From positions 2,436 through 66,435 of the IMG/VR virus record IMGVR_UViG_3300046714_000065: a DNA stretch of 64,000 nt; one strand, 5' to 3'. The translations under genes were made by a program, and so were the position numbers. Positions 1 to 64,000 of this stretch are shown here, one piece after another. Source of the stretch: a virus. Positions within the stretch are counted from its first letter, which is position 1. Each line of letters opens with the position of its first letter. The notes beneath the pieces are model-generated. The model was not told where the DNA came from, made no database searches, and saw only the letters and a list, made by a program, of their open reading frames with translations.

Positions 1-85
1 CTCACAAGCTGCTATGTAAGACTCTTCATGGATTATATCCAGTATCTTAGTAACATCAATGCAGCTTAGTGGGCTATTAAATATT

Positions 86-1075
86 TTAGGCAGATCCATT
101 TCGCTTCCTTACAGGTATTTTGATTGTATCCTCGAAGGTCCAACCAGAATGTAACCTTGCTCGTAAGCTAGCGACGTTCTCTTTTAGATACTCAGCCCAA
201 CCATCTAAGGTCATAGCTAAACCATCATACTCATATATCTTACCTGTTTGCACTCTCAAGGGGCTCTTTAATGTAGCAGGGTCTACATTTAATTCCATGC
301 GATGTCTTAAGGTAGCTTCTGCAATACCTGTCAATTTAGACATCAATCTAACACTTTTAAACTTGTATGGTAATGGCTCTAAGCCTAATACCACATCCAT
401 CGGTAACCCAGCTCTAACTCTAGCCTTAATTACCATCTTAGGCACCTGATAGTTGTTAGACAACCAGGCAAGAGTTCTTATCTTACCATCTACCTTAAAC
501 TTGTCAGGGCATAGTGATACTTCATCAGCTGGTACACAACCGCATGATCTAAGCTTATTAGTCTGTAGTACCATTGATGCTATCTTAATCTCATTACCAC
601 AATCACACTTGCATTTCCAGAATGAATTAGTTCTAACTGTGTATGCAAAGTCTGTTACAAGTAGCATACCAAATCTAACACCTTCAATGTCTTTCTTAGG
701 TAGCGTACCTTTATAGAGTACCTTGTCAATCTTAAGGTTATGTCGTATTCGTTGGGTAATGGTAGCTTTAGGCATTTCAAGATGCTTAGCCCAATCAGTT
801 ACTGTCATAGACAGACCCTTATAGGCTAGCCTTCTCTCCTTACCTACTCGCCACCCAGTGGTAGTTAGGTCGTAGCAACCTGTACCTGGTGTCCTATCCA
901 GATAACTGTTACTACCCGGCATCGGACCCACATCATGAATAAACCTATCAAAGACATGCCAATTATCTGATACATATATACCTATTCTACCATTGATTGG
1001 ATATAACGGAGACCCCTTGTCATAGCAGGCCTCCATCATTTCTACCCAACGTGCTTGCTCTCTAGTAGAGCTCAC
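86..1075 (-). CDS. HNH homing-endonuclease-derived DNA-binding protein with repeated HTH-like modules (probably degenerate)
   Basis: The N-terminus resembles the phage HNH pattern W..M..RCY..GI.V...W..F..F..D.G..P....LDR. It also has a WKCKCDCG..RSCGC module and repeated 'G..MT...WA..L......L..R...G' segments. Confidence 0.6.
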   Translation of the reverse strand: MSSTREQARWVEMMEACYDKGSPLYPINGRIGIYVSDNWHVFDRFIHDVGPMPGSNSYLDRTPGTGCYDLTTTGWRVGKERRLAYKGLSMTVTDWAKHLEMPKATITQRIRHNLKIDKVLYKGTLPKKDIEGVRFGMLLVTDFAYTVRTNSFWKCKCDCGNEIKIASMVLQTNKLRSCGCVPADEVSLCPDKFKVDGKIRTLAWLSNNYQVPKMVIKARVRAGLPMDVVLGLEPLPYKFKSVRLMSKLTGIAEATLRHRMELNVDPATLKSPLRVQTGKIYEYDGLAMTLDGWAEYLKENVASLRARLHSGWTFEDTIKIPVRKRNGSA

Positions 1076-1081
1076 GCTAGC

Positions 1082-1390
1082 CTACTTCCACTTGATTGTC
1101 CACCTTTCATTAACAGGGCTTGAGCTACAAGAAAAATCTACTTTAAAACCTAGATTCATTAAAGTATTATGTATAGTATTCTTATTCCAATTCTCATTGT
1201 CGCTAAAAGATGCTAGTATAGCTGTTTCAGATAGTACAATGCTATAGTAGATAGAAGCTTCTATCTGATCTCGTAATCTATCCCAGCCTATTGATGGGTG
1301 AGAATCAATATACTTTAAAGCAAGATTTCGTCTAATTCTTTTATTAAGCTTAGTTACTGCTTTAGCTTCCTTGGGTATTATCATTAGCAC
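1082..1390 (-). CDS. hypothetical protein
   Basis: ORF in a tightly packed minus-strand operon. Confidence 0.5.
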   Translation of the reverse strand: MLMIIPKEAKAVTKLNKRIRRNLALKYIDSHPSIGWDRLRDQIEASIYYSIVLSETAILASFSDNENWNKNTIHNTLMNLGFKVDFSCSSSPVNERWTIKWK

Positions 1391-1826
1391 TCCTTACAAA
1401 GTAAACATACACACCTGCTTCAGCAAATAGCTCTAATGCCTCAGTACCACCTTTAGCCCACTTACTATTAGGCTCATCCAGTGGTGTATTAGGGCAAATA
1501 ACCTCTACTATACCTGCTTGAATGATGGCCTTAGCACAGTTGAAACATGGGCAAAGGTTAACCATCATCTTATTACCTCGGGTACTTATACCCAACCTAG
1601 CAGCGTTGCTAATAGCATTCTGCTCTGCATGAACTGTTAACTTTAGTTTAAGCTCTGTATCAAATACACGATCTAAACTATCTTTAATACCTCTAGGGAA
1701 ACCATTATAACCACTGGTAATAATATCATTACTACGATCAAAGATTACTGCACCAACTTTACGCTTAGGATCTTTAGATAAACTTGCTACTGCTTCTACA
1801 ATTGGCCAGTATTTATGATAGCTCAT
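1362..1826 (-). CDS. dCMP deaminase
   Basis: SKDP..KVGAVI, GYNGFPRG, HAEQNA and PCFNCAKAIIQAGI zinc-deaminase motifs. Confidence 0.93.
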   Translation of the reverse strand: MSYHKYWPIVEAVASLSKDPKRKVGAVIFDRSNDIITSGYNGFPRGIKDSLDRVFDTELKLKLTVHAEQNAISNAARLGISTRGNKMMVNLCPCFNCAKAIIQAGIVEVICPNTPLDEPNSKWAKGGTEALELFAEAGVYVYFVRSANDNTQGS

Positions 1827-2077
1827 TGTTGAATAGTATTGTACAGTGTGAAGTCAACCTTGTCAATAATGTACTTATACTTAATCTTGGGATTCTCAAC
1901 GATCTCAGTCTTGACACCGAGAACAGTACCTAAAGTGGGCCGGAACTTAGCACCAACTGGTACAACAACGATATCACCAATATTTAACGTAAGGTCCAAC
2001 GGGTACTTATAGGTATAAGCTTTGCTGTTACCATTGTCGTCGTTGGTGAACTGAACGCCAGCATATCCGAATTGCAT
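1823..2077 (-). CDS. hypothetical phage protein
   Basis: ORF with an AGGA RBS and an ATGA overlap with the next gene; KAYTYK..L.IGD.VVV pattern common in small phage proteins. Confidence 0.6.
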   Translation of the reverse strand: MQFGYAGVQFTNDDNGNSKAYTYKYPLDLTLNIGDIVVVPVGAKFRPTLGTVLGVKTEIVENPKIKYKYIIDKVDFTLYNTIQQ

Positions 2078-2103
2078 GATTATTCCTATATGGGGTTGAA
2101 TGA

Positions 2104-2412
2104 TTACTTATCGGCAAGTAGCCTAAATCTACCGTCTTCCATCTCTGACTGTGGGCGTACCCAGATGATAGTATCATGTTTAGCCTTATAAGCATAAGCT
2201 GGTATATTAACTGATTCAATCCTAACTATATCTGGTGTGCTAAGTATCTCATACGTTTTACCAGATCTAATATGCAATACCTTTGCTCCTATTGGAAACG
2301 AAGGATATCTTTTTATTGGACTCTCTAGCCTAATGCATTTAGTCTCACCATCATAGCACTGGAATACTACATCACATTCCTGGCAGCCTAGCCATTTAGT
2401 AGATGTGTGCAT
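2104..2412 (-). CDS. hypothetical protein (DUF1653-like C-terminus)
   Basis: HIRSGKTYEIL...Y.....IWVRP.SE..DGRF pattern. Confidence 0.5.
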   Translation of the reverse strand: MHTSTKWLGCQECDVVFQCYDGETKCIRLESPIKRYPSFPIGAKVLHIRSGKTYEILSTPDIVRIESVNIPAYAYKAKHDTIIWVRPQSEMEDGRFRLLADK

Positions 2413-2653
2413 CCTCTTCCTCCTGCTTCTTAATTAATGCCTCCAGTGCTGCTTCTAGTGAACTACCGGTAACTATGTCCTTACCGTGTACACTAAGAAT
2501 AACTGTTTGAGTAGCATCATCTTGAATAATCTTAACAGTCTGTTGAGTACCATTCTGATAGTACCCACACAGCCTATCTAATGCAGCAAGCCTATCACTG
2601 CTATCAATAGCTCTTGTAATAGTTTGCTTAAGTTTAATGCTAGTTTTACTCAT
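2396..2653 (-). CDS. hypothetical protein
   Basis: ORF overlapping its neighbours in the operon. Confidence 0.55.
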   Translation of the reverse strand: MSKTSIKLKQTITRAIDSSDRLAALDRLCGYYQNGTQQTVKIIQDDATQTVILSVHGKDIVTGSSLEAALEALIKKQEEEDAHIY

Positions 2654-2955
2654 GATGTAATAATATCATCACCAAAGGCTGCTTGTGTCATTATCATATC
2701 ATCAATTAAGTCTCGGATATTAGCACCAAGAGCAATAGGTTCACCGCCCTCTTCGCTAACAGCTTCAACAACATATTCTACTGGAGGATTCTCTTCTTCG
2801 TTAACGCTAATAATAAGCTTAAACTTCTCTGATACATCTTCAGGGTTAAAGGCTGGCAGCATCTTCTGCAATGCATTCAGACGCATAGTATCAGTAATTA
2901 CTATCTTACCTGATTCAAGCTTATCGTAGATAGTATCCGTGTTTAATGCAGGCAT
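2650..2955 (-). CDS. hypothetical protein
   Basis: ORF with an AAGGA RBS and an ATGA overlap downstream. Confidence 0.55.
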   Translation of the reverse strand: MPALNTDTIYDKLESGKIVITDTMRLNALQKMLPAFNPEDVSEKFKLIISVNEEENPPVEYVVEAVSEEGGEPIALGANIRDLIDDMIMTQAAFGDDIITS

Positions 2956-3083
2956 ATCATTTCCTTTATGCGATACGTAACAGGTTTTGAACGTTCCAGG
3001 AATTCTTCACTCGGCATTTATCCTCATGTCTTAAGATACCTAACTCTGTGAAGAATAACTTACAATGAACGCATCTGATAGTA

Positions 3084-3392
3084 CTAGCTCTTTGTCTCTC
3101 TAATAACTTTTTGTTTGTTTCGTTGCCTTTCATGGTTTACTCCTTGGTCAGGCTTCCATACTTCTAAGCCACTAGTATCTGGTGGACACTCATGTTTTAC
3201 TCCTTTCTCAAACAATCGCCAACCAGTATTAGTTTGCATCCATGTCAGACCATTTCTATAACAGCGCTTACACATGATCCAACGTGGTGCATGATAGCTT
3301 CTATACCTACGCCATCTAAATACATCTTCACCATCAGCTCTTTCAAATCCATCAAGTAGTGCATCTAACTCATGATCAAATGTATCACTCAT
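3084..3392 (-). CDS. hypothetical protein
   Basis: ORF with an AGGAG RBS immediately after the polymerase gene. Confidence 0.55.
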   Translation of the reverse strand: MSDTFDHELDALLDGFERADGEDVFRWRRYRSYHAPRWIMCKRCYRNGLTWMQTNTGWRLFEKGVKHECPPDTSGLEVWKPDQGVNHERQRNKQKVIRETKS

Positions 3393-3405
3393 TTTAAACT
3401 CCTTT

Positions 3406-5442
3406 CTAGTGCGTCTCTGCCCAATTTCTGCCTACCTTGGCTTTACCATTGGTTATCATCACACCAAACTCTTTAGCTGCTTCAGTAAATGCTTCCTCAG
3501 AGATAGCTTTAGCCCTTGCTATGATCTCAGGATCGTTATCAACTAGAAACTGTGTCTCATCGTGATATATTATGCGAGGCTTATACTTGATACCTTCTGC
3601 CTTAAACTTCTTGATCATATAGTGCATTGCTGATTTAACTGTAATACTCTCGAATCTCTGAAGCAGGTAGTTCAAAGATTTATGTGGTGAGTCTACGTAG
3701 ATCAATGCACCATCAAGACCTATAATCTTACTGAAACCTAGCTTACCCTTAAATCTACGGTAATCATCATTAAGCTTATCATTCAGCTCTGCAAATCCAG
3801 GTATAGCATTAATGAATGCTTCTTTAAGCTCATTACCTCTAGAGCTTCTCTTACCAAATACAATTAATGCTAGCTTATCACCGCCGCCACCAAATAACAA
3901 TGCATAGAAGAAAGGCTTAGCAGTCTTGCGTGCTACAGACTGATCCCACTTAAGCTCACCCATTGCTCTTGCAATAGCAGTTAATTTATCCGCATTAGCC
4001 TGGTGCACATCTCCATGCATAATGATATCAGTAAACTCTGGGTTCTTTAAATAGTAGCACAAGCCTCTAGCTTGATTACCTTCAGAGTCACAACCTATTA
4101 CTACAGTACCTGGATCAGCTAAGAATAGAGACCTTACTTCCTTACCCCAGAGACTTTCTACTGTAGGTATATTAGCAATAGTCTTATGAGTCATACGTCC
4201 AGTGGGTGTACCAAAGCACATAGCACCACCATGAAGCATATTATTCTCATCCAGATCTCTAATCCAACCACGTAAGATATTAGCTCTTGAGTTAGTAGTT
4301 AGGTATCGGTTATACAACTCACCAATAGCACCTAATAGTAATAGAGAGCTTTCACTAATCTTTTCAGATGTCTTCTCAAGCTTCCTTGTTACAGGATTCT
4401 GTTTGAAGTTCCAGTCATCTGCTACCCAACCAATAGTCCTTAACCATACCTTAGCATCTGTAGGTGATGATAATGTACGTGGCTCAAATGTAATTCTAGT
4501 GTAAGGACCATCTACTAGGCAATCGCTATATAGACCAGACTCTTGTGTTACACCAAACCAACTAGCTATATGTGCTGAATATAAGCCACTCTTAATCCAC
4601 TTAGGTGCCTTCATTGGTACTGCATAGAAGGTATCATTAGCAAAGTAAACGCTATGTGGTATAAGATTACCTTCCTCATTCCTATTCTTAGGCTCAGCTT
4701 CAAATGAACCTAGACCAACTGCATCCTTAACAATGATCTTAAAGCCCATTGTAGGTTCAATTATGTCTTCAGTTATCCTAAGCTCTTGTTCCATCTCAGC
4801 TAGCAGCTTCTCACCTGCTACTCTGTCAAACAACCAGCCTTCTAGCTCTGACTCTGCCATAAATCTAGCAGCTGTATGCTCATTTCTAAGGCTTACACTT
4901 ATCAAAGGATTTCTGTTATTCTGCTTAACGAATTCTTTAATTAGTATCTTGTAAACTCTATGATTTAAGTTAACATCCTGAATACAATAAACGATCATAT
5001 CGAATGATAGATGTGTCCAATCATTGAATGCTATCTTATGATCTTCTAAGAACTCACCCCATAGCTCTAAGCTGTGTCCTCTAAAACCAAATCGCCTAAA
5101 GTTAAGCATCTGGCTAAAGAGCAGAGTATCATGAATAGTAGTATCTGGATTAGGCTCCCATCCAAATAACTTCTTCAGCATATTTAAGTCATAATTGATA
5201 ATATTGTGGCCAATGAGCAACTTAGCTTTATACAAGTAATCCTGCCAGCTAATGTCATGTTCTATTAAGGGGCTAAGGATTGCTTTCTCTGTAGGTGTAA
5301 GTGTTTCAAAGAGCGCTGCTTCATCCGCAGGATCAAGGAACACACTAATGACATTGGTATCAATATCTTTAGCTACTAGACACCAACACTTAGTTACCTT
5401 TCTGAGTAGCTCATTAGCCTCTGTATCGAAGAGGATTCTCAT
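3406..5442 (-). CDS. DNA polymerase family A (T7-like) with 3'-5' exonuclease
   Basis: Exonuclease motifs FDTE, GHNIINYD and YCIQDV; polymerase motifs TGRMTH, GCDSEG (A), RKTAKPFFYALLFG (B) and YHDETQ (C). Confidence 0.95.
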   Translation of the reverse strand: MRILFDTEANELLRKVTKCWCLVAKDIDTNVISVFLDPADEAALFETLTPTEKAILSPLIEHDISWQDYLYKAKLLIGHNIINYDLNMLKKLFGWEPNPDTTIHDTLLFSQMLNFRRFGFRGHSLELWGEFLEDHKIAFNDWTHLSFDMIVYCIQDVNLNHRVYKILIKEFVKQNNRNPLISVSLRNEHTAARFMAESELEGWLFDRVAGEKLLAEMEQELRITEDIIEPTMGFKIIVKDAVGLGSFEAEPKNRNEEGNLIPHSVYFANDTFYAVPMKAPKWIKSGLYSAHIASWFGVTQESGLYSDCLVDGPYTRITFEPRTLSSPTDAKVWLRTIGWVADDWNFKQNPVTRKLEKTSEKISESSLLLLGAIGELYNRYLTTNSRANILRGWIRDLDENNMLHGGAMCFGTPTGRMTHKTIANIPTVESLWGKEVRSLFLADPGTVVIGCDSEGNQARGLCYYLKNPEFTDIIMHGDVHQANADKLTAIARAMGELKWDQSVARKTAKPFFYALLFGGGGDKLALIVFGKRSSRGNELKEAFINAIPGFAELNDKLNDDYRRFKGKLGFSKIIGLDGALIYVDSPHKSLNYLLQRFESITVKSAMHYMIKKFKAEGIKYKPRIIYHDETQFLVDNDPEIIARAKAISEEAFTEAAKEFGVMITNGKAKVGRNWAETH

Positions 5443-5693
5443 TGACTAAAGTCTTTATAAGAACATGGGCATATAGACCTTACCGGGCACCTATCACAAT
5501 AACCTGATTTTCTAGTTAGAATACAGCCCCATACCTTAGGCACTTCTGGATCACTAGACCACTCTATAATTACTGGCATAGTATCTGCTATTTTAGTGCA
5601 TAGATCCTGTAGTTCCTTCTTTTGTATAGCTAGCTCAATATCTTGTATAGACTTGAGTTTCCGATACTCTTCTTCACTCAGTATGTATTGCAT
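5439..5693 (-). CDS. hypothetical Cys-rich phage protein
   Basis: ORF overlapping its neighbours; C-terminal WGC...YCDRCPV..ICP. Confidence 0.55.
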   Translation of the reverse strand: MQYILSEEEYRKLKSIQDIELAIQKKELQDLCTKIADTMPVIIEWSSDPEVPKVWGCILTRKSGYCDRCPVRSICPCSYKDFSQ

Positions 5694-6123
5694 TTTCTCT
5701 ACCTTTAACTTCGTCTCTAACCACCATTAGAATCTTGCCAAGAGTGTTCTTACCTTCACCCTTATAGACACCCCAGAACTTATCACCCCAGGTATTAGTC
5801 TCTACTAGCTGAGCATCTCCTGTAGCAATTAATTTAAGTGCTAACGAGAAGTGTGTATTAAACTTAAGCCTAACAAACTTAGTCATTGTATCTATTCTAA
5901 GCACATACCAGTTAGATACCATAAGTACATTACCACCTAGATGCTTAGCTTCACCTGGTGTTGCTGAGTTAGCTATTCTAAGCTTATCTTCTTTACTCTC
6001 AACCTTAGCTGCTTGGTAAGCATGCTCTACTGTTTCGTAGGTAATGCCTTCATACGTAATTATTGAGGGGTAAAAATTGGATAAGAATCTATTGGAACCG
6101 TAGAACCCACGTATAGCATCCAT
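5674..6123 (-). CDS. NADAR (YbiA-like) family protein
   Basis: FLSNFYPS, TVEHAYQAAK, KF..H..LA.KL.ATGDA.LVE.N.WGD.FWG and G.N.LGKILM.VR motifs. Confidence 0.92.
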   Translation of the reverse strand: MDAIRGFYGSNRFLSNFYPSIITYEGITYETVEHAYQAAKVESKEDKLRIANSATPGEAKHLGGNVLMVSNWYVLRIDTMTKFVRLKFNTHFSLALKLIATGDAQLVETNTWGDKFWGVYKGEGKNTLGKILMVVRDEVKGRENAIHTE

Positions 6124-6175
6124 ATATCCTCACTATGTTAAGTGGGCCAGCTATTACACCAGCCCACTGTTACTA

Positions 6176-6802
6176 CTACTTAGCTGCTGCTAGAATCTCA
6201 TCTACTTCAGATATCTTGATGTTTCTTCCAGCTATTAGCCGTGCTGTGTAGAACTTCAAATGCCATAACGCCTTGAGTGCTTCTTGACGCCTGTCATCTT
6301 TCTTTCCACTACGAGCCAAGTACTTAAGCGTTAGATATAACACTGCACTATCAACATCTGGAAGGACATCCTGCATCACTTCAAGGAACTGATAGTTCTG
6401 AAAGTAATTCTTATAATGAGCTGGATTAACAGCTTTATCAAAATCTTTATCTAGTTTAAGAGCACTAGTAACTGGTATATCAGCTATTTTAGTTGCATTA
6501 ATTTCTGCACCTGCTGGAATCTGAGATACCTTACCTGCTGGATAAAAAAGAGGATCTTTAAGTTCTTTATGCTCAGCTAGAGGATCCCAACCATCATAGT
6601 AGTAATCTTTAATAAACTTTCCAAGAGATGCATTGTTGCCAATAGAGCTCTTTTCATTTGTAACGTTATTTACGACTAATAAGTGTTCACCTGATTCAAG
6701 CCTAAAGCCTGCAGAGTAACGTTCACCTAGCTTAATGAATTCCTCACCTGAGGTACCATCAGCCTTACAGAGCTTAAATGAATATTTCATGATGCTTACC
6801 AC
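6176..6802 (-). CDS. DUF3310 domain protein (T7 gp1.7 nucleotide kinase-like C-terminus)
   Basis: D.AVNPAHY...KYLARSGKKDD..QE..KA.W.L. Confidence 0.75.
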   Translation of the reverse strand: MVSIMKYSFKLCKADGTSGEEFIKLGERYSAGFRLESGEHLLVVNNVTNEKSSIGNNASLGKFIKDYYYDGWDPLAEHKELKDPLFYPAGKVSQIPAGAEINATKIADIPVTSALKLDKDFDKAVNPAHYKNYFQNYQFLEVMQDVLPDVDSAVLYLTLKYLARSGKKDDRRQEALKALWHLKFYTARLIAGRNIKISEVDEILAAAK

Positions 6803-7317
6803 TTAACATCAGGAGTGGCTTCACCATCACCTGGTTCATCATCATCACCGATCTCTTCAGGCTCGATGACTTCAGTATCTTCTTCCTCTTCAAAGCCTTC
6901 AAACGGCTTAGGGCGGAAGACAATGTGCTTCAAGACCTGTAGGCCTTGCAGCTGAAATGCGGTACCCTTCTTGCCCTCAAATACATACTCATACGGCCAC
7001 AAACGAAGATTGACAATAGAGCCGTTACCTACAGTAGTGGCGTCGATAGCTACACGCTTCGCATTTACTACTTCAGGTGGGGCACTAGCAGTCTTATCTT
7101 TCTTAATAGCCTTCTTACGGAAGTTAACACTGTAGAGAATACCAGTGGGATCCTCACCTATCTTAACCTTAATACCCTTAGATACCCAATCATCTTTCTG
7201 AGCCTTATCACGAGTATAAGCTTGTACAGACCACTCACCATCCTTATTCTGTTTAGTATTAGGACGAGCAGGATTCAGCTTGCAATAACGAACTGTTACA
7301 TTTTTAAGAATAGTCAC
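6796..7317 (-). CDS. single-stranded DNA-binding protein (T7 gp2.5-like)
   Basis: VGNGS.VN and L.GLQV motifs; acidic C-terminal tail ending in an aromatic residue; located in the replication module. Confidence 0.8.
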   Translation of the reverse strand: MTILKNVTVRYCKLNPARPNTKQNKDGEWSVQAYTRDKAQKDDWVSKGIKVKIGEDPTGILYSVNFRKKAIKKDKTASAPPEVVNAKRVAIDATTVGNGSIVNLRLWPYEYVFEGKKGTAFQLQGLQVLKHIVFRPKPFEGFEEEEDTEVIEPEEIGDDDEPGDGEATPDVKW

Positions 7318-7335
7318 TTGACTTCCTTCGAGGTT

Positions 7336-7632
7336 TTAATAGGGGATGTCATCAAACAAATCAGGGCGGTAGTCCTCATCACTGCCACGACCTGCTGATG
7401 CTAACGCTTCCGCATCATCTAGCGGTAAACCTTCATCATCACTACCCATTAACCTGTCATACTCTTCTTCACTCAAACCTGTAAGTAAGAACTCGCGATC
7501 ACTAATTGATAAGTTAGGAAATACTACTTGTACTAATCCACCAGATTGCCAAGCATCTATTTGCTCTTGAGTTACATCGAGCTCTTTAGATACCGGCTCA
7601 TCAGTGTCTATACGATTAACCGTTACTAACAT
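7336..7632 (-). CDS. hypothetical phage protein
   Basis: G.LVQ.VFPNLS..DREFLLTG pattern; acidic tail. Confidence 0.6.
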   Translation of the reverse strand: MLVTVNRIDTDEPVSKELDVTQEQIDAWQSGGLVQVVFPNLSISDREFLLTGLSEEEYDRLMGSDDEGLPLDDAEALASAGRGSDEDYRPDLFDDIPY

Positions 7633-8059
7633 TCTTGCGCTCCCTAAGTGCCATATTCAAATACATACAGCTAGGTATAAACAAGGTAGGGACAAAGAAT
7701 GTATTACCACCACCATTATTACTAATTAAAATTAATTTAATGTATTCATCAAAGCGTTCAGCTACATCAAAGATATAGCCACCATCTAGTATACTAGCGG
7801 TTTCAGTACTAGCTTTCTTAAGTCCTCTTACCTGATACAAATCCAGATATGTCTCTACAACGTATACATTGCCGCCTAAGTAAGCACTTAGATCTAATAC
7901 CTTAGGGTCTTCTGACTTTAATAGTAAGCTTAAAGCTTTATTGTTAACTTCAGCAACAGACATTAGCATAAATAATGTATCTGTTACTATTACTGCCGGT
8001 ATAATGCTACTATTAACCTGAGCTTCTAGCTTCGTTAGATCTGATTCAAGCTTGATCAT
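7616..8059 (-). CDS. hypothetical protein
   Basis: ORF with an RBS following the RNAP gene. Confidence 0.6.
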   Translation of the reverse strand: MIKLESDLTKLEAQVNSSIIPAVIVTDTLFMLMSVAEVNNKALSLLLKSEDPKVLDLSAYLGGNVYVVETYLDLYQVRGLKKASTETASILDGGYIFDVAERFDEYIKLILISNNGGGNTFFVPTLFIPSCMYLNMALRERKNVSNG

Positions 8060-8072
8060 AGAAACCTTTCTC

Positions 8073-10220
8073 TCATAGGAATGAGAATTCAGAGTTAAGT
8101 ACTTCTACTACATCATAACTACCATACTCGATAGGTATGTCACTTACACCTAACTGATCTAACAACCCAGGTAAAGGATTGTTTTTGTATAACGAATAAA
8201 ATTGTTCTCTAACCACTCTGGATAAGTTGTCCATGTTACCTGGTACACTACCAAATGAATCATGGATTGTTACTACATCACCTGGACAGTTATCTATTAC
8301 TCTCATTAAATGTGCTGCATCTAAACTGTGTACTACATTAGGAGCTGCACCCGACTTCTGCTTACTAGGTATCTGTATCTGATTCTCATCATCAAAGCCT
8401 ACAGCCTTAATGATCTGACCATCAAACGGTACACCTAATGTGAACTTAGAACTGATACTGTAATCTTGAATTACTACAAAGCCATTAGGTGTTGTCCAGG
8501 TTAGCTCTTTACCTAGAGTACCTATACGCTTACCTGCAGTCTCAAATACCTTTAACAGTGCAGTACTCTTAGGCATTGATTCATACATGGTATTGTATAT
8601 CAGGTTACCAAGCTGAATAGCCCAAGTGTTATCCATGAATTCTAAACCTGCAATGTTATGCTTAGGCGCATCTTCCATGATTTGGTTACCAGCACCATAT
8701 CTCGTGACGCCATAAACCATCGTCATAACGTTTCTCTTACAAATCTTTCTACGCTCACCAACTGATTGAAATCTACTCCAGAACAAAGGTGCTGCTCTAG
8801 CTATCACTTCTTTATTCTCTATTACATAAGCTTTAAGAGCATTACGTGCTGGCTCTTTGTTATCAGCATACCTAGCTGCTTTTCTAAGCTCTATTACCAG
8901 ATCAACTACATGTTCTAGACCTATCGCTTCTTGAGCTAACTCTTCAATTCTACGCCACACGAATGCAGCTACATAAGCATATAGATCACCTGGAGTATCT
9001 CTGTCTACTAAGTTAACGTGACTAGCGGATACTTCATCACGAGTTAATGCTGCTAAGTGCTGTGATCCGTTACAGGAACCGTCCACAAAGCAAATCACGT
9101 TACACTGATAGTTCTCAATCTCATTACCTGATTCAGCCCACTTAAGTATATTATCATACTCAATACACTTAGCTATAAACTGCCAAGGCTCATCTGCTAC
9201 TACCCAACCATCATCATCTATAGCGTTATTAGCGTATGCCCTAAACTTATCTGAGAGACTATCTACCCAGACAATGCGATCTTTAAATGATAGCTTATCT
9301 GACTTAACGCCAAAGGTAGTAGCACCTGCAAAGTGTGAAGCTAAACCGTGTTTAATCCAGTTAAAACCATTCTTACCAAGAGGCAATGCATTATCTAGTA
9401 CTAGTAAAGACCTAGCTAGATCATGACTCTGCTCATGTAAGAATCCTGTATAAGGGTATAATCTTGCTCTAAAATCAACAAAGTAATTACTATAAAATTT
9501 GTTCTGACTGAACTCAATTGCTAAGTCAATGATTCTGTTAATCATCAATCGCTTAGAATCAGATGCTTCAGATGACTTAGACTTAAGGTAATTAGTAATA
9601 ACTCTACCATTAGTTATTCTTAATTTGATAGCTAAGCTCAATACACCCTTGTTTATGGTCCAGGCTCTTTTAGCTGCTTTATTAAGTGTTCTAACTAATG
9701 TGTGATTATCCTCTGACTTAAAAGCTTTCTTAGCCTTCTTTAATCCTCTAAAGATACTATCCTTAGTTACCTCACTTGGTACTAGTGTAGGTTTAATAGC
9801 TGTTTGTGCAACTCTAGTTGTATTCCAAAGTTCACGTATAGCCTTTATATCTACATCTACTAGTACTGCCTCATTATCTTCATTAATCTCTACTATCAGT
9901 ATACCTGACATATGGAATACTAGTAGTAAGAATGAGCCTAGTAAAGGCCAATCTCTTACATTGTAAACCTTGCCAGCCATATGACACTTCTTGCCTAGAT
10001 AACCTATTAGTTCAGGTGTAGGCATCTCACTTTCTATGATCCTTGCTAGTATTTCTACTGATCTATTTATTAAAGCTTCTGCTTCATCCTTATTTAAGCC
10101 ACCTAATGACTCTAATTCTGGTAATTTATGTTGCTCATTATCAATTAAAGCTTCAAAGATTTGGTATAGTAGCTCCTTATGCAAATTAACTCCTTCATGA
10201 GAAGAGTGCCCTAATGGCAA
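8073..10220 (-). CDS. single-subunit T7-like DNA-directed RNA polymerase (true start probably TTG at 10184)
   Basis: DFRARLY (DxxGR-like), VDGSCNGSQH (motif A), RKICKRNVMTMVYG (B), PNVVHSLDA and IHDSF (C); C-terminal FSFL. Confidence 0.96.
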   Translation of the reverse strand: MPLGHSSHEGVNLHKELLYQIFEALIDNEQHKLPELESLGGLNKDEAEALINRSVEILARIIESEMPTPELIGYLGKKCHMAGKVYNVRDWPLLGSFLLLVFHMSGILIVEINEDNEAVLVDVDIKAIRELWNTTRVAQTAIKPTLVPSEVTKDSIFRGLKKAKKAFKSEDNHTLVRTLNKAAKRAWTINKGVLSLAIKLRITNGRVITNYLKSKSSEASDSKRLMINRIIDLAIEFSQNKFYSNYFVDFRARLYPYTGFLHEQSHDLARSLLVLDNALPLGKNGFNWIKHGLASHFAGATTFGVKSDKLSFKDRIVWVDSLSDKFRAYANNAIDDDGWVVADEPWQFIAKCIEYDNILKWAESGNEIENYQCNVICFVDGSCNGSQHLAALTRDEVSASHVNLVDRDTPGDLYAYVAAFVWRRIEELAQEAIGLEHVVDLVIELRKAARYADNKEPARNALKAYVIENKEVIARAAPLFWSRFQSVGERRKICKRNVMTMVYGVTRYGAGNQIMEDAPKHNIAGLEFMDNTWAIQLGNLIYNTMYESMPKSTALLKVFETAGKRIGTLGKELTWTTPNGFVVIQDYSISSKFTLGVPFDGQIIKAVGFDDENQIQIPSKQKSGAAPNVVHSLDAAHLMRVIDNCPGDVVTIHDSFGSVPGNMDNLSRVVREQFYSLYKNNPLPGLLDQLGVSDIPIEYGSYDVVEVLNSEFSFL

Positions 10221-10383
10221 AATAAATTAAAGTCATCGCAGTAGCAGCTACGACAGAATACATAATCAACTTGATCACATAAACTGAGGTAACTGCTACT
10301 GCAAATATATAAATTAATTTTGAAACGGCTCCTTTTCCCATATATTTCTCATGCTGTATCCTTTCGTGGATTGTTACGAAGAG

Positions 10384-10548
10384 TTATTTGGCAATCACAT
10401 GGACTACCAGAACTAGAAGCAGAGCGGCAAGTAAGCCAACTGCGACGGTCGTAACTACTACAGCGAGAAAGGAGTAAACAACCCCTACTGCTGCGAGTAC
10501 GTAAGGCATCATTGCTATGAAGAGAACTATGCTGAGAAATGTTTTCAT
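10384..10548 (-). CDS. small membrane protein (54 aa)
   Basis: Read by hand: MKTFLSIVLFIAMMPYVLAAVG..., almost entirely hydrophobic. Confidence 0.45.
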   Translation of the reverse strand: MKTFLSIVLFIAMMPYVLAAVGVVYSFLAVVVTTVAVGLLAALLLVLVVHVIAK

Positions 10549-10597
10549 TTAAACTAATCCTGATTTACGTAACCTAATTCAAGCCAGATTCCCATGG

Positions 10598-10849
10598 TCA
10601 ATCCTTTCCTTCGTAATGCTCCTTCCAAAGACCAGTGTAGTAGAATACCTTACCACATTGGGTACATTTAAAGCGACCTGTGTCTATATCTTCAGTCGTG
10701 CTCCTTTTATAGGGGGCTGGCTCATACCAACCACCATCATCATTCTCGCATATTGGCGGGTATACCCATGCTTCATGCGTACACCTCTCTTGCTTTGCTT
10801 TTAGCTCTTTTCTTTCTTTGATCTCCTTCTCTGTGAATAAACCTTTCAT
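10598..10849 (-). CDS. small zinc-ribbon-like protein
   Basis: CTH and FKCTQCGK motifs; ATGA overlap. Confidence 0.55.
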   Translation of the reverse strand: MKGLFTEKEIKERKELKAKQERCTHEAWVYPPICENDDGGWYEPAPYKRSTTEDIDTGRFKCTQCGKVFYYTGLWKEHYEGKD

Positions 10850-11067
10850 GAGCTTTCCTCTGGATATCTGCGCTTAAAAGCAATTCTTGCTAATTCAGCA
10901 TGCTCTTGATACTGCGGATGATTCTCAGGAATATAACGACCTAAGATTTTAGCAACGCGTAGAGCAAGAGGTATAGCTTCAGGATACTTAGATAGCCCGC
11001 ATAGTTCACAAGTTACTGCATCACCCATCATGCCAAACCCATCAACAAATAGGTGATTACAAATCAT
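10846..11067 (-). CDS. hypothetical protein
   Basis: ATGA overlaps on both sides. Confidence 0.5.
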   Translation of the reverse strand: MICNHLFVDGFGMMGDAVTCELCGLSKYPEAIPLALRVAKILGRYIPENHPQYQEHAELARIAFKRRYPEESS

Positions 11068-11294
11068 TTGATTGTCTCACCTTTAAGCCTATTCAGATCG
11101 CTCTTAGCTGATATCAGATAGATATTGACACCTGTAAGGATATTCCTACGATCACCAGTAGGCGTGGCATTAATCAGAAACTCTAGCTCCTGCATCACTG
11201 CATCAAGATTTCTCCTTGCAATAGATAACGAGAGATTTCTTGATTCAATCCTACGACGAATAGGGTCATCCATGTACTTAGAAAGGTCTACCAT
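11064..11294 (-). CDS. hypothetical protein
   Basis: Coupled ORF in the operon. Confidence 0.5.
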   Translation of the reverse strand: MVDLSKYMDDPIRRRIESRNLSLSIARRNLDAVMQELEFLINATPTGDRRNILTGVNIYLISAKSDLNRLKGETIK

Positions 11295-11449
11295 TAGGGC
11301 CTCGCTGACTTCATATAAAAACCGCCTGCTTTGAGTTTATCCCAAACATCCTGGGCGTGCTTAATACCATCATTAGTTGTGTTCACTTCTAGATGAAGGA
11401 ATTGCCAACCAATAGGGCATTCAATTAAAGAAAACCAAATAGTATACAT
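11294..11449 (-). CDS. small hypothetical protein (51 aa)
   Basis: Read by hand: AAGGAGAGG RBS, MYTIWFSLIECP..., TAATG overlap with the next gene. Confidence 0.5.
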   Translation of the reverse strand: MYTIWFSLIECPIGWQFLHLEVNTTNDGIKHAQDVWDKLKAGGFYMKSARP

Positions 11450-11602
11450 TACCTCTCCTTAATAAGTAAAGGTGACCCGTTCCAGAAGAAAATAATCACA
11501 TTGCTGTGTTGGCGGTTTCATCACATACCATTGGGATTAACCTTTGGAATAGTACGCCCTTTACATCTTCTGCGGTGGTATCTACCGGTTACTAACTACT
11601 AG

Positions 11603-11854
11603 CTACGCTTCTTCCTTCGTAGCCTTGATAGCAGCTTCGAGCTCCTTGTTCTTGTCGGTAAGGCGATCAACCGACTGATCCAAACTAGTGATCTTCAAGT
11701 TCAGACCTTCGATCTTCTTGTCACGAGCCTCGATATTCTTCAAGGCTTCAGCCAGAGAAGCTTTCAGACGGATACGCCCAGGATTGCCCTGAGCATCCAA
11801 CTGGGCTTGCAACTGGCTGCAACGAGCGGCCATCATATTACGGGTAACACGCAT
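11603..11854 (-). CDS. coiled-coil hypothetical protein
   Basis: AGGAG RBS; heptad-like C-terminal half. Confidence 0.6.
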   Translation of the reverse strand: MRVTRNMMAARCSQLQAQLDAQGNPGRIRLKASLAEALKNIEARDKKIEGLNLKITSLDQSVDRLTDKNKELEAAIKATKEEA

Positions 11855-12178
11855 AAAGTTCTCCTAACAGTGGTTGAGGGCAGACCTTAAGGTAGTCTGT
11901 ATGTCCCTTCTCAGGGAACCTTAAAGCATACTCGAATGCATACACTCGTCTATATAGCGGACATATTATCCGTTATAAGGAACTAAAATTGTATATGCAC
12001 AAGGCTATACTTGCTAGCACGAGATTGGTCACTAGGACACTGGGCTACCGCACGGGCCTTAACACACTGGCAGCTACACCCTCATTAGTTTACACCTTGT
12101 GAGTGTTTCATCCTTACGGAATCTTCGGAACTAAAATATGATAAGAGCCTTGTGAGCCCTTACCATATCCACTATCCA

Positions 12179-12451
12179 CTACCTCTTGCCAGCGATCACG
12201 TCGTTGGCTTGTTGCTCAAGCTTTGTGAGCTCAGCACGCAAGGCCAATCGTTGCATCTTGTTCTGACGCAACTCATTGACGTAACGCTGGGTAGCCAAGT
12301 ATATGCTACGCAACTTCTTCTCGATCTCCGCTTGCTTCTCAGCTTCCAACTTAGCTTTCAAGTTGGTGATAGTCTCCTCGGTTGCAGGAGACATGTCTGT
12401 CTTGGCCAAGCGAGTCAAGAAAGAACCGAAATCAGTACCGGTACCACTCAT
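12179..12451 (-). CDS. coiled-coil hypothetical protein
   Basis: AAGGAG RBS; helical, charged composition. Confidence 0.6.
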   Translation of the reverse strand: MSGTGTDFGSFLTRLAKTDMSPATEETITNLKAKLEAEKQAEIEKKLRSIYLATQRYVNELRQNKMQRLALRAELTKLEQQANDVIAGKR

Positions 12452-12555
12452 ATAAGCTCCTTACACGTAATAACACTACATACGGCCTATTCCGTAATAG
12501 TGGCCCAACTTCGAAAAAATAAAAGATGTTCGTATGGGGTCATTTCCCCTCAAAC

Positions 12556-12830
12556 CCTGTTTTAGGTACAGGTGGACCTCGCTGTTTACAGCTTTGTTGT
12601 AAGTACTAGTTCCTTCAACAGCCTGTTTAAGTTACAGGCTAACTCGCTGTTTACAGCTTTGTTATCATTGATAACAGTCTATTTCTAAGATATAGACTAA
12701 CTTCGAACGGGGCAGCGCTTAGCTTGTTCATTTACCCTGACAGTCTGATTAGCTCGACTAAGCTCGCTGATAACATCAGCTTGTCTAACACCTTAGGTGT
12801 TTATGTTAACTACAACGGGTCAGCTAAGCT
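12556..12830. ncRNA. putative structured non-coding element (modular hairpin cluster with a 21-nt direct repeat)
   Basis: CTCGCTGTTTACAGCTTTGTT occurs at 12578-12598 and 12643-12663, and there are at least 8 short inverted repeats in an intergenic gap. Confidence 0.45.
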
Positions 12831-12835
12831 TATGC

Positions 12836-13267
12836 TTAACGTCCACGGATGTAGGCAACAATCACGCAGTAGGCAACGAGTGCAGCACCAAGCGCCCAGT
12901 AGAACGCCTGTACAGTCATCGCTTGCATGGCACTTTGGCAGATCGCGGCCACGATCCAACCAACGAAACCAGCCACGATGGACAGGGCATTCACACCAGG
13001 AATGGCGGCAGCTACGAAGGCTACAACGCTTCCCCAACCAGCGAACGACGCAACGGCTGCGTAGGTGCTATAACCCATGAGGGCCAAAGCAACGTTGAAG
13101 GTCACAGTCATGATCGCGTAGAAGAACAGCGACCAGCAGATGAACTTCACGACGGGGTTGCTCAGGAGATTCCTGAAGAACTGAACCACCGATTGAAACA
13201 GACCCGAGATGAAACCAACAGTGTTGCTGGTAACGTTTTGGGCGCCAAACACATGAGCGTGAGCCAT
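12836..13267 (-). CDS. multi-pass membrane protein (early)
   Basis: TAGGAGATTTACC-ATG start; 3-4 hydrophobic segments. Confidence 0.7.
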   Translation of the reverse strand: MAHAHVFGAQNVTSNTVGFISGLFQSVVQFFRNLLSNPVVKFICWSLFFYAIMTVTFNVALALMGYSTYAAVASFAGWGSVVAFVAAAIPGVNALSIVAGFVGWIVAAICQSAMQAMTVQAFYWALGAALVAYCVIVAYIRGR

Positions 13268-13301
13268 GGTAAATCTCCTAATGGTAAAACTAACTTGAGG
13301 A

Positions 13302-13333
13302 GGATTCCTCATATAAGATGGACGCTTTTGCGC
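13302..13333 (-). promoter_or_regulatory. putative phage promoter, copy 3 (GCGCA-N7-CCATCTTATATGAGGAATCC)
   Basis: One of three intergenic copies; about 35 nt upstream of an RBS+ATG. Confidence 0.65.
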
Positions 13334-13351
13334 ACATCTTTCTTGCATAAA

Positions 13352-13582
13352 CTACCTCTTACAGTAGTAAATGTACTCACGAGTAATCCGCTCATTGGTG
13401 AGCAGACCATCGAGTTCCATCTCCTCATCCTTTGTGAGGTCAGATTTCTTTTCCAACTCGCTCTTACGTTGGCGCATTGCCTTCGTGAAGATCTCGTTGA
13501 ACAAGAATCTTGATTCACTCACTTGGAGTGCGTATGCTGCCATCAGCATGAGAATGCCGACTACGATCAGGGTTGTAGCCAT
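13352..13582 (-). CDS. small membrane-anchored protein
   Basis: AAAGGA RBS; N-terminal TM segment followed by LEKKSDLTKDEEMEL. Confidence 0.55.
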   Translation of the reverse strand: MATTLIVVGILMLMAAYALQVSESRFLFNEIFTKAMRQRKSELEKKSDLTKDEEMELDGLLTNERITREYIYYCKR

Positions 13583-13717
13583 GATAGTCCTTTCTAAGGC
13601 CAATCAAAGCATCTAGTTTTTTATCTAGATGCCTTATGTACAAGTCCTCTAACCAGAAGAAGACCGCGAAAGCTACAACAACAACTACTGTTGTTATAGC
13701 CCAGAAGCTCGTACCAC

Positions 13718-13957
13718 TCATACGGCGCTGAAGTGCTGGCTACGAAGCCAGTCACCACGAACAATACGAGCCAGTTCAGCAGCTTCCTTCTCAGTAAGCG
13801 CCGACTTCTTTTCCAACACCTGACGACGGGTCAGGGGCTTACGAAAAGCGGTAAAACGTTCGATGGCTTCGATGCTCATGGCAATCAAGAAGCAACCGAT
13901 GAACGCGCTCAGGTTAATGATCGCGACCAACACAAACATAACGATAAAGGCAGACAT
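13718..13957 (-). CDS. small membrane-anchored protein
   Basis: TAGGAG RBS; N-terminal TM segment followed by LEKKSALTEKEAAEL. Confidence 0.6.
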   Translation of the reverse strand: MSAFIVMFVLVAIINLSAFIGCFLIAMSIEAIERFTAFRKPLTRRQVLEKKSALTEKEAAELARIVRGDWLRSQHFSAV

Positions 13958-13987
13958 GGTGCTACTCCTAATTGGGTTAATTGTGAG

Positions 13988-14019
13988 GGATTCCTCATAT
14001 AAGATGGATGAATCTGCGC
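13988..14019 (-). promoter_or_regulatory. putative phage promoter, copy 2 (GCGCA-N7-CCATCTTATATGAGGAATCC)
   Basis: Has the same 20-nt core as the copy at 13302 and the same N7 spacing. Confidence 0.65.
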
Positions 14020-14041
14020 AATCCACCCATCTTACTGAGCC

Positions 14042-14596
14042 TCAAGCTTGCATCAACTCTTGCCTGGTCTCAATCTGAATCAGCTTCAACTCTTCCGGAA
14101 CGTCATTGAATTCCAGCTTGTAGAGTAGATCAGGGAAGGCTGCCTTGAAGACTGACAGGCCATCTTTCATCTTAATGGCACTAATGATGTCAACCCGATG
14201 GATATGCTGGCTATAAGTTCGATCCTTATAACGCAGATACAGACCTATTGACGGGTTGATAGAGCTTACCATCATGTCATTAGCGTATGCCTGACATTTC
14301 TGATAACGAGTCTTGAAGTCTTCAATATCAAACTTCCCTTGCTCTAGAAGTTCTAAGCTATGTTTAACTGCCCATCGAGCATCAGTGTCAAACGTGGTTC
14401 GACTCAGCTTAAACTCAAGACCCTTGATATCGAGCTCTTCAAACAGCTCACCAATCAATGCTCCAAGCCTTGCAGCATAGAACCTGAAGGCCAAGACCTT
14501 CATGAAGTTCTGCCATGCAGTAAGCTTCACGGGTTCACCTTGGATCTGCCACACTTTCGTGTCATTGTACAGTTCAGGTATATCGGCTAGTTTCAT
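14042..14596 (-). CDS. hypothetical protein
   Basis: 184-aa ORF with an ATGA overlap. Confidence 0.65.
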   Translation of the reverse strand: MKLADIPELYNDTKVWQIQGEPVKLTAWQNFMKVLAFRFYAARLGALIGELFEELDIKGLEFKLSRTTFDTDARWAVKHSLELLEQGKFDIEDFKTRYQKCQAYANDMMVSSINPSIGLYLRYKDRTYSQHIHRVDIISAIKMKDGLSVFKAAFPDLLYKLEFNDVPEELKLIQIETRQELMQA

Positions 14597-14871
14597 TTTG
14601 CACTCCAGATAATTTCAGGATTGATTACGTAATCAGACGCTTGATAACGCTTAGCCATCACGTCTCGTCTATAGGCTAATGCGTAGGCTTCAACACCCCA
14701 CATATTTTGGTACTTGATGATCTGCATGACCCTTTCATCGTCAGAGTAGTAGCCATCATTGGCCATGATTTCTTCCGCTAGTTCTTTGCTAACTGTTGAC
14801 ATGTGATCCTCGGCTATAAGATATTGGTAAGAAATTGAAAGAAAGTATACTACAGATTCTTCAATCGCCAT
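14593..14871 (-). CDS. hypothetical protein (likely start at the internal MSTVSKE)
   Basis: ORF with a GAGGA RBS before the internal Met. Confidence 0.55.
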   Translation of the reverse strand: MAIEESVVYFLSISYQYLIAEDHMSTVSKELAEEIMANDGYYSDDERVMQIIKYQNMWGVEAYALAYRRDVMAKRYQASDYVINPEIIWSAK

Positions 14872-14881
14872 GTTTCCCCTG

Positions 14882-15190
14882 TTATTTTAGTATACGTTCG
14901 ACCAGCACTTCTGCTATGTTTTCTCTGCGTTCTTCCAGTATTCTTATGATGCTTACTGTACGCATGACTAGCGAGTGTGGCAAGTCCATCGTCTTGAGAA
15001 TTAGCGCTAGGGTATTCATAGTATCACCCAGCCTTCTTATTTCTTTTGCAATAGCTCTAGCGTGATCCAGGTTACCTGCATCCATCACACTAGTATCTAC
15101 TGCATCTTGCATGAGGCTACTTAAAGCACCATTCTTTTCGTTTACCAGTCTACCAACCAGATCATTAAAGATCTTCTCTGATTCGGACAT
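14882..15190 (-). CDS. hypothetical protein
   Basis: ORF with an AGGA RBS. Confidence 0.55.
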   Translation of the reverse strand: MSESEKIFNDLVGRLVNEKNGALSSLMQDAVDTSVMDAGNLDHARAIAKEIRRLGDTMNTLALILKTMDLPHSLVMRTVSIIRILEERRENIAEVLVERILK

Positions 15191-15198
15191 AATGTTTC

Positions 15199-15423
15199 CT
15201 ATACATTAAGGATGTTTACTACAAAGTCCCAGTCATCAAACATATTGACCCACCTGGACTTATCCGATTGATTGTTGTCTGGTCTGACAAGTAACCATGG
15301 ACCTACTCTGTCAGAGAATGATACATAGTCCCTTTTATCAGTAACAATCCAATGATTCGGACTGCCAGCTTCTCTTAACTTGTTTCTCCCCTTAACTGTC
15401 TTACCTTCTAATTTCACAAACAT
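15199..15423 (-). CDS. hypothetical protein
   Basis: AGGAGG RBS. Confidence 0.6.
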   Translation of the reverse strand: MFVKLEGKTVKGRNKLREAGSPNHWIVTDKRDYVSFSDRVGPWLLVRPDNNQSDKSRWVNMFDDWDFVVNILNV

Positions 15424-15495
15424 ACTTCCTCCTATTAAAGCTAAATCACAATCATGAGGGCACTTATGATGCCCTGCATGGCTGTAATCTAAAGA

Positions 15496-15798
15496 CTACT
15501 CTTGACCAACGACCTTCCAGCCGCGTTCTGAAATGATTTGAACCTTTGTGCGGTTCTCATTCATCTTCAGCCTTGCCACACTCTCACCAGTTATTGTACA
15601 ACTGATGGAGGCACTGGTGTAACCGTCATACATCAAGTGTTGCATCGCGGCCATCGTAGCAGACTCTAATGTCTTACAGTAACCTGGACGCTGACCACTA
15701 GCGTACTCAGTCTTGAAGAACCGGTATCCACTGCTTGCGTAAGGTATCTGAGCCTTACTGGTTGGGACTATCGATAATTTGAATGCTGCTCTTGCCAT
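15496..15798 (-). CDS. hypothetical protein
   Basis: AGGAG RBS. Confidence 0.6.
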   Translation of the reverse strand: MARAAFKLSIVPTSKAQIPYASSGYRFFKTEYASGQRPGYCKTLESATMAAMQHLMYDGYTSASISCTITGESVARLKMNENRTKVQIISERGWKVVGQE

Positions 15799-15841
15799 GT
15801 AATTCTCCTACGGGTTGTAAATGGGACTAAACTACCTACGA

Positions 15842-16171
15842 TCAAGCGATTTCAATCGCTCTATCCAACACTTGCATTACAGTACGATGTAACCTGTTGG
15901 GTGCATCATTGAATTCGGTGGTTATGCAGATGAGCCCAGTAACATCCTTAATGGCTTCTAAAAGTAGGTACCTGGCTTCACGATACCTTGCATCATCATA
16001 ATCCTCACCAGCTACAACAGAAATGGCCCCTGTCATACACCAAGAGCAAGCATCTGCGTCTGATGCCAATACTGCTACACCATGCTTGTTTCTAGCTGCA
16101 GCATTCTTGCACCAGTGATCTGGATCCTCTAGCTTGGCCTTAACCGCTACTAACAACTCCTTGACATTCAT
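15842..16171 (-). CDS. conserved phage protein (DUF6197-like)
   Basis: WCK...AR...G......A.SWC..GAI and FND.P.R.H..V..VLDRAI pattern. Confidence 0.6.
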   Translation of the reverse strand: MNVKELLVAVKAKLEDPDHWCKNAAARNKHGVAVLASDADACSWCMTGAISVVAGEDYDDARYREARYLLLEAIKDVTGLICITTEFNDAPNRLHRTVMQVLDRAIEIA

Positions 16172-16399
16172 CAGTATGGCTCCTCTTTAGTAGGTTTGTG
16201 ATCCTGCACAACACACAGCATGAGGCATTCTTTCTCAGTGAGTTCACGCTCACTAAGAACCCACATGATCTTCTCTTTGTGAGGTACCTCATGCAGTTTG
16301 TTGATACTAATCAAGGCTTGTTTCATTGTATCAAACTTCTTGTCTAAGAAGTTCTGTCCAACAATATAACCATAAATCACTCAGTACTCCTTATGTAAA

Positions 16400-16476
16400 T
16401 GGTAGGCCGTGTTGGACTCGAACCAACGACCAAAGGATTATGAGTCCTCTGCTCTAACCAACTGAGCTAACGGCCC
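16400..16476 (-). tRNA. tRNA with CAT anticodon, most like tRNA-Ile2 (lysidine type)
   Basis: GGGCCGTTAGCTCAGTTGGTTAGAGCAGAGGACT-CAT-AATCCTTTGGTCGTTGGTTCGAGTCCAACACGGCCTA-CCA; full cloverleaf with encoded CCA. Confidence 0.92.
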
Positions 16477-16482
16477 TGACAA

Positions 16483-16668
16483 TCAGTGTTTAGCCTGCAT
16501 CTCTTGGTGAGCTGCAGCTATGTCTCTGCGCATCTCCAACACTGTTTTGTGAACAGCATCTTCAATACGTCTTGCAAGAAGTTCAGCCTCGATATCATTT
16601 GCCAATTTGAATGGCAACTCGATGTCAAGACGAGCTCGCTTGTTCTTGAATCTTGCTCTGACTCTCAT
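16483..16668 (-). CDS. hypothetical protein
   Basis: ATGA-coupled ORF. Confidence 0.45.
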   Translation of the reverse strand: MRVRARFKNKRARLDIELPFKLANDIEAELLARRIEDAVHKTVLEMRRDIAAAHQEMQAKH

Positions 16669-17057
16669 GTGTCTTCTTCCTCGTAAGATGGGTATCTGTT
16701 GTTGAAAGCATGAGCCGATGGAATGGCCTTGTACTTGTCAACACCTTCAGAGATCTCTTTCTTGAACTGTTGTGCACTCCTAAAAGTTGTAAACGTCTGG
16801 CAGCGACCACCATGGCCTCTGACATCTTGAACGTAGTCCTTACCGACTTTCAACCAAGTAAAGAGACTACCTCTACCCTTCGGACCTTGAAGCGTCATGT
16901 GGGTAATCTGTACATATACCTTGTCAAGTATATCTACAAACACCATACAACGCCACACTGAGTTTCCAGCTCGAAGCCTATCAGCTCCTTTGCAAGTTAA
17001 ATGCACTTCTACTCCTAAGCTAATGGTGAGTTGATAACCAGATTGCAACCAGGGCAA
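16665..17057 (-). CDS. hypothetical protein (start uncertain)
   Basis: ORF lying between the two tRNA genes. Confidence 0.45.
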   Translation of the reverse strand: MPWLQSGYQLTISLGVEVHLTCKGADRLRAGNSVWRCMVFVDILDKVYVQITHMTLQGPKGRGSLFTWLKVGKDYVQDVRGHGGRCQTFTTFRSAQQFKKEISEGVDKYKAIPSAHAFNNRYPSYEEEDT

Positions 17058-17244
17058 ATAGACATCATGGTAGCCTTGCCCTCAATATGATCTGCCTTAT
17101 GATCATAACTAACTCGTATATGAGGATTGTCTGAGACAGCAGCGAACTGGTCTTCAGTAATCTCTCTATCGAAGTATACAACTTCACATACTCGACATGT
17201 CTTCAGGTAACGGTAGCGATACATATCTTTACCCTAATCTAAAG

Positions 17245-17328
17245 TGGTGCCCGCGATCGGACTCGAACCGATATGACTTACGTCGAAGGATTTTAAGTCC
17301 TTTGTGTATACCATTTCACCACGCGGGC
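17245..17328 (-). tRNA. tRNA-Leu(TAA)
   Basis: GCCCGCGTGGTGAAATGGTATACACAAAGGACT-TAA-AATCCTT, long variable arm, GGTTCGAGTCC, acceptor stem and CCA. Confidence 0.93.
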
Positions 17329-17337
17329 AATATTCGC

Positions 17338-17637
17338 TTACTTGCTACTAACTCTGACTTTCTTAGGCTTATTACCTCCAGTAACAGTTAATGTTCCAGA
17401 TATGGTAGGCTTAGCATTTTCTTCGACCTCTTCAGGCCTAGGAACATTTTGATCAAAGAACATAACTCTGCTAGGCCGCTTATGAAACTTGTTATGATTC
17501 GTATGCATGAATGCAATCTTACCTGCCTCTGCTATGGCATAAGCTTCAGCCATACCATGACGAACATTTCGCTTGTTATGACGAATCTCTTCACCAATTT
17601 CAAGCAGTCTTAGATTTGCTTTTTCTGCGTATTTCAT
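17338..17637 (-). CDS. hypothetical protein
   Basis: AAGGAG RBS. Confidence 0.55.
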   Translation of the reverse strand: MKYAEKANLRLLEIGEEIRHNKRNVRHGMAEAYAIAEAGKIAFMHTNHNKFHKRPSRVMFFDQNVPRPEEVEENAKPTISGTLTVTGGNKPKKVRVSSK

Positions 17638-18664
17638 TTAGTTTCTCCTTAGACTGTAGTCTATACTCTTTGCCTTTGGCTATCCTACAAGTGTAGCAGT
17701 AGCTTGCAAGATGATTAGGATTACATTTTAGTTGAAAGTTAGCTCTCGGACTTAGCTCCTTACACTCGTTACACATCTTAAGACCTAGGTAGCCAGGTTG
17801 CTCTTTGGTGCTAGCCCTTGACATAGGATCTAGCAGGCCAATGCCTCTCTTTAGCAGCAGTACTTGACGCCTCATTTCTATATACTCTGGAGGTATGATA
17901 ACATCCTTACCATAAGTATGCTTTATGACGCTCTTCATATAGCCATCAGAGACTGTCTCTCGTGCTTTTGTAGAGCTTCTCTTATAAATAGCTGCAATAC
18001 TGCTACGACCTTCTGGCGTACTTAATCTCTCAGCCCTTGTTAAACTCTTCTTGGCTTTTAGAATTGCATATTTCTCTGGATCAGCCTTTAGTAGCCGTTG
18101 TTTCTCCCGTATAACCTCCCGGTTCTTCTCGCGGTAGGCTTGATGATATCCTGCCTTACACTCAGGACATTGCCTTTGCATAGTTGGGAACACATAGGGA
18201 CCTTCTAATGCGCTCTCTGACCAAAATTGCTTATCGCATTTAAAGCAGATGATTTTACCTGTTTTAGTAATCCTGTTAGGCTTAGATTCAGGCTCAGTTA
18301 CTAGCTTACCTTTCCTTTTTAGTCTGTTTACCCTAACCTGATTATTGTGACAAACCTTACAGTAAGGCATCAGGTAGCTAAGACCTAGCTTATTAGGCCT
18401 ATTGTAGAATTCGCTCCTATCCTTAGTTATAAGACAAGACTTGCAGGTCTTGGTATCTACCATATCCGATAGGCTAAGGCGATACTTTTGTTTTTCTTCA
18501 AGAGGTACCCATCGCCTCTTTGAGTCGCATTCCTTACAGTAAGTCCTTATTGCTTCTGGACCAGCTGCAGGTCTAGGACTAAATAGGGTTCTTGCCTTTA
18601 CCTCTAAGCAACAGGGGCATTGCTTATATAAAGACTTCTCAACTTTGCTAAGCTTTACAGCCAT
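17600..18664 (-). CDS. multi-zinc-finger (four C4 modules) basic protein, HNH/EndoVII-associated type, with no evident nuclease core
   Basis: Repeated K.C..C...K....F......YC..C modules; very Lys/Arg rich; GGAGG RBS. Confidence 0.7.
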   Translation of the reverse strand: MAVKLSKVEKSLYKQCPCCLEVKARTLFSPRPAAGPEAIRTYCKECDSKRRWVPLEEKQKYRLSLSDMVDTKTCKSCLITKDRSEFYNRPNKLGLSYLMPYCKVCHNNQVRVNRLKRKGKLVTEPESKPNRITKTGKIICFKCDKQFWSESALEGPYVFPTMQRQCPECKAGYHQAYREKNREVIREKQRLLKADPEKYAILKAKKSLTRAERLSTPEGRSSIAAIYKRSSTKARETVSDGYMKSVIKHTYGKDVIIPPEYIEMRRQVLLLKRGIGLLDPMSRASTKEQPGYLGLKMCNECKELSPRANFQLKCNPNHLASYCYTCRIAKGKEYRLQSKEKLNEIRRKSKSKTA

Positions 18665-18686
18665 ACATAACCTCCGTGCTTAAGTT

Positions 18687-18710
18687 AACAAAGGGCCGAA
18701 GCCCCTTGTT
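18687..18710 (-). terminator. hairpin/intrinsic terminator after the Tas gene
   Basis: AACAAGGGGC-TTCG-GCCCTTTGTT directly after the stop codon (UUCG tetraloop). Confidence 0.65.
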
Positions 18711-19579
18711 TAAGTGCCAGTGTGGTGAGTCATACCCAACTTGCCAATCGAGTACTCATCGTGAACTTCAAGACCTTCAATGCGTCTCCAGTTCAGGTAG
18801 AGATCAACCAGGAACCGCTTTATCATATAGCGGATAGCCATACGGTGACGGTGGAGCTTGGTCTTCTCCTTGTGAGCTGGATGATTCTCCAGTCTGTTTT
18901 TGTAGTTGTAGTACGAGTCCTTGTAAGGCGACTCCTTCACCTTGAGGAAGCATGTCCCCAAGACGTACAACTTGGTCTTCAAGAATGGGTTGAATGTGAT
19001 GCCAACCGTCTCCTTGATCTCACCCTCCTTGTTGGTGTAGGACTTGGGAACTCGATGTTCCTTGATCCGACTACGGCCCTTGTTGTCTTCAGTAACAACG
19101 TCGTATCCAGCAAGCTTCCACAAGCTAGATGGGTAGTTGGCCTTAGTGATGTCGATCTCACTCAGGATAACTGCCGACATGGCTGGACCACAGCCCTTGA
19201 CTTTCAGCAGGAACTCCGTGTAGATCGGGTATTCCATGAGGATCTGCTCTACACGTTTGAAGTGAGTAGCTTCTTGATCTTCCAAGCTAACGTACTGAGC
19301 CAACAAGCAAAGCTCAGTGTAGGAGGAGATCACCTCATCTCCCTTGAAGGTAGCCTGCTTGGGGAAGACCTTCACCCCATCAGTCAACTTCTTGTAGCGC
19401 CGACGAAGATCAACAAGGACTTCTTGCTCTTCTTCCTCCAGTTCTTCTTCTGGATGGCTAGGCGCTTGACCCAACTTGGTCTTGAAGTTCGCGACAATAC
19501 GGTTTCCCGTTTGAATGCGAAGCTTTTGAAGATCATACGCACCACGAACCATAATGCGTACGTTGCTACTTGGTTCCAT
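18710..19579 (-). CDS. TIGR-associated Nop-domain protein, TasA-like (IS110-related RNA-binding fold, no RuvC/HNH)
   Basis: N-terminal coiled coil (YDLQKLRIQTGNRI), VKGCGPAMSAVILSEID..K...PSSLWKLAG (IS110/Nop helix-hairpin), FNPFLKTKL, and Y...K.RL...H.HRMAIRYMIKRFL.DL; adjacent to a 36-nt dual-repeat array. Confidence 0.85.
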   Translation of the reverse strand: MEPSSNVRIMVRGAYDLQKLRIQTGNRIVANFKTKLGQAPSHPEEELEEEEQEVLVDLRRRYKKLTDGVKVFPKQATFKGDEVISSYTELCLLAQYVSLEDQEATHFKRVEQILMEYPIYTEFLLKVKGCGPAMSAVILSEIDITKANYPSSLWKLAGYDVVTEDNKGRSRIKEHRVPKSYTNKEGEIKETVGITFNPFLKTKLYVLGTCFLKVKESPYKDSYYNYKNRLENHPAHKEKTKLHRHRMAIRYMIKRFLVDLYLNWRRIEGLEVHDEYSIGKLGMTHHTGT

Positions 19580-19626
19580 ACTACTTTACTCCTGGGTTGT
19601 AATGTTGCTACTGCACTTACTTAAGT

Positions 19627-21258
19627 TGATTCACAAAAGTAAATTGGGTTACTGGTCCTGTTTGATGCACTCACGGGAACTGGGTTACTCGTTCGTGTTG
19701 ATTCACTTTATTACATTGGGTTCCTTTTAGAAACTGATTCACTTTCGTATCCTGGGTTACAATTTCCAGATGATCCACTCAATGGGAGAGAGTTACTTTT
19801 CTGTTTTGATTTACTATGGCTTCGAGGGTTACATCCCACTCTAGATCCACTTCTACATATTGGGTTACTAACTACTACCGATTCACTTACCTAGCGAGGG
19901 CTAATAGCTGCAGTGGGCTCACTATATCACCTTGGGTTACATGACAATCTTGATACACCTAGCTCCGATGGGTTACTTCGTGATTCTGATTCACTAAGAC
20001 TATCTGGGTTAAGGGGTCTGCATGATACGCATATTCAACTTGGGTTACTTATCCTTGTTGATACACTCGTTCAATTTGGGTTACTGAATTTTGCTGATAC
20101 GCTAATCTCCTTGGGGGGTTATCTCAGGGCTATGACACACTTTCGTGCATTGGGTTACTACTCAAGTTTGATTCACTTCTTCTCTCTGGGTTGCTATGCC
20201 ATTTTGATTCACAAGCGAGCTTAGGTTTGCTCAACGGTGATGGTTCACTGAAAACACTTGGGTTACTCAACTGGATTGATTCACTCTACAACATTGGGTT
20301 AATTGGTCCCGTCTGATTCACTGTGCATCTTTGTATTACTACATTGCGGTGATACACTTACTTCGCCAGGGTGGCTATGTCTCAATGATCCACTAGATGA
20401 CGATGGGTTACTCCGTGTATATGATACACTTAGTTCTTTTGGGTTACTTGTATAGTAGGATTCACTTCGTCAAGGTGGGTTACTGAACAATCCGGATTCA
20501 CTACGTTCTTTTGGGTTACTGTCCGCTTCGGATTAGCATTGCTCCTTTGGTTTACATAGAAGCGCCGACTCACTATTACCTTTTGGGTTACTTAGTTACT
20601 TTGATACACTTTCGTTTGATGGGTTACTTCCTAGTTTCGATACACTTCAAAGCGCTGGGTTACTTCTACTGATTGGTTCGCTTACTCGTTCAGAGTTGCT
20701 ACTCTTCATTGACACGCTCATTCATCTTGGGTTACTACGTTGCTATGACTCGCTAACCTTCTAAGGGTTACTTGTACAGTAGGACTCACTGTTCTACGCT
20801 GGGTTACTGCGCTCACATGATGCACTTTGTTCCAATGGGTTACTCCTATCAAATGATGCACTAACACTATATGGGTTACTCTGGCACTCTGATTCACTGC
20901 ATCCCTTTGAGTTGCTAGGTTCAATTGATGCACTTCTAGCCATTGGGTTACTGAACAAACCTGATTAGCATGCTGCCATTGGATTACTTACGAAGACAGA
21001 CTCACTGTCATAGCTTGGGTTACTAATCACTCTTGATTCACTGCTTGTTATTGGTTTACTCGAATGCCTTGATTCACTCGCGAGCTTTGGGTTACTCTTT
21101 CTTAAGGATTCACTCGTTATGTCTGGGTTACTTCAGATTAATGATACACTACCTTATCTTGGGTTTATCCGCAAGAGTGATACACTCAACTCCTCTGAGT
21201 TACTTTTTCGGAGTGATGCGCTTAGCTTCATTGGGTTACTAACTACGTATGACTAGTC
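19627..21258 (-). ncRNA. TIGR-type (tandem interspaced guide RNA) array, 45 units of 36 nt
   Basis: The plus-strand unit is TGATWCACT-N9-TGGGTTACT-N9. TGGGTTACT-like copies occur at 19645, 19681, 19717 ... 21196 and 21232. The sense-strand repeats are AGTAACCCA and AGTGWATCA. Confidence 0.92.
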
Positions 21259-21597
21259 TCTAATGAGTATTAGATTCTCAATTAGAGTATTAGACTTATC
21301 CTTATCCAGGGGTCTAATCTTGAAGTTACCATGTGGTACATCGTAGTGGTATACCCACACTAAGAAGTCTACACGATACCTATTCTTGTTGATACGTACT
21401 TCTCTGTAGCCAGCACCATTCATGCTACCAGCAGGCTTGCTAATATCAACAGTGATAGCTGGCTTTATTCTCCAATAAAGATTCCCTTCGTTGTAATGAA
21501 ATAGAAAAATTAAAAGATCTTTTGTTATCATGGACCTCTTAATCTTGCTAGTGGCTAATACCTCCATAAGTCTCCTTTGCGAAAAATAAAGAGGCAT
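21253..21597 (-). CDS. HNH_3-like protein with degenerate active site
   Basis: F.Y.EGNLYW...AGS....GY..V.I....Y....LVW and DKSN.LIENL are present, but the His residues are replaced (YRVDFL, IRPLD). Confidence 0.65.
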   Translation of the reverse strand: MPLYFSQRRLMEVLATSKIKRSMITKDLLIFLFHYNEGNLYWRIKPAITVDISKPAGSMNGAGYREVRINKNRYRVDFLVWVYHYDVPHGNFKIRPLDKDKSNTLIENLILIRD

Positions 21598-21611
21598 TAC
21601 GCCTCTCTATT

Positions 21612-22022
21612 CTACTTCGGCAGCAACTGAAAGCTACCAGTCAGAACTCCACCAGCTGAGAGCATTCCAGTGTGCTCTAGTTCGCCCTTAAACACTCTAT
21701 TTGAATCAGAGTTTCTAGCCGACGCCTTCCTGGTGTAGGTCAGGTGTGTGTAGCTAGAGTCTGTCTCTAACAGGCGCTTATTCACAAGGACCCGGAAGAA
21801 GTCAATCGTATCCGATAGAATTAAGCAGTTAAGCTCAAAACTTGGATTCGAATCAACTAGTGCTTGAAGCCTTGGCAGGTCTTCCTGCGTGAAGTTGTAT
21901 GCAAGTGTCACGTGATGGCAGACCTGCACTGGATGAGACTTTGTATACAGCCCCAAGTACCTCTTCCTGCAATCATCATCTAGCACGAACGCCAGGTAGT
22001 GATTACCTAAGGTAACTATCAT
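21612..22022 (-). CDS. 2H phosphoesterase family protein
   Basis: Two HxT motifs (HHVTLAY, THLTY) followed by SN; start reassigned to MIVTLG, which has a GGGAG RBS. Confidence 0.7.
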   Translation of the reverse strand: MIVTLGNHYLAFVLDDDCRKRYLGLYTKSHPVQVCHHVTLAYNFTQEDLPRLQALVDSNPSFELNCLILSDTIDFFRVLVNKRLLETDSSYTHLTYTRKASARNSDSNRVFKGELEHTGMLSAGGVLTGSFQLLPK

Positions 22023-22023
22023 G

Positions 22024-22305
22024 CTAAGCTCCCTTCTGTAGCAGTGTCTGGAGGCAAGAACATTCTTCACTGTCGCCCTTGTACTCAGTGGCAGTGAAGT
22101 AGGGCGCTTTGTTATCAGCGATCCAATGCCGCGCGAGCTCATATTCAGAGCTGAGGGCATCATAGGACTGCTGACTGATTACCTTGCTGGCGACTTCTCT
22201 ACTGCAGCATTCACACCTCGTAACTAGGTAGTAGCTGGCGAGCGTCCGTTCTTCTGCGTAAGCCATGTTCAGCTCCAATCCAGGTCGTTGGCACAGGTCT
22301 CGCAC
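22024..22305 (-). CDS. hypothetical Cys-containing protein
   Basis: ORF; a GGAG RBS precedes the internal Met. Confidence 0.5.
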   Translation of the reverse strand: MRDLCQRPGLELNMAYAEERTLASYYLVTRCECCSREVASKVISQQSYDALSSEYELARHWIADNKAPYFTATEYKGDSEECSCLQTLLQKGA

Positions 22306-22499
22306 TGACTGTTGTCATTCGAGATAAGCAGGATATTGTAGCCATACATCAGCTCCTTCTCTACCTTAGTCCAGCCCTTCTTGATAGCGGCCTTCACTTG
22401 TTCTTTCGTATCAAGGTCTTCCGATGACACTAAGGCACCACATTCAAAGCAGTAGCAGTTGTAAAGTGTTCGCATTGCGTAAGCCATTGTAAGCTCCAA
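22269..22499 (-). CDS. small zinc-finger-like protein
   Basis: CFECG ... CETC. Confidence 0.55.
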   Translation of the reverse strand: MELTMAYAMRTLYNCYCFECGALVSSEDLDTKEQVKAAIKKGWTKVEKELMYGYNILLISNDNSQCETCANDLDWS

Positions 22500-22549
22500 T
22501 AATTGTGTTGCGAAAAATAAAGGTGTTTAACCTTTACTTCCAAAGCCCA

Positions 22550-22816
22550 TTAGTAGCGGCTCAGACGGCTGATAGCATTCTCAGCATCTTCCTTGCTAAT
22601 GGCCAACTTGAACTTGTGATCCAGTTGAACCATAGCGATTGCACGTTCCACTTCCTTGAAGTAGGTAACGTCAGTGCAGACTTCCTTGAACTCGTCAAAG
22701 GCACGATTCAAGGCTTCCTTGCTGTCAACAAGGTTAAACTCGTGATGCAACTTGATTGCACCAATAACGCGCTCGTTAGCGTTGACGAAGGCGAGCGTGG
22801 GGGTAGCGTAGGTCAT
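22550..22816 (-). CDS. first early protein, hypothetical, with an internal duplication
   Basis: Its TAGGAGATTTACC-ATG leader is identical to that of the 13267 gene; KLHHEFNLVDSKE / QLDHKFKLAISKE repeat. Confidence 0.65.
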   Translation of the reverse strand: MTYATPTLAFVNANERVIGAIKLHHEFNLVDSKEALNRAFDEFKEVCTDVTYFKEVERAIAMVQLDHKFKLAISKEDAENAISRLSRY

Positions 22817-22987
22817 GGTAAATCTCCTAAGGGTTAAGTTGAATTCAGACCATTTAAACACTCATTCAGAATGCTTAAGTGGTCCCACCATATTTCAGAT
22901 GGGTTCCTTTTTCGGGGTGCTACCCAGGTTATACAAAGGAATAACCAGACCAACATAGTACAAACAGTTCTACATAAAGATCTCTCT

Positions 22988-23012
22988 TCATATAAGATGG
23001 GTATATTTGCGC
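22988..23012 (-). promoter_or_regulatory. putative phage promoter, copy 1 (GCGCA-N7-CCATCTTATATGA)
   Basis: Third copy of the motif, at the head of the early region. Confidence 0.6.
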
Positions 23013-23204
23013 GTGAGTTTCGACCCAATTTTCACTTGGCGGAAACGGAAGCTGAACCTTGCCCCGTTAGCTGTAGGACTCTATGTGCAAAGTACCGCCG
23101 AAGAATTTTCCGTGGTCCGTTTTGTTGCCACGATTTTTCGGCTGTCACTTCTATCAACCCTTTTCTCTACAATTTCTAAATTACAAACTGTACAGAAAAA
23201 GATT

Positions 23205-23232
23205 AAAAGGGGCAGCTGTTTAGACTGCCCTT
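23205..23232 (-). terminator. intrinsic terminator ending the structural operon
   Basis: GGGCAG-TCTAAACAG-CTGCCC followed by CTTTTAATCTTTTT on the minus strand. Confidence 0.75.
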
Positions 23233-23246
23233 CTTAACACGACTGA

Positions 23247-23591
23247 TTAAGGAATAGGGTCTACTACTGGTCCAGGAGGAATCGGTGGTGCTGGCGTCCA
23301 AGGTACACCTGATACTGTAGTAGGATTTTTATAAGTCTCAACTTCAGCGAGCACACTTGTTTCTAGTTGGGCTTGAGCTTCAGAGCCCATAATTGCTTTA
23401 GTAGCTTCAATAGCTTGCTCTTCAGTAATATCTGAATAAGTACCAAATAAGTCAGCCTGTACTTCAGGTACAGATACTACACCATAGCGGTAGGCTGAAT
23501 ATGGACCGTCTACATGCATCAATGTCCAGTGTGCTTCAAGTACACGACCTGTAGCAATCTCTGCTTTCAGCTGTACAACATGATATTCCAT
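23247..23591 (-). CDS. tail fibre-associated protein (putative)
   Basis: Y.DITEEQ.I...K..MG.E....LE..V........P...SGVPW pattern often found after fibre genes. Confidence 0.55.
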   Translation of the reverse strand: MEYHVVQLKAEIATGRVLEAHWTLMHVDGPYSAYRYGVVSVPEVQADLFGTYSDITEEQAIEATKAIMGSEAQAQLETSVLAEVETYKNPTTVSGVPWTPAPPIPPGPVVDPIP

Positions 23592-23601
23592 AGTGATTCC
23601 T

Positions 23602-23790
23602 TTATAGGTTGAGACGTACTACTGGTACATTGCCAAGTAGCATACCTAGCAAGATGAGTATCATAATAATAATTATTACTACTTGAGCTATTTTAAGAAA
23701 TGGTTGAGGCAAAGGAATCATTGTGAATACATACCAGATAAGTCCAAAGATAAGAACTAGAATTAGAATAGTGATTAGCAGATTGATCAT
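23602..23790 (-). CDS. two-TM membrane protein, possible holin
   Basis: Two hydrophobic helices around IPLPQPF; AAGGAG RBS. Confidence 0.5.
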   Translation of the reverse strand: MINLLITILILVLIFGLIWYVFTMIPLPQPFLKIAQVVIIIIMILILLGMLLGNVPVVRLNL

Positions 23791-23804
23791 ACAGCTCCTT
23801 TGTG

Positions 23805-26800
23805 CTAGTTAGTTTCAAGTAATTCAATTCTTTCAAGTAATGCCTTATTCTGAGCGCTAAGTTCTTTAACTGCAGATACTAATAACGGAATGATATCATT
23901 ATAAGCAATACCTAAATGGCCTACCTTAGGATCAGCAATAGAAACAGCACTAGGCAGAATCTTCTGAACATCTTGTGCAATTAGGAATGAACGCTCAGTT
24001 CCAGGCTCATCATAAAGATAACGACCTAAGCCTGAGCGTAATGTTTCAAGCTTAGCAACAGCACCACTAAACTCTACGAAATCAGTTTTAGTACGTTCAT
24101 CAGAACCAGCACTCCAATTAAGCGCACCATCAAGGATATAAGGACCACGACCATCTTGATTGTAGGTACAGTAATGTCTTGAACCGTTAGGACCAACTGT
24201 CCACCATGCACCTGCAACAGTTGAAACGTGTCTAAGTGCTAAAGGATAACCTACAGGATTAGTGTTTACTACGCTTAAGCCTTCATCACCTAAAGCTCCG
24301 GTGGGGCCAACAAGTACGCGCCCATCATGTAATATCTGCATCTGTATTGGTGGATGGTCTACTGTACCATTCGGCCCTACTCTGAACTCCATTCTACCAT
24401 AGTTACCTAATGGAGCAGATGCTGCTACTCTAATCGAGGCTACGTAAGAAGGATCAGATATATCACGGTAAGCGTTCCACAGTATAGAACCAATGCCGTG
24501 ATCTGCACCATTTACCTGTCTATTAGTGAGTACAATAACAGGACCATCTCCACTATCAACCCTTAACTTTACACCTGGTGCAGATACATCACCTGTCTGT
24601 ACAGTACTACCATTAGATAGCACATAGAAGGCATCAGCACCTACACCATTACCCACTCTAAATGCTTGGCTAGATCCACCTGCGCCATTATCCCAGTTAA
24701 TTATTACTGCATAATTTTGTAATGCATTCAAATGTAAATTAGGTGTCATCTTAATGGCACCACCTGGCGGTGTGTAACCATTAATTGTAGCTATGTCGCC
24801 AAATGCATTAATCCAGGTTAAGGTATTACTCGTTATAAAGTTTTGCCAGGCATGCCAAGTCTGGCTATCACCATTTCTTGTACGAAAAGCTAGAAAGTTA
24901 TTCTGATAACTGGCTTGTATCTGAAATCCATAACCACCACCTGCAAAGTAGGCTACAGCACCTACGTGGGGTGCATTAACTTGATAAGTAAATCCTGAGC
25001 TATTCTCTGGTAACACGTTAGCATCAATAGCCCAGCCATAATAGTAGAACAGTTGTCTATTACCTATTACGCTATTAGTTAGGTGAGCTAAGCTAGATTT
25101 ACGATAAAAGCCATCATTACCCGTATTGACAGTAATTATATCACCTATAGGCGGGTTTTCACCAGCAACGGTATTGCTATTAATGTAGTTTAAGTGGGTA
25201 TAACCATTGTTATCTCTAGTAGCTATTGTGTTAATAGCTGTGACATGACTTACATATAAGCCACCTGCAGTATTAGCATTATCTGCGTTACCTGCAGCAC
25301 CTGCTTTTACAGGAGCACCATGGTTATTTTTAAGCTGCCAATAGGTACCATCCCATTCATTATAAAGATAATAAGCGCCTACATGCGTTGTGGCCCATAA
25401 GTAAGTTGCATAATTTGAAGTAACTGCGCTACCTGTAACATTACCATGAACAGTTATAGGGCCAGTGCTATTTGATATATTACCATTTTCACTAAAGTAA
25501 TAAGCTTGAGTTGGCGTAGTATCACTATTAATACCTAATGCGAGATAGATACCGCCATTCCAGCTAGCAGTACCCATGCGGTAATGACCTATACTCCAAT
25601 GATGCTGATAACCATAAGGTGTTACCATGCTAAGACCATGTAATGCTGGTGCATAAGTTAGCACCTCTTGTGCCATCCAAATGAATGGTATCTCTATTGG
25701 CGCTGAGGTAAGATGCGTAATTGAGCCTAATGAACTTGAAGTACTTGTAGTAAGACTACTACCAAAAGCACCAGTACCACTAACACTAAGTGCACCATTT
25801 ACGTTAACACCACCATCATAAAATACTGCAGGTACGGCACCTGATATTTGATTAGCAATGTATAAGCTGTTGTTGCTAGCAGGCATTTTAACTGCCCAGA
25901 TAGCAACATTAGACTGGTGAATATTTAATGCAGCTTCTACACCTTGTCCAGAATTTATCTGAATTATACCATTATTAGCATTGATACCACCATTAACACT
26001 AAAGCCGCCATTATAGATACCACTACCAGCTAAATCAATTCTAATACGTTCTGAGTAGCTAGTGCCATTAGCTGTCCATAATGATGCACCGCCTACGTCA
26101 TTAATCTGCCAACCATGACCATACACTCCAGCACCTGATGTAAAGTTCCAGATACCACTATTACTATCAGCAGTAGAGGACCAGCCTACATAGTTAGCAA
26201 AACCACCAAGTATATTAAGCTTAGCATTAGCCATAGTGGTGCCAATGAATACCCTACCTGCAGCATTAACACGCATCTTTTCAGCTGTTGTATAAAGACT
26301 ACCTTCGCCTGCTGAGAATATAATATCTGTATCAGCGCCAATTACAGCAGCCTGCCCAGATATACGTAAGTAACCAGTGTTAGACGTAGCATTAGTCCAA
26401 CGTAGCTGTGCAATCTCATTAGGCGCACAAAGGTTTAATCTAGCATTACTAGATATAGCATTAGGGTTACCTGCAAAGATATCACCAGATGCATCAACTA
26501 TAAGTCTATCAATACCACCTGTCCTAATTGATACGCCTGTAGCATTTCCAAATAAACTAGAGCCTGCTACAGTAAAGGCTAATGGGCCAGTCATAGTTCC
26601 ACCAGCTATCGGCACAAATAAGCTAGTATCAACAGATGCCCCAGGTACACCTTGAATACCCTGTGGTCCTTGCACACCTTGTGGGCCTGCTGGGCCTATT
26701 GGGCCTGTAGGGCCTATTGGACCCTGTATACCTTGTGGACCTTCTGGGCCTACAATACTACCTGTATCAACCCAACCTGATGGATCAAATGTAGTACCCA

Positions 26801-27545
26801 TGTAGGTATAGATATGACCCCATAAAGGATCAGTCGATAAACCTAATGTATAAGCTAAACCCTGTGTTACTAGCATCTGAACTGGTGCAGCAGGATTGCC
26901 TACTGAATCCCAGTCAGCTGGAATTAAACCATCAGGCGGCAAGTCTGTAGGTACTTTACCTAGGCCAAAAGCACCAATGATAACAGATGACTGGCCTGCA
27001 TCACCTTGCTCACCTTGAACACCTTGATCTCCTTGAGGCCCTTGTTCTCCAGTCTCACCTTGGATACCTTGTATACCCTGAATACCTTGAGGGCCAATAG
27101 GGCCTATCTCACCCTGAATACCTTGTGGTCCAATAGGGCCAGTCTCGCCCTGAATACCTTGTGGACCCATTGGACCTGTAGGGCCAACTATGCCTTGTAT
27201 ACCTTGTATACCTTGATCACCCTTATCTCCTTTTTCACCTTGTATACCTTGAATACCTTGGATACCTTGTGGGCCAACTGGCCCTATCTCACCTTGTATA
27301 CCTTGATCACCCTTATCTCCTTTTTCACCTTGTATACCTTGAATACCTTGGATACCTTGGATACCTTGAGGCCCTTGCGCCCCTACTGTTTCCATTCTGA
27401 TAGTGTAATCACCATTATCATCTACAAATAATTTATATTCTAATGCTGATGTGCTAACATTATAAGCTTCAAAGTCAGTACCTGATACACTGCTCTTACC
27501 AGGTATAAGCTTATTTGCTTTAGGGAATTGAGGTGCTTTACTCAT
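23805..27545 (-). CDS. tail fibre with collagen-like repeats and C-terminal intramolecular chaperone (peptidase S74)
   Basis: Long G-X-Y runs; SDERTK...IAQDVQ.ILP.AV...Y..IIPLLV.AVKEL coiled-coil end. Confidence 0.88.
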
Positions 27546-27598
27546 ATTCTTCCTTTACAATCAAGTGAATGTAGCGTAGTTTTAATCATCATCTTAAC

Positions 27599-30500
27599 CT
27601 AAGTTAGGTAAGCTACTTCAACCTGATAGTAAGCCAGTTCACCTGATACGTTAGTCACGCTTATATAAGGATAGTGGCCATTAACACCAAAGGCTACTGA
27701 ACCACCAACAACACTACCTGCGAATTGGGTCATTAATATGGCATCGCCATTCCAGGCTACAGAGTAGATAGCCATTCCTGTTACTGAATGATTAAAGCAG
27801 TCTGATGATAGCGTTACTATATAGAATCTGGTATGATCATTAGCATCTGCCTCGGGAAAGCTACCCATAGTTAGGGCATAATTACCTACTGCGGACTGAG
27901 ATCCGGATATTCTAGAACCTCTACGCCTGCCTGGTAGTATAGCGTTTCCAGCTACGTGTAATGTAGCTTGAGGTGCAGTAGTACCAATACCTACATTACC
28001 ATTAGCAGTAATCTGCATTCTTTCTATATTACCTGTAGCAAATGCGATAGGTGTTGCAGTCTCGGTATCTATAACTAATGCATTAGGTGGTCCTGGCAGC
28101 CTATCCCCTGCTGCACTATTTAAACCAATATGAGAGATACCACCACCGTTGGCAAAACGGTTATATACTGCACCAGCAGGGTTAGCTGTTCTAGTGTGTC
28201 TTATATGCGTTTCAGCATCATAATCTATAGTTAGTGGCCCAGTTGGTGCAGCTGCTCCAATACCTACGAAACCTGCAGAATTAACTACAAATTGATTAAC
28301 CCAAGTAGTGGGGGTTACACCATCTGCCGATACACCTTGTCTTATAACAAAGGAGTTACCATCAGGGCTTACAGTATTAGCAGGTGGGCCATTGTAGCCA
28401 CCCCCACGCTTCTCAATTACTACACCCCAGAACGAGCGTAAGTGTAAGTCACCAGCATAATTAGCTACAATGCCCATTGCACCTAAGCCAATAGTCGCAT
28501 TGTTTACTTGAGCTGGAGTAAGACCTGGCGCCATAGCCTCAAAAGCAACACCATTAAACGGGCCTGCGGTAGAAGTATTAGGCGCCGATGTAACTGAGAG
28601 GGCTCTAGCAGCGCTTGTAGAACCTATTGTTACAGCGCCATTAGTAGCAATACGCATCTTTTCAGTTATACCGCCATCTGGACCTGTAAAGAAAACTAGT
28701 GGAGAGCCATTAAAAGAATCAAGAGCCATTAAGTTACCAGCTACGTCATAATGAAAAGCACCACGACGTAATCCAGCATCGTCTACTATACTAAATAAAG
28801 CACCTGATGATTTGGCTTTTATCTCAAGATTAGTCCAACCTGCAGAAAAGTTGTTAGGTGTGCAATTAATACCTACATTACCCTCAGCAGTAATCTGCAT
28901 ACGTTCAGGTGCTTGAAATTGTGCTCCAGGAGTTAATCCGCCTAATGCAAAGAATTTAATAAGACCAGCACTACAATCAATGCCGCTGTATGCTGTGGCA
29001 TTACCATCTGCTTGATGGAGGCCAGTGCCATAATACGTTGCGCCGGATTGTATTGCTATACCGCCATTAGTTACAAATTGGCCTATGTATCCCTTAGCAG
29101 TACCAGGATCGCCCTCTAGAGTAATCGCATTATTAAGTGAGCCCCAGTTATACCAATTAGTTAGATAGATAGATGCTCTAGTACCGCCTTGGACGTTTAA
29201 ACGTGCATTATCTGTGCTTACACCGATTAACACATTTCCAGAAGGATTAATACGCATCCTTTCACCGCTATCATTATCCCAAGCGTTTATAAACACTAAG
29301 CTAGAGCCATAATCTTCATCCCCAATTCTACTAAACTCTGCTCTTAATCCTGCATGAGCAACGTTAGCACCAAAAACTTGGATAGAAGACATTAAGATAG
29401 ATCTGCTAGGCGGTGTAACACCTGCACCTGGATAGTTATTCGTAATTAATATGTTACCATTAGCAAGGCTTAATAGTTCAGTAGGGCTATTAAGACCAAT
29501 ACCTAATTTACCAGCTAAGTAGTTATCAGCTGTGCCATTCATGTACAGGTTCCAACGTCCTGTAGCTGCTGCTAAAGCACCATAGAAGCCATAATTGTAG
29601 GTTGCACCAGTTAAAGTTGAATTAGCAAAGAAACCATACTGGCTACCTATAGACGATCCAGCACCTAGCGCTAATTGTGTAGCAAAATAATGGTAAGCAA
29701 CATTTGTATTAAAGGTAGCAGCTGCAGTACGTAGACTGCTATAGTAGAGTATATAAGAACTTGTTGAATCTGGTTGTAATGTACCATAATTATAAATACC
29801 CACACTATCAATACCACCAGTAACAGGCCTATTAACGGCTAAGGTAGCATAAGCTAAAGTGTAAGGCATACCAATGTTGCCTGCAGGGCCAATCTGTAAT
29901 GCTAAGTTAGGTGATGCAGCGCCTACTGATGTAGTATAAAAGTATAAGCCACCAGGTATGGATCCAGCAGCAGGTGCACCACCTACATAACCTGTTATAC
30001 GAGCAGCTTCTTTCATCTGCGTACCATCAGTGCCATTAAATGAGATATGACCTAGGTGATCATTAACAGCAACTGCAGTCATAGTACCAACAGCAGCACC
30101 ACGAGATTTACCTAAGAAAATGGTAGGAGCATGTACATCAGCACTAAATCTATTAAATGATTGGGAGATAGCTGAAGCACCATTTAATTGTAGAGCTGAA
30201 GTATATGTTGCAGCAAATATTTCATTAGTTACTGATGTAATAGAGTTTATTAAAAGTTTACCAGCAATATAGTTATCAGCTGTACCTGCCATGTATAGGT
30301 TCCAGCGACCTGCTGCATTAGCTAAACCACTCCAGAAACCGTAATTATTAGACGCACTAGTCATTGTAGACTGTACAAAGAAAGCGTATTGATTAGTTAT
30401 AGTAGAACCAGCACCAGGTGCAGCAGGTGATGCGATAAAGTGTGTTAGTCCTGTTAAATTAAATGCAGTAGCAGCTATAGTTGTAACACCACTGTAGTAA

Positions 30501-32350
30501 CCATGGGCTGCAGCAGTTACATCTGGTTGTACTAGACCAACGTTAGTTACACCATAAGATGTTGTAGCACCTGTGAAAGACTTAGATATGCGTAGGGTTT
30601 GACCAACAACAGTACCGATACCAATAGCAACATTACCATCACTATTAATTACCATTCTAGTAGTAACGCCATTATTACCAGCGGCATTAGTCTGAAATAG
30701 TAAAGCAGCAGGAATTGAACCAACTGCAGGAGTGTTATCTACTTGAGCTGCAATACGAGCAGCTTCTCTAAATTGAGTGCCATCTGAACCATTAAAAGAG
30801 AGGTTACCTATAAAATCATTAAGTGCTAAAACTACTTGTTCACCTACGGTAGTACCTCTAGACTTACCAAGAAATATAGCAGAGCCTGATGTATTAGCAT
30901 TGTAGTAAGCTGTACCAATGCTGCTTAAAGCTAAACTTGTAGCTAATACCTGTAGCCTAGCAGCATAGCCACCAGTACCATACGCGAATAACTCAGGTAT
31001 ACTAGTACCTATCAAGAAGTTAGTTGTAGTAATGCGAGATTGTTCAACTGCATTTACCGAAGATGTTATTGCTGCAGTACCTAAGAAACGAAGATCTGTG
31101 GTAGTACCCTGTATATAGCTCTTCCTTACACCGTTTATACCTAAGGCAATCATGGTATCACTAGCCGCATTAATACTAAGTATACGTCTGCTAGGCGACG
31201 CACTAAGTGGGATAGTGCTACCAATACTCAAGTCATCCATTAGGGATAAACCAGCAGCACTCGGTTTATATAGAAAATTAGCATTCGTAACTAAATCTTT
31301 AGTTGCATCAATAAATACTACAGCATCTGTAACACCTGATGGCAAGTTACCTGTAGTACCCGCTGGTCCTTGAATACCCTCAGGCCCTTGTATACCTTGT
31401 GGACCCACTGGACCTTCTACACCTTGTGGGCCTGATGGGCCTTGTGGACCTTCTACACCTTGTGGGCCTGATGGGCCTGTAGCACCAGCTTCACCTTGAG
31501 GACCAACAATACTACCAGCATCTACCCATTCATCACCATTAGGACCCTCCTCTAAGAATACAAAGATATGCCCCCATAGAGGATCTGTATCCAAACCTAG
31601 CGAGTAAACTAAACCTTGTGAATTAAGCACTTGTACTGCAACAGCAGGATTACCGGGGCTATCCCAGTCTACAGGTATAAGACCATCCGCTGGTAACTCA
31701 GCAGGTGTTCTTGTGAGACCGAAAGAACCGATTAGAGCTGCTGTTCTACCTGCTGGTCCTACATCACCTTCTGGTCCTTGTGGCCCTTCTGAACCAGGTG
31801 GACCTGTTAAGCCTGCTGGCCCTGTTGTGCCTTGAATACCCTGAATACCTTGGGGGCCTGCTGGACCTTCTAAACCTTGTGGACCTGCTGGACCTGGTAC
31901 TCCAGTAGCACCTATAGGGCCAATAGGTCCAGTAGCACCTGTAGGACCAATAGGGCCTACTATACCTTGATCACCCTGTTCACCTTGGATACCTTCTACA
32001 CCTTGTGGACCTACTGGGCCTTGTATACCTTGTATACCTTGTGGCCCTATCGGACCTACTTCACCTTGTATACCTTGTGGCCCTATTGGACCTACTTCAC
32101 CTTGTATACCTTGTGGCCCTATTGGACCTACTTCACCTTGTATACCTTGAATACCCTGGATACCTTGAATACCCTGAATACCTTGCTCACCTTGTATACC
32201 AGTATCACCCATAGGACCTTGTGGTCCAATATTAGCTAGTGTAATAGTGTAATGACCATTCTCTACGAATAGCGAAACGGTTCGCTTACCAGTTGTTATA
32301 CCGGTAGCCATATCACACCACCAATAAGGTTGGACTAAATAAGAATTCAA
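27599..32350 (-). CDS. second long tail fibre with collagen-like repeats (likely start at MATGITT, about 32311)
   Basis: G-X-Y runs; repeated ERMRI...GNVGIGT beta-repeat motifs; about 250-aa internal duplication. Confidence 0.85.
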
Positions 32351-32912
32351 CTAAGCCACGCATTGGCTTCCAATTACGACTAAAACTGCTAGGCCCTTCC
32401 ATCAGGGATAATTCAAAGTAAGCATAAATAGGTTTATCAGGTAATGGCATAACAGAATAATCAGTGCTTAAGGTACTGGGAAATAATAGTGTAACAATAT
32501 TGTTAGGACCATAATCTTTCCATGCTGTTGGATTAGCAGCTGGTTGTAAGCCGATATTGTTATCTACTAAGCTTTGATAATACTTTAATTCTGCTAGTAT
32601 ATAAACTAATTGATCTTTTTGATAAACTGTAGCAGGGTTCCAAGCACCTTGAAATGGTGGCATATAAACTTGTAAGGTATCCTGTATACCACTAGGCATT
32701 ACTTCACTGGGTACTTCACCTGGAGTATTCCTAGCCTCTATTACAACAGCTTCTACAGTCATGCCGTAGATATTATCAATCCAATCAAAAGCTATTTGAT
32801 AAGCTAGCTGCTCACCTTGAATAAATGACCAAAGAACTGATCCATTATCTTTCTGTAAGTCTATATCACGTCCTGAGATCCTGGATCTGGCCATATTGGC
32901 TCCTTGTTTCAA
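32313..32912 (-). CDS. virion/baseplate-associated protein (putative)
   Basis: Position in the tail module; GAWNPATVY..DQLV..YYQSL small carbohydrate-binding-like insert. Confidence 0.55.
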   Translation of the reverse strand: MKQGANMARSRISGRDIDLQKDNGSVLWSFIQGEQLAYQIAFDWIDNIYGMTVEAVVIEARNTPGEVPSEVMPSGIQDTLQVYMPPFQGAWNPATVYQKDQLVYILAELKYYQSLVDNNIGLQPAANPTAWKDYGPNNIVTLLFPSTLSTDYSVMPLPDKPIYAYFELSLMEGPSSFSRNWKPMRGLVEFLFSPTLLVV

Positions 32913-33333
32913 GAAATGTCACATATTCTTCCTGTGTAGCACAGGCAAACATACTTTTAATGATGTCATCATCCATACCTTTAGTTACTGCTACCCAATT
33001 AGGAATATGTCCAGTTCCATGTGCTGTAGCAAACTTTATAGGTGTTATTGAGTATATAGCTCTGCGTAATCCTGCTTTAGATTCAAATACATAAGGCGCT
33101 TTTAACCTTTTCTTTGACTTATCCTCATGAAAGATAATTATCTCACCTTCTAGTAGAATGCTTATACAGCTAAACTTATGTATATAGCTAAGTATAAGCC
33201 TATTCGCAGGTAGACCCATTACCCTAAGGTATACATTTTCTGCATTGTAATGATCCATAGTATCACCGATAGCAACTGAGCTATTACGCGTATGCGTTGC
33301 TACCAATGCCTCTAGTATCGAGGGATCATTCAC
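32866..33333 (-). CDS. cupin-like tail-module protein
   Basis: H..AENVY.R...LPA......IHK.....ILL.G and APYVF.S.AG.RRA.Y pattern. Confidence 0.6.
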   Translation of the reverse strand: MNDPSILEALVATHTRNSSVAIGDTMDHYNAENVYLRVMGLPANRLILSYIHKFSCISILLEGEIIIFHEDKSKKRLKAPYVFESKAGLRRAIYSITPIKFATAHGTGHIPNWVAVTKGMDDDIIKSMFACATQEEYVTFLETRSQYGQIQDLRT

Positions 33334-33886
33334 TCCACCACCCTTCGTTGATATCTATAGCGTCTATTTCTGCTTGTGTTTTAGCAGCTTTTATTTTAGC
33401 TAATAAGGCTAGATAATTCCGTTTATTAAAATAGTTAGCATTCATTATTCTTTTTACTAAGTTCTTAGCTGCATTTACATTATATTCTACAGGATTGTTA
33501 TGTATATCATAGATTAACACATCATCATCAGAAAGAATATATGCTAATAATAGCCCTCTTAGCTCTTCCGTATTAGTAAACTCATGCCGCCTAAATGTAA
33601 TATTTTCACTTTTTGATTTATAAATAGTTTCTAATTCTGAAAGCTTAATTGCAGGGGTTGCAACAGATTCCCATAGCTTAGTATCATAGTTAAAAACATA
33701 ATCTGGAGGATATGCTGGTTTTGGAGGTAGCTCAACAAATATACCATTCTCATAGTAGTACAGTTTGCCTTTGTCTAGCTCTGCATCTATAACTTCTTCA
33801 TGGTCTAGTAATGTTGTAATTGGCAAGTCAGATAGGACTAAGCTAGCTATTTTTCCATTAGGTTCGGCTTTCACATAGGTATACAT
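33326..33886 (-). CDS. tail fibre assembly-like protein
   Basis: PPKP..P.YVFNY.TK.W motif and KIKAAKT.AEIDAI C-terminus. Confidence 0.55.
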   Translation of the reverse strand: MYTYVKAEPNGKIASLVLSDLPITTLLDHEEVIDAELDKGKLYYYENGIFVELPPKPAYPPDYVFNYDTKLWESVATPAIKLSELETIYKSKSENITFRRHEFTNTEELRGLLLAYILSDDDVLIYDIHNNPVEYNVNAAKNLVKRIMNANYFNKRNYLALLAKIKAAKTQAEIDAIDINEGWWSE

Positions 33887-33888
33887 AG

Positions 33889-36800
33889 TTACCTCATATT
33901 TGCTAGAATTGATACTTTCAGTTGAAAGTTTGCCCTATATGCGTTGCCTCCAGCTGCATTATAAGTGCTAATAGTAAATATATAGTTAGGGCTAGAGTTA
34001 TAGCCCGAAGGGATTATATCCATTGTAGCGTAATCTATATCAGATACTACTATAGAAGTAGTGCCTACTTTATATATCACATCTACAAACTTAGACTTAA
34101 CTAAGTTACCTGATGTAACGCTGTCTCTATAGAGGTTTATAGTCATATCTCCAGGCTCGAACTCACCTGCAACTGGAGTCCAATGAAATTCAACAATAAA
34201 TGAAACGCCTGAAGGAGCAACTGGAAGATTCAAAGGATACGCATTAGTTACGTAGATTGCATTAAGTGGAGTTATATCAGATATATTTATAAACATGCCT
34301 ACGGTTACAGCTTTACCTGCTACTTTTAACGTTTGTACTGCCAGATCCCTAATCTTACCGGTGTCAACTGCAAGGTTATCTATCTTAGCTGTACTAACTG
34401 CTAGGTCTCTAATCTTAGCGGTATCAACTGCTGCAGTAGCTATCTTAGCATTGGTTATCTGCGCATCTTTAACTATAAGATTAAGTGCATATACACCTGC
34501 TGGATAATTATAACCATCTACAGTAAATGGCCCTGTATGTACTTCAAATGGTACTGCACCAAAGTTAGGCGCTCCGATTACAAATGAATCAACCATTACA
34601 TTAAAGCTAGAGGTAGGACCTGCGGCTCCATTAGAGCTAAATAAGCCAACACCAGTGATATACGGAACTCCACCAGCACCAGCAGCTATCTGAGATTTAA
34701 TAGACCAGTTAGTATTCTGGCTACCATCAGATGTTTGTAAGGCTGACATGCTTTGGGTAATCTGCGTATCTTTAGCTATTAAATCAGTTATAGCAGTAGC
34801 TTGTTGACCGTTAACTGTTTCGGTTGCAGATATCCTATTCACTGCAGAAGTTAAACCGGCATTCAATGTGGTTATAGATTCAGACTGAGTACCATTAACT
34901 GTTTCAGTTGCAGTGATTCTAACATTTGCGTTAGCTAAACCAGCATTTAGGTCAGTTATCGAAGTAGCTTGAGTACCATTAACTGTTTCAGTTGCAGTGA
35001 TTCTAACGTTTGCATTTGCTAAGCCAGCGTCTAGATTAGTAATAGACGAAGCCTGAGTACCGTTAACTGTTTCAGTTGCAGTGATTCTAACTTCAGCATT
35101 TGCTAAACCTGCATTAAGCGTAGTGATAGAGCTAGCTTGACTACCGTTTTCAGTCTCAACTGCGGTTATTCTTACATTAGCGGAAGCTTGTCCAGCTTCT
35201 AAAGAAGTTATATCCTCTTGTATACTGATTATGTTACCTGAAAGGCCTAGATCAGTATTCTCTAATCTAACTATATCTGCTTCTAATTCTGTAATATCTA
35301 ACGCTATATCCTTTTGCAGAACTGTATTACCAATCTCATTCTGCATCTTATCAAAGATAGCTGTAGTATTAAGACCAGTCTGAGCTATGAATGGACCTAC
35401 CTTAATTGATTCCGTTAGGTTATTAGCTACAAATGCTACCCACACATACCAGATATCACCAGGGTGTGCATCAATAAAATGACCAAATCCAAATGCATCA
35501 ATAGCTATTTTAGCTTGATCTACAGTTGGTGCAGCAGCGCTTATTTTTAATGCAGCATAAACTCGAGTAGAACGATAACCATGATTAATTGCAAAACTAA
35601 TTGGTTCACATTCTACATAATAGAACGTAAATCCAGCGGATATTTGTACACCTTCAGGCTTTGGTGTTATACCTACAGCACCACCTACTGACTGACCACC
35701 ACCATAATAAGCATATATACGTTTATTATATACCTTACCATCTACAGTTATATCAACATCACATGCAGCTGTAGAGGAAACCATGCTAGTAATCTGTACT
35801 AAACCTGTAGGGCTAACTACTGCAGTACAATAGAATGTTTGGCTAATTGCATAAGTAGAGCTAGCGGTAAGATCTACATTACCTTTAGATACTTTTAGCT
35901 GTGAGGCAGCTGGTCCATAATTAATATTACCATTAGCATCATCTTGTACTAAGATACTTGGAGGTGTCGCATCAACGGTAAAGGATAGCGTAGAATTAGT
36001 AGCTATAATAGCTAGCAATGGCCAATGTGAACCAGATGAGATATCCATCTGAGGAGCACGCTTACCACCGGATGATATAGATACTACAGCTACTGTATAG
36101 TAGTTATAGTTCATTAGCGGTAAAATAGCTTTAGTTCCTGGTACTATAGTTAATTCGTTCCATGCAGTTTCTGATGTAACAGATTCAGGTGGCACATTAG
36201 TAATTAAGATTGCATACTTCTCAACTGTAGCATCCTCAGCAGCATCCCAGTTAAGCTCACCCATACTACTAGCATTATAGGTAATCTCTGGTGTAAAGGT
36301 TAAGTTAGTAGCTTGTCTAACTTGATCACTGTAAAACTTAGCATCCTCAATTATTTCATCATCTTTAGCATTCCAAGCTAGCTGCCTAGGATCATATATA
36401 TAGCCGGTAATCTCAAGTATACCAGCATCCTTAAAAGTGGTAGGCTTAGTTTCTGTTACTCTAATAAGTTGGTTAGGTATATTAAGATACTCGCTATCTA
36501 CCCTAATAATATCACCAGGGATAATAGCTATTAGCCTTCTATTAACACCCATTTTAATAACTGTCTTAGATCTGGACATTCTAACGATGTACTCAGCATA
36601 AGCTAGCGCATGATAGTAGTTAGAGCAATAGCTTAGTGTAACCTCATTCTCTAGGAAGTAGCCATTATCCTCTGCTAAATAGGTCTCATAGATAGGATTA
36701 GTGGCACTGTACTTAGGTGGCCAACTAGCAGAATCTTCTCTAAAGCTCTTTTCATCACTATTAAATTGAACTGTACAAAAGTTATACCTAGCAGCTGAAT

Positions 36801-38652
36801 CATTCCAAGTATAGCTGACTTCAGTATCTAAAATGATATCATCATCGGTAACAATCTCTTGCACTAAACCATAGCCAGTATAGTTATTAGCTGATGGCTC
36901 AGCACCATCTACAAGACTATAAGGAGAAGTAACTACCCAGCTAAGACCATGTGTAGTAGGATCTCTAGGATCAGACAAGTTACCATCAACTGTACTTCTA
37001 GCCAGATAAGTTACAGGGTAACCAAACTCTACATCTGATTCATAATAAACAGTGTCATCCTTATCATAAAATGAGGGTTGGCCTACCACTACTGGAGTAC
37101 CTGTTAAAGAGCCAAGACTTGTATAAGTAAATACTGGTTCATAAGGTACATGATAAGTAAATATTAAGTAGTATTTACCCTCTGCCCAAGAGAGGTATGC
37201 ATCGCCTAATGCAGATAGTATAGTCTCTACATTGGATCTGATATCATTGCTCGTTTCAAGTACACCATTGAATTCAAACAGGTGTAAATTATATTTCTCA
37301 TTGATAACCTGTTTGCTAAGCCAGAATGGACCTCTTGGTTGTAAGTCAAACTGACCATTAACAGGAACTAATCGGTTGGCTATCTTCGCAGCTAAATAAA
37401 AGCTCTCTAAGTCTAGTTCGCTTATAGATAAACCTTTACCGTAGTTTTTATTAGTTAAATAGTCTATTAAAACTCTTACTGGGTTATTAGAATAGATTGG
37501 CGCACCTAAACCATATAGCGGAGGGTAGTTTGATGATTGTAGCAACTCAGCTACTTTCATACCCTCTAGCTGTGTTGTAATACTGGGTACACCTGAATAT
37601 TGCGGTTCATCTCGATTTAATACTGCAACCACAGCTATAGTAGCAGCTTCCCAATAGTGTGTAGACCTTTGAGACTCAAAGTTATTCCACATCATAGGAT
37701 CTTCTGTACCACCCATTGGGTAGAAGAAAGCCCTTATTTTAAACTTATCAGTATGGATAGATTGCTCATCTGCTTCAGCATATAAAAAGTTATGTATACC
37801 TTCATAGCATAGAACCTGCCTAAAGTACATATGATCATTCTTTTTACCTTCTTCATAGCCTACATCATTATCTTCAGATGGCTCACCTAGCATGCCACTA
37901 GAGCTAGGATCTAAACCTTCTAGCTCCATGTAACCTTGTCCAGCATCATAATACTTAATTAGATAAGGTAACTCCATTGGGCCTACAGGCGGTACAACAC
38001 CTACCTTAGCATCCGTATCTAAGAAGCTATCGTGATAAATTAGCACTTTTAAACCTGCAAATAACCAGGCTTGGCCTGCTAAGCTAGCAGCCTTTACGTT
38101 ATACAGATTAGTACCATCACCACTTCTAAATAGCCTAGCACCACCTAAAGAGGGTTCATGCCTTTCACGTAATTCTAGCTGATTAGCCGGTGTTATATCT
38201 GTCCAAGGTATACCCTCAGTGTTTGTGGGATTAGTATAAGCACCTCCAACAACAGCTACAGTAGCCTTCAAATAATGCGATGCAACATCAGTACGCCATT
38301 TAGTCCAATCTTCTGAGCTATATGAGTTAAAGTAAACTGATGATCTGTCTATCTGGAATCCTAACATGTCACTTCTAACATTATGATAGGTTCTAGCACC
38401 ACCAATTTTAACACGACCATAAGCTATAGGTATTACGTATACGCTACTCTCAATAGTTAGCTGTGTACCTTTAGATGCTTCTTCAGCTTCTTTTCTTTTC
38501 TTTTTATTCTGATAGTTAGCATACTGTGATAATGCAGAAGATGCTAGTATAAGGCCTAACTGAAAACCTGAAATAAGGACAGCCCCACCTACAAGGGCAG
38601 TACCACCTACAGCCCACGCTACAGTGGCAATAGCAGAGACAAAGAATGTCAT
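33889..38652 (-). CDS. central tail fibre / tip attachment protein J-like
   Basis: IPIAYGR, YSNNP...L.DYL.N..YGKG and FnIII-like regions, a coiled coil, then I.DAQITNAKI repeats. Confidence 0.88.
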   Translation of the reverse strand: MTFFVSAIATVAWAVGGTALVGGAVLISGFQLGLILASSALSQYANYQNKKKRKEAEEASKGTQLTIESSVYVIPIAYGRVKIGGARTYHNVRSDMLGFQIDRSSVYFNSYSSEDWTKWRTDVASHYLKATVAVVGGAYTNPTNTEGIPWTDITPANQLELRERHEPSLGGARLFRSGDGTNLYNVKAASLAGQAWLFAGLKVLIYHDSFLDTDAKVGVVPPVGPMELPYLIKYYDAGQGYMELEGLDPSSSGMLGEPSEDNDVGYEEGKKNDHMYFRQVLCYEGIHNFLYAEADEQSIHTDKFKIRAFFYPMGGTEDPMMWNNFESQRSTHYWEAATIAVVAVLNRDEPQYSGVPSITTQLEGMKVAELLQSSNYPPLYGLGAPIYSNNPVRVLIDYLTNKNYGKGLSISELDLESFYLAAKIANRLVPVNGQFDLQPRGPFWLSKQVINEKYNLHLFEFNGVLETSNDIRSNVETILSALGDAYLSWAEGKYYLIFTYHVPYEPVFTYTSLGSLTGTPVVVGQPSFYDKDDTVYYESDVEFGYPVTYLARSTVDGNLSDPRDPTTHGLSWVVTSPYSLVDGAEPSANNYTGYGLVQEIVTDDDIILDTEVSYTWNDSAARYNFCTVQFNSDEKSFREDSASWPPKYSATNPIYETYLAEDNGYFLENEVTLSYCSNYYHALAYAEYIVRMSRSKTVIKMGVNRRLIAIIPGDIIRVDSEYLNIPNQLIRVTETKPTTFKDAGILEITGYIYDPRQLAWNAKDDEIIEDAKFYSDQVRQATNLTFTPEITYNASSMGELNWDAAEDATVEKYAILITNVPPESVTSETAWNELTIVPGTKAILPLMNYNYYTVAVVSISSGGKRAPQMDISSGSHWPLLAIIATNSTLSFTVDATPPSILVQDDANGNINYGPAASQLKVSKGNVDLTASSTYAISQTFYCTAVVSPTGLVQITSMVSSTAACDVDITVDGKVYNKRIYAYYGGGQSVGGAVGITPKPEGVQISAGFTFYYVECEPISFAINHGYRSTRVYAALKISAAAPTVDQAKIAIDAFGFGHFIDAHPGDIWYVWVAFVANNLTESIKVGPFIAQTGLNTTAIFDKMQNEIGNTVLQKDIALDITELEADIVRLENTDLGLSGNIISIQEDITSLEAGQASANVRITAVETENGSQASSITTLNAGLANAEVRITATETVNGTQASSITNLDAGLANANVRITATETVNGTQATSITDLNAGLANANVRITATETVNGTQSESITTLNAGLTSAVNRISATETVNGQQATAITDLIAKDTQITQSMSALQTSDGSQNTNWSIKSQIAAGAGGVPYITGVGLFSSNGAAGPTSSFNVMVDSFVIGAPNFGAVPFEVHTGPFTVDGYNYPAGVYALNLIVKDAQITNAKIATAAVDTAKIRDLAVSTAKIDNLAVDTGKIRDLAVQTLKVAGKAVTVGMFINISDITPLNAIYVTNAYPLNLPVAPSGVSFIVEFHWTPVAGEFEPGDMTINLYRDSVTSGNLVKSKFVDVIYKVGTTSIVVSDIDYATMDIIPSGYNSSPNYIFTISTYNAAGGNAYRANFQLKVSILANMR
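34790..35190 (-). repeat. 84-bp (28-aa) tandem repeats within the tip protein
   Basis: AACTGTTTCAGTTGCAGTGATTCTAAC recurs at 84-bp spacing (about 34897, 34981, 35065), with flanking diverged copies. Confidence 0.8.
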
Positions 38653-39242
38653 GCTTTACCCCATAAAAGTGTTATTTGTCTGGAGCCATCAGAGATATTA
38701 TCATAAGAATTATCTTCTGGATACTTCTGCCTCATCCAGTTTTGAGAAGTAACAATGGATCTTACCAGAGATAGGGCACCCATAGGTGATGCTAATTCAA
38801 TACTTACAATAGGTGGCGATTCTTTAGATATAGTATAGCTATAGTTATTTATAGTACCTTTGTAAATAATCATAGTATTCTCAGGCTCTAGCAATGGCTG
38901 ATCTTCATCAAACTCACCATCAACATCTATAAAGATGGTTCTAACTTCTGCTTTAGTGCCCGTAACTCCATGTACAAATTTATTACGAAACCAGTAATCT
39001 TTATCTATAAAGCTAAGATTATAAGCACCTTTATCAACACCACTAGTGATAGTAGGCGTATCTAGGGATATAATCGTAGCTGCGCAGGTATAGTTCTCAC
39101 CATCAAATAAGGTATCAGTGGTATCTGTACTCTCTCTAAGGTAAGTATCATCGTAGAATGGACCTAGCTTAACTAGTAGAAAGGCTCTAGTTAATGGTTT
39201 TAAAATAACTCTCTTTAGCTTTGGTCCTATTCGTCTGCTCAT
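38649..39242 (-). CDS. minor tail / baseplate hub protein
   Basis: Position after the distal tail gene; YPED.SYD......I.L.WG ending typical of this class. Confidence 0.65.
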   Translation of the reverse strand: MSRRIGPKLKRVILKPLTRAFLLVKLGPFYDDTYLRESTDTTDTLFDGENYTCAATIISLDTPTITSGVDKGAYNLSFIDKDYWFRNKFVHGVTGTKAEVRTIFIDVDGEFDEDQPLLEPENTMIIYKGTINNYSYTISKESPPIVSIELASPMGALSLVRSIVTSQNWMRQKYPEDNSYDNISDGSRQITLLWGKA

Positions 39243-39850
39243 ACTACCTCCACTAGCTTAACTGAACCTGGGTTAGCTAGTATACCACCCTCATACTTGA
39301 TACCTCTAACAACATCGCCACCGTAGTTAGCTCGCATAATAACATTTTCACTATGATATATAACGGAATCAATTGGCATATCTTTAACTAGACCTGGAAA
39401 GATATCAATCTCTTGGGTAGCTGAATCAACTCTAGTAATCAGATAAACTTTAGATGGGAAGCTACCAATACTAATAAACAGGTTAGGTATTAGTGTACCT
39501 GATACCTTAATTGTCTTAGTTCTTTTTTGATGCGCTTGTAAAGTCCTTGGTGTACCATTAATCTTTTTATTACTTGCAGAGTAGGGTTGTGGGAACTGCA
39601 CATAAACAATACCACTATCACCCTTGGTTAAACGATCAGAAAGAAAGTCTGGTAGCTCGTTACCTGGATTCACATCAGACTCAATAACCCATCGCTGGGC
39701 AGTCTGTTCCATTGTATAACGTTTAAAGTTAATAGATTCTGCAGTAACGCCCAATGGCTCACTTAGTATGGCTAAAGGAGTGGCAAATATTGCCGTCAAT
39801 TCTCGATTATTAGCTATACTCGGATCTTCTTTCAGTATGCCGTATAGCAT
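39239..39850 (-). CDS. distal tail protein (putative)
   Basis: Directly follows the tape measure gene. Confidence 0.55.
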   Translation of the reverse strand: MLYGILKEDPSIANNRELTAIFATPLAILSEPLGVTAESINFKRYTMEQTAQRWVIESDVNPGNELPDFLSDRLTKGDSGIVYVQFPQPYSASNKKINGTPRTLQAHQKRTKTIKVSGTLIPNLFISIGSFPSKVYLITRVDSATQEIDIFPGLVKDMPIDSVIYHSENVIMRANYGGDVVRGIKYEGGILANPGSVKLVEVV

Positions 39851-39892
39851 GTAGAACTCCTTAAGAAGGGGCCTAAGCCCCTCCTATTTAGG

Positions 39893-42800
39893 TTATTGTC
39901 GTTTATTCCAATCAACATTTTGTTTATTCACCATCGATGCAATCTCTCTAGGCATCCTGGATATTTCATTTCTAGTCTGTCTACTAATATCCCCAGTAAC
40001 TGCGATATTAAAAGTCTGAGTTAGACTCTTTTCTGAATTCATTAAAGCCATTTCCTTATCTCTATTAGCTACTGCAGAGTTCATTGCAGAAGTACCATAA
40101 CCAGTACTTACAGAGCCACCTGCTGCAAACTTAGGTGTATTCTTACCGAAGTTAATAGCATCAAGGACTGGTCTGAACATCTTAGCTCTAGAGGCTCTTA
40201 CCACGTATTCATTATTGGATAAGAATGCAGGAATACTATCAGAGGTCTCTGTACCTTGACCAAATATTGGGCCACCTTCAGCTAGCTTAAACTTGATACC
40301 TGGCCCTACAGTACCTGAGCCTGCAGCAGGGGCCGAAGCACCACTAAACATACCAATTCCTTGGAGGATCATAGAACCCCATTGGAAGAACTTGCTACCT
40401 AAATCCTTAAACATACTCTTAGTTGCTTGTGTCTCAAACATAGCTTCAGTCATACCCTCAACAAAAGATTTAACTAAGCCTTGTGTAAAGTCTTGTGCAA
40501 CATTCTTAAGAGTAGTCATACCTGATTGCTTAAGCATTAGGAATTCAGTGACTTGAGATTCTATACCAGACTTAACAGTGGAATAGAAAGAGTCACCTGC
40601 AGCCCTTACCATTTCTGCATAGTCATACTTTAAGTCTTGGAGATCTCTTTCACTCTGCTCTAGACCTGCTCGCATTGCAGCTATTTGTTCAGGAGTTAAT
40701 CCAGTAGGCTTAGCCAATGTATTTCTAATTTTACGAATAGCCTCAGCGAGATCTGTAACATTCTTAAGAGTCTCAGTATCTAACTTATAAATTACTCCAC
40801 CAAAGTCTTCACCAATTAGATCTAGTTTATGCTTAGCTAATGCTAGCGGGTTACCGGCTAAAGCATCTGTTATTATAGCTTCCATACGCTCTTTGGTATC
40901 TTTCAACCCTTGAGCGAAGTCTATAGCTGCCTTTACACTAGCTTCAGAATCCCAATCAACAGGACCTTGCGCTATAAGACTAGCAGCTACTTCATCTTGA
41001 ATATTCTTAAGTTGCTTTTGGGCACTAGCAGATAGATTCTGAGCTAAGTCTTCGTTCATACCTTCAGATGATATAAAATTAGCATATGTAATATTCTTTT
41101 TCTCAATTATAGCTCTAGCTTTTGCTAACTCTTTGTCTGATTCAATTTGTAATGTCTGTATAGCATCACTATAGTCAACCTTTGCAGAGTCACCTGGTTT
41201 CAGCTTATCTCGTAGTTCAGTATACTCTTTAATGTACTTAGCTATATCTTCCACACGCTTAACAGCATCTTGAGACATAACGCTATCTAAACCACCACCT
41301 AACCCAAGCCTTTCAAGCTTCTTACTATACTTCTCATTATCTATGGTTACCTTTTCTTTACCCTTGGCTAATGCATCTTCTGCTTCTCTAGCAGCAGCAA
41401 TATTACCCTTAGTAGGTGCCTTCTTACGTAAAACTTCTAGTTTGTTTAATTGTGCTTCTAAGTCTTTTAGTACCTTCATATTATCTAATACAGTATCAGC
41501 TAAATCTGGGCCAAGACCAAGCTTATCCATGAAATCACCAACATTTACTGGATCCTTAGGCTTATACTCAAAAGCCTTATTCATCTTTTCTTGGATATTA
41601 GCTAGCTCTAATTGAGCCATTGGATCACCAAGATTATCCTTATACTTCTCCATTACTCTTGCAGCACCATCTAGGAAAGCTTGAGCTCTAGCAGCACCAC
41701 CCTTGCCTGCCCTAGCTATATCTGCTTGCGAAGGTGCTGATAAACCAACTTTAGCATAATCATCAGAATGCCATTGGTTAATATTCTTAAAAGGTTCTGT
41801 AGCTAATTTCTCAATTTCAGCGACTAATACCTTTCTAGTATTAAGATCTATAGCTAGTTGACCACCTGCTCTCTCTATGCTATCTGTCATTTCTTTAGAT
41901 ATTTCCTCAAGTGGGTTCATACCTAGATTTATTTTTCCTAGTGTAACCCTATCATCTACCTCTTTAAGCTTCCTCGCTAGCAACGGCTTTAATGCTAAGT
42001 TTTCAACGTTAGTACCAGTAGCCGCAGCTAGGGCACCATAAGTACCTGTCAGAGCTTGCAGCTGACCAGCCACAGCAGCCATCTCACCTTTCCATCTACC
42101 CCAAAGCTTAACCATCTCTTCTGTACTACCCTTAAACTTCAGCAGTGTTCCATAATTATACGATACGGATCTAAGTTGATCTGCAAAAGTTTTAGACTTA
42201 TCACCTAGCATATTAAACTGATCTACAGTTAACTCAGGTAATTTTAGCTTAGTTAACTCCTTATTGATATCCTCAATCTTATCTTTAGGTAATGCATCTT
42301 GAGCTTTCTGATTTAGACGTTTCAGCTCATCTCTAGCTTGCTTAGCTGCAGCGTGATACTTATCACGTAAGCCATATTCTTCAGAGTAAGTATCTGCAGC
42401 CACAGCCCTATATAAGCTAGCTTCTGCCTTTTTGTATGCTGCACCTGCATCTATAAGTTCTCTAGCTGTCTGAGGCGCAAGAGCTATAAGATCCAACTTA
42501 TCAGTACCTTCTAGCTCTGTAAATCCAGTGCTAAGCGCTTGTTCTAAACCAGCACCAAATTCTTTAGTCTCGCGGAATATTTTATCTACATCATTCCGCA
42601 GGGATATCATCGCATTAGCACGTTGTCTTTCAATTAAACCAAGTCCTTTAGTTTGACCAGTTTTTATAGCGGTAACAACTTTATCTATTGAATCGTTATA
42701 AAGCTTCAGAGTATCAAGCTCACCTGCTGTTAACACATAGTCTAAATTAGCACCATAAGCCTTCATTGCATCTGCTTTTTCACGTAATGATTTATCTGAC

Positions 42801-45800
42801 ATGAACTTAAATGCAGCGTTACCCTCACCTTTAGAACGATCTTTTAATTGTTCATCAATCATCTTACTGAAACTAAGTGCAGTAGTTCTATAGATATCTA
42901 TTTCATATTCTGCGGCAGCTGCAGTCTCCATCCGCTCTTTAGCTAGCGTTCTAGTTTTACCTATTAAATCGTCTGTTAGATCACCTTGCGCTATCAGAGC
43001 TTCTCTTGAGCCTTCTACACCTTTTGATACATCAGTTCTAATTTTAGCTAATTTTTGATATGACTCAGCTAGGCGCTTACTTTCATCTGGTGCTATATAT
43101 TCCTTATACTTACCCATATCTACTGACGCAAGACTAATCTTATCCTGTACCTTCTTACTAAAGTCTGCGAGAGCCTTATCTCCTTGTATATCAAACTCTG
43201 GTACTAATAGTATATGGAAATCACCTTTTAAAGCTTCTTCAAAAGTTTGTTTAGCAAGATTTGCAGCATTACCTACACGCTCCTTCTGAATTAGAGGTTG
43301 CTTAAAGGCTTCCTGTAATTTGGCATACTCAACGTCTACACCAGCAGTATCAGTAAGCTTAGGTAATTTTGATACTGTTTGTATAAGCTTATCGGCAGCA
43401 TCATTAGATCTTTGGAAACCTTTCTCGTAATCGCGGCCACCACCTTGAGCTAAATCCTTACCAAACATTCTTTGAGCTTTGTCTAATGCTTTAAGCTGAG
43501 TCTCTAGCTCTTTAAGCTGATCCTGAGTCATTGCTAAGTAGGCCACATTTTGTAGTAAAGTCTGAGCATCAAACAGCTTTAATGACTTCTCACGCGGTAT
43601 AGCCTTGGCTATATCCTCGAATTTATCTTTTAGGTATTCTTCTTTATCTTTTGTAATAAAGCCAAAGAATTGACCTACAGCTTTACCCATATTATAAAGC
43701 ATATCTGTAAACGCTTTACCCCAACCTAGTACACCAATAAGCAGACCTGTCAGTACAGTAACAGCTGTTATCATAGCACCTACTGGTGTTATCATAAATC
43801 TAAAAGCTGAAGCAAGACCGCTAGCACCTGCCCCTATTGCACCAGCTAACCTTGAACCTAGCTTAAACCCACCTTCACCTAATTTAACAGCAAAATCAGT
43901 AAAACCAGACATCAAAGATGCCCACTTAATCTTTGGTGGCTTAAACTTACGAATAGAACTACCTATATCACCTAACGCTAAGCCTATACCTCTACCAAAG
44001 TCACCTGCCTTAGCAAATAAACCGCCAGTAAACCATTTCTTAAGGTCAATAGATTTAAATAATAAATCACCAATACCTTTAAATAGCTTACCTAATCCAG
44101 TCCTAAATACTCTAAACATCTCCATCATAGTTGCTAAAGATTCTTTAGTTGAATCGTGAAGGGCCTTACCAAAGGTAAAACCCTCATCAGTCATCTTCTT
44201 ACGAGTCTTTAACAGTATCTGTATTAGCTTAATACTAGCGTACATACCTAGTATTGCTAAGGTTAAGCTTATTATGGATGAGGTAGCTGACATTGCTGCA
44301 GTACCAATACCTGCTATACCTACAGCAAATGCACCAGAAGAGCCAAGTAAGCCTATTGCTGCAACTAAACCTATAATAACACGACTAGAAATATTAATTT
44401 TACTCATTGCCGTACTTATACCATTACCAAGTCTACCCGTAAGCTCTGCTAATTTAACCCAGCTCCTACTTACAAAACCTACAAAGGCACCAGTAGCCTT
44501 ACTCATAGCATCTAAAGAAGCTACCCAGGCTAGTTGCGCAGTTTGACCAAAACTACTGCCACCTATACGGTTACGCATGCTACCAGGCCCAGCACCCATA
44601 CTCTTACGAATACTGGCCCAACGACTGCTAATACTCTTACCCATCTCTGAGAAGAATGTACTAAAATTAGCCTTAAATTCAGCCATTTCCTTTCTAGTAC
44701 CTTGCTTACCAAACAGTAAATGCCAAATACTTATTTTGTTACCCTTATAGTCAGCCCAACCTGCTCTGATATTGGTAAACATCTTTCTAAAGCTAGCATT
44801 AAGGTTATCCGCAGCAGCATTCAGAGCTGTGGGAGGACCTTGGAATAGAGTCTCAGGCCTAAACATGCCTTTCATAGTACCCATAAAGATAGTGCCAGGC
44901 ATCTTGATAGCAGCCCAAGCAACTTCCCAATAAGCTTTTAGTGCAGTAGTAAATGGTGAAAAGATTGCAGGTAACACCTTACCAATAATATCTTTAGTTA
45001 ATTTTGCTGTTACTTTAGCAGTACTCTTATCACCCATAAACATCAGGTAGATTAGAGGTATACCGATAGTACCTAGTGTGGCAGCAGATACAGCTGTAAA
45101 CACCATTTTAGTAGCTACTAATGCTGCAGCTACTAGAAGAGCAGGGTGACGACCTACAATTAGTGTCTGTAGTATGCTATTACCAGGTATAAGTTTAGAC
45201 ACATTTGCAAGGCCTGCTTGCAATGGCTTAATTAAGGCTGGAGCTATAGTTTTACTAAATGCACCTTTTACAACTTTGGGTAAGAAGTAAGCTAGCATAA
45301 GCAAGGCAGCTAGCACAGCGTTAGGTATTACACTAACAATACCTTGCAGCAGTGTACCAAGTACACCATCTAGTTGACTAACTATTCCTTTCAGAATAGC
45401 AGGTAGCATCTTTATTACAGCATTAATCGCATTGGTAGCTACTTGAGCAGCGTGTTCAAAGTATACACCTGCCATCTCACCAATATCTTCAAGTATTGAT
45501 TCAAATAACTTAGTATCAGACTTAACTAAGTGCCACAGCTCAGAGAGCATGTGCTCAACTATGAAGAACAACCTAGCCTTACCGTCTAGGAAGCCAAAGA
45601 TAATTGCATTGATTATCACTAAGCCAAAGCTTTGAGCAAAGGCACCAGCAGTGTTAATCAGCTCTTTAAATAACTGCTTAAACCTCTCAATTATAACTTC
45701 CATTGGGTTTTGGCTACCCATAATAGCTGTATGTAGACCTTTAAAAGCTGTAGAAACAGATGATGTAAAGGCTTGAATAGGTGCATATGCTTTGTTAATA

Positions 45801-48283
45801 CCTTTTGCATAAGCAATAACACCATTAATAAGATCTGGCCACCAAGAATGACCCACAACTTCATCATAAGCACGTGCAAACAGATCTATAACCGCTTTTA
45901 TAAACTGTGCTATAAACTTGATAGCATTAGCCATTAGATCTTTAGAGGCTGCAGTTATACTATCAATCATATCATCAAATACACCACCAGCACTAAGATT
46001 GATCTTTAGCTTATTAAAGTAGTATGTAAAAGACTCCATAATATTATCAGCTGTTACTTTAGCTAAGCTATCAGCCAACTTAGAAGAAAGGAATGTAATT
46101 GCTTGCTCTAATCGAGCTAAGAGTATCTTTACAAGAGGTACAAGGTTTATCTTAGATACAGCAGAACCTATTTTATCAACTATGCTATCTATAATGCCTG
46201 AGAAGTCTGCACTCAGTAGTATACTGAAGCTTTCATCTAAGAACGCGCCTATTTCACTAAAGAGCTTACCTAGTACGTCTAATAGCTCAGCATCGAATGA
46301 AGGTAGTTCAATGCTACCCATAAACTTCTTAATACCATTTATTGCAAAGTTTACAATTTTAATTATAGAGTCTGCAAAGCTCCTAGCCATAGCTCTACCA
46401 TCAAGACCTTCAATAATACTAATTAAAGCATTTGTAACAGGTATAAGAATTGACATAATATTAGTATAAACTTTAGTAACAAATTCAGTAGTCTTAGGTA
46501 AGATATAACCGCTATATAAGTAGGACATAGCTGTGGTTACAGTCTGTATAGCTCGTAGTAATCTATCAAAACGAATGTTATTCACATACAATAGCTTTGT
46601 CTCTACTAAGCCTACGGATGCAGCTAGACCATGCATCCAATTGGTAAGACCTTTAACAAGACTTATCTTATCGTTAATAACTACACTCATGGTAGCCCAA
46701 TTACGCGTAGATAGCGCATCACCTAATTCATAAAACTTACGTGTTAAATCCTGTATACTTTTAGCACCGGCTATATCGTATAAGGCTCTTTCAGATCTTG
46801 TATCCCAGAACCAGTATACATTTAAGAATTCTTTTATACCATCAGCGAATAACCCTATATTAGTTAGGGTATGGGCTGTCATTGCTGTTACTGTAGCACC
46901 TAAGTTTAATGTAGCCATCTCTACGCGTTTAAATACAGTTAATACTGGAGCACCTATCTCTGGTATCATATACTTAAATGTAGTAAATGACTTTATAAAT
47001 GCATAACCGATAGCATAGGCTAGTTTGATAACCTCTACCATTGGTACTTTTAGCTTATTAAATAGCTCTACAGCTCTAGTTAAAATAGGCTCAATAATAT
47101 TCAACGCACTAAGCTCGTCTATCCAGCCAACTATCTCTTTAACACCTCTCATCTCAGCTAAGAGACCCTTAGCCTCAAAGATATTAGTTAAGTTTACTTT
47201 AAGACCATTTATATAGTTTACCCAGAATGACACTTTAGTCATAGTCTGGATATAAAGAGCAAAGCTTGATTGTATACTAGTAACCGCTGCATCAACATAG
47301 TTAGCTAGATCTAAGAAGCTATTAGCTAAATCTAGAGTAACTTTACTAAATATACTGCTAACGCCTGTTAGCCTATCTATCGTACCTACCAGTACACTTA
47401 ATGAATCATTTAAGGCGGTTAGGGCTTGAGATACAGTGATCTTAGTCCTACCAAATTCTTCATTGATATTTTTACTACCTTTTAGGATTGCTTTAAATAC
47501 TTTCTCAGATGTTAACTCACCTTCTGCACCCATAGCTCTTAGCTCACCTATACCTACACCTAAGCCTTCAGCTATTAGCTTAGCCGCTCTAGGTAGCTGT
47601 TCCATAATTGAATTAAGCTCTTCACCTCTAAGAACACCTGAACTAAGACCTTGACCTAACTGAGTAATAGCCGCATTAGCAGATTCCATACTGGAGCCTG
47701 ATATAGCAGCTGCTTGCTGAATAGTCTTAGTAGCCTTAAGGAAATCAGTTGATGATATACTAGCTTCAGATAATGAAATTGCAAACTTAGAATATAACGC
47801 TGTGGTGCTTTCTAATGAAGACCTAGACTCCTTACTAGTGGTAATTAAGTCTTTTTGTAAAGCGTTTAACTCTGCGCTACTCTTAGTGATTAGCATAAGC
47901 TTATTCTGCATATTAGTAAATGCATTAGCTTTAGCTACAACTACGGATAACGCTGCTATAGAGCCTAGTGCAACTGCTAAACCTTTAATAGAACCACTAG
48001 TTTTATCAACTGCTTTAGTAGTATCACTAGCGCTATTACTGATGTTCTTAAATGTAGTATTAGCAGTAGTATCTAATTTCTTAAAGCTAGGTATTAGATC
48101 AGTAATACGTTTACCAAAAGCACCTAGCTTAGTATTACCTAACGAGCTCTCTAATGATTTGCTAACAGCTGTAGCTGTAGTACCTATAGTCCTAATGTTC
48201 TTATTAATTGTGGCTATGTCCTTGTTGGAATTGCCACCTACATCTACGTCAATAAGTATACCGGACATACTAGTCCTTTTCAA
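39893..48283 (-). CDS. tape measure protein (2796 aa)
   Basis: N-terminal tape_meas motif QLGQGLSSGVLRGEELNSIMEQLP; C-terminal GG.I.G.GT.TSDSIPA.LSN.EYVV. Confidence 0.93.
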   Translation of the reverse strand: MKRTSMSGILIDVDVGGNSNKDIATINKNIRTIGTTATAVSKSLESSLGNTKLGAFGKRITDLIPSFKKLDTTANTTFKNISNSASDTTKAVDKTSGSIKGLAVALGSIAALSVVVAKANAFTNMQNKLMLITKSSAELNALQKDLITTSKESRSSLESTTALYSKFAISLSEASISSTDFLKATKTIQQAAAISGSSMESANAAITQLGQGLSSGVLRGEELNSIMEQLPRAAKLIAEGLGVGIGELRAMGAEGELTSEKVFKAILKGSKNINEEFGRTKITVSQALTALNDSLSVLVGTIDRLTGVSSIFSKVTLDLANSFLDLANYVDAAVTSIQSSFALYIQTMTKVSFWVNYINGLKVNLTNIFEAKGLLAEMRGVKEIVGWIDELSALNIIEPILTRAVELFNKLKVPMVEVIKLAYAIGYAFIKSFTTFKYMIPEIGAPVLTVFKRVEMATLNLGATVTAMTAHTLTNIGLFADGIKEFLNVYWFWDTRSERALYDIAGAKSIQDLTRKFYELGDALSTRNWATMSVVINDKISLVKGLTNWMHGLAASVGLVETKLLYVNNIRFDRLLRAIQTVTTAMSYLYSGYILPKTTEFVTKVYTNIMSILIPVTNALISIIEGLDGRAMARSFADSIIKIVNFAINGIKKFMGSIELPSFDAELLDVLGKLFSEIGAFLDESFSILLSADFSGIIDSIVDKIGSAVSKINLVPLVKILLARLEQAITFLSSKLADSLAKVTADNIMESFTYYFNKLKINLSAGGVFDDMIDSITAASKDLMANAIKFIAQFIKAVIDLFARAYDEVVGHSWWPDLINGVIAYAKGINKAYAPIQAFTSSVSTAFKGLHTAIMGSQNPMEVIIERFKQLFKELINTAGAFAQSFGLVIINAIIFGFLDGKARLFFIVEHMLSELWHLVKSDTKLFESILEDIGEMAGVYFEHAAQVATNAINAVIKMLPAILKGIVSQLDGVLGTLLQGIVSVIPNAVLAALLMLAYFLPKVVKGAFSKTIAPALIKPLQAGLANVSKLIPGNSILQTLIVGRHPALLVAAALVATKMVFTAVSAATLGTIGIPLIYLMFMGDKSTAKVTAKLTKDIIGKVLPAIFSPFTTALKAYWEVAWAAIKMPGTIFMGTMKGMFRPETLFQGPPTALNAAADNLNASFRKMFTNIRAGWADYKGNKISIWHLLFGKQGTRKEMAEFKANFSTFFSEMGKSISSRWASIRKSMGAGPGSMRNRIGGSSFGQTAQLAWVASLDAMSKATGAFVGFVSRSWVKLAELTGRLGNGISTAMSKINISSRVIIGLVAAIGLLGSSGAFAVGIAGIGTAAMSATSSIISLTLAILGMYASIKLIQILLKTRKKMTDEGFTFGKALHDSTKESLATMMEMFRVFRTGLGKLFKGIGDLLFKSIDLKKWFTGGLFAKAGDFGRGIGLALGDIGSSIRKFKPPKIKWASLMSGFTDFAVKLGEGGFKLGSRLAGAIGAGASGLASAFRFMITPVGAMITAVTVLTGLLIGVLGWGKAFTDMLYNMGKAVGQFFGFITKDKEEYLKDKFEDIAKAIPREKSLKLFDAQTLLQNVAYLAMTQDQLKELETQLKALDKAQRMFGKDLAQGGGRDYEKGFQRSNDAADKLIQTVSKLPKLTDTAGVDVEYAKLQEAFKQPLIQKERVGNAANLAKQTFEEALKGDFHILLVPEFDIQGDKALADFSKKVQDKISLASVDMGKYKEYIAPDESKRLAESYQKLAKIRTDVSKGVEGSREALIAQGDLTDDLIGKTRTLAKERMETAAAAEYEIDIYRTTALSFSKMIDEQLKDRSKGEGNAAFKFMSDKSLREKADAMKAYGANLDYVLTAGELDTLKLYNDSIDKVVTAIKTGQTKGLGLIERQRANAMISLRNDVDKIFRETKEFGAGLEQALSTGFTELEGTDKLDLIALAPQTARELIDAGAAYKKAEASLYRAVAADTYSEEYGLRDKYHAAAKQARDELKRLNQKAQDALPKDKIEDINKELTKLKLPELTVDQFNMLGDKSKTFADQLRSVSYNYGTLLKFKGSTEEMVKLWGRWKGEMAAVAGQLQALTGTYGALAAATGTNVENLALKPLLARKLKEVDDRVTLGKINLGMNPLEEISKEMTDSIERAGGQLAIDLNTRKVLVAEIEKLATEPFKNINQWHSDDYAKVGLSAPSQADIARAGKGGAARAQAFLDGAARVMEKYKDNLGDPMAQLELANIQEKMNKAFEYKPKDPVNVGDFMDKLGLGPDLADTVLDNMKVLKDLEAQLNKLEVLRKKAPTKGNIAAAREAEDALAKGKEKVTIDNEKYSKKLERLGLGGGLDSVMSQDAVKRVEDIAKYIKEYTELRDKLKPGDSAKVDYSDAIQTLQIESDKELAKARAIIEKKNITYANFISSEGMNEDLAQNLSASAQKQLKNIQDEVAASLIAQGPVDWDSEASVKAAIDFAQGLKDTKERMEAIITDALAGNPLALAKHKLDLIGEDFGGVIYKLDTETLKNVTDLAEAIRKIRNTLAKPTGLTPEQIAAMRAGLEQSERDLQDLKYDYAEMVRAAGDSFYSTVKSGIESQVTEFLMLKQSGMTTLKNVAQDFTQGLVKSFVEGMTEAMFETQATKSMFKDLGSKFFQWGSMILQGIGMFSGASAPAAGSGTVGPGIKFKLAEGGPIFGQGTETSDSIPAFLSNNEYVVRASRAKMFRPVLDAINFGKNTPKFAAGGSVSTGYGTSAMNSAVANRDKEMALMNSEKSLTQTFNIAVTGDISRQTRNEISRMPREIASMVNKQNVDWNKRQ

Positions 48284-48581
48284 CCACTATTACACCATTG
48301 GGCCTTATTTGAGGAATGGATATGAGTGTGGATTCAACAAATTTTGCAGAGGCTTGTTGAGAGTGCCCCTCATTTAATTCTGATATATAAGGTACATTAT
48401 TTACAATAGTACCTTCTATGAGTTCCCAACCATTCTTAGCTCTACCTGTATCTACAGGTGTAGCATCTGATAGCTTATCTACTGCTTGATTTAAAATTAC
48501 AATGCTTTCTTTATCTATTTGCTTTTGTATATCTTTATTCATTTTAGCTACTGCAATCTCTAAGCCCTTTACTTTTATCAT
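48270..48581 (-). CDS. HK97 gp10-like neck/tail component
   Basis: TPVDTGRAKNGW...NNVPYI..LN.GHS.QA motif. Confidence 0.8.
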   Translation of the reverse strand: MIKVKGLEIAVAKMNKDIQKQIDKESIVILNQAVDKLSDATPVDTGRAKNGWELIEGTIVNNVPYISELNEGHSQQASAKFVESTLISIPQIRPNGVIVVEKD

Positions 48582-48937
48582 AGTTGCTCCAATAGGTCAA
48601 GTTTATCACCGCCTACTGCACCTAGTAAATGCTGCAACACAGCAGAGTTACGTAGGCTAGCTACCATCTCATTACGCTGATGTCTTTCCTTATCGCCTTG
48701 TTTCATTAGTGCAATAGACTCAAATATCTTATCAGCAGATTCTTTAACACCTAAACACTGCATTATCTTCATAATTCTGTTATCATCTCTCCATTCAACA
48801 GGTCGCAAATTAAAATAGACTTGCCACTTTGTAAATTCCTCATATGACATCTCATACTTTATGTGATAAGCGGAACACTTTAGATGAAAAGCCAGCTCAA
48901 AGATAGCCAGCTCTTCATCAGAGAGTATTATTTTCCC
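48578..48937 (-). CDS. tail assembly chaperone, frameshifted C-terminal part (gpT-like)
   Basis: The -1 frame from the G GGA AAA site is open through LSDEELAIFELAFHL...EMSYEEFTKW. Confidence 0.75.
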   Translation of the reverse strand, partial: GKIILSDEELAIFELAFHLKCSAYHIKYEMSYEEFTKWQVYFNLRPVEWRDDNRIMKIMQCLGVKESADKIFESIALMKQGDKERHQRNEMVASLRNSAVLQHLLGAVGGDKLDLLEQL

Positions 48938-49230
48938 TTTGTATCATCCCCCATACCGGAGTACTTCATGATCTCAGTCGAGAGAGTAGCGAGTTCAGCC
49001 ATAGGCAGCTTATTGAACTCTTCATCAGTCAGCTCATTAGCTTCTTCTACAGAGCTACGGATAATCTTACGAAGAACACGCAAACCATCAGTGTTATCTT
49101 CTTTAAGATCAGCACTCTCAGTTTGGAGTGCTAGTACTTCTTCCACGCTAAGCTTATTGATAACAATATCCTCATTCATAAACTTAACCTTCTTCGAAAC
49201 ACGCTTACCAACAAGGCTCTTCATGCTCAT
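48928..49230 (-). CDS. tail assembly chaperone (gpG-like)
   Basis: Lies between the major tail and TMP genes; ends AAG GGA AAA TAA. Confidence 0.8.
   Translation of the reverse strand: MSMKSLVGKRVSKKVKFMNEDIVINKLSVEEVLALQTESADLKEDNTDGLRVLRKIIRSSVEEANELTDEEFNKLPMAELATLSTEIMKYSGMGDDTKGK
48931..48937 (-). other. programmed -1 frameshift slippery site GGGAAAA
   Basis: X XXY YYZ heptamer in the correct phase, immediately before the stop codon. Confidence 0.75.
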
Positions 49231-49466
49231 TTCTTCTCTCCGGTGGTCAATACCATTTGATTCAATTTATTTCGCATGCCATGTAGCATTGCGAGCGTTT
49301 TGAAGATTTCAGTAGATTTATCCACATCACCTTCAAATTCAGGAATGCGATTAAACGTCTTCTCAATGCTACTTGTTATGCATCTTTGCATATGAATTAT
49401 AGTGACACTGAGAACAAATCGCATATCAAAGGGAGCTTTATATTTTACATCAATCATGATGTACAA
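49227..49466 (-). CDS. hypothetical protein
   Basis: ATGA-coupled to the chaperone gene. Confidence 0.55.
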   Translation of the reverse strand: MYIMIDVKYKAPFDMRFVLSVTIIHMQRCITSSIEKTFNRIPEFEGDVDKSTEIFKTLAMLHGMRNKLNQMVLTTGEKK

Positions 49467-49498
49467 TCCCCTTATGTTACAATATGCAAGATTTTGGT

Positions 49499-49527
49499 AA
49501 AAAGGCGCCTCCGTAAAGAGACGCCCT
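49499..49527 (-). terminator. intrinsic terminator after the major tail protein gene
   Basis: GGGCGTCTC-TTTAC-GGAGGCGCC-TTTTT on the minus strand. Confidence 0.7.
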
Positions 49528-49544
49528 TGAGTGCTTAATTAAGC

Positions 49545-50162
49545 TTATGCAACAGGATCTTCTGCAGTAGCAGCAACCGTGTAAGCACCATAAACCTTAG
49601 AGTTCATGGTGATAGCAATGGTCGCCTGGTTAGCATCAGTCAGATTAGGCGTCACAAGCAGTGAGTCAATCTTACCAACGAAGTACCAAATAGTGTTTTC
49701 AACCTGACCAAGACCAGTGGCATTAGAGCCCCACAGCGGAGGAGGGGTATTAAGCAGTGCAAAGCGAAATGTGCCTTGCTTACCAGTGCCAATAAGACCA
49801 CCCAGTTTAGCAGTGGTAGCCCAGTCAGTTGCAACGTAATTGAGCGTAATCTCCATAGAAGGAGCATCAGCTTGACCTTGAATCTGCAGAGAAGTAGACT
49901 GACCGTAAGTTGGGACGTTAACAATGTTAGGCGGAGTGCCGATAGCCGGGAAAGTACGCACATTATGAATGCGTACAAAGGTACCAACAGCTCCAACACC
50001 ACCAACGGATGCAATTTCAGTTGCAAACAGCGCATTAAACGCCGTTTCCAGAGCTGCAGGCGGCAAAGTAAGGCTTGGCGGAGGTGCTGCGCCTGCTGCA
50101 TCAAATGCAACAGACATGTCAGAGAACATACCTGCGCCAATAGAATTGATGTGGCTCATCAA
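49545..50162 (-). CDS. major tail (tube) protein
   Basis: VR.FP.IGTPPNIVNVP.YG..TS.QIQGQADAP.MEIT.NY; position; strongly biased codon usage. Confidence 0.85.
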   Translation of the reverse strand: MMSHINSIGAGMFSDMSVAFDAAGAAPPPSLTLPPAALETAFNALFATEIASVGGVGAVGTFVRIHNVRTFPAIGTPPNIVNVPTYGQSTSLQIQGQADAPSMEITLNYVATDWATTAKLGGLIGTGKQGTFRFALLNTPPPLWGSNATGLGQVENTIWYFVGKIDSLLVTPNLTDANQATIAITMNSKVYGAYTVAATAEDPVA

Positions 50163-50620
50163 AGTTCCTTCCGATAGAAACCAAATTGAATTTGGTAGTT
50201 AGACATCAGAAACGCCTTACTACCAGGTGATTCTCCACGAACAGAAAAGTTACTATTACGTTGAAACTGTGTGACCGCATCGCTAGGATCAAACTCATGT
50301 TGTGAGGGTGATGCAATTATGGCCAGCTTAAAAGATTTTCCAGCTAGGTACTTATCTAAGATATCTGCTATTTCATAAGCTCTTTTGGGTCCAAGGTCTA
50401 GTGTCGTGTAGACTTCTACATAAAGGATACCTACTAGGCTATCTTTACTTCCTGCACCATTCACTACTGGATTGAATTCAATATACTCTTGTACTGGTTT
50501 AGAACCTGTAAAGCCTTTAGGTATAATAGCTAGTTGTTCTGAAATCCAGGCAGATGATGCGAATATCTGGAAGAGATGATCTTGTAGGGTAGCATATCGG
50601 TTTAGTACGATAGTGCTCAT
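50159..50620 (-). CDS. tail terminator/completion protein
   Basis: Synteny; G.L.VEVYT....GPKRA.EIAD.LD.YL.GK. Confidence 0.65.
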   Translation of the reverse strand: MSTIVLNRYATLQDHLFQIFASSAWISEQLAIIPKGFTGSKPVQEYIEFNPVVNGAGSKDSLVGILYVEVYTTLDLGPKRAYEIADILDKYLAGKSFKLAIIASPSQHEFDPSDAVTQFQRNSNFSVRGESPGSKAFLMSNYQIQFGFYRKEL

Positions 50621-51042
50621 GCTGTACTCTCACTAAGTTCTATGGTAACTGAATACCCATTGTTGATAGCAGGATTAAGGAGCTTGTACTCATTAGTTCT
50701 AATCCTAACCTTTGTATACACACTAGGAACTAGCATGTCTATGTCGCTAAAGTCTTCGTAGTTGAATATAATTTTGGTAATTACTGTATTATCTTCTCTT
50801 TTAACTTTAGTCTCTACACCTAAGATAGTACGAACAAGCTCCTCTCCGAAGACAGGAAGCCCAGTCGTATAGTCAAACGAATCTGCTGATTTACCTATAA
50901 ACATAATTGGGGTCTTAAGATCACCTAACATAGCGAAGGCTTTCTTGACATTAGCTTTAACCATATTTCTCATAACGTTCTCCTTAATTAGCTCGCCACC
51001 AAGCACCTGGAGGCCTACCAGAGGTTGCCATACCATTCTCAT
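50617..51042 (-). CDS. head closure protein (likely start at MRNMV, about 50973)
   Basis: Synteny between the adaptor and terminator genes. Confidence 0.55.
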   Translation of the reverse strand: MRMVWQPLVGLQVLGGELIKENVMRNMVKANVKKAFAMLGDLKTPIMFIGKSADSFDYTTGLPVFGEELVRTILGVETKVKREDNTVITKIIFNYEDFSDIDMLVPSVYTKVRIRTNEYKLLNPAINNGYSVTIELSESTA

Positions 51043-51496
51043 ACCGTAGAGGATCGATTAGACCAGAGACGGTACTAGAGAGAGCTGGTACTGCAGCAGC
51101 ACCTGATTGTAGACCTTCTAACTCTATAACATCAACCTTAATACGATCAGGAGACCCAGAAGCATCTAGCAGACCATCGTTGTTCAACATATGGTATGCA
51201 TACTCCATATTAGCTGTAGTAATTCTTTTAGGTACTGCTGTTCCATCAAGCTTTACTATTTCATTATATAAAGGCTCAAAATAAGAACCTATCCGTGGAA
51301 AAGCGAGGGATTGAGACTTGTCTGCAATAACACCTATCCACCGAGTGAGGTTCAATTGCTGAGCAGCTGTAATAAGAGCTTGAGCCTTAGTTCCATCATC
51401 AGCTTCAGACCAGGCAGCTACATTAACTCTATCAGCAAAATAGAGATTTGCCTCATCTAAGGTGACATAGGAGTTTACACCCACTGTTAAAGCCAT
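50984..51496 (-). CDS. head-tail adaptor (DnaT-like phage family)
   Basis: NSYVTLDEA..YF..R, ALI.A...L...W.G......Q.LAFPR. Confidence 0.8.
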   Translation of the reverse strand: MALTVGVNSYVTLDEANLYFADRVNVAAWSEADDGTKAQALITAAQQLNLTRWIGVIADKSQSLAFPRIGSYFEPLYNEIVKLDGTAVPKRITTANMEYAYHMLNNDGLLDASGSPDRIKVDVIELEGLQSGAAAVPALSSTVSGLIDPLRYENGMATSGRPPGAWWRAN

Positions 51497-51527
51497 TGCA
51501 ACCTCCTTTGGTGAATAGATCTATAGC

Positions 51528-52718
51528 TTAACTGTGGAAGATAGGGAGAATGCCCAGCGACAGGACAGAAGTAGCCTTACGCTCGAATGCACCCTTAGTG
51601 GTGGCATCAATCGGAGCACCAGCCAGAGTAGTCATATTATCAGCACCATGACCAACTTCCGTCCAAGCAGTAGTACGCACGAAGGCATCTTCATTGCCGA
51701 ACCAGTTATAGCCACGCGGATGCAGGATATAACCCCAGCGATACCAGATATCAGTAGTACCACCACCATGATAGGAGGCAGCATTACGCTGGATTTCAAC
51801 AGGGATAGGCACCGACAGCTCTTCCATGATAACACTGTTAGGCAGGATAATCATCGAGGTCTTAGGACCAACGATATCCACACCAGCACCACCATTAATA
51901 CTCGTAAGCTCAGCAGCACTAAACGAGAGATTAGTACGGGAAGGAATCAGACGGAACTTGCCATTAAGAATGGTACTAAACTCGATATTACCTTCAGTAA
52001 CACGGTCAGTATCAACCATGTTAGCAGCACGCAAGCTAGCCAACACTTGCGGAGTAACGGTCAGATAAGCAAACGGCGGCTCATAATCCTTCCAACCCAT
52101 GCCAAGAGCATCGAGGAAGAATTGTGCACGAGCAGCACCTTGCACAGCTGCAGTGGAATCCATGATGATCTTATTCAGACCCAGGTCCACATAGAAGCCA
52201 TAAGCTGGGTTTTCAGGATCATTGTCAAAGGTTTGACCACCCAGACCAACAGGGAAGCCCTTGCCACCGTTAGCAGCACCAATCACTGCTTCAGAAACAG
52301 CAACACCCTTCAACACTGCAACCAAAGAGTCGTTCTGATCTTGAGACTTGGTCTCAGAGAAGTCCTTGCCGATCTTGGCCAAGCCATCTTCTTGAGAGAC
52401 AACAGTCTGCATATTAACCTGCATAGCGCCATGCGTACGGACAGTCTTGACGTATTTCGCCATGTCCGTATCAACGCCAGTACGCAGACCGTCAGTCGGA
52501 TCGACCAACGATGCAACGTTGATAACCGGCTTCAGAGGCTTCTTCCAACGAAGCTGACCAATAAAGGTCTCTGTAGATTTATCAATTTGTGCTTCAGCAC
52601 CAGTAATGCCAGTACCCAAGTACTTCTTGGCATTAGTATAGGCTTCATCAGTATAGGCTGCAATTGATTCTTGCAGGACCCATTCTTCTGCGCCTGGAAT
52701 GTCTTTACGTGCACCCAT
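51528..52718 (-). CDS. major capsid protein
   Basis: 396 aa, following the scaffold gene; VEIQRNA....GGG...IWYRWGYILHP.GY.W; biased codon usage. Confidence 0.88.
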   Translation of the reverse strand: MGARKDIPGAEEWVLQESIAAYTDEAYTNAKKYLGTGITGAEAQIDKSTETFIGQLRWKKPLKPVINVASLVDPTDGLRTGVDTDMAKYVKTVRTHGAMQVNMQTVVSQEDGLAKIGKDFSETKSQDQNDSLVAVLKGVAVSEAVIGAANGGKGFPVGLGGQTFDNDPENPAYGFYVDLGLNKIIMDSTAAVQGAARAQFFLDALGMGWKDYEPPFAYLTVTPQVLASLRAANMVDTDRVTEGNIEFSTILNGKFRLIPSRTNLSFSAAELTSINGGAGVDIVGPKTSMIILPNSVIMEELSVPIPVEIQRNAASYHGGGTTDIWYRWGYILHPRGYNWFGNEDAFVRTTAWTEVGHGADNMTTLAGAPIDATTKGAFERKATSVLSLGILPIFHS

Positions 52719-52731
52719 TGCGATTCCTTAA

Positions 52732-53478
52732 TTACTTACGTGTTGGTAGTTTACCCTCCGCAGCCATCTTCATGACATCAGCTTGTGACATCTTAAAGAG
52801 GGATTTGGGAGTACCGCCTCCATTAACACCAGGCCTGTTATTACCCAGTCCAGTATTAACTTCTGGTTCAAAGAGGAAAGCGTTAGCCTCATCTTTGGCG
52901 AAAGTAGCCACAAAATCATTCAGCTTAACACCAGTCCTATGTACCCATTCACCCTTGTCATTCCTTACTAGTTGATCGCTAATTTCTTTAAAAGCCATAT
53001 TAGAAGCCTTTACACTCCTAAACTTGTATTCCTTTAATTTCTCCTTTACTTCTGAGTCACGTGTAGCTTCTGTTAATTTGGACTTGAGCTCTGTATTCTC
53101 GAGTTCTAGTTTAGTGTATTTATCTGTAACTTCAGCTAGTTGAAGATCGAATGCTTCCTTATGCTTCCCAGCAGCGGATAGTGCATCCAGTTCTTCTTTG
53201 CGCTTCTTTTTATCAATTTCTTCAAGCTTCTTTAATGCATCATCTCGAGAGGTATAAGCGCTATCAAGCTTAGTCTTAATATCTTTAATGCTTTCTTTTA
53301 CTTTATCTTCAACTAATTTAGCGATAAGATCTTTATCTTCTGCTTTCAGATTAGCTAGTGGATCAGCTGGGTCTTCTTTCTTGGGTGGATCCTCTTTCTT
53401 AGAAGGATCAGGATTGTTAGGATCAGGGTTCTTGGGATCACCAGTACTACCGGGATCTGCTGGATTGTTTGCAGGCAT
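52732..53478 (-). CDS. head scaffolding protein
   Basis: Pro/Asp-rich N-terminus, coiled coil, FLF..G..Gly-rich linker and short C-terminal helix. Confidence 0.8.
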   Translation of the reverse strand: MPANNPADPGSTGDPKNPDPNNPDPSKKEDPPKKEDPADPLANLKAEDKDLIAKLVEDKVKESIKDIKTKLDSAYTSRDDALKKLEEIDKKKRKEELDALSAAGKHKEAFDLQLAEVTDKYTKLELENTELKSKLTEATRDSEVKEKLKEYKFRSVKASNMAFKEISDQLVRNDKGEWVHRTGVKLNDFVATFAKDEANAFLFEPEVNTGLGNNRPGVNGGGTPKSLFKMSQADVMKMAAEGKLPTRK

Positions 53479-53527
53479 TCATTACTCCAATAGGCTACAA
53501 GCCTGATATTTTGCTGTACAACAGCGG

Positions 53528-55414
53528 TTATCCAACTCCGTAGAAGCCCTCATTAGACTTCCAAAATTCCTTAGGAACTTCCTTCAGGATATCTGATGCT
53601 TTTAAGATGTCACTCTCAGTTAGAACTTTATTACCAATACGGCTCTTCCCTGCTACAGGAATGATACCCTTCTCAATAGCTTCTGCTAGGAATCTATCGT
53701 AAGCTTCTTTAGGTAGACCTCGTTCCCTTAGTAAATCTAAAGTCTTTTTAACTGAATTGGCGTCTAGTACTCCAGCATAAATAGTTCTAAGTGCTTCTTT
53801 AGCCTTTAGCATATCTGCTGCATTTGTCATAAATGCATCATGAATAGTAGTGGCACCTATATTGTTTTTCTTACCCCATAATACAAACTGTTTAACTAAG
53901 ACAGCATCGTTACTGTGATTACCGTTAACGGCAAATGCTGTTCTTGCTCCAGTAGAATCTGCTATATCATTTATTTTACCGTCTTTATTAGTAAGCTCTT
54001 CAAACCATGTAGGATCTGTTTTCTGATCTACTTGAACAATATTGGTAATAATGTTCCCATCCTTGTCTTTATAGTAAAGACGTTCTTCATAACGCTGAGT
54101 GTATACTTGTTCCAATACCTTATTATCAAAGTTAACCCAAGGTACTTGTGTCCAGTTCTTACGTCCACCTTTAGCTGGCTCACCAAATACACCTAGCTTT
54201 ATATCCTGGTATATATCACCAAAAGATAACTTGAATCCAAACTTCTTGCCAGTAGGTCTATAATCAGGGCTTCTAACACCTAGCAATATTTCAGCAATAG
54301 TGCTATTAGGGTTAAAGCCAGGTATTGCCTTAAGTACATTTTCAAATAAAGGTATATTAGAGTCTATACCTAGTATCCTACCTAGATACTTATTAATCTT
54401 GTATCCACCTTTATATACACCAAAAGCTTTCTTCTTTATTAATCCTGTCCAATCAAATTCAGCCTCAGCAGGCTTAGCTGTCTCTAAGAATTCTTGAGCT
54501 ACTCTACCAAAGAACTTAGTAAAGTCATTAAGAATAGGAACACGCTCTTCCATCTTCTTAGTCATGATCTTACCAATAACAGCAAAGTCTTGAGGAGTAA
54601 TAACTTCAGCGTAGTCTCTACTAAGCTTCTCAACAAAATCTTTACTTTTAGGATCAAGCCACCACAGCTCATCCATTAGCTCAGCATCTGGTGATATACC
54701 TTTGTCAAAGATATCCTTAACTTGTTTACGTAAGCCCATAAGGTCATCAGCTGTCTCAGGATCCCATCGCTTGACTTTAGCAGCTCTAGCAGAGATCTCA
54801 CTAAGAACAGCATCACGCTCTTTAGTACTTACAACAAGTATAGTGCTATCCTTACCTAATGCTTTAGCTAACTTACGTTCTACATTCAATGATGCAGTTC
54901 TTTGGCCAGCACCATATAGTGTAACCATGTTATGCATCTTACTAGCCTTACGAAGATCTTTAAGTGATATGTTTAGTCTCTTATTTAGCTCTTTAAATTC
55001 ATGATCATCATATGTTGCAGCAGCTACTTCGTCATAGAGTCGCCTCTTTTGATTAGTAGGTACTACATTACTAAGCTCAGCTAGTTGTTTATTCTTAGTA
55101 GTCAATGCTATAATCTGAGCACCTGATGAGGATGCATCTTGCTCTAATGCTACATCAATCATGTAGTTATCTAAGTGTTTAAGATTATCCTCAGAATAAG
55201 GATTTTTAACATTCATAGGCTTAAGCTCTAGCTTAGAGACCTCTTTATCTAGCTCTTTATTTAATTCATCTACTAAGTCTTCTGAGTTAGTAATAGTCTT
55301 GGTCAAGCCTGCTTTTCTAGAAGCTATATCAGCTGCTTGTTTATTGGTCTTACCAAAGTAGATACTATTAGCATCTTTAATTACTGTATCCTCACCAAAC
55401 CTAATAGCTTTCAA
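53528..55414 (-). CDS. C-terminal part of a second T7-like RNA polymerase (motifs A, B, C)
   Basis: LEQDASSSGAQI (A), RKASKMHNMVTLYG (B), NGNHSNDA and TIHDAF (C). Confidence 0.88.
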   Translation of the reverse strand: MKAIRFGEDTVIKDANSIYFGKTNKQAADIASRKAGLTKTITNSEDLVDELNKELDKEVSKLELKPMNVKNPYSEDNLKHLDNYMIDVALEQDASSSGAQIIALTTKNKQLAELSNVVPTNQKRRLYDEVAAATYDDHEFKELNKRLNISLKDLRKASKMHNMVTLYGAGQRTASLNVERKLAKALGKDSTILVVSTKERDAVLSEISARAAKVKRWDPETADDLMGLRKQVKDIFDKGISPDAELMDELWWLDPKSKDFVEKLSRDYAEVITPQDFAVIGKIMTKKMEERVPILNDFTKFFGRVAQEFLETAKPAEAEFDWTGLIKKKAFGVYKGGYKINKYLGRILGIDSNIPLFENVLKAIPGFNPNSTIAEILLGVRSPDYRPTGKKFGFKLSFGDIYQDIKLGVFGEPAKGGRKNWTQVPWVNFDNKVLEQVYTQRYEERLYYKDKDGNIITNIVQVDQKTDPTWFEELTNKDGKINDIADSTGARTAFAVNGNHSNDAVLVKQFVLWGKKNNIGATTIHDAFMTNAADMLKAKEALRTIYAGVLDANSVKKTLDLLRERGLPKEAYDRFLAEAIEKGIIPVAGKSRIGNKVLTESDILKASDILKEVPKEFWKSNEGFYGVG

Positions 55415-58400
55415 AGCGCGTTATCAGGTTTAAGGTAAGACGTCTTTAAATGCTCATCTAGCAATTCTCCAAGCTCTTCAACTACCTGTGTAGTGATATA
55501 CTTACGAGTATTACCTTTAGAGCGTGCTATAAACTTCTCTTTATTCTCTGCTATCTTTGCAGTGGATAAAGGTGCACCTGTATCGTGATCAAATGTCTTA
55601 TAGGTAGCTCTTTCATACCTAGTCTTAGTAAGCTCTACATCAGTAGTATGCAACCACTTTAAGGCATTACTAGCATCTGATTCGGATATCTTACCAGTCT
55701 TAGCAAGCCTTATTAGCTCTGCTTGTGACTTAATAATTTCACTTGGAGTACCTGCATAATTAGCTACTGCTTTATTCTCAACACCTAGCATTCTAGCAAG
55801 ACCTGCAACGTCTACACGTTCATCCATTAAAGCTTGTGTTACATTAGCAATATGCCTACCTCTAGGTATTCTTAGATACTCATCTATCTTAGCTACTTCT
55901 AATGCAAACCTTAGGAACTTACCTTGATCTTCTGGATCAATCTCTAACATCATATGATGATCTAGTATGAATCTAATATCATTAGGCTTATTACGCCTAA
56001 TAGCTTTACCTATCTCTACTAAGTCATTCCTATACTTCTCAAATATCTTCACTCTACCTGTTTGCGATAAGCCATTAAATTGACCTTCAAACGTATCTGA
56101 TAAACCACCTAAGAAGCCACCTACCTGGTCTACAATGTTATGATAACCATCTTGACCTAGAGCCTTAGCCTTAGGGCTATTTAGGAACGGTCTAAATGTT
56201 TCACCTGACTGTGGGCCAATAAAGCCAGAGTCATAGAAACGACCACGGTGATCAATAAATGCATGATTGCTAAATGCCATATCTTTAGACTTAAAGTATT
56301 CCATCATTTTAAATCGCTCATAGCTATCACTACGACCTGATATATACTTCTTATAGCCATTTAGGTCTTCATATAACTTAGCATTACCACGATCATCTCT
56401 AAAGTTAAGCATATTATCAACAAAGCTATGAAACTCATTATCTACTTTATACTGTGACTGGCTATACCAATTCATAGCATCAGCCATATTCTCATCAATT
56501 AGTTCTGTTGGCAGATTAACAAATGATGAGGATGAAGTAATAGGTATTCTAGTATCATAATAGAATCCTGCCTTATTCTTAATAAAGTACGTCTTGTAAC
56601 CTGGCCTAACAAACATCTGATTCTTTAGTTCATCATTAACACCTATACGATAGCCTACGTCAATGGCTCTATTAAGATATGAATAACGCTTGATTCGTTT
56701 ATCTCTGATGATAATATTCTGACTGAAGGTGTCATAGTATTGGCCGAAATACTGGCCAGACATCCTACTACGCATTCTTCTTTTCTTAACCCCAAATGTT
56801 TCAAGCTCATAGAAGCCTGATTCCATTGCTCTATCCAATAAGTATACGCCAGAGTCATACCACTCCTTCTTAGAGCCACGCATATTAGCCATTGTAAAGA
56901 GATCTCTACCTAAGCTAACAGCAAGTTGATCACGATCAGGAGCATTATCTAGAGCTAGCTTCTTAGCAAACTTAACATAGAAATTATCTAAGGCTACATC
57001 ACTCATTCTAGATTCACCTGTGACTGTATACCTTAACTTTAGAGGTATACCCTTATTAATCCAAGGCTTAAGCTCCCAAGCTATTGTTGGTAGCTTTCTA
57101 ACTTCCCATAAGTTACGCTCAATAATATTATCATGAAAGCTTTTAGCTAGGTCTTCTAGCTGTGTAGCACCAAGGATAGGGTCTAAGAATGCCTCTTGCT
57201 TTATCTTATAAAAGAAATCAGCATTGTTACGTAAATTAGTTTCTATATATTCGGATACGTTAGTTAAGCTATGATTCATTTCAGTATTAAGCACAGCCTT
57301 AAGATTTAGCCAAGGCTTACTATCATTCTTCCTGAAACGTTCAAATACTACACGAATATTATCAGTAACAACAGATGTCTCATTAATACCTATCTTACTA
57401 GTTAGCTCATCTTTAACTTGCAGTATGAAAGCCTTATCCTTATCAGTTAGTACTTCAGAATCCTCTACTAACCTAACAGCTCGCTCATTAGCAGCTTTAT
57501 TAGGAGCATAGATTCTAGCATCTTCACGACGCTTAGTAATTGGATTAAATACTAGCTGCTCTTCAGTAGGAGTAGCTTGTAATACTCTGTTCTTAGTACC
57601 TTTCTTAACATGTGGAAGTATACCACGGTAGTTAGTTAAGCTAAGCTGACCGTTAAGATCACCTGATTGTAGTTTATAGTACTCTACAAGATTAGTCATT
57701 GCCTCAGGCTTATTAATTAACTCATCTGGTGATGTAAAGCCTAAGTTCAATGAATCTAGCCTTTCTTTAGCTAGCTCAAATGTTCTGGATGTACCTTCAA
57801 CAGATGCACCCATTGTATTAGCTGTACCCTCTTCACCTGTTAGCATCTTAAGCTCTCTCAAGCCTATTGATGCACCTTTAGGTGTAGAGAACTTATCAAC
57901 AAGTAATTGACCTTGTTGAAATAACCTTAGCTTCTGTACATCACCTAAATGTACTAGCTGTACATTAGCAGGTTGTACCCTAAGCCAATCATTATAGCTA
58001 AGCTTCTCAAATGTATTACCTGTAAAGGTATGAGCAGCAGCTATATCATACTTCTCAATTTCAGCTGCACTTAACTGAGCTATATTCTGATTGCGTACTG
58101 CCTTAACAGCATCTAGATTTCTAAGCTTATCCCATGACTTAGGCACAGGCAATGTAGTAGACCTACAATAAAAATGCTGAGGAGGTCTATGTGATATATC
58201 TGATATTGGAAATACTCTACCATCAAGGTGTGTACATATCAAAGTAGTCCTACTGTCAAGTATAGAGATATACTGATAGCCACCAAGATAAGCAGAGTTA
58301 GCAGTATATACGGCATGATCTACCTGATTGTATACGCTAGTAGTACTAGTAACAACTAGACCTGTAGCATGTGACCTAGTAAGCTTAAACGTCTTCATAA

Positions 58401-58887
58401 CTTCACGAATAGTATCTGCTTCCTTAGCACCTTTAGATAAGCCTAACCTAATAGTCTGTTCTATTCTCATACGCTCATTATCAGTAAGCGTTTCCCACAT
58501 TCCTGCTAAATTCTGATTCTTATAAAGAGGTGTCTCTAACACTATCTCCTTAGCTATATAGCGAGGAGGTGCTTCTGGCCTAATATAATTATTAAATGAT
58601 CTATTTAGGTTATTCATAGTACTACCTACAGTATCATTACCTAGATCTATGAGGTTACCTGCTGTAAGCTGATAAGCCTCTTTACTAAACCTGGCTATCT
58701 CTGCATCAAGCATAGGATTAATAGGCTTAATGCTATTCCAACCAAATTGTTCAAGAGCCTTCTGTACATTAACCTGGTGATCATCAATAACTACACTGAC
58801 TTTACCATCTAACCTAGCAGTATACAGCCTTATAAGAGCATCTCTATTTATTTTTGCGTCACCTATGTTAGTCATTGCATCTTTCAT
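55411..58887 (-). CDS. MuF/SPP1-gp7 head morphogenesis domain fused to the N-terminal part of a T7-like RNA polymerase
   Basis: YISILDSRTTLICTHLDG....PPQHFYCRS (MuF), followed later by FIDHRGRFYDSGFIGPQSGETFRPFL (DxxGR region). Confidence 0.88.
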   Translation of the reverse strand: MKDAMTNIGDAKINRDALIRLYTARLDGKVSVVIDDHQVNVQKALEQFGWNSIKPINPMLDAEIARFSKEAYQLTAGNLIDLGNDTVGSTMNNLNRSFNNYIRPEAPPRYIAKEIVLETPLYKNQNLAGMWETLTDNERMRIEQTIRLGLSKGAKEADTIREVMKTFKLTRSHATGLVVTSTTSVYNQVDHAVYTANSAYLGGYQYISILDSRTTLICTHLDGRVFPISDISHRPPQHFYCRSTTLPVPKSWDKLRNLDAVKAVRNQNIAQLSAAEIEKYDIAAAHTFTGNTFEKLSYNDWLRVQPANVQLVHLGDVQKLRLFQQGQLLVDKFSTPKGASIGLRELKMLTGEEGTANTMGASVEGTSRTFELAKERLDSLNLGFTSPDELINKPEAMTNLVEYYKLQSGDLNGQLSLTNYRGILPHVKKGTKNRVLQATPTEEQLVFNPITKRREDARIYAPNKAANERAVRLVEDSEVLTDKDKAFILQVKDELTSKIGINETSVVTDNIRVVFERFRKNDSKPWLNLKAVLNTEMNHSLTNVSEYIETNLRNNADFFYKIKQEAFLDPILGATQLEDLAKSFHDNIIERNLWEVRKLPTIAWELKPWINKGIPLKLRYTVTGESRMSDVALDNFYVKFAKKLALDNAPDRDQLAVSLGRDLFTMANMRGSKKEWYDSGVYLLDRAMESGFYELETFGVKKRRMRSRMSGQYFGQYYDTFSQNIIIRDKRIKRYSYLNRAIDVGYRIGVNDELKNQMFVRPGYKTYFIKNKAGFYYDTRIPITSSSSFVNLPTELIDENMADAMNWYSQSQYKVDNEFHSFVDNMLNFRDDRGNAKLYEDLNGYKKYISGRSDSYERFKMMEYFKSKDMAFSNHAFIDHRGRFYDSGFIGPQSGETFRPFLNSPKAKALGQDGYHNIVDQVGGFLGGLSDTFEGQFNGLSQTGRVKIFEKYRNDLVEIGKAIRRNKPNDIRFILDHHMMLEIDPEDQGKFLRFALEVAKIDEYLRIPRGRHIANVTQALMDERVDVAGLARMLGVENKAVANYAGTPSEIIKSQAELIRLAKTGKISESDASNALKWLHTTDVELTKTRYERATYKTFDHDTGAPLSTAKIAENKEKFIARSKGNTRKYITTQVVEELGELLDEHLKTSYLKPDNAL

Positions 58888-58896
58888 ACTAGCTCC

Positions 58897-60492
58897 TTAT
58901 GCTGCTGGTTTAGCCTGAGGTTCCTTAACTTCGTTCTGTTGCTTAACTAGCTTAGTTACATTATTAGCGTAGCTCATACCTTGTGCAACTTGATTAATGT
59001 TAGGTTGAGTAAGTTCATCTTCATCAATCTCTTTCTTACCTTCCTTATCATCATAATCGCTAGGCAGCAGATCATTGCCTTTAAGCAAGCTGATCCATGC
59101 AGTGCGAGGTATAAGATTCTTCTCATAGATCTCAGTCATCAGCCTCAGCCAATCAGCACCTAATGGGATTGGATCAAAGTCAGCACTAAGAGTAAAGAGA
59201 ATGTCACCAGGCACTAGTTGCAGATTATATCTACGATTAATCAGATAGGTAATAATAGCTGACATAGTAGTGCTAACCTTAGTATTAAGGCTACCTAGCT
59301 GAGCTGTCTGTGATGCATTACGTAATTGCAATGCTACTCCAGATTGATCAGTCTCAGGTGTAAGCATACGTACACCAAGCTTAGCAATCTCATCAAGAGC
59401 TGATTTAATAGCTGCTTCTAGATCTGACAGTGCTTCTACAGGTGTAGACAGTACACCAATAGTATCACCAGTACGAAGCTTAATCCATGTACCTAAACCT
59501 TGATTAACAATACTATCAAAGTCAGTCTGCTGCATATCACTAGCAATCCAAGGCGTATAGGTAGATGCGCCATAGAGTAAGTGATTACGTCTACTAGTCT
59601 TATTATATAATGCTGCTTCTTTATCAATCAATGGTAATAGCATAGGGTCAATAGGCTCTATGTTACCATTAAGTGGCCATGCGGGAATCTTATCCAGAGG
59701 CTTACCAAATGCTTGAGGTGTAATAGTATCAACCAGTTGAGGTGATGCTACAATCTTAGGTGTCACTACAACACCAGCAACTGCTTTAGGATCAGTACCA
59801 TCAGTAGGTGTCTCAAATACTCTAATCTGATACTTGTTATCAATAATCTCATGTACCCAGATAGTATCAACATATACTGGATGTGTCTCTAATTCATCTA
59901 CATACTTCTCAACTGAACCTTTGATAACTACCTTAGATAACACATTATTGCCATTAACATTATTCACTTTCCAGTTGATAATGTTCTCAGCATTCCAGAT
60001 AACTGGATAAGGCTTAACCTCTTTACGCTGATCAGGTGTTAGCTTATCATAAGCTTCAGTAGTGATATTAGGATAATCTACATATACCCATGCCCTACTA
60101 GTCTGCACTTCTTCATATAGCACTTCATCTAAGAAGCCCATAATAGAGTTGCCATCAGCACTAATAGCTTGGCTAATCCATTCCTTAGCCTCATCAGGTA
60201 CATTCTCTTGGTAGTCTATTTGTGGAGGCTTACGTAATAGCCCACCTACAAGTAGCTTACTGAATTGAGCATTAATGCCAGGTAGCTCAGCTTCTCTTTT
60301 AAAGAAGTTATACTGATCCTGAGACATGCTAGGTGAGAATGGAATAAGTAAGTTACTTTGAGCAGTAACTAACATGTCATGCTCTTTTACATATTGCTCA
60401 CCATGTATAACAGCTCTACACTTAATCCATGTATCAAATAAGCTCTCATATTGTGGATTAGGATCTTGTAGCTGCTTAGATGCGTACATCAT
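58897..60492 (-). CDS. portal protein (DUF4055-like)
   Basis: Follows TerL; W..CRAV..GE..VK, RAWVYVDYP, PYPV...AENIINW. Confidence 0.85.
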   Translation of the reverse strand: MMYASKQLQDPNPQYESLFDTWIKCRAVIHGEQYVKEHDMLVTAQSNLLIPFSPSMSQDQYNFFKREAELPGINAQFSKLLVGGLLRKPPQIDYQENVPDEAKEWISQAISADGNSIMGFLDEVLYEEVQTSRAWVYVDYPNITTEAYDKLTPDQRKEVKPYPVIWNAENIINWKVNNVNGNNVLSKVVIKGSVEKYVDELETHPVYVDTIWVHEIIDNKYQIRVFETPTDGTDPKAVAGVVVTPKIVASPQLVDTITPQAFGKPLDKIPAWPLNGNIEPIDPMLLPLIDKEAALYNKTSRRNHLLYGASTYTPWIASDMQQTDFDSIVNQGLGTWIKLRTGDTIGVLSTPVEALSDLEAAIKSALDEIAKLGVRMLTPETDQSGVALQLRNASQTAQLGSLNTKVSTTMSAIITYLINRRYNLQLVPGDILFTLSADFDPIPLGADWLRLMTEIYEKNLIPRTAWISLLKGNDLLPSDYDDKEGKKEIDEDELTQPNINQVAQGMSYANNVTKLVKQQNEVKEPQAKPAA

Positions 60493-60884
60493 TCACCTCG
60501 CATAAACTTGTTAAACTCTTTAATGCTGCCATGAAATATCTCACCTGTAATAGCATTAACAGCATCAATACCATCTTCATCATTAACATTAACAGTCCAG
60601 TTAGCTGGCATAAGGCTAGCAGCTGAACGAGGTACAGCCTTAACAAGCTTACCAGTAGTGTCCATCTTCAGATCACTAAGCTTCTCAACACCACTATGTT
60701 CAAGCGTACCAGTGCTAGCTAGTGTCAAAGGTTTAATAAAATCAGGCTCTTTAGCATTATATGCAGCTAGCTCTTTATTCATAAGCTCTCTAACATCAGC
60801 ACTTGTATCTACTTGGCTAGGTAAGTCAAATAAGTCATTAGGCTTCTTAGTAAGATTCATGATATGTTCAAGATTAGGATCCAT
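60489..60884 (-). CDS. hypothetical protein
   Basis: Coupled ORF between TerL and portal. Confidence 0.6.
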   Translation of the reverse strand: MDPNLEHIMNLTKKPNDLFDLPSQVDTSADVRELMNKELAAYNAKEPDFIKPLTLASTGTLEHSGVEKLSDLKMDTTGKLVKAVPRSAASLMPANWTVNVNDEDGIDAVNAITGEIFHGSIKEFNKFMRGE

Positions 60885-61090
60885 TATCTTTCCTTTACTG
60901 TATTAGGTGTACTAGCCTTATCAGCTGGCACATTAGGTTTAAAGAACTTGCTATCGCCATCACCATGAGGGTTATTCTCAGAGTCAACTATTTGTTCCCA
61001 GCATAGAATACAGAACTTAGTCTTAGTGTATACCATACTAGAGCATGCTACCAATAAGAGCAATGTAATAAGTAGTATTACTTTCCTCAT
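60884..61090 (-). CDS. small putative lipoprotein
   Basis: MRKVILLITLLLLVA-C signal peptide with lipobox; GGAGAG RBS. Confidence 0.5.
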   Translation of the reverse strand: MRKVILLITLLLLVACSSMVYTKTKFCILCWEQIVDSENNPHGDGDSKFFKPNVPADKASTPNTVKER

Positions 61091-61112
61091 AGCTCTCCCA
61101 TTCTCCAAAACA

Positions 61113-62657
61113 TTAGAAGTTAAAGCCTCTAGTTGCAACTCTTGCTCCAGTCATAGGCCAGAGCCAACTAAACATGTATCTAATACCATCACTAAAGTGC
61201 TCTATATCCATAGATTTATCGATAGTAGCTGTATCAGGATTCTTATCTAACCACTGTGTCTTAGTAACTGAATCAATAACTGGCTTACAATCAGCTAATA
61301 TGAATGCATAACGCTTACCAGGCTTCTTAGTGATAGGATTATCTGCTGTTTTAAATCTAGCATTAGTGGCTTTAACACTGTCGCTTATGCTGGGATGATT
61401 CTTCATTGCTCTTACATCAAAGCCAAAGCCTTCAAGTATAGTTAAGTCATTCTGCCCTATTGGAGCATTAGTATGACCAGCCTTACCTGATGGATCAGGA
61501 TAGCAATGTATCTGTCTAGCAGATCTATGCTCATTGACATACTTCTTATAGATAGATTGACCTAATGCATCTGTATTATAGCTACCTTGCAGATAGCCTA
61601 TGCAACATGCATATTGACCACGTACTACCCATACACCACTACATTGCTTACGTATGTTAAAGTCTATTGATATATGTAGATCTTCATTTGGTGCTGCAAC
61701 AACACTACCAGCAGGTAAGACATTATACTGCTTATTAAAGTTATAGAATACGTTAGCACCGGTATCTTGGAACATAGCCTTGTATTCTCTATTAAAGTTA
61801 ATCTGATCCATTGTATCAGCAGCTTTAGCAATTTCATCTTGATCGAGATAAGGCGATTTAGTATAGTCATAATGATAACTCTTCCAGCCAGGAATAACTC
61901 CACCATTCTCATATAACTTAAAGAATGTATCTTCAGTCTTAGGAGAGGCTATTGACAATAACCGCCCTGGGTTAATCTCAATAGATTCACCTGTAGCTTT
62001 GAGTATCGCTTCTTTAAGTATCCTCACCATCTTAGGTGACCATCTAGTATTAATGCATGGCATAATAATAGCTTCAATAGCATCAAGCTTCTCTTTCTCC
62101 TTCATATTAAATGTAGGTAATTCATCCACTATAACAAAGTAATAACCTTTACCACGCATACGCTCAATAGCATCACCTGAGATAAGCCTTAATTCAGTCT
62201 GATTATGAAACCTAAATACACCTGCATCACGGCTAGCTTTATCAGCACTACCTTCTAAGCCAAATTGATAAGCTAGTAATGGGTAATAGATATCTACAGC
62301 TTGATCATATGTAGGGCATACTATACCTACCTTCTTATTAGGTATCCATGCAGGTAACTGATTAAGCTCATCAACAGCAGTAACAGCACATGCAGCAGCT
62401 AATACTGTCTTACCAAAGCCACGACTAGCAGCTACAGTAGCAAATCTAATATCTCGTTTAAGGAACATATCACTGAATACAATACTTTGACCTGCATGTA
62501 AACTAGTAGAGCTAGGCTGCTCATTAAAGCTATCCATATTAGCACTACTTAAATCTAGATAAGATGTATCATCAGCTATCTTTAGTAGCTCAGTCATCTG
62601 TACTACATCTAATACACCACTCTCAATGATCTCTTCAAGCTCTGCTTCAGTGTACAT
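61113..62657 (-). CDS. terL: terminase large subunit
   Basis: Walker A ASRGFGKT, Walker B VIVDE, FNREY.A.F, nuclease IDFN, YPDPSG and EHFSDGIRY. Confidence 0.93.
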   Translation of the reverse strand: MYTEAELEEIIESGVLDVVQMTELLKIADDTSYLDLSSANMDSFNEQPSSTSLHAGQSIVFSDMFLKRDIRFATVAASRGFGKTVLAAACAVTAVDELNQLPAWIPNKKVGIVCPTYDQAVDIYYPLLAYQFGLEGSADKASRDAGVFRFHNQTELRLISGDAIERMRGKGYYFVIVDELPTFNMKEKEKLDAIEAIIMPCINTRWSPKMVRILKEAILKATGESIEINPGRLLSIASPKTEDTFFKLYENGGVIPGWKSYHYDYTKSPYLDQDEIAKAADTMDQINFNREYKAMFQDTGANVFYNFNKQYNVLPAGSVVAAPNEDLHISIDFNIRKQCSGVWVVRGQYACCIGYLQGSYNTDALGQSIYKKYVNEHRSARQIHCYPDPSGKAGHTNAPIGQNDLTILEGFGFDVRAMKNHPSISDSVKATNARFKTADNPITKKPGKRYAFILADCKPVIDSVTKTQWLDKNPDTATIDKSMDIEHFSDGIRYMFSWLWPMTGARVATRGFNF

Positions 62658-62774
62658 AATGCATTACCTCTATAGCAACAATACCAGCTACTATCAGGAA
62701 GTATAATGGATTAGGATCTACTAGGAACATATATGTAACTAGTATAAACATCAGTATACCAATAATTAATACTG

Positions 62775-63239
62775 TCATACCACTGTCTTCCATCCAGGGC
62801 CAATAGGTGTTCTAGCACCTTGAGCCTTATACTCAGGGAATGCTTCACGAGCTTCTTCTAATGCTTCATTAATCTCAACTAATAAGCCTTGCTCTTCTTC
62901 CATAACAGCCTTACCATCAATATTAATAATAACAGGTTGAAGATTATTACCATTAGCAGCTTGCTCTTGTGGTACCTTGCTATAAGCATAAGGCATAAGC
63001 TCTCTAAGTACATTATACTTTAATGCCATTAGTGTAGCAATAACCATAGCTGGTCTCTTACCACTATTCTTAAGCTCATTAATTTCAACATCTATCTCAG
63101 CTAGCTGTAATACTAACCTACCTAATGGATCACATCTAAGATCTTTAAGCCTCTGCTGACTCTTGCTACTTACAGGTGTACCAGGTGTCACTGATCTCCT
63201 GTATGATACCTCACCAGACATATCACCTCCAGTTCGCAA
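62775..63239 (-). CDS. putative terminase small subunit
   Basis: Upstream of TerL; helical, with L.ELMPY.Y.K and a V.INI C-terminal strand. Confidence 0.55.
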   Translation of the reverse strand: MRTGGDMSGEVSYRRSVTPGTPVSSKSQQRLKDLRCDPLGRLVLQLAEIDVEINELKNSGKRPAMVIATLMALKYNVLRELMPYAYSKVPQEQAANGNNLQPVIINIDGKAVMEEEQGLLVEINEALEEAREAFPEYKAQGARTPIGPGWKTVV

Positions 63240-63380
63240 AAATAAATAGAAAATAAAGGGCCACCATAACAGTTAAGTTATGATGACCCATTTGTTATCT
63301 GCCAACTGACAAGATAACGATTTTTAGGGGCCATAAGGGCTAATAATACGCCGATATGACCCCTTGTGTGTTACGACTTG

Positions 63381-63770
63381 TTAGTCGTCAATCTCTTCCA
63401 GTTCAACAGGTGCAACAAACTCACCCTTCTTGAGCTTCTTCAGCACTAGATTACTAGGCTGCCAGTTATCAGCATCAATTTGTCGAACGCCATACCCTTC
63501 AGGAATAGAACCATGATACTGAAGATATACACAATCCTTCAAGTACCAGTAGAATTCTTTGTCGGTCTTCTTAGAGACCATCTTGATAATATAATGCCCA
63601 TGTTCATCTTTGGCTAGATCTTCAACTGGGATGATATTCCACAAGTGGCCATCACGCAGTAGGATCTTAGGTACACCAATGTTGCTATCATCATCAGGTG
63701 CAGCCAAGAAGAAGAACATCTTAGTGCGAACTTGATCAGGATTAAGAACGAATGCCATATTGACTTTCAA
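63381..63770 (-). CDS. hypothetical protein with a degenerate HNH-like C-terminus
   Basis: VYLQYHGSIPEGYGVRQIDADNWQPSNLVL resembles HNH_3 without the His residues. Confidence 0.5.
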   Translation of the reverse strand: MKVNMAFVLNPDQVRTKMFFFLAAPDDDSNIGVPKILLRDGHLWNIIPVEDLAKDEHGHYIIKMVSKKTDKEFYWYLKDCVYLQYHGSIPEGYGVRQIDADNWQPSNLVLKKLKKGEFVAPVELEEIDD

Positions 63771-64000
63771 AGTTGGGTTAAAACAATGTTTCTATCATCA
63801 GACCTCTACATGTGATAAATTAACCCTGAATGATCATCTATTATATAACTAAACTTTAGTTGTTAACTAATAACTCTTAGCAACTTAACATCAGTTAAAT
63901 TATCTTTTATTATTATACTATTATCTTATTATTATATATTATGCTTTTGTAACTTTAGCTAATCATATATAATATTAATCTCATCAAGAACTGTTACATT

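What the first reader, a model, noticed from the sequence alone, without database searches (positions are those of the whole stretch)
18710..21258. Phage-encoded RNA-guided TIGR-Tas system: a 45-unit, 36-nt dual-repeat/dual-spacer array upstream of a Nop-domain gene
Seen in sequence: 1.63 kb of strictly periodic DNA between two genes. The plus-strand unit is TGATWCACT-N9-TGGGTTACT-N9 (sense strand AGTAACCCA-N9-AGTGWATCA-N9). I counted 45 units, giving about 90 almost all different 9-nt spacers. The array ends about 47 nt before the ATG of a co-oriented 289-aa IS110/Nop-like gene, which is closed by a UUCG hairpin. Established knowledge: two alternating short repeats, 9-nt spacers A/B and 36-nt guides next to a Nop-domain protein define TIGR-Tas (Faure et al., Science 2025), where the two spacers pair with opposite strands of a PAM-less DNA target. 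The system class is therefore described; this locus, its repeats and its targets are not known to me. Inference: the phage makes up to about 45 guides early in infection, aimed at competing phages, plasmids or host genes.
Basis: partly seen in the sequence, partly recalled or inferred. Interest (0 to 1): 0.95.

Follow-up and report, generated by a model that had tools for sequence, protein, structure and literature searches.

The report
Phage TIGR-TasA guide-RNA locus, 45 guides
A soil phage carries a genuine TIGR-Tas system, with 45 two-part guide RNAs in front of a nuclease-free guide-binding protein; this kind of system was published in 2025, so it is a clean and unusually long new example, not a new kind.

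Summary
Window 19627-21240 contains 90 alternating 9-nt repeats, which make 45 units of 36 nt with 90 of 90 spacers distinct. The array ends 47 nt before a 289-aa gene on the minus strand.

That protein scores 126 bits on NCBIfam TIGR_Tas_endo, whose cut-off is 100. Its AlphaFold model matches only TasH and TasR structures in the top ten PDB hits. It has no nuclease domain, so it is a TasA.

The sense strand is the minus strand. The repeats read AG|UAAC|CCA (loop) and AG|UGWA|UCA (edge). I read the same AG/CCA boxes in the published Salicola phage TasH array. In 39 of 39 related loci with an adjacent array, this orientation matches that of tas.

Position 6 of each edge repeat covaries with position 3 of the next one (permutation P = 1.5e-5). 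This is what pairing of the two ends of a processed tigRNA predicts.

I found no targets in the phage's own genome or in about 1.9 Mb of related viral and metagenomic loci. Expression could not be tested.

The most likely function is an RNA-guided DNA binder or repressor, as shown for another TasA in 2026. This is a new member of a known kind. This scan already holds 115 TIGR-Tas notes in at least 83 genomes.

The parts
21250..21258 (-). Degenerate first edge-type repeat (GACTAGTCA). It keeps the 3' UCA box, and its G6 pairs with C3 of the next edge repeat. It overlaps the stop codon of the upstream 114-aa ORF.
19627..21240 (-). Core TIGR array of 45 loop repeats (consensus AGUAACCCA) alternating with 45 edge repeats (consensus AGUGWAUCA). 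It holds 45 spacer A and 45 spacer B; 88 spacers are 9 nt, one is 10 nt and one is 11 nt. In 40 of 45 units G2 and C8 are intact in all three repeats and both spacers are 9 nt.
19593..19617 (-). Decayed repeat remnants between the array and tas: AGTGCAGTA at 19609-19617 and TACAACCCA at 19593-19601.
19589..19593 (-). AGGAG ribosome-binding site, 9 nt before the tasA ATG.
   Evidence: read from the sequence
18710..19579 (-). tasA, 289 aa. It is a Nop-domain TIGR-associated protein without a nuclease domain. Y276 is invariant and H285 is at least 90% conserved, marking a candidate tigRNA-processing dyad.
18687..18710 (-). 10-bp hairpin with a UUCG loop directly after the tasA stop codon. No U-tract follows.

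Best explanation
This is a dual-repeat TIGR-TasA system carried by a soil siphovirus of about 66 kb.

Proposed steps:
1. The minus strand is transcribed through the array into tasA. This step is inferred.
2. TasA dimers bind the pre-tigRNA at the AG...YCA boxes of the edge and loop repeats. This step is inferred.
3. The transcript is cut inside each edge repeat, between positions 3 and 6 of AGUGWAUCA, probably by TasA's own Tyr/His loop. This step is inferred.
4. The result is up to 45 tigRNAs of 36 nt. Each carries spacer A and spacer B, and its two ends pair with each other. The pairing is supported by covariation in the sequence.
5. Each RNP recognises an 18-bp DNA site, with one 9-nt spacer pairing to each strand. 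This step is inferred from published relatives.
6. TasA has no nuclease, so the outcome is binding, not cutting. That would block transcription or replication, as was shown for a stem-loop TasA (MbTasA) in 2026.

The targets are unknown. They are not in the phage's own genome.
For: Protein:
- NCBIfam NF052498 TIGR_Tas_endo scores 126.2 bits against a cut-off of 100 and covers profile positions 2-215 of 215.
- phmmer against PDB sequences finds only two distinct sequences at E <= 10, a chain of the TIGR-TasR entry 9mty and TasH (2e-9 and 4e-6).
- The AlphaFold2 model has pLDDT 81 and pTM 0.74. Its first ten Foldseek PDB hits are all TasH or TasR chains, with probability 1.00 and TMq 0.52-0.64. 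IS621 bridge recombinase comes next.
- There is no HNH or RuvC part. The alignments start at about residue 123 of the 331-residue TasR chain and at residue 142 of the 354-residue TasH chain.

Array:
- It has 45 units of 36 nt with conserved repeats and hypervariable 9-nt spacers.
- The boxes are AG + 4 nt + YCA in both repeats, the same plan as AG|ACAA|CCA and AG|CGAG|CCA read in the Salicola phage CGphi29 array downstream of tasH. Faure et al. studied that array's small RNAs experimentally (section 5).

Strand:
- 39 of 46 tas loci examined, the window included, have an adjacent period-36 array. In 39 of 39 the AG.....CA orientation is that of tas.
- Nearly all large ORFs of the window lie on the minus strand.

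Unit ends:
- Position 6 of edge k and position 3 of edge k+1 form Watson-Crick pairs in 43 of 45 units, including 7 G-C pairs made from 8 G6 and 8 C3 variants.
- The comparison values are 35 of 46 within the same repeat and 31 of 45 in the reverse direction. Permutation P is 1.5e-5.
- Faure et al. describe this pairing between the two ends of a processed tigRNA (section 8 and Fig. 6G legend).

Processing dyad:
- SpTasH Y289 and H296 are catalytic for pre-tigRNA cutting (PMC13421893 section 15).
- Y289 aligns with Y276 here, which is invariant in 38 of 38 sequences.
- A His (H285, at least 90% conserved) lies two residues after the column aligned with H296.

Binding-only function: MbTasA binds target DNA and represses transcription without cleavage (Xu et al. 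2026 bioRxiv, section 12).
Against: - There is no expression or processing evidence. No listed sequencing run that holds the locus is RNA.
- No target was found. The own genome (66 kb) gave no hit with 1 mismatch or fewer, and counts equalled those of shuffled spacer pairs.
- The 130 loci holding 848 kb gave 0 exact and 2 one-mismatch hits. The 94 kin loci holding 1.06 Mb gave 0 exact and 1 one-mismatch hit. All of this is within chance.
- The candidate catalytic His is offset by two residues from SpTasH H296, so self-processing is only plausible.
- Only 20 of 45 units keep the strict AG / YCA boxes in all three repeats, although 40 of 45 keep G2 and C8. Some units may therefore be dead.
- The TasA shown to repress transcription uses stem-loop guides. 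For a dual-repeat TasA (FpTasA), the paper sections I read report only binding of 36-nt RNA.
- No promoter signal stands out: 9 sigma-70-like sites against 7.7 expected.
Confidence: 0.85

Rival explanations
1. The system cuts DNA after all. TasA recruits one of the flanking HNH-like proteins as a nuclease acting in trans: the 354-aa gene at 17600-18664 or the 114-aa ORF at 21253-21597.
For: Both neighbours hit PHROG HNH, endonuclease VII or other endonuclease families, with E-values from 5e-12 to 9e-8 for the 354-aa protein and 2e-14 for the 114-aa protein. The close relative L062 (TasA 85% identical) has a homologue of the C-terminal part of the 354-aa gene downstream of tas.
Against: None of 8 neighbouring proteins, these two included, has a tblastn match at E <= 1e-3 in the 40 loci then held, 26 of which carry tas. 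The pairing is therefore not conserved. L062 is simply a syntenic kin phage. Pfam finds no domain in either protein at E <= 0.01. Faure et al. state that TasA lacks clear associations with other proteins (section 5). HNH homing-endonuclease genes are common free-standing phage genes (general knowledge).
Confidence: 0.05
2. The array works as DNA, not as RNA. It would be a set of protein-binding iterons, such as a centromere-like, origin or packaging element, or a decaying satellite with no function.
For: The DNA is strictly periodic with short conserved 9-mers. No RNA evidence is available.
Against: Iterons do not need exactly 9-nt hypervariable spacers, two alternating repeat types, or covariation between positions 33 nt apart across each unit. 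Neutral decay of a satellite would spread changes evenly, not give 1.3-1.6 bits against 0.1 bits per position. The neighbouring protein is a family-level Tas. The same architecture flanks tas in 38 other loci.
Confidence: 0.03
3. The tigRNAs are read from the plus strand, antisense to tas. The repeats would then be UGAUWCACU and UGGGUUACU, which start with the canonical box D 'UG'.
For: TaTasR repeats start with UG and end with CCA (Faure et al. section 8). On the plus strand both repeats start with UG.
Against: On the plus strand G2 faces A7, so the box C/D G-C pair that spans a 4-nt gap is lost. On the minus strand G2 can pair with position 7 in 46 of 46 edge-type and 39 of 45 loop repeats. 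The Salicola phage array shows AG/CCA on the tas strand. The AG.....CA orientation matches tas in 39 of 39 loci, whether the array lies upstream or downstream. Almost all genes here are on the minus strand.
Confidence: 0.03
4. TasA-tigRNA is not a repressor or interference device. It would be an RNA-guided helper for another DNA transaction, such as DNA bending for recombination or integration, or partition. Alternatively it would guide RNA modification in the way box C/D RNPs do.
For: Faure et al. raise DNA bending as an aid to integrases and note a link to ParB (discussion). The fold is related to Nop5 and IS110.
Against: My scans of the large ORFs and of the genes beside the locus named no integrase, ParB or methyltransferase. 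TaTasR did not act on RNA substrates (Faure et al. section 7). None of the 45 guides matches the phage's own genome.
Confidence: 0.04

Closest known systems
Dual-repeat TIGR-TasA systems, for example FpTIGR of Flavonifractor plautii (Faure et al., Science 2025, PMC12045711)
   Same: Both have a solo Nop-domain Tas protein and an adjacent co-oriented array of two alternating short repeats with 9-nt spacers A and B. The units are 36 nt, and a degenerate edge repeat sits at the array end.
   Different: This array has 45 units, whereas Faure et al. say 'most often 5 to 15'. The mean is about 16 per dual-repeat array, from 65,635 tigRNAs in 4,126 arrays (Xu et al.; the division is mine). The array lies upstream of tas. 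The edge repeat uses a U-A end pair and a UCA box. The host is a lytic-looking soil siphovirus. I could not see the FpTIGR sequence itself.
Ralstonia phage RSL1 ORF034 (annotated 'transposase') and the repeat region downstream of it
   Same: It is the closest protein in the phage collection: 37% identity over 97% of the query, E 1e-54. Its repeats are similar, AGTCACCCn and AGTGnnCCn, they lie on the tas strand, and the array is long, about 36 units by eye.
   Different: Its array is downstream of tas and its repeats are more degenerate. It is a 231-kb jumbo phage of a known host. The record has no annotation over the array.
SpTasH of Salicola phage CGphi29 (PDB 9W03, 9W04, 21KL and others)
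   Same: Both have the Nop fold; SpTasH gives the best Foldseek hits at E 3e-10. Both repeats carry AG...CCA boxes. The Tyr of the processing dyad aligns.
   Different: SpTasH has an N-terminal HNH nuclease and cuts DNA. Its spacers are 8 nt and its repeats 10 nt, and its array has about 11 units. Sequence identity is only 18-19% in the structural alignments.
MbTasA, together with the catalytically dead TasRs CsTasR and PateTasR (Xu et al., bioRxiv 2026, 10.64898/2026.09.09.750476)
   Same: It is a nuclease-free RNA-guided DNA binder. It gives the best experimental model for what a TasA does: reversible, guide-dependent transcriptional repression.
   Different: That study presents these proteins under stem-loop tigRNA systems, which lack the C-terminal Tyr/His processing loop. 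The window's system is of the dual-repeat type and has that loop.
IS110/IS621 bridge-RNA recombinases and archaeal box C/D Nop5 RNPs
   Same: They share the Nop-type RNA-binding fold. IS621 scores E 2.6e-4 in Foldseek. Pfam Transposase_20 and NCBIfam IS110 give weak sub-threshold hits.
   Different: This protein has no DEDD/RuvC recombinase domain, no bridge RNA and no fibrillarin or L7Ae partners. The scores are far below the family cut-offs: 17 bits against 140, and 16.3 bits against 21.3.

Membership tests
TIGR-Tas | Tas protein with the TIGR-associated Nop domain (sequence family) | tested here: met
   NCBIfam NF052498 TIGR_Tas_endo scores 126.2 bits against a cut-off of 100, E 1.8e-36, and covers profile positions 2-215 of 215. 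The six-frame search of the whole record gives 122.5 bits.
TIGR-Tas | Tas/Nop fold with a coiled-coil region and a C-terminal RNA-binding domain | tested here: met
   The AF2 model has pLDDT 81.2 and pTM 0.74. Foldseek PDB ranks 1-10 are all TasH or TasR chains with probability 1.00. The dimer itself was not modelled.
TIGR-Tas | Adjacent array of two alternating short repeats with two spacers of about 9 nt per unit (36-nt units) | tested here: met
   There are 90 repeats in 45 units, and 88 of 90 spacers are 9 nt. Repeats carry 1.3-1.6 bits per position and spacers 0.1 bits.
TIGR-Tas | Box D and box C motifs shared by the edge and loop repeats, with a G-C or G-U pair across a 4-nt gap | tested here: met
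   The repeats read AG|UAAC|CCA and AG|UGWA|UCA. G2 can pair with position 7 in 46 of 46 edge-type and 39 of 45 loop repeats. The same AG/CCA plan is seen in the Salicola phage array. Box D is AG, not the UG of TaTasR.
TIGR-Tas | Edge repeat whose two halves pair across a processed unit | tested here: met
   Position 6 of edge k pairs with position 3 of edge k+1 by Watson-Crick rules in 43 of 45 units, with 7 compensatory G-C pairs; permutation P is 1.5e-5. Within a single repeat, positions 3 and 6 are complementary in 40 of 46 edge-type repeats against 3 of 45 loop repeats.
TIGR-Tas | Array transcribed and processed into 36-nt tigRNAs that co-purify with Tas | not testable with these tools
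   No RNA run holds the locus. Rfam has no matching family.
TIGR-Tas | Tandem-spacer recognition of both strands of a DNA target | not testable with these tools
   Only searches for natural targets were possible, and they found nothing above the shuffled controls.
TasA subtype | No HNH or RuvC nuclease domain fused to the Nop domain | tested here: met
   The protein is 289 aa. The HMM covers residues 8-265. The PDB alignments begin after the nuclease parts of TasR and TasH. Pfam finds no nuclease domain.
Dual-repeat Tas (self-processing type) | C-terminal loop with a conserved Tyr/His dyad (SpTasH Y289/H296) | tested here: inconclusive
   Y276 aligns with Y289 and is invariant in 38 of 38 sequences. 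H285 is at least 90% conserved but lies two residues after the column aligned with H296. Catalysis was not tested.
IS110 RNA-guided transposase | Full-length match including the DEDD/RuvC-like catalytic domain | tested here: not met
   NF033542 scores 17.1 bits against a cut-off of 140. Only profile positions 122-262 match. Pfam Transposase_20 scores 16.3 bits against 21.3.
CRISPR array | One repeat of about 25-36 nt alternating with spacers of similar size | tested here: not met
   The array has two different 9-nt repeats and 9-nt spacers.

The most novel reading that the evidence does not exclude
The array is a mosaic built by exchange of whole 36-nt guide cassettes between phages, and it serves as a 45-plex silencer of host or rival-phage genes.

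Seven units (1, 8, 14, 15, 16, 20, 32) have G-C paired ends of the AGCGAGUCA type, which is the standard edge repeat of most related arrays. The other units have U-A ends. A TasA relative that is 85% identical keeps the same repeats but shares none of the tas-proximal spacers visible in the 297 nt of contig upstream of its tas. A soil relative about 93-95% identical shows joints and replaced letters inside the array.

If units move as cassettes cut at the tigRNA processing site, this would give a first handle on how TIGR arrays gain spacers. That question is stated to be open in both papers I read.
Probability: 0.2. Interest if true: 0.6.

Novelty: new member of a known kind. Interest (0 to 1): 0.3.

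Why it matters
[quoted passage not shown] This locus adds no new principle.

It is a well-preserved and very long dual-repeat TasA array, with 45 guides, on a phage genome estimated at 95% complete. It was the longest of the 46 loci compared here. Pieces identical to it, array included, occur in a run of a second study, and a diverged relative occurs in a third.

Its internal covariation defines the guide boundaries from sequence alone. That makes it a convenient substrate for testing three things: processing by a dual-repeat TasA, multiplex repression, and array evolution.

Tried and rejected
Target searches. For the 43 units with two 9-nt spacers I built two geometries inside scripts, spacer A followed by the reverse complement of spacer B and the converse. 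I allowed gaps of 0-2 and searched both strands, with shuffled A/B pairings as control.
- Own genome, 66 kb with the array masked: no hit with 1 mismatch or fewer. There were 2 hits with 2 mismatches, in line with the controls.
- 40 loci, 374 kb: no hit with 1 mismatch or fewer.
- 130 loci, 848 kb: 0 exact and 2 one-mismatch hits.
- 94 kin loci around portal and capsid genes, 1.06 Mb: 0 exact and 1 one-mismatch hit, guide 12 in L147. That site has no counterpart in the window.
- All of these are within chance. The closest kin were mostly short contigs.
- I did not scan the large public collections with single 18-mers.

Spacer sharing. Comparing 6118 candidate spacers in the other loci with the 88 nine-nt spacers gave 80 matches with 1 mismatch or fewer, against 57.5 expected under uniform composition. 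I treat that as chance given the A-rich spacers and duplicate loci.

Near-duplicate spacers within the array. Pairs with 2 mismatches or fewer: 9 against 8.1 expected. Pairs with 1 mismatch or fewer: 3 against 0.70 expected, P = 0.04. This is weak.

Host. The portal and RNAP point to siphoviruses of Ruegeria and Pelagibacter and to an EBPR siphovirus, at 34-45% identity. Genome-contig hits for TasA are scattered over MAGs of many phyla. No host could be called.

Expression. No RNA holder is listed. The runs laid were DNA contigs.

Promoters and terminators. Nothing exceeds the shuffles. A 10-nt word that occurs twice just upstream of the array lies inside the upstream ORF and is not enriched in the window: 9 matches against 8.6 expected.

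Other blanks.
- Rfam has no family for the array.
- megablast of the locus against the phage collection found no match.
- The DNA polymerase and terminase scans of viral contigs found no relatives.
- My first relaxed array detector was too noisy, and I replaced it with the lag-36 detector.
- I did not run complex prediction for the TasA dimer. A pass would rest on likeness to solved Tas dimers.

Not visible to me. Supplements were closed, so I could not check whether this contig is already in table S1 of Faure et al. or in TIGRSafari. The part of the TIGRFinder methods that lists the dual-repeat box motifs is cut off in the held text.
Full report
WHAT IS THERE

On the + strand, from 19627 to 21240, two 9-nt repeats of type TGATWCACT and TGGGTTACT alternate every 18 nt. 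That gives 90 repeats, or 45 units of 36 nt. There are two phase slips, one 11-nt and one 10-nt spacer. The other 88 spacers are 9 nt.

Over the 43 canonical units, the repeats carry 1.34 and 1.56 bits per position and the spacers 0.08 and 0.13 bits. All 90 spacers differ from one another. Such a sharp block pattern is not what a drifting satellite gives.

No frame stays open through the array. The longest ORFs inside it are 103 aa on the + strand and 71 aa on the - strand.

Decayed repeat remnants lie at both ends: 21250-21258, and 19609-19617 plus 19593-19601. The last remnant touches the AGGAG in front of the ATG of the 289-aa minus-strand gene at 18710-19579. A 10-bp UUCG hairpin overlaps its stop codon.

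The window is part of a 66,435-base IMG/VR virus record with an estimated completeness of 95%.

THE PROTEIN

NCBIfam's equivalog model 'TIGR-Tas system RNA-guided endonuclease' scores 126 bits against a cut-off of 100. IS110 models only brush it, at 17 bits against 140.

A phmmer search of PDB sequences at E <= 10 finds only two distinct sequences. One is a chain of the TIGR-TasR entry 9mty and the other is TasH.

An AlphaFold2 model built on a 38-sequence alignment has pLDDT 81 and pTM 0.74. Its first ten Foldseek PDB hits are TasH and TasR chains, followed by IS621.

The alignments begin after the nuclease domains of TasR and TasH, and the protein is only 289 aa. It is therefore a TasA as defined by Faure et al. 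(section 4).

SpTasH cuts its own pre-tigRNA with Y289 and H296 (PMC13421893, section 15). Y289 aligns with Y276 here, which is invariant in 38 of 38 relatives. A His that is at least 90% conserved, H285, sits two residues after the column aligned with H296. Self-processing is plausible but not shown.

WHICH STRAND, AND WHICH REPEAT IS THE EDGE

The repeat motifs are near-palindromic, so the strand had to be tested.

I read the array of Salicola phage CGphi29, which Faure et al. studied by small-RNA sequencing (section 5). On the tasH strand it reads AG|ACAA|CCA and AG|CGAG|CCA. On the window's minus strand the repeats read AG|UAAC|CCA and AG|UGWA|UCA, which is the same plan. There G2 can pair with position 7 in 46 of 46 edge-type and 39 of 45 loop repeats. 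On the plus strand that pair is lost.

I compared 46 tas loci: the window, 2 named phages, 23 viral contigs and 20 genome contigs. Of these, 39 have a period-36 array next to tas. In 39 of 39 the AG.....CA orientation matches tas, whether the array is upstream, downstream or on both sides. Four of the 7 loci without an array are cut by a contig end at or close to tas.

The TIGRFinder rule assigns as edge the repeat whose 4-nt gap has complementary terminal bases (Xu et al., text held under section 21). This names AGUGWAUCA as the edge: 40 of 46 against 3 of 45.

More tellingly, position 6 of each edge repeat covaries with position 3 of the next edge repeat, 33 nt downstream. There are 43 of 45 Watson-Crick pairs, including 7 G-C pairs built from the 8 G6 and 8 C3 variants. 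The comparison values are 35 of 46 within one repeat and 31 of 45 in the opposite direction. Permutation P is 1.5e-5.

This is the pairing between the 5' and 3' ends of one processed tigRNA that the TasR structure shows (Faure et al., section 8 and Fig. 6G legend). It places the unit boundary between positions 3 and 6 of the edge repeat.

CONTEXT

Nearly all large ORFs are on the minus strand. PHROG hits name the following:
- a terminase, a portal and a MuF-like head protein;
- a major head protein;
- a 2796-aa tape measure protein and a tail fibre J-like protein;
- a 715-aa RNA polymerase and a second, weaker RNAP-like hit in a 628-aa ORF;
- a DNA polymerase.

The TIGR locus lies between the tail-fibre end of the structural genes and a stretch holding two tRNA genes and small ORFs.

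Its nearest cultured kin by portal and RNAP are siphoviruses of Ruegeria and Pelagibacter, at 34-45% identity. The DNA itself occurs in soil and rhizosphere runs. One run is probably the source. A second, from another study, holds identical pieces that include array pieces. A third holds a relative about 93-95% identical, whose contigs show skips and replaced letters inside the array. These are low-depth contigs, so I treat them as a hint only.

None of 8 neighbouring proteins recurs in the 40 loci then held, 26 of which carry tas. The array and tasA therefore form a self-contained module. The flanking HNH-like genes are probably unrelated homing-type genes.

RELATIVES

The TasA clade is large. 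Among 2020 candidates, 1695 proteins score E <= 0.001, and many are 60-87% identical.

The closest named phage protein is Ralstonia phage RSL1 ORF034, annotated as 'transposase', at 37% identity. A degenerate array of about 36 units with similar repeats follows it and is not annotated.

A metagenome contig whose TasA is 85% identical carries the same two repeats upstream of tas. In the 297 nt of that contig upstream of tas, which holds about seven units, I saw no spacer shared with the window's tas-proximal units.

By the same lag-36 measure, the window's array spans 47.5 units and is the longest of the 46 loci. The next is 38.6 units, and RSL1 is about 36.7 by eye. Faure et al. give 'most often 5 to 15'. 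Xu et al. count 65,635 tigRNAs in 4,126 dual-repeat arrays, about 16 each by my division.

TARGETS

Faure et al. report 8-nt 3' overhangs and a 'C - 5' cleavage rule (sections 7 and 8). From these I infer that a target reads spacer A followed by the reverse complement of spacer B. I searched that geometry and the converse, with gaps of 0-2, against shuffled A/B pairings.

Nothing exceeded chance in the phage's own genome or in 374 kb, 848 kb and 1.06 Mb of related viral, metagenomic and genomic loci. The guides therefore do not regulate the phage's own genes at perfect or near-perfect sites. Beyond that, the targets remain unknown. Xu et al. state the same for most TIGR spacers (discussion).

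MECHANISM

Shown here by sequence:
- family and fold of TasA;
- array architecture;
- strand;
- unit boundaries and pairing of unit ends.

Inferred from published relatives:
- transcription of the array together with tasA;
- cutting inside the edge repeat, by the Tyr/His loop or by a host RNase;
- one 36-nt tigRNA per TasA dimer;
- pairing of the two spacers with opposite strands of an 18-bp site;
- binding without cleavage, which blocks transcription (MbTasA and dead TasRs, Xu et al., section 12).

Whether the phage uses this to silence host genes, to suppress rival elements or to time its own cycle is open.

NOVELTY

The kind has been in print since 2025. A full-text search lists 47 papers that hold 'TIGR-Tas'. 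This scan has 115 notes on it in at least 83 genomes.

This locus is a clean new member. Its array is exceptionally long and lies upstream of tas. A minority of its units have G-C ends that resemble the standard edge repeat AGCGAGYCA of related arrays. That fits, but does not prove, exchange of whole guide cassettes.

I read the following:
- Faure et al.: outline, sections 4-8, 10, 24 and 49, and passages.
- Xu et al.: outline, sections 5, 12, 13 and 21, and passages.
- PMC13421893: passages and section 15.
- Guan et al.: outline and abstract only.

Supplements were closed. I could not check whether this contig is already listed in the published catalogues.

Noticed in passing
tas loci L002-L061 and window 19627-21240: Across 19 non-redundant loci with at least 8 extracted spacers, spacer G+C is on average 7.9 points below that of the rest of the locus (Wilcoxon P = 1.6e-4). 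It still tracks the locus value (r = 0.71). In the window the values are 0.405 and 0.437. This could reflect AT-rich targets such as promoters, or easier unwinding of the DNA. It is not explained.
   Followed up: partly
window, units 1, 8, 14, 15, 16, 20, 32 of the array (sense order): Seven units have G-C paired ends, G6 in the 5' edge and C3 in the 3' edge, in place of the usual A-U. Edge 14 is AGCGAGTCA, which is the standard edge repeat of most related arrays. These units may be imported or older cassettes.
   Followed up: partly
L002 (Ralstonia phage RSL1, NC_010811.2), locus 3932-6331: ORF034, annotated as 'transposase', is a TasA homologue at 37% identity. A dual-repeat array of about 36 units follows it and has no annotation in the record. 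RSL1 has a cultured host, so it would suit a search for natural targets.
   Followed up: partly
L004 (Microcystis phage Mvi-JY20, PP438412.1), locus 2812-3537: A hypothetical protein matches TasA residues 97-276 at 30% identity, E 3e-14. I did not look for an array there.
   Followed up: no
window 21253-21597 (-): This 114-aa ORF matches only the middle of PHROG HNH endonuclease families (phrog_99 positions 100-195 of 383), so it is probably a fragment. Its stop codon lies inside the first degenerate repeat of the array, which leaves no intergenic leader.
   Followed up: partly
Pfam finds no family at E <= 0.01, and PHROGs gives only a weak hit of unknown function. It does not recur in the 40 loci searched.
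   Followed up: partly
window 17600-18664 (-): This 354-aa Cys-rich protein has weak PHROG hits to HNH, endonuclease VII and Lar-like families and no Pfam hit. A homologue of its C-terminal part follows tas in the close relative L062.
   Followed up: partly
window 26635-26812, inside the 1246-aa ORF 23805-27545: The lag-36 detector also fires here. This is the collagen-like GIQG/GPQG repeat of a tail-fibre-like protein, not a guide array.
   Followed up: no
window 39893-48283 (-): The tape measure protein is 2796 aa, very long for a 66-kb siphovirus.
   Followed up: no
window 20026-21178, run X3: Contigs of a soil relative about 93-95% identical show skips of 69-576 nt. Letters between the joints include the same repeat with other spacers. 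This suggests that array content differs between strains. The contigs are low-depth and were laid at 85% likeness.
   Followed up: partly
window 16400-16476 and 17245-17328 (-): Two tRNA genes, Met (CAT) and Leu (TAA), lie downstream of the TIGR locus. Many unrelated metagenome contigs pile up on the tRNA-Met (depth bin 16267-16533).
   Followed up: no

Follow-up and report, generated by a model that had tools for sequence, protein, structure and literature searches.

A TIGR array and a tas gene in a soil phage genome

The window (the whole stretch of 64,000 nucleotides that was analyzed) comes from the genome of a tailed soil phage, 66.4 kb long and near-complete by CheckV (estimate 95%), which has an RNA polymerase gene of its own. 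It carries on one strand a tas gene, tasA, and directly upstream of it a long TIGR array, together with a leader and a hairpin that border the gene on its two sides:

19627..21258, minus strand: dual-repeat TIGR array, 45 units of 36 nt (unit table and position-wise counts; TRF period 36)
19580..19626, minus strand: 47-nt leader from the last edge repeat to the tasA start codon, with an AGGAG ribosome-binding site (minus-strand sequence)
18710..19579, minus strand: tasA, encoding a 289-aa TIGR-associated protein with a coiled coil and a Nop domain and without a nuclease domain
18687..18710, minus strand: GC-rich hairpin with a UUCG loop, directly 3' of the tasA stop codon, without a U-run (RNAfold -17.5 kcal/mol over 60 nt)

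The tasA reading frame starts with ATG, with the AGGAG 9 nt 5' of the start codon, and this long version of the start is favored because the residues before M10 are kept in relatives. The hairpin at the other end of the gene was not called by an intrinsic-terminator scan. As a general feature of tas genes such a hairpin was considered and rejected, as it is present in the window, at SpTasH of Salicola phage CGphi29 (PDB 9w03/9w04), in Ralstonia phage phiRSL1 (a cultured distant relative, 37% identity, that carries an array) and in a few others, and is absent where the array begins at the stop codon (loci L004-L011 and L017-L019).

Each unit of the array consists, in order, of an edge repeat (AGUGNAUCA), the 9-nt spacer A, a loop repeat (AGUAACCCA) and the 9-nt spacer B, both repeats being 9 nt long and two 9-nt spacers being found in 43 of the 45 units. 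The array runs from a 5'-truncated edge repeat at 21250-21258 to a full last edge repeat at 19627-19635. Edge and loop repeats alike start with AG and end with CA (box D start and box C end motifs), with counts over the 45 units of A39 and G45 at the start and C45 and A34 at the end of the edge repeat, and of A39, G40, C45 and A37 at the same positions of the loop repeat; the motif of TaTIGR is UG...CCA instead. The large and diverse guide repertoire claimed in an earlier note on this DNA is thus borne out by the unit table. To our knowledge, TIGR systems have no adaptation genes.

Dual-repeat arrays are defined by two distinct alternating repeats of 8-12 nt, spacers of ~9 nt and a unit of 36 nt (PMC12045711), and the window system resembles the dual-repeat TIGR-TasA systems described there in having an adjacent array with two alternating short repeats, 9-nt spacers and a 36-nt unit, and a Y/H dyad in the protein. 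It differs from them in the repeats themselves, in the position of the array upstream rather than downstream of tasA (an upstream position is also known), and in size, the published arrays having "most often 5 to 15" units against the 45 found here (PMC12045711). The repeat logic is that of the SpTIGR repeats AGCGAGCCA and AGACAACCA, and the SpTIGR and phiRSL1 arrays have the repeat style of the window but lie downstream of their tas genes.

Of 44 related loci, 36 have an array along with tas; among those in which one was detected, array and tas share their orientation in 20 of 23 viral and in 16 of 21 genome loci. Because the arrays of relatives are co-oriented in this way, we infer that the minus strand is the transcribed strand of the array. 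A plus-strand reading (UGAUNCACU and UGGGUUACU), which would give a UG start as in TaTIGR, was rejected, since the arrays of related loci run in the direction of tas and have AG...CA repeats. Neither the location of the array on the tasA strand nor the C-terminal Y276/H285 dyad discussed below had been mentioned in the earlier note.

TasA belongs to the Tas family and not to the IS110 transposases

The NCBIfam model NF052498.1 (TIGR_Tas_endo) matches TasA with 126.2 bits against a cut-off of 100, aligning residues 8-265 with positions 2-215 of the 215-position profile. A profile search of the PDB found TasR (9mty, E 7e-20) and TasH (21kl, E 2e-13), with nothing beyond these two proteins at E<=10 and no IS621 chain. 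Similarly, the best 10 rows of a Foldseek search with the TasA model are TasH or TasR chains only (E 2e-9 to 2e-7), with IS621 next at 8e-4. Close relatives of TasA, 120 among the matches listed, have 266-356 aa, a size that also counts towards the absence of a nuclease domain. PADLOC gave no match for TasA or three neighbors, and megablast of positions 17000-23000 found no match among 50,697 phage records.

Some database labels point elsewhere, and one reading of them is that tasA is an IS110-type transposase gene in decay, next to repeats that have nothing to do with it. TasA matches phrog_4285 "transposase" with E 1e-39, ORF034 of phiRSL1 is annotated "transposase", and Pfam Transposase_20 (PF02371) gives a weak match to residues 123-165 that ends at position 46 of the 87 in that profile. 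This reading, which we consider to have almost no chance of being right, is already contradicted: the NCBIfam IS110 model reaches only 17.1 bits with a cut-off of 140, the RuvC/DEDD domain is absent, the array stays with tas in the related loci counted above, and the family is large, ~284 aa in length, with 61 invariant columns in an alignment of 36 sequences, which is not decay. Automatic naming is misleading for TasA, whether as an "RNA-guided endonuclease" (NCBIfam) or as a "transposase" (PHROG, GenBank). The locus is a fresh, clear example of a TasA-type Tas adjoining a long TIGR array, a kind of system already described in 2025-2026.

A coiled coil and a Nop domain without a nuclease domain

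Structural interpretation of TasA is based on an AF2 model with a mean pLDDT of 81.5, on profile alignments and on conservation, and the following parts can be distinguished:

19238..19573, minus strand: coiled-coil dimerization region, residues 3-114, with helices 3-35, 49-66 and 87-114 (AF2 secondary structure and predicted homodimer interface)
18713..19228, minus strand: Nop (IS110 Tnp-like) RNA-binding domain, residues 118-289 (profile alignment to TasR 145-306 and TasH 144-297; weak Transposase_20; Nop5 3pla Z 7.4)
18986..19078, minus strand: loop and beta-hairpin, residues 168-198, GRSRIKEH...ITFNP (sequence, model strands, conservation)
18725..18754, minus strand: C-terminal tail with invariant Y276, K280 and H285, a predicted tigRNA-processing dyad (alignment)

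The claim that the coiled coil begins at about residue 7, leaving no room for an N-terminal RuvC domain, agrees with several features of the model. The first helix spans residues 3-35, and the predicted homodimer interface comprises residues 5-34 and 86-113, which puts the beginning of the coiled coil at about residue 5-7. Structural alignment (VIA-align) places residues 1-289 of the model on TasH 65-304 (Z 21.4, rmsd 3.4, 220 aligned), and the model on TasR 111-317 (Z 19.3, rmsd 2.2, 194 aligned) and on IS621 125-322 (Z 13.6, rmsd 3.2, 183 aligned). Because the aligned ranges in all three proteins begin past their HNH or RuvC domains, TasA is without an N-terminal nuclease domain; the coiled coil and Nop core shared with SpTasH and TaTasR (9mty) thus comes without the HNH domain of the former (residues 1-64) and the RuvC domain of the latter (1-110). 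In the profile alignment TasA residues 14-27 already fall on TasR 123-136, and the DNA 5' of the tasA start codon is array and non-coding.

The primary sequence agrees with the model. TasA has only three cysteines (91, 130 and 210), scattered and without a CxxC, and no HNH or RuvC motif; the N-terminal HNH segment of SpTasH finds no counterpart in the alignment, and the earlier note had likewise seen no HNH/Cys motif. Neither the N-terminal RuvC-like DEDD domain of IS110 (PF01548) nor Pfam Nop matches TasA at E<=1. Structure prediction, one of the checks put forward in that note, returned a coiled coil and a Nop domain and no nuclease domain. Taken with the family assignment, the protein is very probably the component of a TIGR-TasA RNP that has no DNA nuclease of its own. 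Likeness to the IS110/IS621 bridge-RNA recombinases extends to the coiled coil, the Tnp/Nop fold and the weak PF02371 match; the differences are the missing RuvC DEDD domain, an array of 36-nt guides in place of one bridge RNA, and no evidence of mobility.

The predicted TasA homodimer has an ipSAE of 0.63 (best control 0.00), with at least 84% of contacts common to the runs and a partner pLDDT of at least 77. Of 30 proteins solved as one-chain pairs, 20 attained the mark applied to such homodimers, and of 23 solved as single chains, 1 did. That TasA passes may reflect likeness only, the TasR and TasH dimers being already solved.

A conserved loop at the putative place of the IS110 catalytic serine

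The loop singled out in the earlier note, GRSRIKEHRVPKSYTNKEGEIKETVGITFNP, corresponds to residues 168-198 of TasA, and contains two strands in the AF2 model, 176-182 and 188-194. G168, R169, H175 and Y181 are invariant and S170 is near-invariant. Compared with TasR, the stretch 162-197 is longer by 14 aligned positions, a count taken on the gapped alignment, and the model folds it as a beta-hairpin. It is also a hot spot of insertion, with many relatives split into two matched stretches past profile position ~161. The catalytic serine of IS621, S241, is described as lying in the loop that joins helices alpha3 and alpha4 in the Tnp domain (PMC11208158). Given that position, and because the Transposase_20 match ends at residue 165, it is positionally plausible that the TasA loop occupies the place of the S241 loop.

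With the invariant H175 and Y181 and the near-invariant S170, a second activity at this loop is conceivable. That this clade-specific loop would be a second active or docking site, acting beyond mere blocking by DNA nicking, covalent attachment or recruitment of a factor, is nonetheless very unlikely in our judgment; if true, the 45 guides would direct a multiplexed attack against the DNA of the host or of rivals in the course of infection.

A putative guide-processing site in the C-terminal tail

Y276, K280 and H285 are invariant in all 36 aligned sequences. Y276 aligns with Y289 of SpTasH, and the KLG..H motif of TasA comes to lie beside SpTasH H296, with an offset of 2 residues for H285 in a flexible tail. 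Y289 and H296 are reported to be catalytic in pre-tigRNA cleavage by SpTasH (PMC13421893), and a Y/H dyad is described as typical of dual-repeat systems by Xu et al. By alignment, then, Y276/H285 is likely to be the guide-processing site of TasA. For TaTasR, the protein is required for maturation and is reported not to catalyze the cut itself (bioRxiv 10.64898/2026.08.11.744272), indicating that self-processing is not universal.

Proposed guided DNA binding without cutting

TasA proteins were defined in 2025 and are described as the most common Tas effectors (Faure et al., Science 2025, PMC12045711). By its description, FpTasA of Flavonifractor plautii, a dual-repeat TIGR-TasA, resembles the window protein as a solo coiled coil and Nop protein of ~290 aa that is phage-borne, and it binds 36-nt tigRNAs (PMC12045711). 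In EMSA, MbTasA binds its target DNA, and its repression of a reporter and of cysG is reversible (bioRxiv 10.64898/2026.09.09.750476); in the same preprint the result of "no detectable cleavage" names two TasR proteins, and MbTasA is cited, in connection with the in vitro cleavage assays, as being without a nuclease domain. Fusions of FpTasA and PlTasA to VPR activate a targeted promoter, and a cryo-EM structure of the PlTasA dimer is available (bioRxiv 10.64898/2026.08.11.744272). MbTasA (repression) and PlTasA (cryo-EM) use stem-loop guides, not dual-repeat guides, and the only data for dual-repeat TasA come from RNA pull-down and, in human cells, from a VPR fusion (PMC12045711; bioRxiv 10.64898/2026.08.11.744272). 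The stem-loop TasA proteins of the 2026 preprints (MbTasA, PlTasA and BlTasA) are like the window protein in being nuclease-less, with RNA-guided DNA binding and transcription repression reported for them, and differ from it in guide type, the window system being of the dual-repeat type, with a dyad.

By homology to these proteins (FpTasA, MbTasA and FpTasA-VPR), the earlier proposal of a programmable binder that represses or acts as a roadblock gains support, and a function of TasA as guided binder and repressor is supported by analogy; the reading is not new, because it has been published for other TasA proteins. Overall, we interpret the locus, with a probability of roughly 0.8, as a dual-repeat TIGR-TasA system for guided DNA binding without cutting, acting as a roadblock or repressor.

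The steps would be as follows. Minus-strand transcription would pass through the 45-unit array (21258 to 19627) into tasA, and TasA is predicted to dimerize via its N-terminal coiled coil. On the model of the homologous TasR and TasH structures, each Nop domain would grip one repeat, edge or loop, by its AG..CA ends, and the Y276/H285 dyad, if it acts as in SpTasH, would cut the precursor within each edge repeat to give 36-nt tigRNAs. The RNP would then read an 18-bp DNA site, with spacer A on one strand and spacer B on the adjacent stretch of the other, again by homology. Lacking an HNH or RuvC domain, it would bind and bend the DNA without cutting it and so form a sequence-specific roadblock or repressor, an outcome taken from other TasA proteins, the absence of the domains being seen here. 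Nuclease-free CRISPR interference (type IV, type V-M and dCas9-style CRISPRi) resembles this scheme as a guided block without cutting, typically of mobile elements (Faure et al., PMC12045711), and differs from it in having an unrelated fold, TIGR guidance being tandem-spacer and two-stranded with 2 x 9 nt, and TasR and TasH needing no PAM-like motif.

RNA targeting, another output raised in the earlier note, would make the RNP a guide for snoRNP-like modification or an RNA binder. The Nop fold is indeed common to box C/D snoRNP proteins (Nop5 3pla_A, Z 7.4; Nop56/58, Z 7.3) and the guides carry box C/D-like anchors. However, TasR was inactive on RNA substrates, whether single- or double-stranded, MbTasA, PlTasA and FpTasA all act on DNA, and there is no match to a PHROG methyltransferase among the 61 phage ORFs scanned. 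Furthermore, Nop5 and Nop56/58 have an N-terminal fibrillarin-binding domain and belong with L7Ae and fibrillarin, and TasA, which aligns with them by coiled coil and Nop only, and with Nop5 only from residue 134, lacks that domain. RNA as the target is thus highly improbable.

Searches for DNA targets

Matches to the guides were sought in the 66,435-bp phage genome with 43 of the 45 guides, two with irregular spacer lengths being dropped. The search tolerated at most 3 mismatches and a gap of 0-2, and compared two target geometries with two control arrangements. The geometry expected for a target, derived from the reported 8-nt 3' overhangs, has spacer A first and then spacer B in reverse complement. 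With up to 2 mismatches, 3 matches were found in the expected geometry (one of them within the array) and 0 in the other, compared with 2 and 2 in the controls, and there is hence no excess of self-targets. Among 25 related loci (214,068 bases) nothing was found above chance; a single match with 1 mismatch, in locus L015, was taken as a chance match, its geometry being judged wrong, and nothing else has fewer than 2 mismatches. For exact 18-mers in public collections, chance matches are expected by our own estimate, and likewise by Xu et al.

The self-target result bears on a role of TasA in DNA architecture, in which guided 180-degree bending would aid recombination, integration, packaging or segregation of the phage genome. 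Such a role was raised for TasA by Faure et al. on the basis of a TasR-like bend and an association with ParB (PMC12045711), and the fold is common to IS110 recombinases (Z 13.6). Against it, no spacer pair fits the phage's own genome above controls, which makes self-directed architecture unlikely, and none of the 61 phage ORFs has a PHROG match to an integrase or ParB; we regard this role as quite unlikely. Under the preferred reading of a guided roadblock or repressor, the natural output, by analogy with other TasA proteins, would be the blocking of transcription or replication of non-self DNA, which we favor by a little over even odds, and the natural targets would, speculatively, most likely be host or rival mobile-element DNA.

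Neighboring genes and phage context

Two genes close to the system, on the strand of tasA and the array and separated by short gaps, have products that match PHROG "HNH endonuclease" families: 17600-18664 encodes a 354-aa zinc-ribbon protein (5e-12) and 21253-21597 a 114-aa HNH_3-like protein (2e-14). Together with the TasA-ParB operons, which indicate partners for some TasA proteins (PMC12045711), this arrangement would suit a TasA that is a targeting module only and recruits a separate effector in trans, such as a nuclease, from these two products or from the host. Yet both candidates are among 11 neighboring ORFs with 0 tblastn matches at E<=1e-3 in 46 other loci (25 + 21), leaving the partner in trans envisaged in the earlier note less supported than guided repression. 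The PHROG matches of the 354-aa protein are limited to CxxC...CxxC zinc-ribbon modules (residues 11-123), with no nuclease domain in Pfam, and according to the text of Faure et al. TasA is without clear associations except ParB (PMC12045711). The 114-aa protein reaches only 15.8 bits with Pfam HNH_3, below the cut-off of 24.8. By eye, it seems to have D and P where HNH_3 usually carries its histidines, which also speaks against a trans effector. A separate effector is, for these reasons, unlikely.

Synteny is kept solely in a ~93% identical strain, whose array differs by whole units. Regulatory scans of 17300-22600 gave no signal, with 10 promoter-like sequences compared to 7.9 in shuffles and 4 terminator-like sequences compared to 4.4; in a search for promoters of the phage RNA polymerase, 11-mers with at least 4 copies, not counting those in the array or the tail-fibre repeats, were considered, and none lies near the array. 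The locus is a clear-cut natural instance of dual-repeat TIGR-TasA, large at 45 guides, that adds no new mechanism; the full phage context, the strain variant and the cultured phiRSL1 are material for the questions of what TasA targets and why phages keep it.

Two side observations were made among relatives of TasA: some contain inteins, and one (P0259) has at its C-terminus an RNA polymerase alpha-CTD domain (PF03118, E 1.5e-14), which fits a promoter role. Inteins in TasA relatives and the alpha-CTD fusion find no mention in the main texts on TIGR that were searched, and these observations may outweigh the main finding and merit their own follow-up.

The TIGR-TasA locus and its phage

The phage record comprises 66,435 bp at 40% GC, with a CheckV completeness estimate of 95%, and 70 of its 84 crude ORFs lie on the minus strand. 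PHROG matches among the 61 ORFs scanned include a large terminase, portal, major head, collagen-like tail fibres, DNA polymerase I and a 2796-aa tape measure protein, with no match to an integrase or ParB; two tRNA genes are also present. The minus-strand ORF at 8073-10220 encodes a single-subunit RNA polymerase of the T7-like kind (phrog_414, E 7e-116), a second, weaker RNA-polymerase-like ORF (phrog_414, E 4e-17; 53528-55414, minus strand) is found among head genes, and the collagen-like tail fibres include two very long proteins. The window locus belongs to the TIGR-TasA family, whose definition dates from 2025 and whose functional characterisation followed in 2026.

Features of the locus (coordinates, strand, description)
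17600-18664, minus strand, 354-aa protein downstream of tasA, starting 45 nt past the tasA stop, with four CxxC...CxxC zinc-ribbon modules
18687-18710, minus strand, GC-rich UUCG-loop hairpin, immediately past the tasA stop codon
18710-19579, minus strand, tasA ORF, 289 aa, ATG start
19627-21258, minus strand, TIGR array, strict 36-nt repeat, TRF period 36, 45 units parsed
21253-21597, minus strand, 114-aa protein upstream of the array, phrog_99 'HNH endonuclease' (E 2e-14)

On the window TasA, Pfam gave only Transposase_20 (residues 123-165, below threshold), PHROGs gave phrog_4285 'transposase' (E 1e-39), and NCBIfam gave NF052498 'TIGR-Tas system RNA-guided endonuclease' at 126.2 bits against a cut-off of 100. 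Of 2020 candidates from a word-index search, 1695 were relatives at E<=1e-3; 120 relatives among the matches listed measure 266-356 aa, and 35 of these were aligned with the window protein (alignment A1), giving 61 invariant columns. Used as the query of a full HMM search, A1 recovered 4202 cluster representatives at E<=1e-3, 2144 at E<=1e-10 and 821 at E<=1e-30. The public gene call of tasA (P0001) is 280 aa and begins at M10; because relatives in A1 conserve the residues N-terminal to M10 and not M10 itself, the 289-aa form, with AGGAG 9 nt upstream of its ATG, is the likelier product.

On sequence grounds the cultured jumbo Ralstonia phage phiRSL1 also carries a TIGR-Tas locus, because its ORF034 (NC_010811.2 13180-14217, annotated 'transposase') is homologous to the window TasA, with 37% identity over 97% of its length, and is followed at ~14300-15600 by a ~1.3-kb stretch in which AGUGAGCC-like and AGUCACCC-like repeats alternate. 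Neither 'Ralstonia' nor 'phiRSL1' occurs in the main text of Faure 2025.

Orientation of the array

On the minus strand each array unit reads edge repeat AGUGNAUCA, 9-nt spacer A, loop repeat AGUAACCCA and 9-nt spacer B, with two 9-nt spacers in 43 of the 45 units; spacer A of unit 27 is 10 nt and spacer B of unit 32 is 11 nt. A 5'-truncated first edge repeat, GACUAGUCA, overlaps the TAG stop codon of the upstream 114-aa ORF, and a 47-nt leader separates the last full edge from the tasA start. The repeats are near-symmetric, so that both strands are plausible by eye, and read on the plus strand both begin UG, like those of the TaTasR array.

The relatives, whose arrays are oriented with tas, argue against the plus-strand reading. 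The arrays of Salicola phage CGphi29 (L001) and phiRSL1 (L002) lie downstream of their tas genes, and the tas strand reads AGCGAGCCA/AGACAACCA and AGUGAGCC/AGUCACCC, respectively; co-transcription of the CGphi29 array with tasH has been shown experimentally. A 36-nt-periodic segment is present in 20 of 23 IMG/VR loci encoding relatives, and in all 20 the segment adjoining tas, when read in the orientation of tas, fits the loop motif (for example, 10-34 forward matches and 0 reverse in L004-L012); 16 of 21 genome-collection loci have such a segment, likewise tas-oriented. The array lies downstream of tas in, for example, L004-L019, upstream in L021-L023, L031, L037, L042 and L046, and on both sides in L020 and L044. 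We thus infer from the relatives that the window array belongs to the tasA strand, co-directional with tasA and upstream of it.

A Tas protein without a nuclease domain

The earlier note had read the Tas protein as lacking a nuclease domain. SpTasH is only 309 aa, and size alone is therefore no argument against a small HNH in the window TasA. The note's reading is confirmed because the multiple alignment has no counterpart of the SpTasH N-terminal HNH segment in the window TasA, its 3 Cys are isolated, and A1 has no conserved His within residues 1-105. The PDB matches of the A1 profile at E<=10 are only TaTasR (9mty, E 7e-20) and SpTasH (21kl and others, E 2e-13). An AF2 model (pLDDT 81.5, pTM 0.72) is helical with a single beta-hairpin at 176-194, and TasH and TasR chains fill the best 10 Foldseek rows, followed by the IS110 recombinase IS621 (E 8e-4). 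With VIA-align, the model (1-289) superimposes on TasH 65-304 (Z 21.4, rmsd 3.4, 220 aligned), TasR 111-317 (Z 19.3, rmsd 2.2, 194 aligned) and IS621 125-322 (Z 13.6, rmsd 3.2, 183 aligned), and on Nop5 134-373 with Z 7.4; each match begins just past the N-terminal domain (HNH, RuvC or fibrillarin-binding) of the partner.

The curated label 'endonuclease' does not fit TasA proteins. Both 'RNA-guided endonuclease' (NCBIfam) and 'transposase' (PHROGs, and GenBank for relatives) mislead, there being no nuclease or recombinase domain.

A homodimer is predicted with ipSAE 0.63 against 0.00 for the best control; 20 of 30 proteins solved as one-chain pairs reached the mark, as did 1 of 23 single-chain structures. 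At least 84% of contacts are common to the runs, partner pLDDT is at least 77, and the interface falls at residues 5-34 and 86-113. Because TasR and TasH dimers are already solved, this result may reflect likeness only.

C-terminal dyad, central loop and inserted domains

SpTasH cleaves its own precursor through Y289 and H296 in a flexible C-terminal tail (PMC13421893). Y276, K280 and H285 of the window TasA are invariant across A1; Y276 aligns with SpTasH Y289, and KLGxxH stands beside the SpTasH KLGH, offset by 2 residues. From this conservation and alignment, self-processing of the precursor at the edge repeat is predicted by homology.

The loop at residues 168-198, quoted in the earlier note, is distinct from this dyad and lies between a helix ending at 157 and one beginning at 198. 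By position it plausibly corresponds to the IS110 S241 loop, which joins alpha3 to alpha4 in the Tnp domain (PMC11208158), and it is longer than its TasR counterpart by 14 aligned positions in a gapped alignment. The loop is a hairpin in the AF2 model; G168, R169, H175 and Y181 are invariant in A1 and S170 nearly so, and insertions in many relatives fall within it. It may correspond to what the TIGR papers call the 'wedge' insertion. Many close relatives of 300-450 aa (P0131-P0277) match the profile in 2-3 stretches that break past position ~161, with variable insertions located in this loop, and a few, including P0190 and P0206, have unassigned N-terminal extensions of 80-116 aa without a Pfam match.

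Among P0121, P0124, P0126-P0130, P0135 and P0211, TasA relatives of 672-879 aa are interrupted by inteins, and 7 of 10 'longer' relatives carry intein domains (Pfam Intein_splicing, LAGLIDADG_3, Hint_2). In P0121 and P0124 the intein directly follows the conserved SSLWK(Y/L) motif, at the point equivalent to residues 156/157 of the window TasA (nt ~19109-19114); a further, smaller insertion seems to be present in P0124 near residue 237. A count of the word 'intein' gives 0 in the main text of both Faure 2025 and Xu 2026, whose supplements may hold more.

Function and targets

TasA is the solo-Nop class and the commonest Tas effector; FpTasA binds 36-nt tigRNAs, targeting uses an 18-bp site read by both spacers on opposite strands, and neither TasR nor TasH requires an adjacent motif (PMC12045711). 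MbTasA, of the stem-loop type, binds target DNA by EMSA and reversibly represses a reporter and chromosomal cysG; it is described as lacking a nuclease domain, alongside in vitro cleavage assays (Xu et al. 2026 preprint). The solved structure of PlTasA is a dimer, and in human cells FpTasA-VPR and PlTasA-VPR switch on the promoter they are directed to (Guan et al. 2026 preprint). The proposal that the window protein is a programmable binder for roadblocking or repression is supported by homology to the studied TasA proteins (MbTasA, PlTasA, FpTasA). The best-supported reading is an RNA-guided DNA binder with no nuclease that would work as a roadblock or repressor.

One relative, P0259 (487 aa; a single cluster representative), has an unassigned ~88-aa N-terminal extension, the TasA core and then a C-terminal RNA polymerase alpha-subunit CTD (PF03118, E 1.5e-14, residues 398-457). 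Such a fusion to a domain that contacts promoters and activators would fit a transcriptional role. The 45-guide locus in its full phage context, the inteins, the alpha-CTD relative and the ill-fitting 'endonuclease' label are new to, or unmentioned in, the TIGR main texts, whose supplements may hold more.

The expected target, one strand carrying spacer A and then spacer B in reverse complement, was derived from the 8-nt 3' overhangs (PMC12045711) and searched for together with an alternative geometry and 2 control arrangements. Because no matches exceeded controls in the phage's own 66,435 bases or in 214 kb of related loci, the guides are not obviously aimed at the phage itself.

Neighbouring genes and variation of the array

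PHROG matches of the 354-aa protein (HNH, endonuclease VII, Lar-like; ~1e-11) are confined to its CxxC...CxxC modules; it has no Pfam match, and no homologue in 46 other loci encoding TasA relatives. The 114-aa protein, which resembles HNH_3 homing endonucleases, scores 15.8 bits with Pfam HNH_3, below cut-off, and has D and P at what we take, by eye, to be the HNH_3 histidine positions. None of eleven neighbouring ORFs has a homologue in 25 + 21 other such loci, and we see no conserved partner among these ORFs. The same type of UUCG hairpin follows the tas stop in CGphi29 (L001 ~3657-3676) and phiRSL1 (L002 ~4951-4970); many other relatives do not have it, because their array begins at the tas stop codon.

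Two pairs of A spacers differ at a single base (units 9/22 and 14/23; null mean 0.11, at least 2 in 1 of 300 shuffles), as is one pair of B spacers (units 5/29; null mean 0.27, reached in 67 of 300 shuffles), which is weak evidence of unit duplication. The near-identical spacers sit in distant units whose partner spacers differ, hinting at duplication or shuffling of half-units. The phage DNA is present in a soil metagenome run, which may be its source, and identical pieces occur in another study's rhizosphere run, where 13 of 15 pieces are at least 99% alike; array pieces (20026-21178) are 100% identical in one of the other runs examined (X2, X3). A relative in a third soil run has flanking genes ~90-95% identical to the window, and joints in its array contigs skip 69-576 bases or replace 102 bases with 30. 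These low-depth contigs give a hint that the two arrays differ by whole units, and change seems to be faster in the array than in the DNA flanking it.

Follow-up and report, generated by a model that had tools for sequence, protein, structure and literature searches.

In the N4 scheme, one virion RNA polymerase (RNAP) is combined with one non-virion phage RNAP. To our knowledge, virion-delivered RNAPs are known only from a few groups, namely the N4-like, crAss-like and phiKZ/AR9-like phages and P23-45, and every known virion RNAP has altered the understanding of its group's infection cycle. Each capsid contains one or two copies of the SPP1-gp7/MuF head protein, which is a portal-binding protein. 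MuF is not linked to RNAP in Jamet 2017 (PMC5576092), where the word 'polymerase' has 0 occurrences in the main text, nor in an excerpt of Iyer 2017 (PMC5512222), which places N4-like virion RNAPs only in N4-like phages and prophages. According to an excerpt of a preprint (bioRxiv 10.1101/2022.12.01.518664), the Thermus phage P23-45 is a siphovirus with a virion RNAP fused to its tape measure and, in addition, a non-virion RNAP.

Here, we report a T7-like RNAP joined to a MuF head-protein module. The window (the whole 64,000-nucleotide stretch of viral DNA analysed) comes from an uncultured soil phage, a siphovirus that has a tape measure of 2796 aa and all of its genes on one strand. Directly behind the portal gene are two abutting ORFs that encode the two parts (Table 1). 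ORF1 occupies the slot right after the portal gene within the packaging/head module, which is the position used to define MuF genes in the excerpted part of Jamet 2017 (PMC5576092). Its Shine-Dalgarno sequence, AAGGAG, is overlapped by the portal gene stop, so that the signals are coupled. The scaffold gene lies downstream of ORF2, which agrees with the initial annotation's placement of the locus between portal and scaffold. The gene order TerL-portal-MuF-RNAP-scaffold-MCP also occurs in DSS3_VP1, L007, L008 and G006, PF13264 matches the portal proteins of relatives, and the MuF-RNAP gene is always located in the head-assembly operon.

Table 1. Features of the MuF-RNAP locus and of the second polymerase gene in the window.
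Feature	Position	Strand	Details
Portal protein gene	58897..60492	(-)	531 aa, DUF4055-type; phrog_145 E 8.1e-62; immediately upstream of ORF1
ORF1	55411..58887	(-)	1158 aa, ATG start; MuF/gp7 head-protein module ~aa 1-350, RNAP N-terminal half ~aa 350-1005, then first 153 aa of lineage-specific insert
Phage_Mu_F / SPP1 gp7 domain core	58153..58464	(-)	ORF1 aa 142-245; PF04233 E 1.5e-11; TIGR01641 E 5.4e-17
T/DxxGR motif DHRGR	56239..56253	(-)	ORF1 aa 879-883; aligned to T7 DWRGRVY and own RNAP2 DFRARLY
Lineage-specific insert	55187..55872	(-)	229 aa; ORF1 aa 1006-1158 and ORF2 aa 1-76; contains HTH-looking stretch and frame break
Frame break	55411..55414	(-)	ORF1 TGA stop overlaps ORF2-opening TTG, -1 frame
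ORF2	53528..55414	(-)	628 aa, TTG start; last 76 aa of insert, then RNAP palm and fingers with motifs A, B, C
Motif A DASSSG	55121..55138	(-)	ORF2 aa 93-98, catalytic Asp D93; aligned to T7 DGSCSG
Motif B RKASKMHNMVTLYG	54911..54952	(-)	ORF2 aa 155-168; K159, Y167, G168 invariant in 68/68
Motif C HDA	53834..53842	(-)	ORF2 aa 525-527, catalytic Asp D526; aligned to T7 IHDSF
Head scaffolding protein gene	52732..53478	(-)	phrog_206 E 1.2e-10; downstream of ORF2
Major head protein gene	51528..52718	(-)	phrog_247 E 2.2e-12; downstream
Stand-alone T7-like RNAP (RNAP2)	8073..10220	(-)	715 aa; replication region; phrog_414 E 7.5e-116

The MuF part of ORF1 exceeds the curated cut-offs of both Pfam (PF04233, 45.5 bits vs. 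29.6) and NCBIfam (TIGR01641 phageSPP1_gp7, 62.1 bits vs. 39.65). ORF1 is assigned to phrog_241 (head morphogenesis, E 1.4e-47) in PHROGs and carries the MuF motifs LDSRT at aa 210 and PPQHFYCR at aa 235. In the same databases, ORF2 matches the RNA_pol domain (PF00940, E 5.4e-14, 52.3 bits vs. a cut-off of 22) and phrog_414 RNA polymerase (E 4e-17). The Phage_Mu_F and RNA_pol domain matches are far beyond chance. All of the MuF motifs quoted in the initial annotation are present, as are the single-subunit RNAP motifs it described: DHRGR is found in ORF1, and DASSSG, motif B and HDA are found in ORF2.

The motifs T/DxxGR, A, B (R..K..YG) and C occur in the order typical of single-subunit RNAPs, and their residues are conserved. 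Based on a 68-sequence family alignment (A3), R883 of ORF1 is invariant, with D879 and R881 reaching at least 90% conservation, while E91, D93, N116, R125, K159, Y167, G168, D503 and D526 of ORF2 are invariant in 68/68 sequences. The profile of this family matches T7 RNAP (E 2.5e-14) in pieces that are colinear with T7 397-463 (T/DxxGR), 527-578 (motif A) and 696-842 (through motif C). It also matches mitochondrial RNAPs (1e-9 to 1e-7) and the N4 RNAPII chain 6dt7_B ('RNAP2', 3.2e-5). Only the family profile recovered these polymerases; phmmer searches with ORF1 or ORF2 alone found no PDB polymerase. Strict regular expressions recognized all six motifs in 70/104 long family members, and the motif B pattern failed in 25. 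This low count reflects the pattern, because the alignment shows that the residues are present. The ~530 aa ahead of T/DxxGR are without a recognizable match, the one exception being a weak RPOL_N lead from a language model (score 0.82). Language-model look-alikes scored 0.82-0.90 and are leads only. From the motifs and profile matches, we infer that the polymerase is a divergent but complete T7-type single-subunit RNAP of ~1200 aa.

The family is common, with 386 related protein clusters at E <= 1e-3 and 352 IMG/VR contigs. Among 120 clusters listed, ~75 are 1450-1800 aa in length. Phage_Mu_F was detected at E <= 1e-5 in 11/11 distant full-length representatives, and the fusion is kept down to ~25% identity. 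Across 66 sequences, identity to a reference in the MuF part correlates with that in the RNAP part (r = 0.90). Judged by these comparisons, the MuF-RNAP fusion is evidently an old, conserved architecture and the rule in the family. The two-ORF state of the window is the exception. The earlier claim that MuF continues into ~1500 aa holds for the relatives, where a single chain of ~1540 aa is the norm and all 49/49 complete IMG/VR genes are one reading frame encoding the one polypeptide expected of a single-subunit RNAP, but it fails in the window, where the polymerase is split. The wording 'two ORFs co-expressed' in that annotation shows that the split had been noticed.

GenBank already contains members of the family, from the roseophages DSS3_VP1/PM1 (Naomviridae) and from EBPR siphovirus 1, where the annotation goes no further than 'minor head protein-like', 'head morphogenesis' or 'head protein'. 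Our literature search found no paper that describes the polymerase of this family. It has stayed out of sight because annotation software, going by the first 250 residues, labels the protein 'minor capsid protein'. The DSS3_VP1 protein (DSS3VP1_00028, 1463 aa) is 28-33% identical to the window proteins and has LDSRT, PPLHFNCR, DSRGR, DASASG and HDA. The DSS3 phages have a single chain, whereas the window, from a soil phage, has a split gene and carries the 229-aa insert. In EBPR siphovirus 1, gp47 and gp49 are 44-53% identical to the window proteins, and an HNH gene splits the coding sequence within motif B. The habitats of the clade, which includes the dU-DNA Naomviridae, are soil, sludge and marine. 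The family does not look prophage-borne, since a search of 185,579 species genomes yielded just 3 loci, each on a MAG contig.

In the window, MuF, the RNAP N-terminal half and T/DxxGR are in ORF1, and motifs A, B and C are in ORF2. Compared with the fused 1556-aa relative P0003, ORF1 aa 1-1005 show 82% identity and ORF2 aa 77-628 show 83% identity (to P0003 aa 1005-1556). The insert is missing from P0003, and relatives are continuous in frame across the break point, where they read ...ASGVSPKAGIYKTIEAQKRALKAIRFG... The insert site is a family hot spot for insertions, with unrelated inserts in P0038, P0043, P0076, P0092 and P0116, and the insert itself is dispensable-looking. It is in frame in P0122 (L008, 1801 aa), with 56-58% identity on either side of the break, and is also found in the fragment P0148. 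A weak match to GP3_package (E 0.052) lies within it. Programmed frameshifting at the break was rejected: there is no slippery heptamer, stops in the ORF2 frame occur 3 codons upstream, and the relatives differ by a ~11-codon deletion. The frame break is apparently of the deletion type.

The gene could simply be broken in this genome, as a defective variant or through the mis-joining of two co-existing haplotypes, in which case there would be no functional two-chain polymerase. Consistent with this, a frame change occurs in 0/49 complete IMG/VR relatives, and insert-carrying relatives, in which the linker at the break is ~11 codons longer, read through in frame. In the ORF2 frame, TGA and TAA directly precede the conserved RALKAIRFG, and the TTG of ORF2 has no Shine-Dalgarno sequence, while other genes here have AGGAG-type sites. 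The break falls at a spot where the assembly graph branches. Contigs of the best-matching run break at 55217-55226 and 55421-55422, read depth is 4.8 between these breaks vs. 9.3 and 6.9 in the flanks, and by arithmetic the excision of 55227-55420 joins ORF1 in frame to ORF2 codon 64. Because the gene is interrupted and ORF2 lacks a Shine-Dalgarno sequence, a defective copy in the window is one possibility, and an assembly or haplotype artefact at the break is another. However, an independent assembly of the same run, which may be the source sample, is identical to the window across the break, and ORF2 aa 1-76 are still 58% identical to P0122 from the first codon, so any decay is recent. Moreover, split single-subunit RNAPs can work, and N4 RNAPII is a two-chain enzyme. 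On balance, we regard a gene that is merely broken as unlikely. A genuine break would require the enzyme to function as two separate polypeptides, and ORF2 would then be translated by re-initiation at the overlapping TTGA.

The genome encodes a further polymerase, RNAP2, which matches T7 RNAP (1aro, E 2.4e-47) and PF00940 (E 7.5e-72). In the phage database it matches best to the annotated DSS3_VP1 RNA polymerase (34.2% identity, E 2e-83), and it is presumed to be the non-virion enzyme. A second RNAP is also present in DSS3_VP1 and DSS3_PM1 and in 7/9 relatives' records searched, and none was seen in the 98%-complete relative G005 or in the partial EBPR record.

The fusion suggests that the enzyme rides in the particle and starts phage transcription on entry. 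The sequence-level premises of the initial annotation stand: the MuF domain is genuine, it occupies the canonical post-portal slot, and the enzyme is of the T7 type with invariant catalytic residues. We favor an injected RNAP because the fusion persists at ~25% identity, because the two parts co-vary in identity, because the gene never leaves the head-assembly operon, and because the second T7-like RNAP, here and in most of the relatives' records searched, matches the N4 scheme. The protein is probably a portal-tethered, virion-delivered RNAP that evolved independently of that of N4. The MuF-RNAP gene would be expressed late, along with the head operon, and inside the procapsid the MuF module would dock the protein on the portal. 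On infection, the protein would exit with the DNA via the long non-contractile tail and transcribe the first genes without the host polymerase. The conventional T7-like RNAP made in the cell would then take over, in an N4-like cascade of independent origin. Counted against virion delivery are the interrupted gene and ORF2 without its own ribosome-binding signal, the two records in which no second RNAP was seen, and the lack of a convincing promoter class, the hairpin and 20-mer candidates being few in number. We know of no direct precedent for MuF proteins of 1540-1800 aa passing through a siphovirus tail.

In the promoter searches, a sigma-70 scan found no more sites than in shuffles (55 vs. 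56.3). Three AAGCTG-loop-CAGCGAG elements at 12578-12782 are non-random (3 were reached in 0/100 shuffles) and fold weakly (z -2.8, -1.7 and -1.05). Another element, CCATCTTATATGA..., is conserved and present in three copies, whose hairpins are weak (z -4.2, -1.2 and 0.07). The region ahead of RNAP2 in 5 relatives showed neither of the two elements, and both are promoter leads only. No RNA run is listed as containing the locus. The window's contig has no terminal repeat; a 'direct terminal repeat' in the relative G006 is a 127-bp exact overlap and was read as an assembly overlap. The genome encodes a generic dCMP deaminase, and no YfbR-type dTMP phosphatase, ThyA or ThyX was found in it.

The polymerase could be packaged and ejected and yet have as its main job the pulling in of the genome by transcription, or the making of replication primers, instead of early gene expression. 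Genome entry pulled by transcription has been reported for T7 and N4, and the transferred primases of polyvalent proteins lay down replication primers. The architecture and conservation evidence applies equally to this reading, and a conventional RNAP of the phage is already available for gene expression. In the excerpt of Iyer 2017 (PMC5512222), transferred primases and RNAPs are described as early life-cycle components. However, some enzyme has to transcribe the gene of the second RNAP beforehand, genome entry and early expression are not mutually exclusive, and the one-strand arrangement of the genes fits transcription-coupled entry without telling these two roles apart. We consider such a main role quite unlikely. 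It is also rather improbable that the protein is not virion-delivered as an active enzyme at all, and instead works inside the cell that makes it, with late transcription close to assembling heads as one option, or that only a cleaved MuF part is incorporated. We found no virion proteome of a family member in the literature, and, at 175-200 kDa, the protein is large for one that sits on the portal inside a capsid. The lack of a prohead protease gene between the portal and scaffold genes also counts on this side. Yet an enzyme of the producing cell would have no evident reason to stay fused to MuF across the whole family, and the same genomes already own a separate RNAP gene.

If the virion-delivered, portal-tethered RNAP is real, it would represent yet another independent origin of virion RNAPs and, given the numbers of clusters and contigs, a common addition to this class of enzymes. 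It would also be the first natural case of a MuF 'delivery tag' carrying an essential enzyme instead of a toxin, and would provide MuF with a delivery function that can be demonstrated. Chances are about even that a large global clade of lytic siphoviruses is independent of host RNAP from the onset of infection, via a portal-riding, MuF-anchored T7-type RNAP ejected through the long non-contractile tail. MuF-RNAP may explain the first transcription of the dU-substituted Naomviridae genomes. The PBS1/AR9 and PhiR1-37-type jumbo phages carry their own virion RNAP. If DSS3_VP1 uses its MuF-RNAP, all of the dU-DNA phage groups that PMC12697855 names would have such an enzyme of their own. The polymerase is predicted to be a compact T7-type enzyme, possibly promoter-specific, and the idea is directly testable in a cultured family member, DSS3_VP1/PM1 on Ruegeria pomeroyi.

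Like gp50 of coliphage N4 (Schitoviridae), the locus encodes a single-subunit RNAP among late/structural genes, here presumed to be capsid-carried, and like N4 the phage combines this late-operon RNAP with a second phage RNAP, here presumed to be non-virion. No sequence kinship is detectable between the two proteins. The hhalign probability of the family alignment (A1) against N4 mini-vRNAP is 0.5%, and the family profile (A4) matches no PDB vRNAP at E <= 1. In Pfam, gp50 has PF21894, PF21769, PF21867 and PF21624 and no match to MuF or PF00940. The earlier statement that the N4 vRNAP lacks MuF is thus borne out, only N4-specific vRNAP domains being found in gp50. ORF1 and ORF2 have none of these four domains at E <= 1 and have MuF and PF00940 instead. 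MuF-RNAPs are 1540-1800 aa vs. 3500 aa for the N4 vRNAP, the window phage is a siphovirus whereas N4 is a podovirus, and anchoring would be by the MuF module here vs. N4's own N- and C-terminal domains.

With SPP1 gp7, the Mu F proteins and the MuF polymorphic toxins, the locus shares the N-terminal domain (PF04233, TIGR01641), the post-portal slot and a variable C-terminal enzymatic cargo. Unlike in the polymorphic toxins, the cargo is a ~1200-aa polymerase and not a small toxin, and the context is lytic, with neither a temperate/prophage setting nor a toxic C-terminus. P23-45, as far as the excerpted preprint describes it, is likewise a siphovirus with an RNAP fused to a structural protein and a second RNAP, although its RNAP is of the two-barrel (multisubunit) type on the tape measure, while the window's is predicted to be a T7-type right-hand enzyme on a head protein. 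The polymerase belongs with the T7 RNAP family (PF00940), with T/DxxGR, A, B and C colinear and a score above the Pfam cut-off, but differs from T7 RNAP in being very divergent, fused to a head protein and, in the window, split.

The initial annotation had described a T7-type RNA polymerase joined to a MuF domain in the head operon, and this arrangement is real and statistically solid by Pfam, PHROGs, TIGR01641 and a family profile. ORF1, which holds the MuF/gp7 head module and the N-terminal half of the polymerase, starts 9 nt past the portal stop with an AAGGAG site ahead of it. It matches Phage_Mu_F (Pfam, E 1.5e-11), TIGR01641 phageSPP1_gp7 (62 bits) and phrog_241 head morphogenesis (E 1.4e-47), and carries the polymerase motif DHRGR at aa 879. 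ORF2, the palm and fingers, matches Pfam RNA_pol (E 5.4e-14) and phrog_414 and contains the motifs DASSSG, RKASKMHNMVTLYG and HDA. No solved polymerase was found by phmmer with ORF1 or ORF2 alone, each being too divergent. A profile built from 68 family members matches T7 RNAP (E 2.5e-14) in colinear pieces, which take in T/DxxGR, motif A and the region from T7 residue 696 up to motif C. The next matches are to mitochondrial RNAPs and N4 RNAPII, and N4 vRNAP gives no match to this profile. Residues E91, D93, N116, R125, K159, Y167, G168, D503 and D526 (ORF2 numbering) are invariant in all 68 aligned sequences, as is R883 of the DHRGR motif in ORF1. By a cruder regular-expression count, 70 of the 104 long members show the full set of six motifs. 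Motif B accounts for the majority of the misses, which are attributed to the pattern used because the aligned residues are invariant.

The parent virus record, from which the window takes 64,000 bases, is a single contig of 66,435 bases, 95% complete according to CheckV, on which no terminal repeat was found. All sizeable genes in the window lie on the minus strand, and ORF1 and ORF2 do sit between portal and scaffold, as first described. The interval from head protein to tape measure contains no sheath-sized ORF, so the siphovirus label proposed at the outset fits; cultured relatives are likewise classed as siphoviruses, by name or family. The tape measure is very long, which implies an unusually long tail, and the two fibre genes (region 23805-32350; 1583 and 1246 aa) abound in collagen-like 9-nt repeats. 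In a relative's 74,102-bp IMG/VR record (G006), the 'direct terminal repeats' assigned by IMG/VR are a 127-bp exact overlap, which we read as a circular-assembly overlap and not as physical termini. The window also encodes a dCMP/cytidine deaminase-family protein (1362-1826, minus strand; PF00383, E 1.2e-22). Its best phage matches are ordinary deoxycytidylate deaminases, and thus give no grounds to propose a dU genome of the kind its Naomviridae relatives have; neither thymidylate synthase (ThyA, ThyX) nor a YfbR-type dTMP phosphatase was found in the window's genome.

Features of the window, with genes in transcription order from the terminase, followed by candidate promoter elements
Feature	Position	Strand	Remark
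Terminase large subunit	61113-62657	-	
Portal	58897-60492	-	precedes ORF1
ORF1	55411-58887	-	1158 aa
ORF2	53528-55414	-	628 aa
Scaffold	52732-53478	-	after ORF2
Major head protein	51528-52718	-	
Head-tail adaptor	50984-51496	-	
Major tail protein	49545-50162	-	
Tape measure	39893-48283	-	2796 aa
J-like tail protein and two collagen-repeat fibres		-	after tape measure
Small-gene block with two tRNAs		-	between fibres and 715-aa RNA polymerase
RNA polymerase (RNAP2)	8073-10220	-	715 aa
SSB-like protein		-	between RNAP2 and family-A DNA polymerase
Family-A DNA polymerase	3406-5442	-	
AAGCTG-loop-CAGCGAG elements, three	12578-12782	-	one 384-nt intergenic gap
Conserved CCATCTTATATGA... / CCATCTTATATGAGGAATCC-type element, three copies	13295-13334, 13981-14020, 22974-23013		

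Judged from sequence comparison, the MuF-RNAP fusion is a conserved family trait. ORF1 residues 400-1000 match 386 protein clusters; among the matches listed, about 75 of 120 are 1450-1800 aa long, most of these with both Pfam domains. Relatives are encoded on 352 IMG/VR contigs, and 49 of the 80 that were fetched hold the complete gene, in a single frame every time (49/49). The earlier claim that the MuF domain continues into about 1500 aa therefore stands for most relatives, where the protein is one chain, but not for the window, which splits it into ORF1 and ORF2. ORF2 was also compared by phmmer with 1.84 billion representatives, exhaustively; of the 110 matches, none is a T7-sized or N4-sized protein, and in all the long ones the polymerase lies about 1000 residues from the N-terminus. 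Phage_Mu_F was present at residues ~140-250 in all 11 distant full-length representatives scanned (20-40% identity). Identities of the MuF and polymerase parts to a reference co-vary (r = 0.90, n = 66), which fits inheritance of the two as one unit. The only members in the phage database are EBPR siphovirus 1 and the roseophages DSS3_VP1 and DSS3_PM1 (Naomviridae), both cultured on Ruegeria pomeroyi DSS-3. Their genes bear the names 'head protein', 'head morphogenesis' or 'minor head protein-like protein'. In bacteria the gene is very rare: 185,579 species genomes yielded 3 loci, every one of them on a MAG contig, which suggests lytic phages.

The nearest relative, P0003, is 82-83% identical and forms a single 1556-aa chain. 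ORF1 1-1005 and ORF2 77-628 align to it with just five P0003 residues left between, so the window carries a 229-aa insert. This site (reference residues 999-1005; window ~55187-55872) is a hot spot that holds unrelated in-frame inserts of 100-230 aa, namely those of P0038/P0043, P0092/P0116 and P0076 and the window type, the inserts of other members measuring 100-160 aa; an ADGLHR stretch in the P0038/P0043 insert may resemble ParB/Srx-type domains. The window type is in frame in P0122 (locus L008, 1801 aa; 56-58% identity either side of the break) and in the fragment P0148. Compared with these two, the window lacks ~11 linker codons and then changes frame. In the ORF2 frame, TGA and TAA stand immediately before the conserved RALKAIRFG, and no Shine-Dalgarno sequence was found at the ORF2 opening.

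As aligned, the frame break is of the deletion type and is neither a homopolymer slip nor a programmed frameshift. Only one run covers the locus well; it is a soil metagenome, perhaps the source sample itself. Contigs from this run end at 55217-55226 and 55421-55422, depth between these ends is 4.8 against 9.3 and 6.9 in the flanks, and by arithmetic a join that leaves out 55227-55420 would bring the gene back into one frame. An assembly mis-join or a second haplotype is thus a live possibility, and the interruption may not be biological. However, an independent assembly of the run has the same letters as the window across the break, a point tempered by the run's possible identity with the source. 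A deletion-type break, for its part, may be fixed, tolerated with a two-chain enzyme, or inactivating.

In EBPR siphovirus 1 (L001 9280-10198), gp47 ends within motif B at reference residue 1092, an HNH endonuclease gene follows, and gp49 picks up again at residue 1122. Among the matches listed, 32 of 120 relatives end at residues 1085-1095 and a second, smaller group near residue 1426. The pattern resembles a hot spot for introns or homing endonucleases within the most conserved polymerase motif. Two relatives' records (G007 and G008; loci L089-L092) have their second, T7-like RNAP gene broken into two or three pieces; the RNAP2 matches sit in separate open frames, with a TAA stop in two G007 pieces.

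RNAP2, the window's separate polymerase, is an ordinary T7-like enzyme (phrog_414, E 7.5e-116; T7 RNAP, E 2.4e-47); in the database it comes closest to a DSS3_VP1 protein annotated as RNA polymerase. Of 9 records of relatives that were searched, 7 contain it (5 of the 6 rated at least 90% complete), with no match in G005 or the partial EBPR record. The fusion polymerase bears only a remote resemblance to RNAP2 (hhalign probability 84.6% from T/DxxGR through motif A), and weak cross-matches between them appear in the searches of relatives' records.

The gap with the AAGCTG-loop-CAGCGAG elements heads the small-gene run leading into RNAP2, and each CCATCTTATATGAGGAATCC-type element lies ~40 nt ahead of an SD-ATG start. 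Both classes fold weakly, neither is conserved in relatives, and we regard them as candidate phage promoters of weak classes. G+C is locally raised at 12000-14000 (0.47 vs ~0.39), a stretch spanning small genes, two of them preceded by the conserved 20-mer; the 12836-13348 product is visibly hydrophobic. A non-coding array of ~1.6 kb (19628-21240) with a strict 36-nt period adjoins a phrog_4285 'transposase' gene (18710-19579). At no more than one mismatch, TGGGTTACT occurs in it 33 times and GATTCACT 34 times; the two keep a common register while the spacers vary, and all six frames carry stops. The pair is arrayed in no IMG/VR contig, with 4 single matches, and the array might conceivably be a set of binding sites or an origin.

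From this parts list, which is what we observe, we infer every step of a delivery mechanism: the MuF-RNAP protein would be made late, dock on the portal via MuF, leave the head together with the DNA, carry out the first transcription with no need of the host enzyme, and hand over to the second RNAP. On architecture and genomic context, an injected polymerase is the best explanation, and we consider it somewhat probable.

The fusion appears to be undescribed so far. Searches of openly available full texts yielded no description of a MuF-RNAP fusion, and an earlier description elsewhere is possible. The main text of Rihtman 2021 (PMC8323127), whose annotation tables in the supplement might already name a polymerase domain, contains 'RNA polymerase', 'RNAP', 'MuF' and 'minor head' zero times, as do passages of PMC12669031. 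Nor did a description appear in passages of PMC12697855 or of bioRxiv 10.1101/2025.10.29.685362, or in the opening lines of the abstracts of the P23-45, crAss and N4 papers. According to Iyer 2017 (PMC5512222), N4-like virion RNAPs are confined to N4-like phages and prophages. The fusion polymerase shows no detectable sequence relationship with N4 gp50 (0.5% probability by hhalign), whose Pfam domain set does not overlap with that of ORF1 and ORF2. Yet a head-operon polymerase welded to a portal-binding protein, together with a replication-region polymerase, follows the logic of N4.
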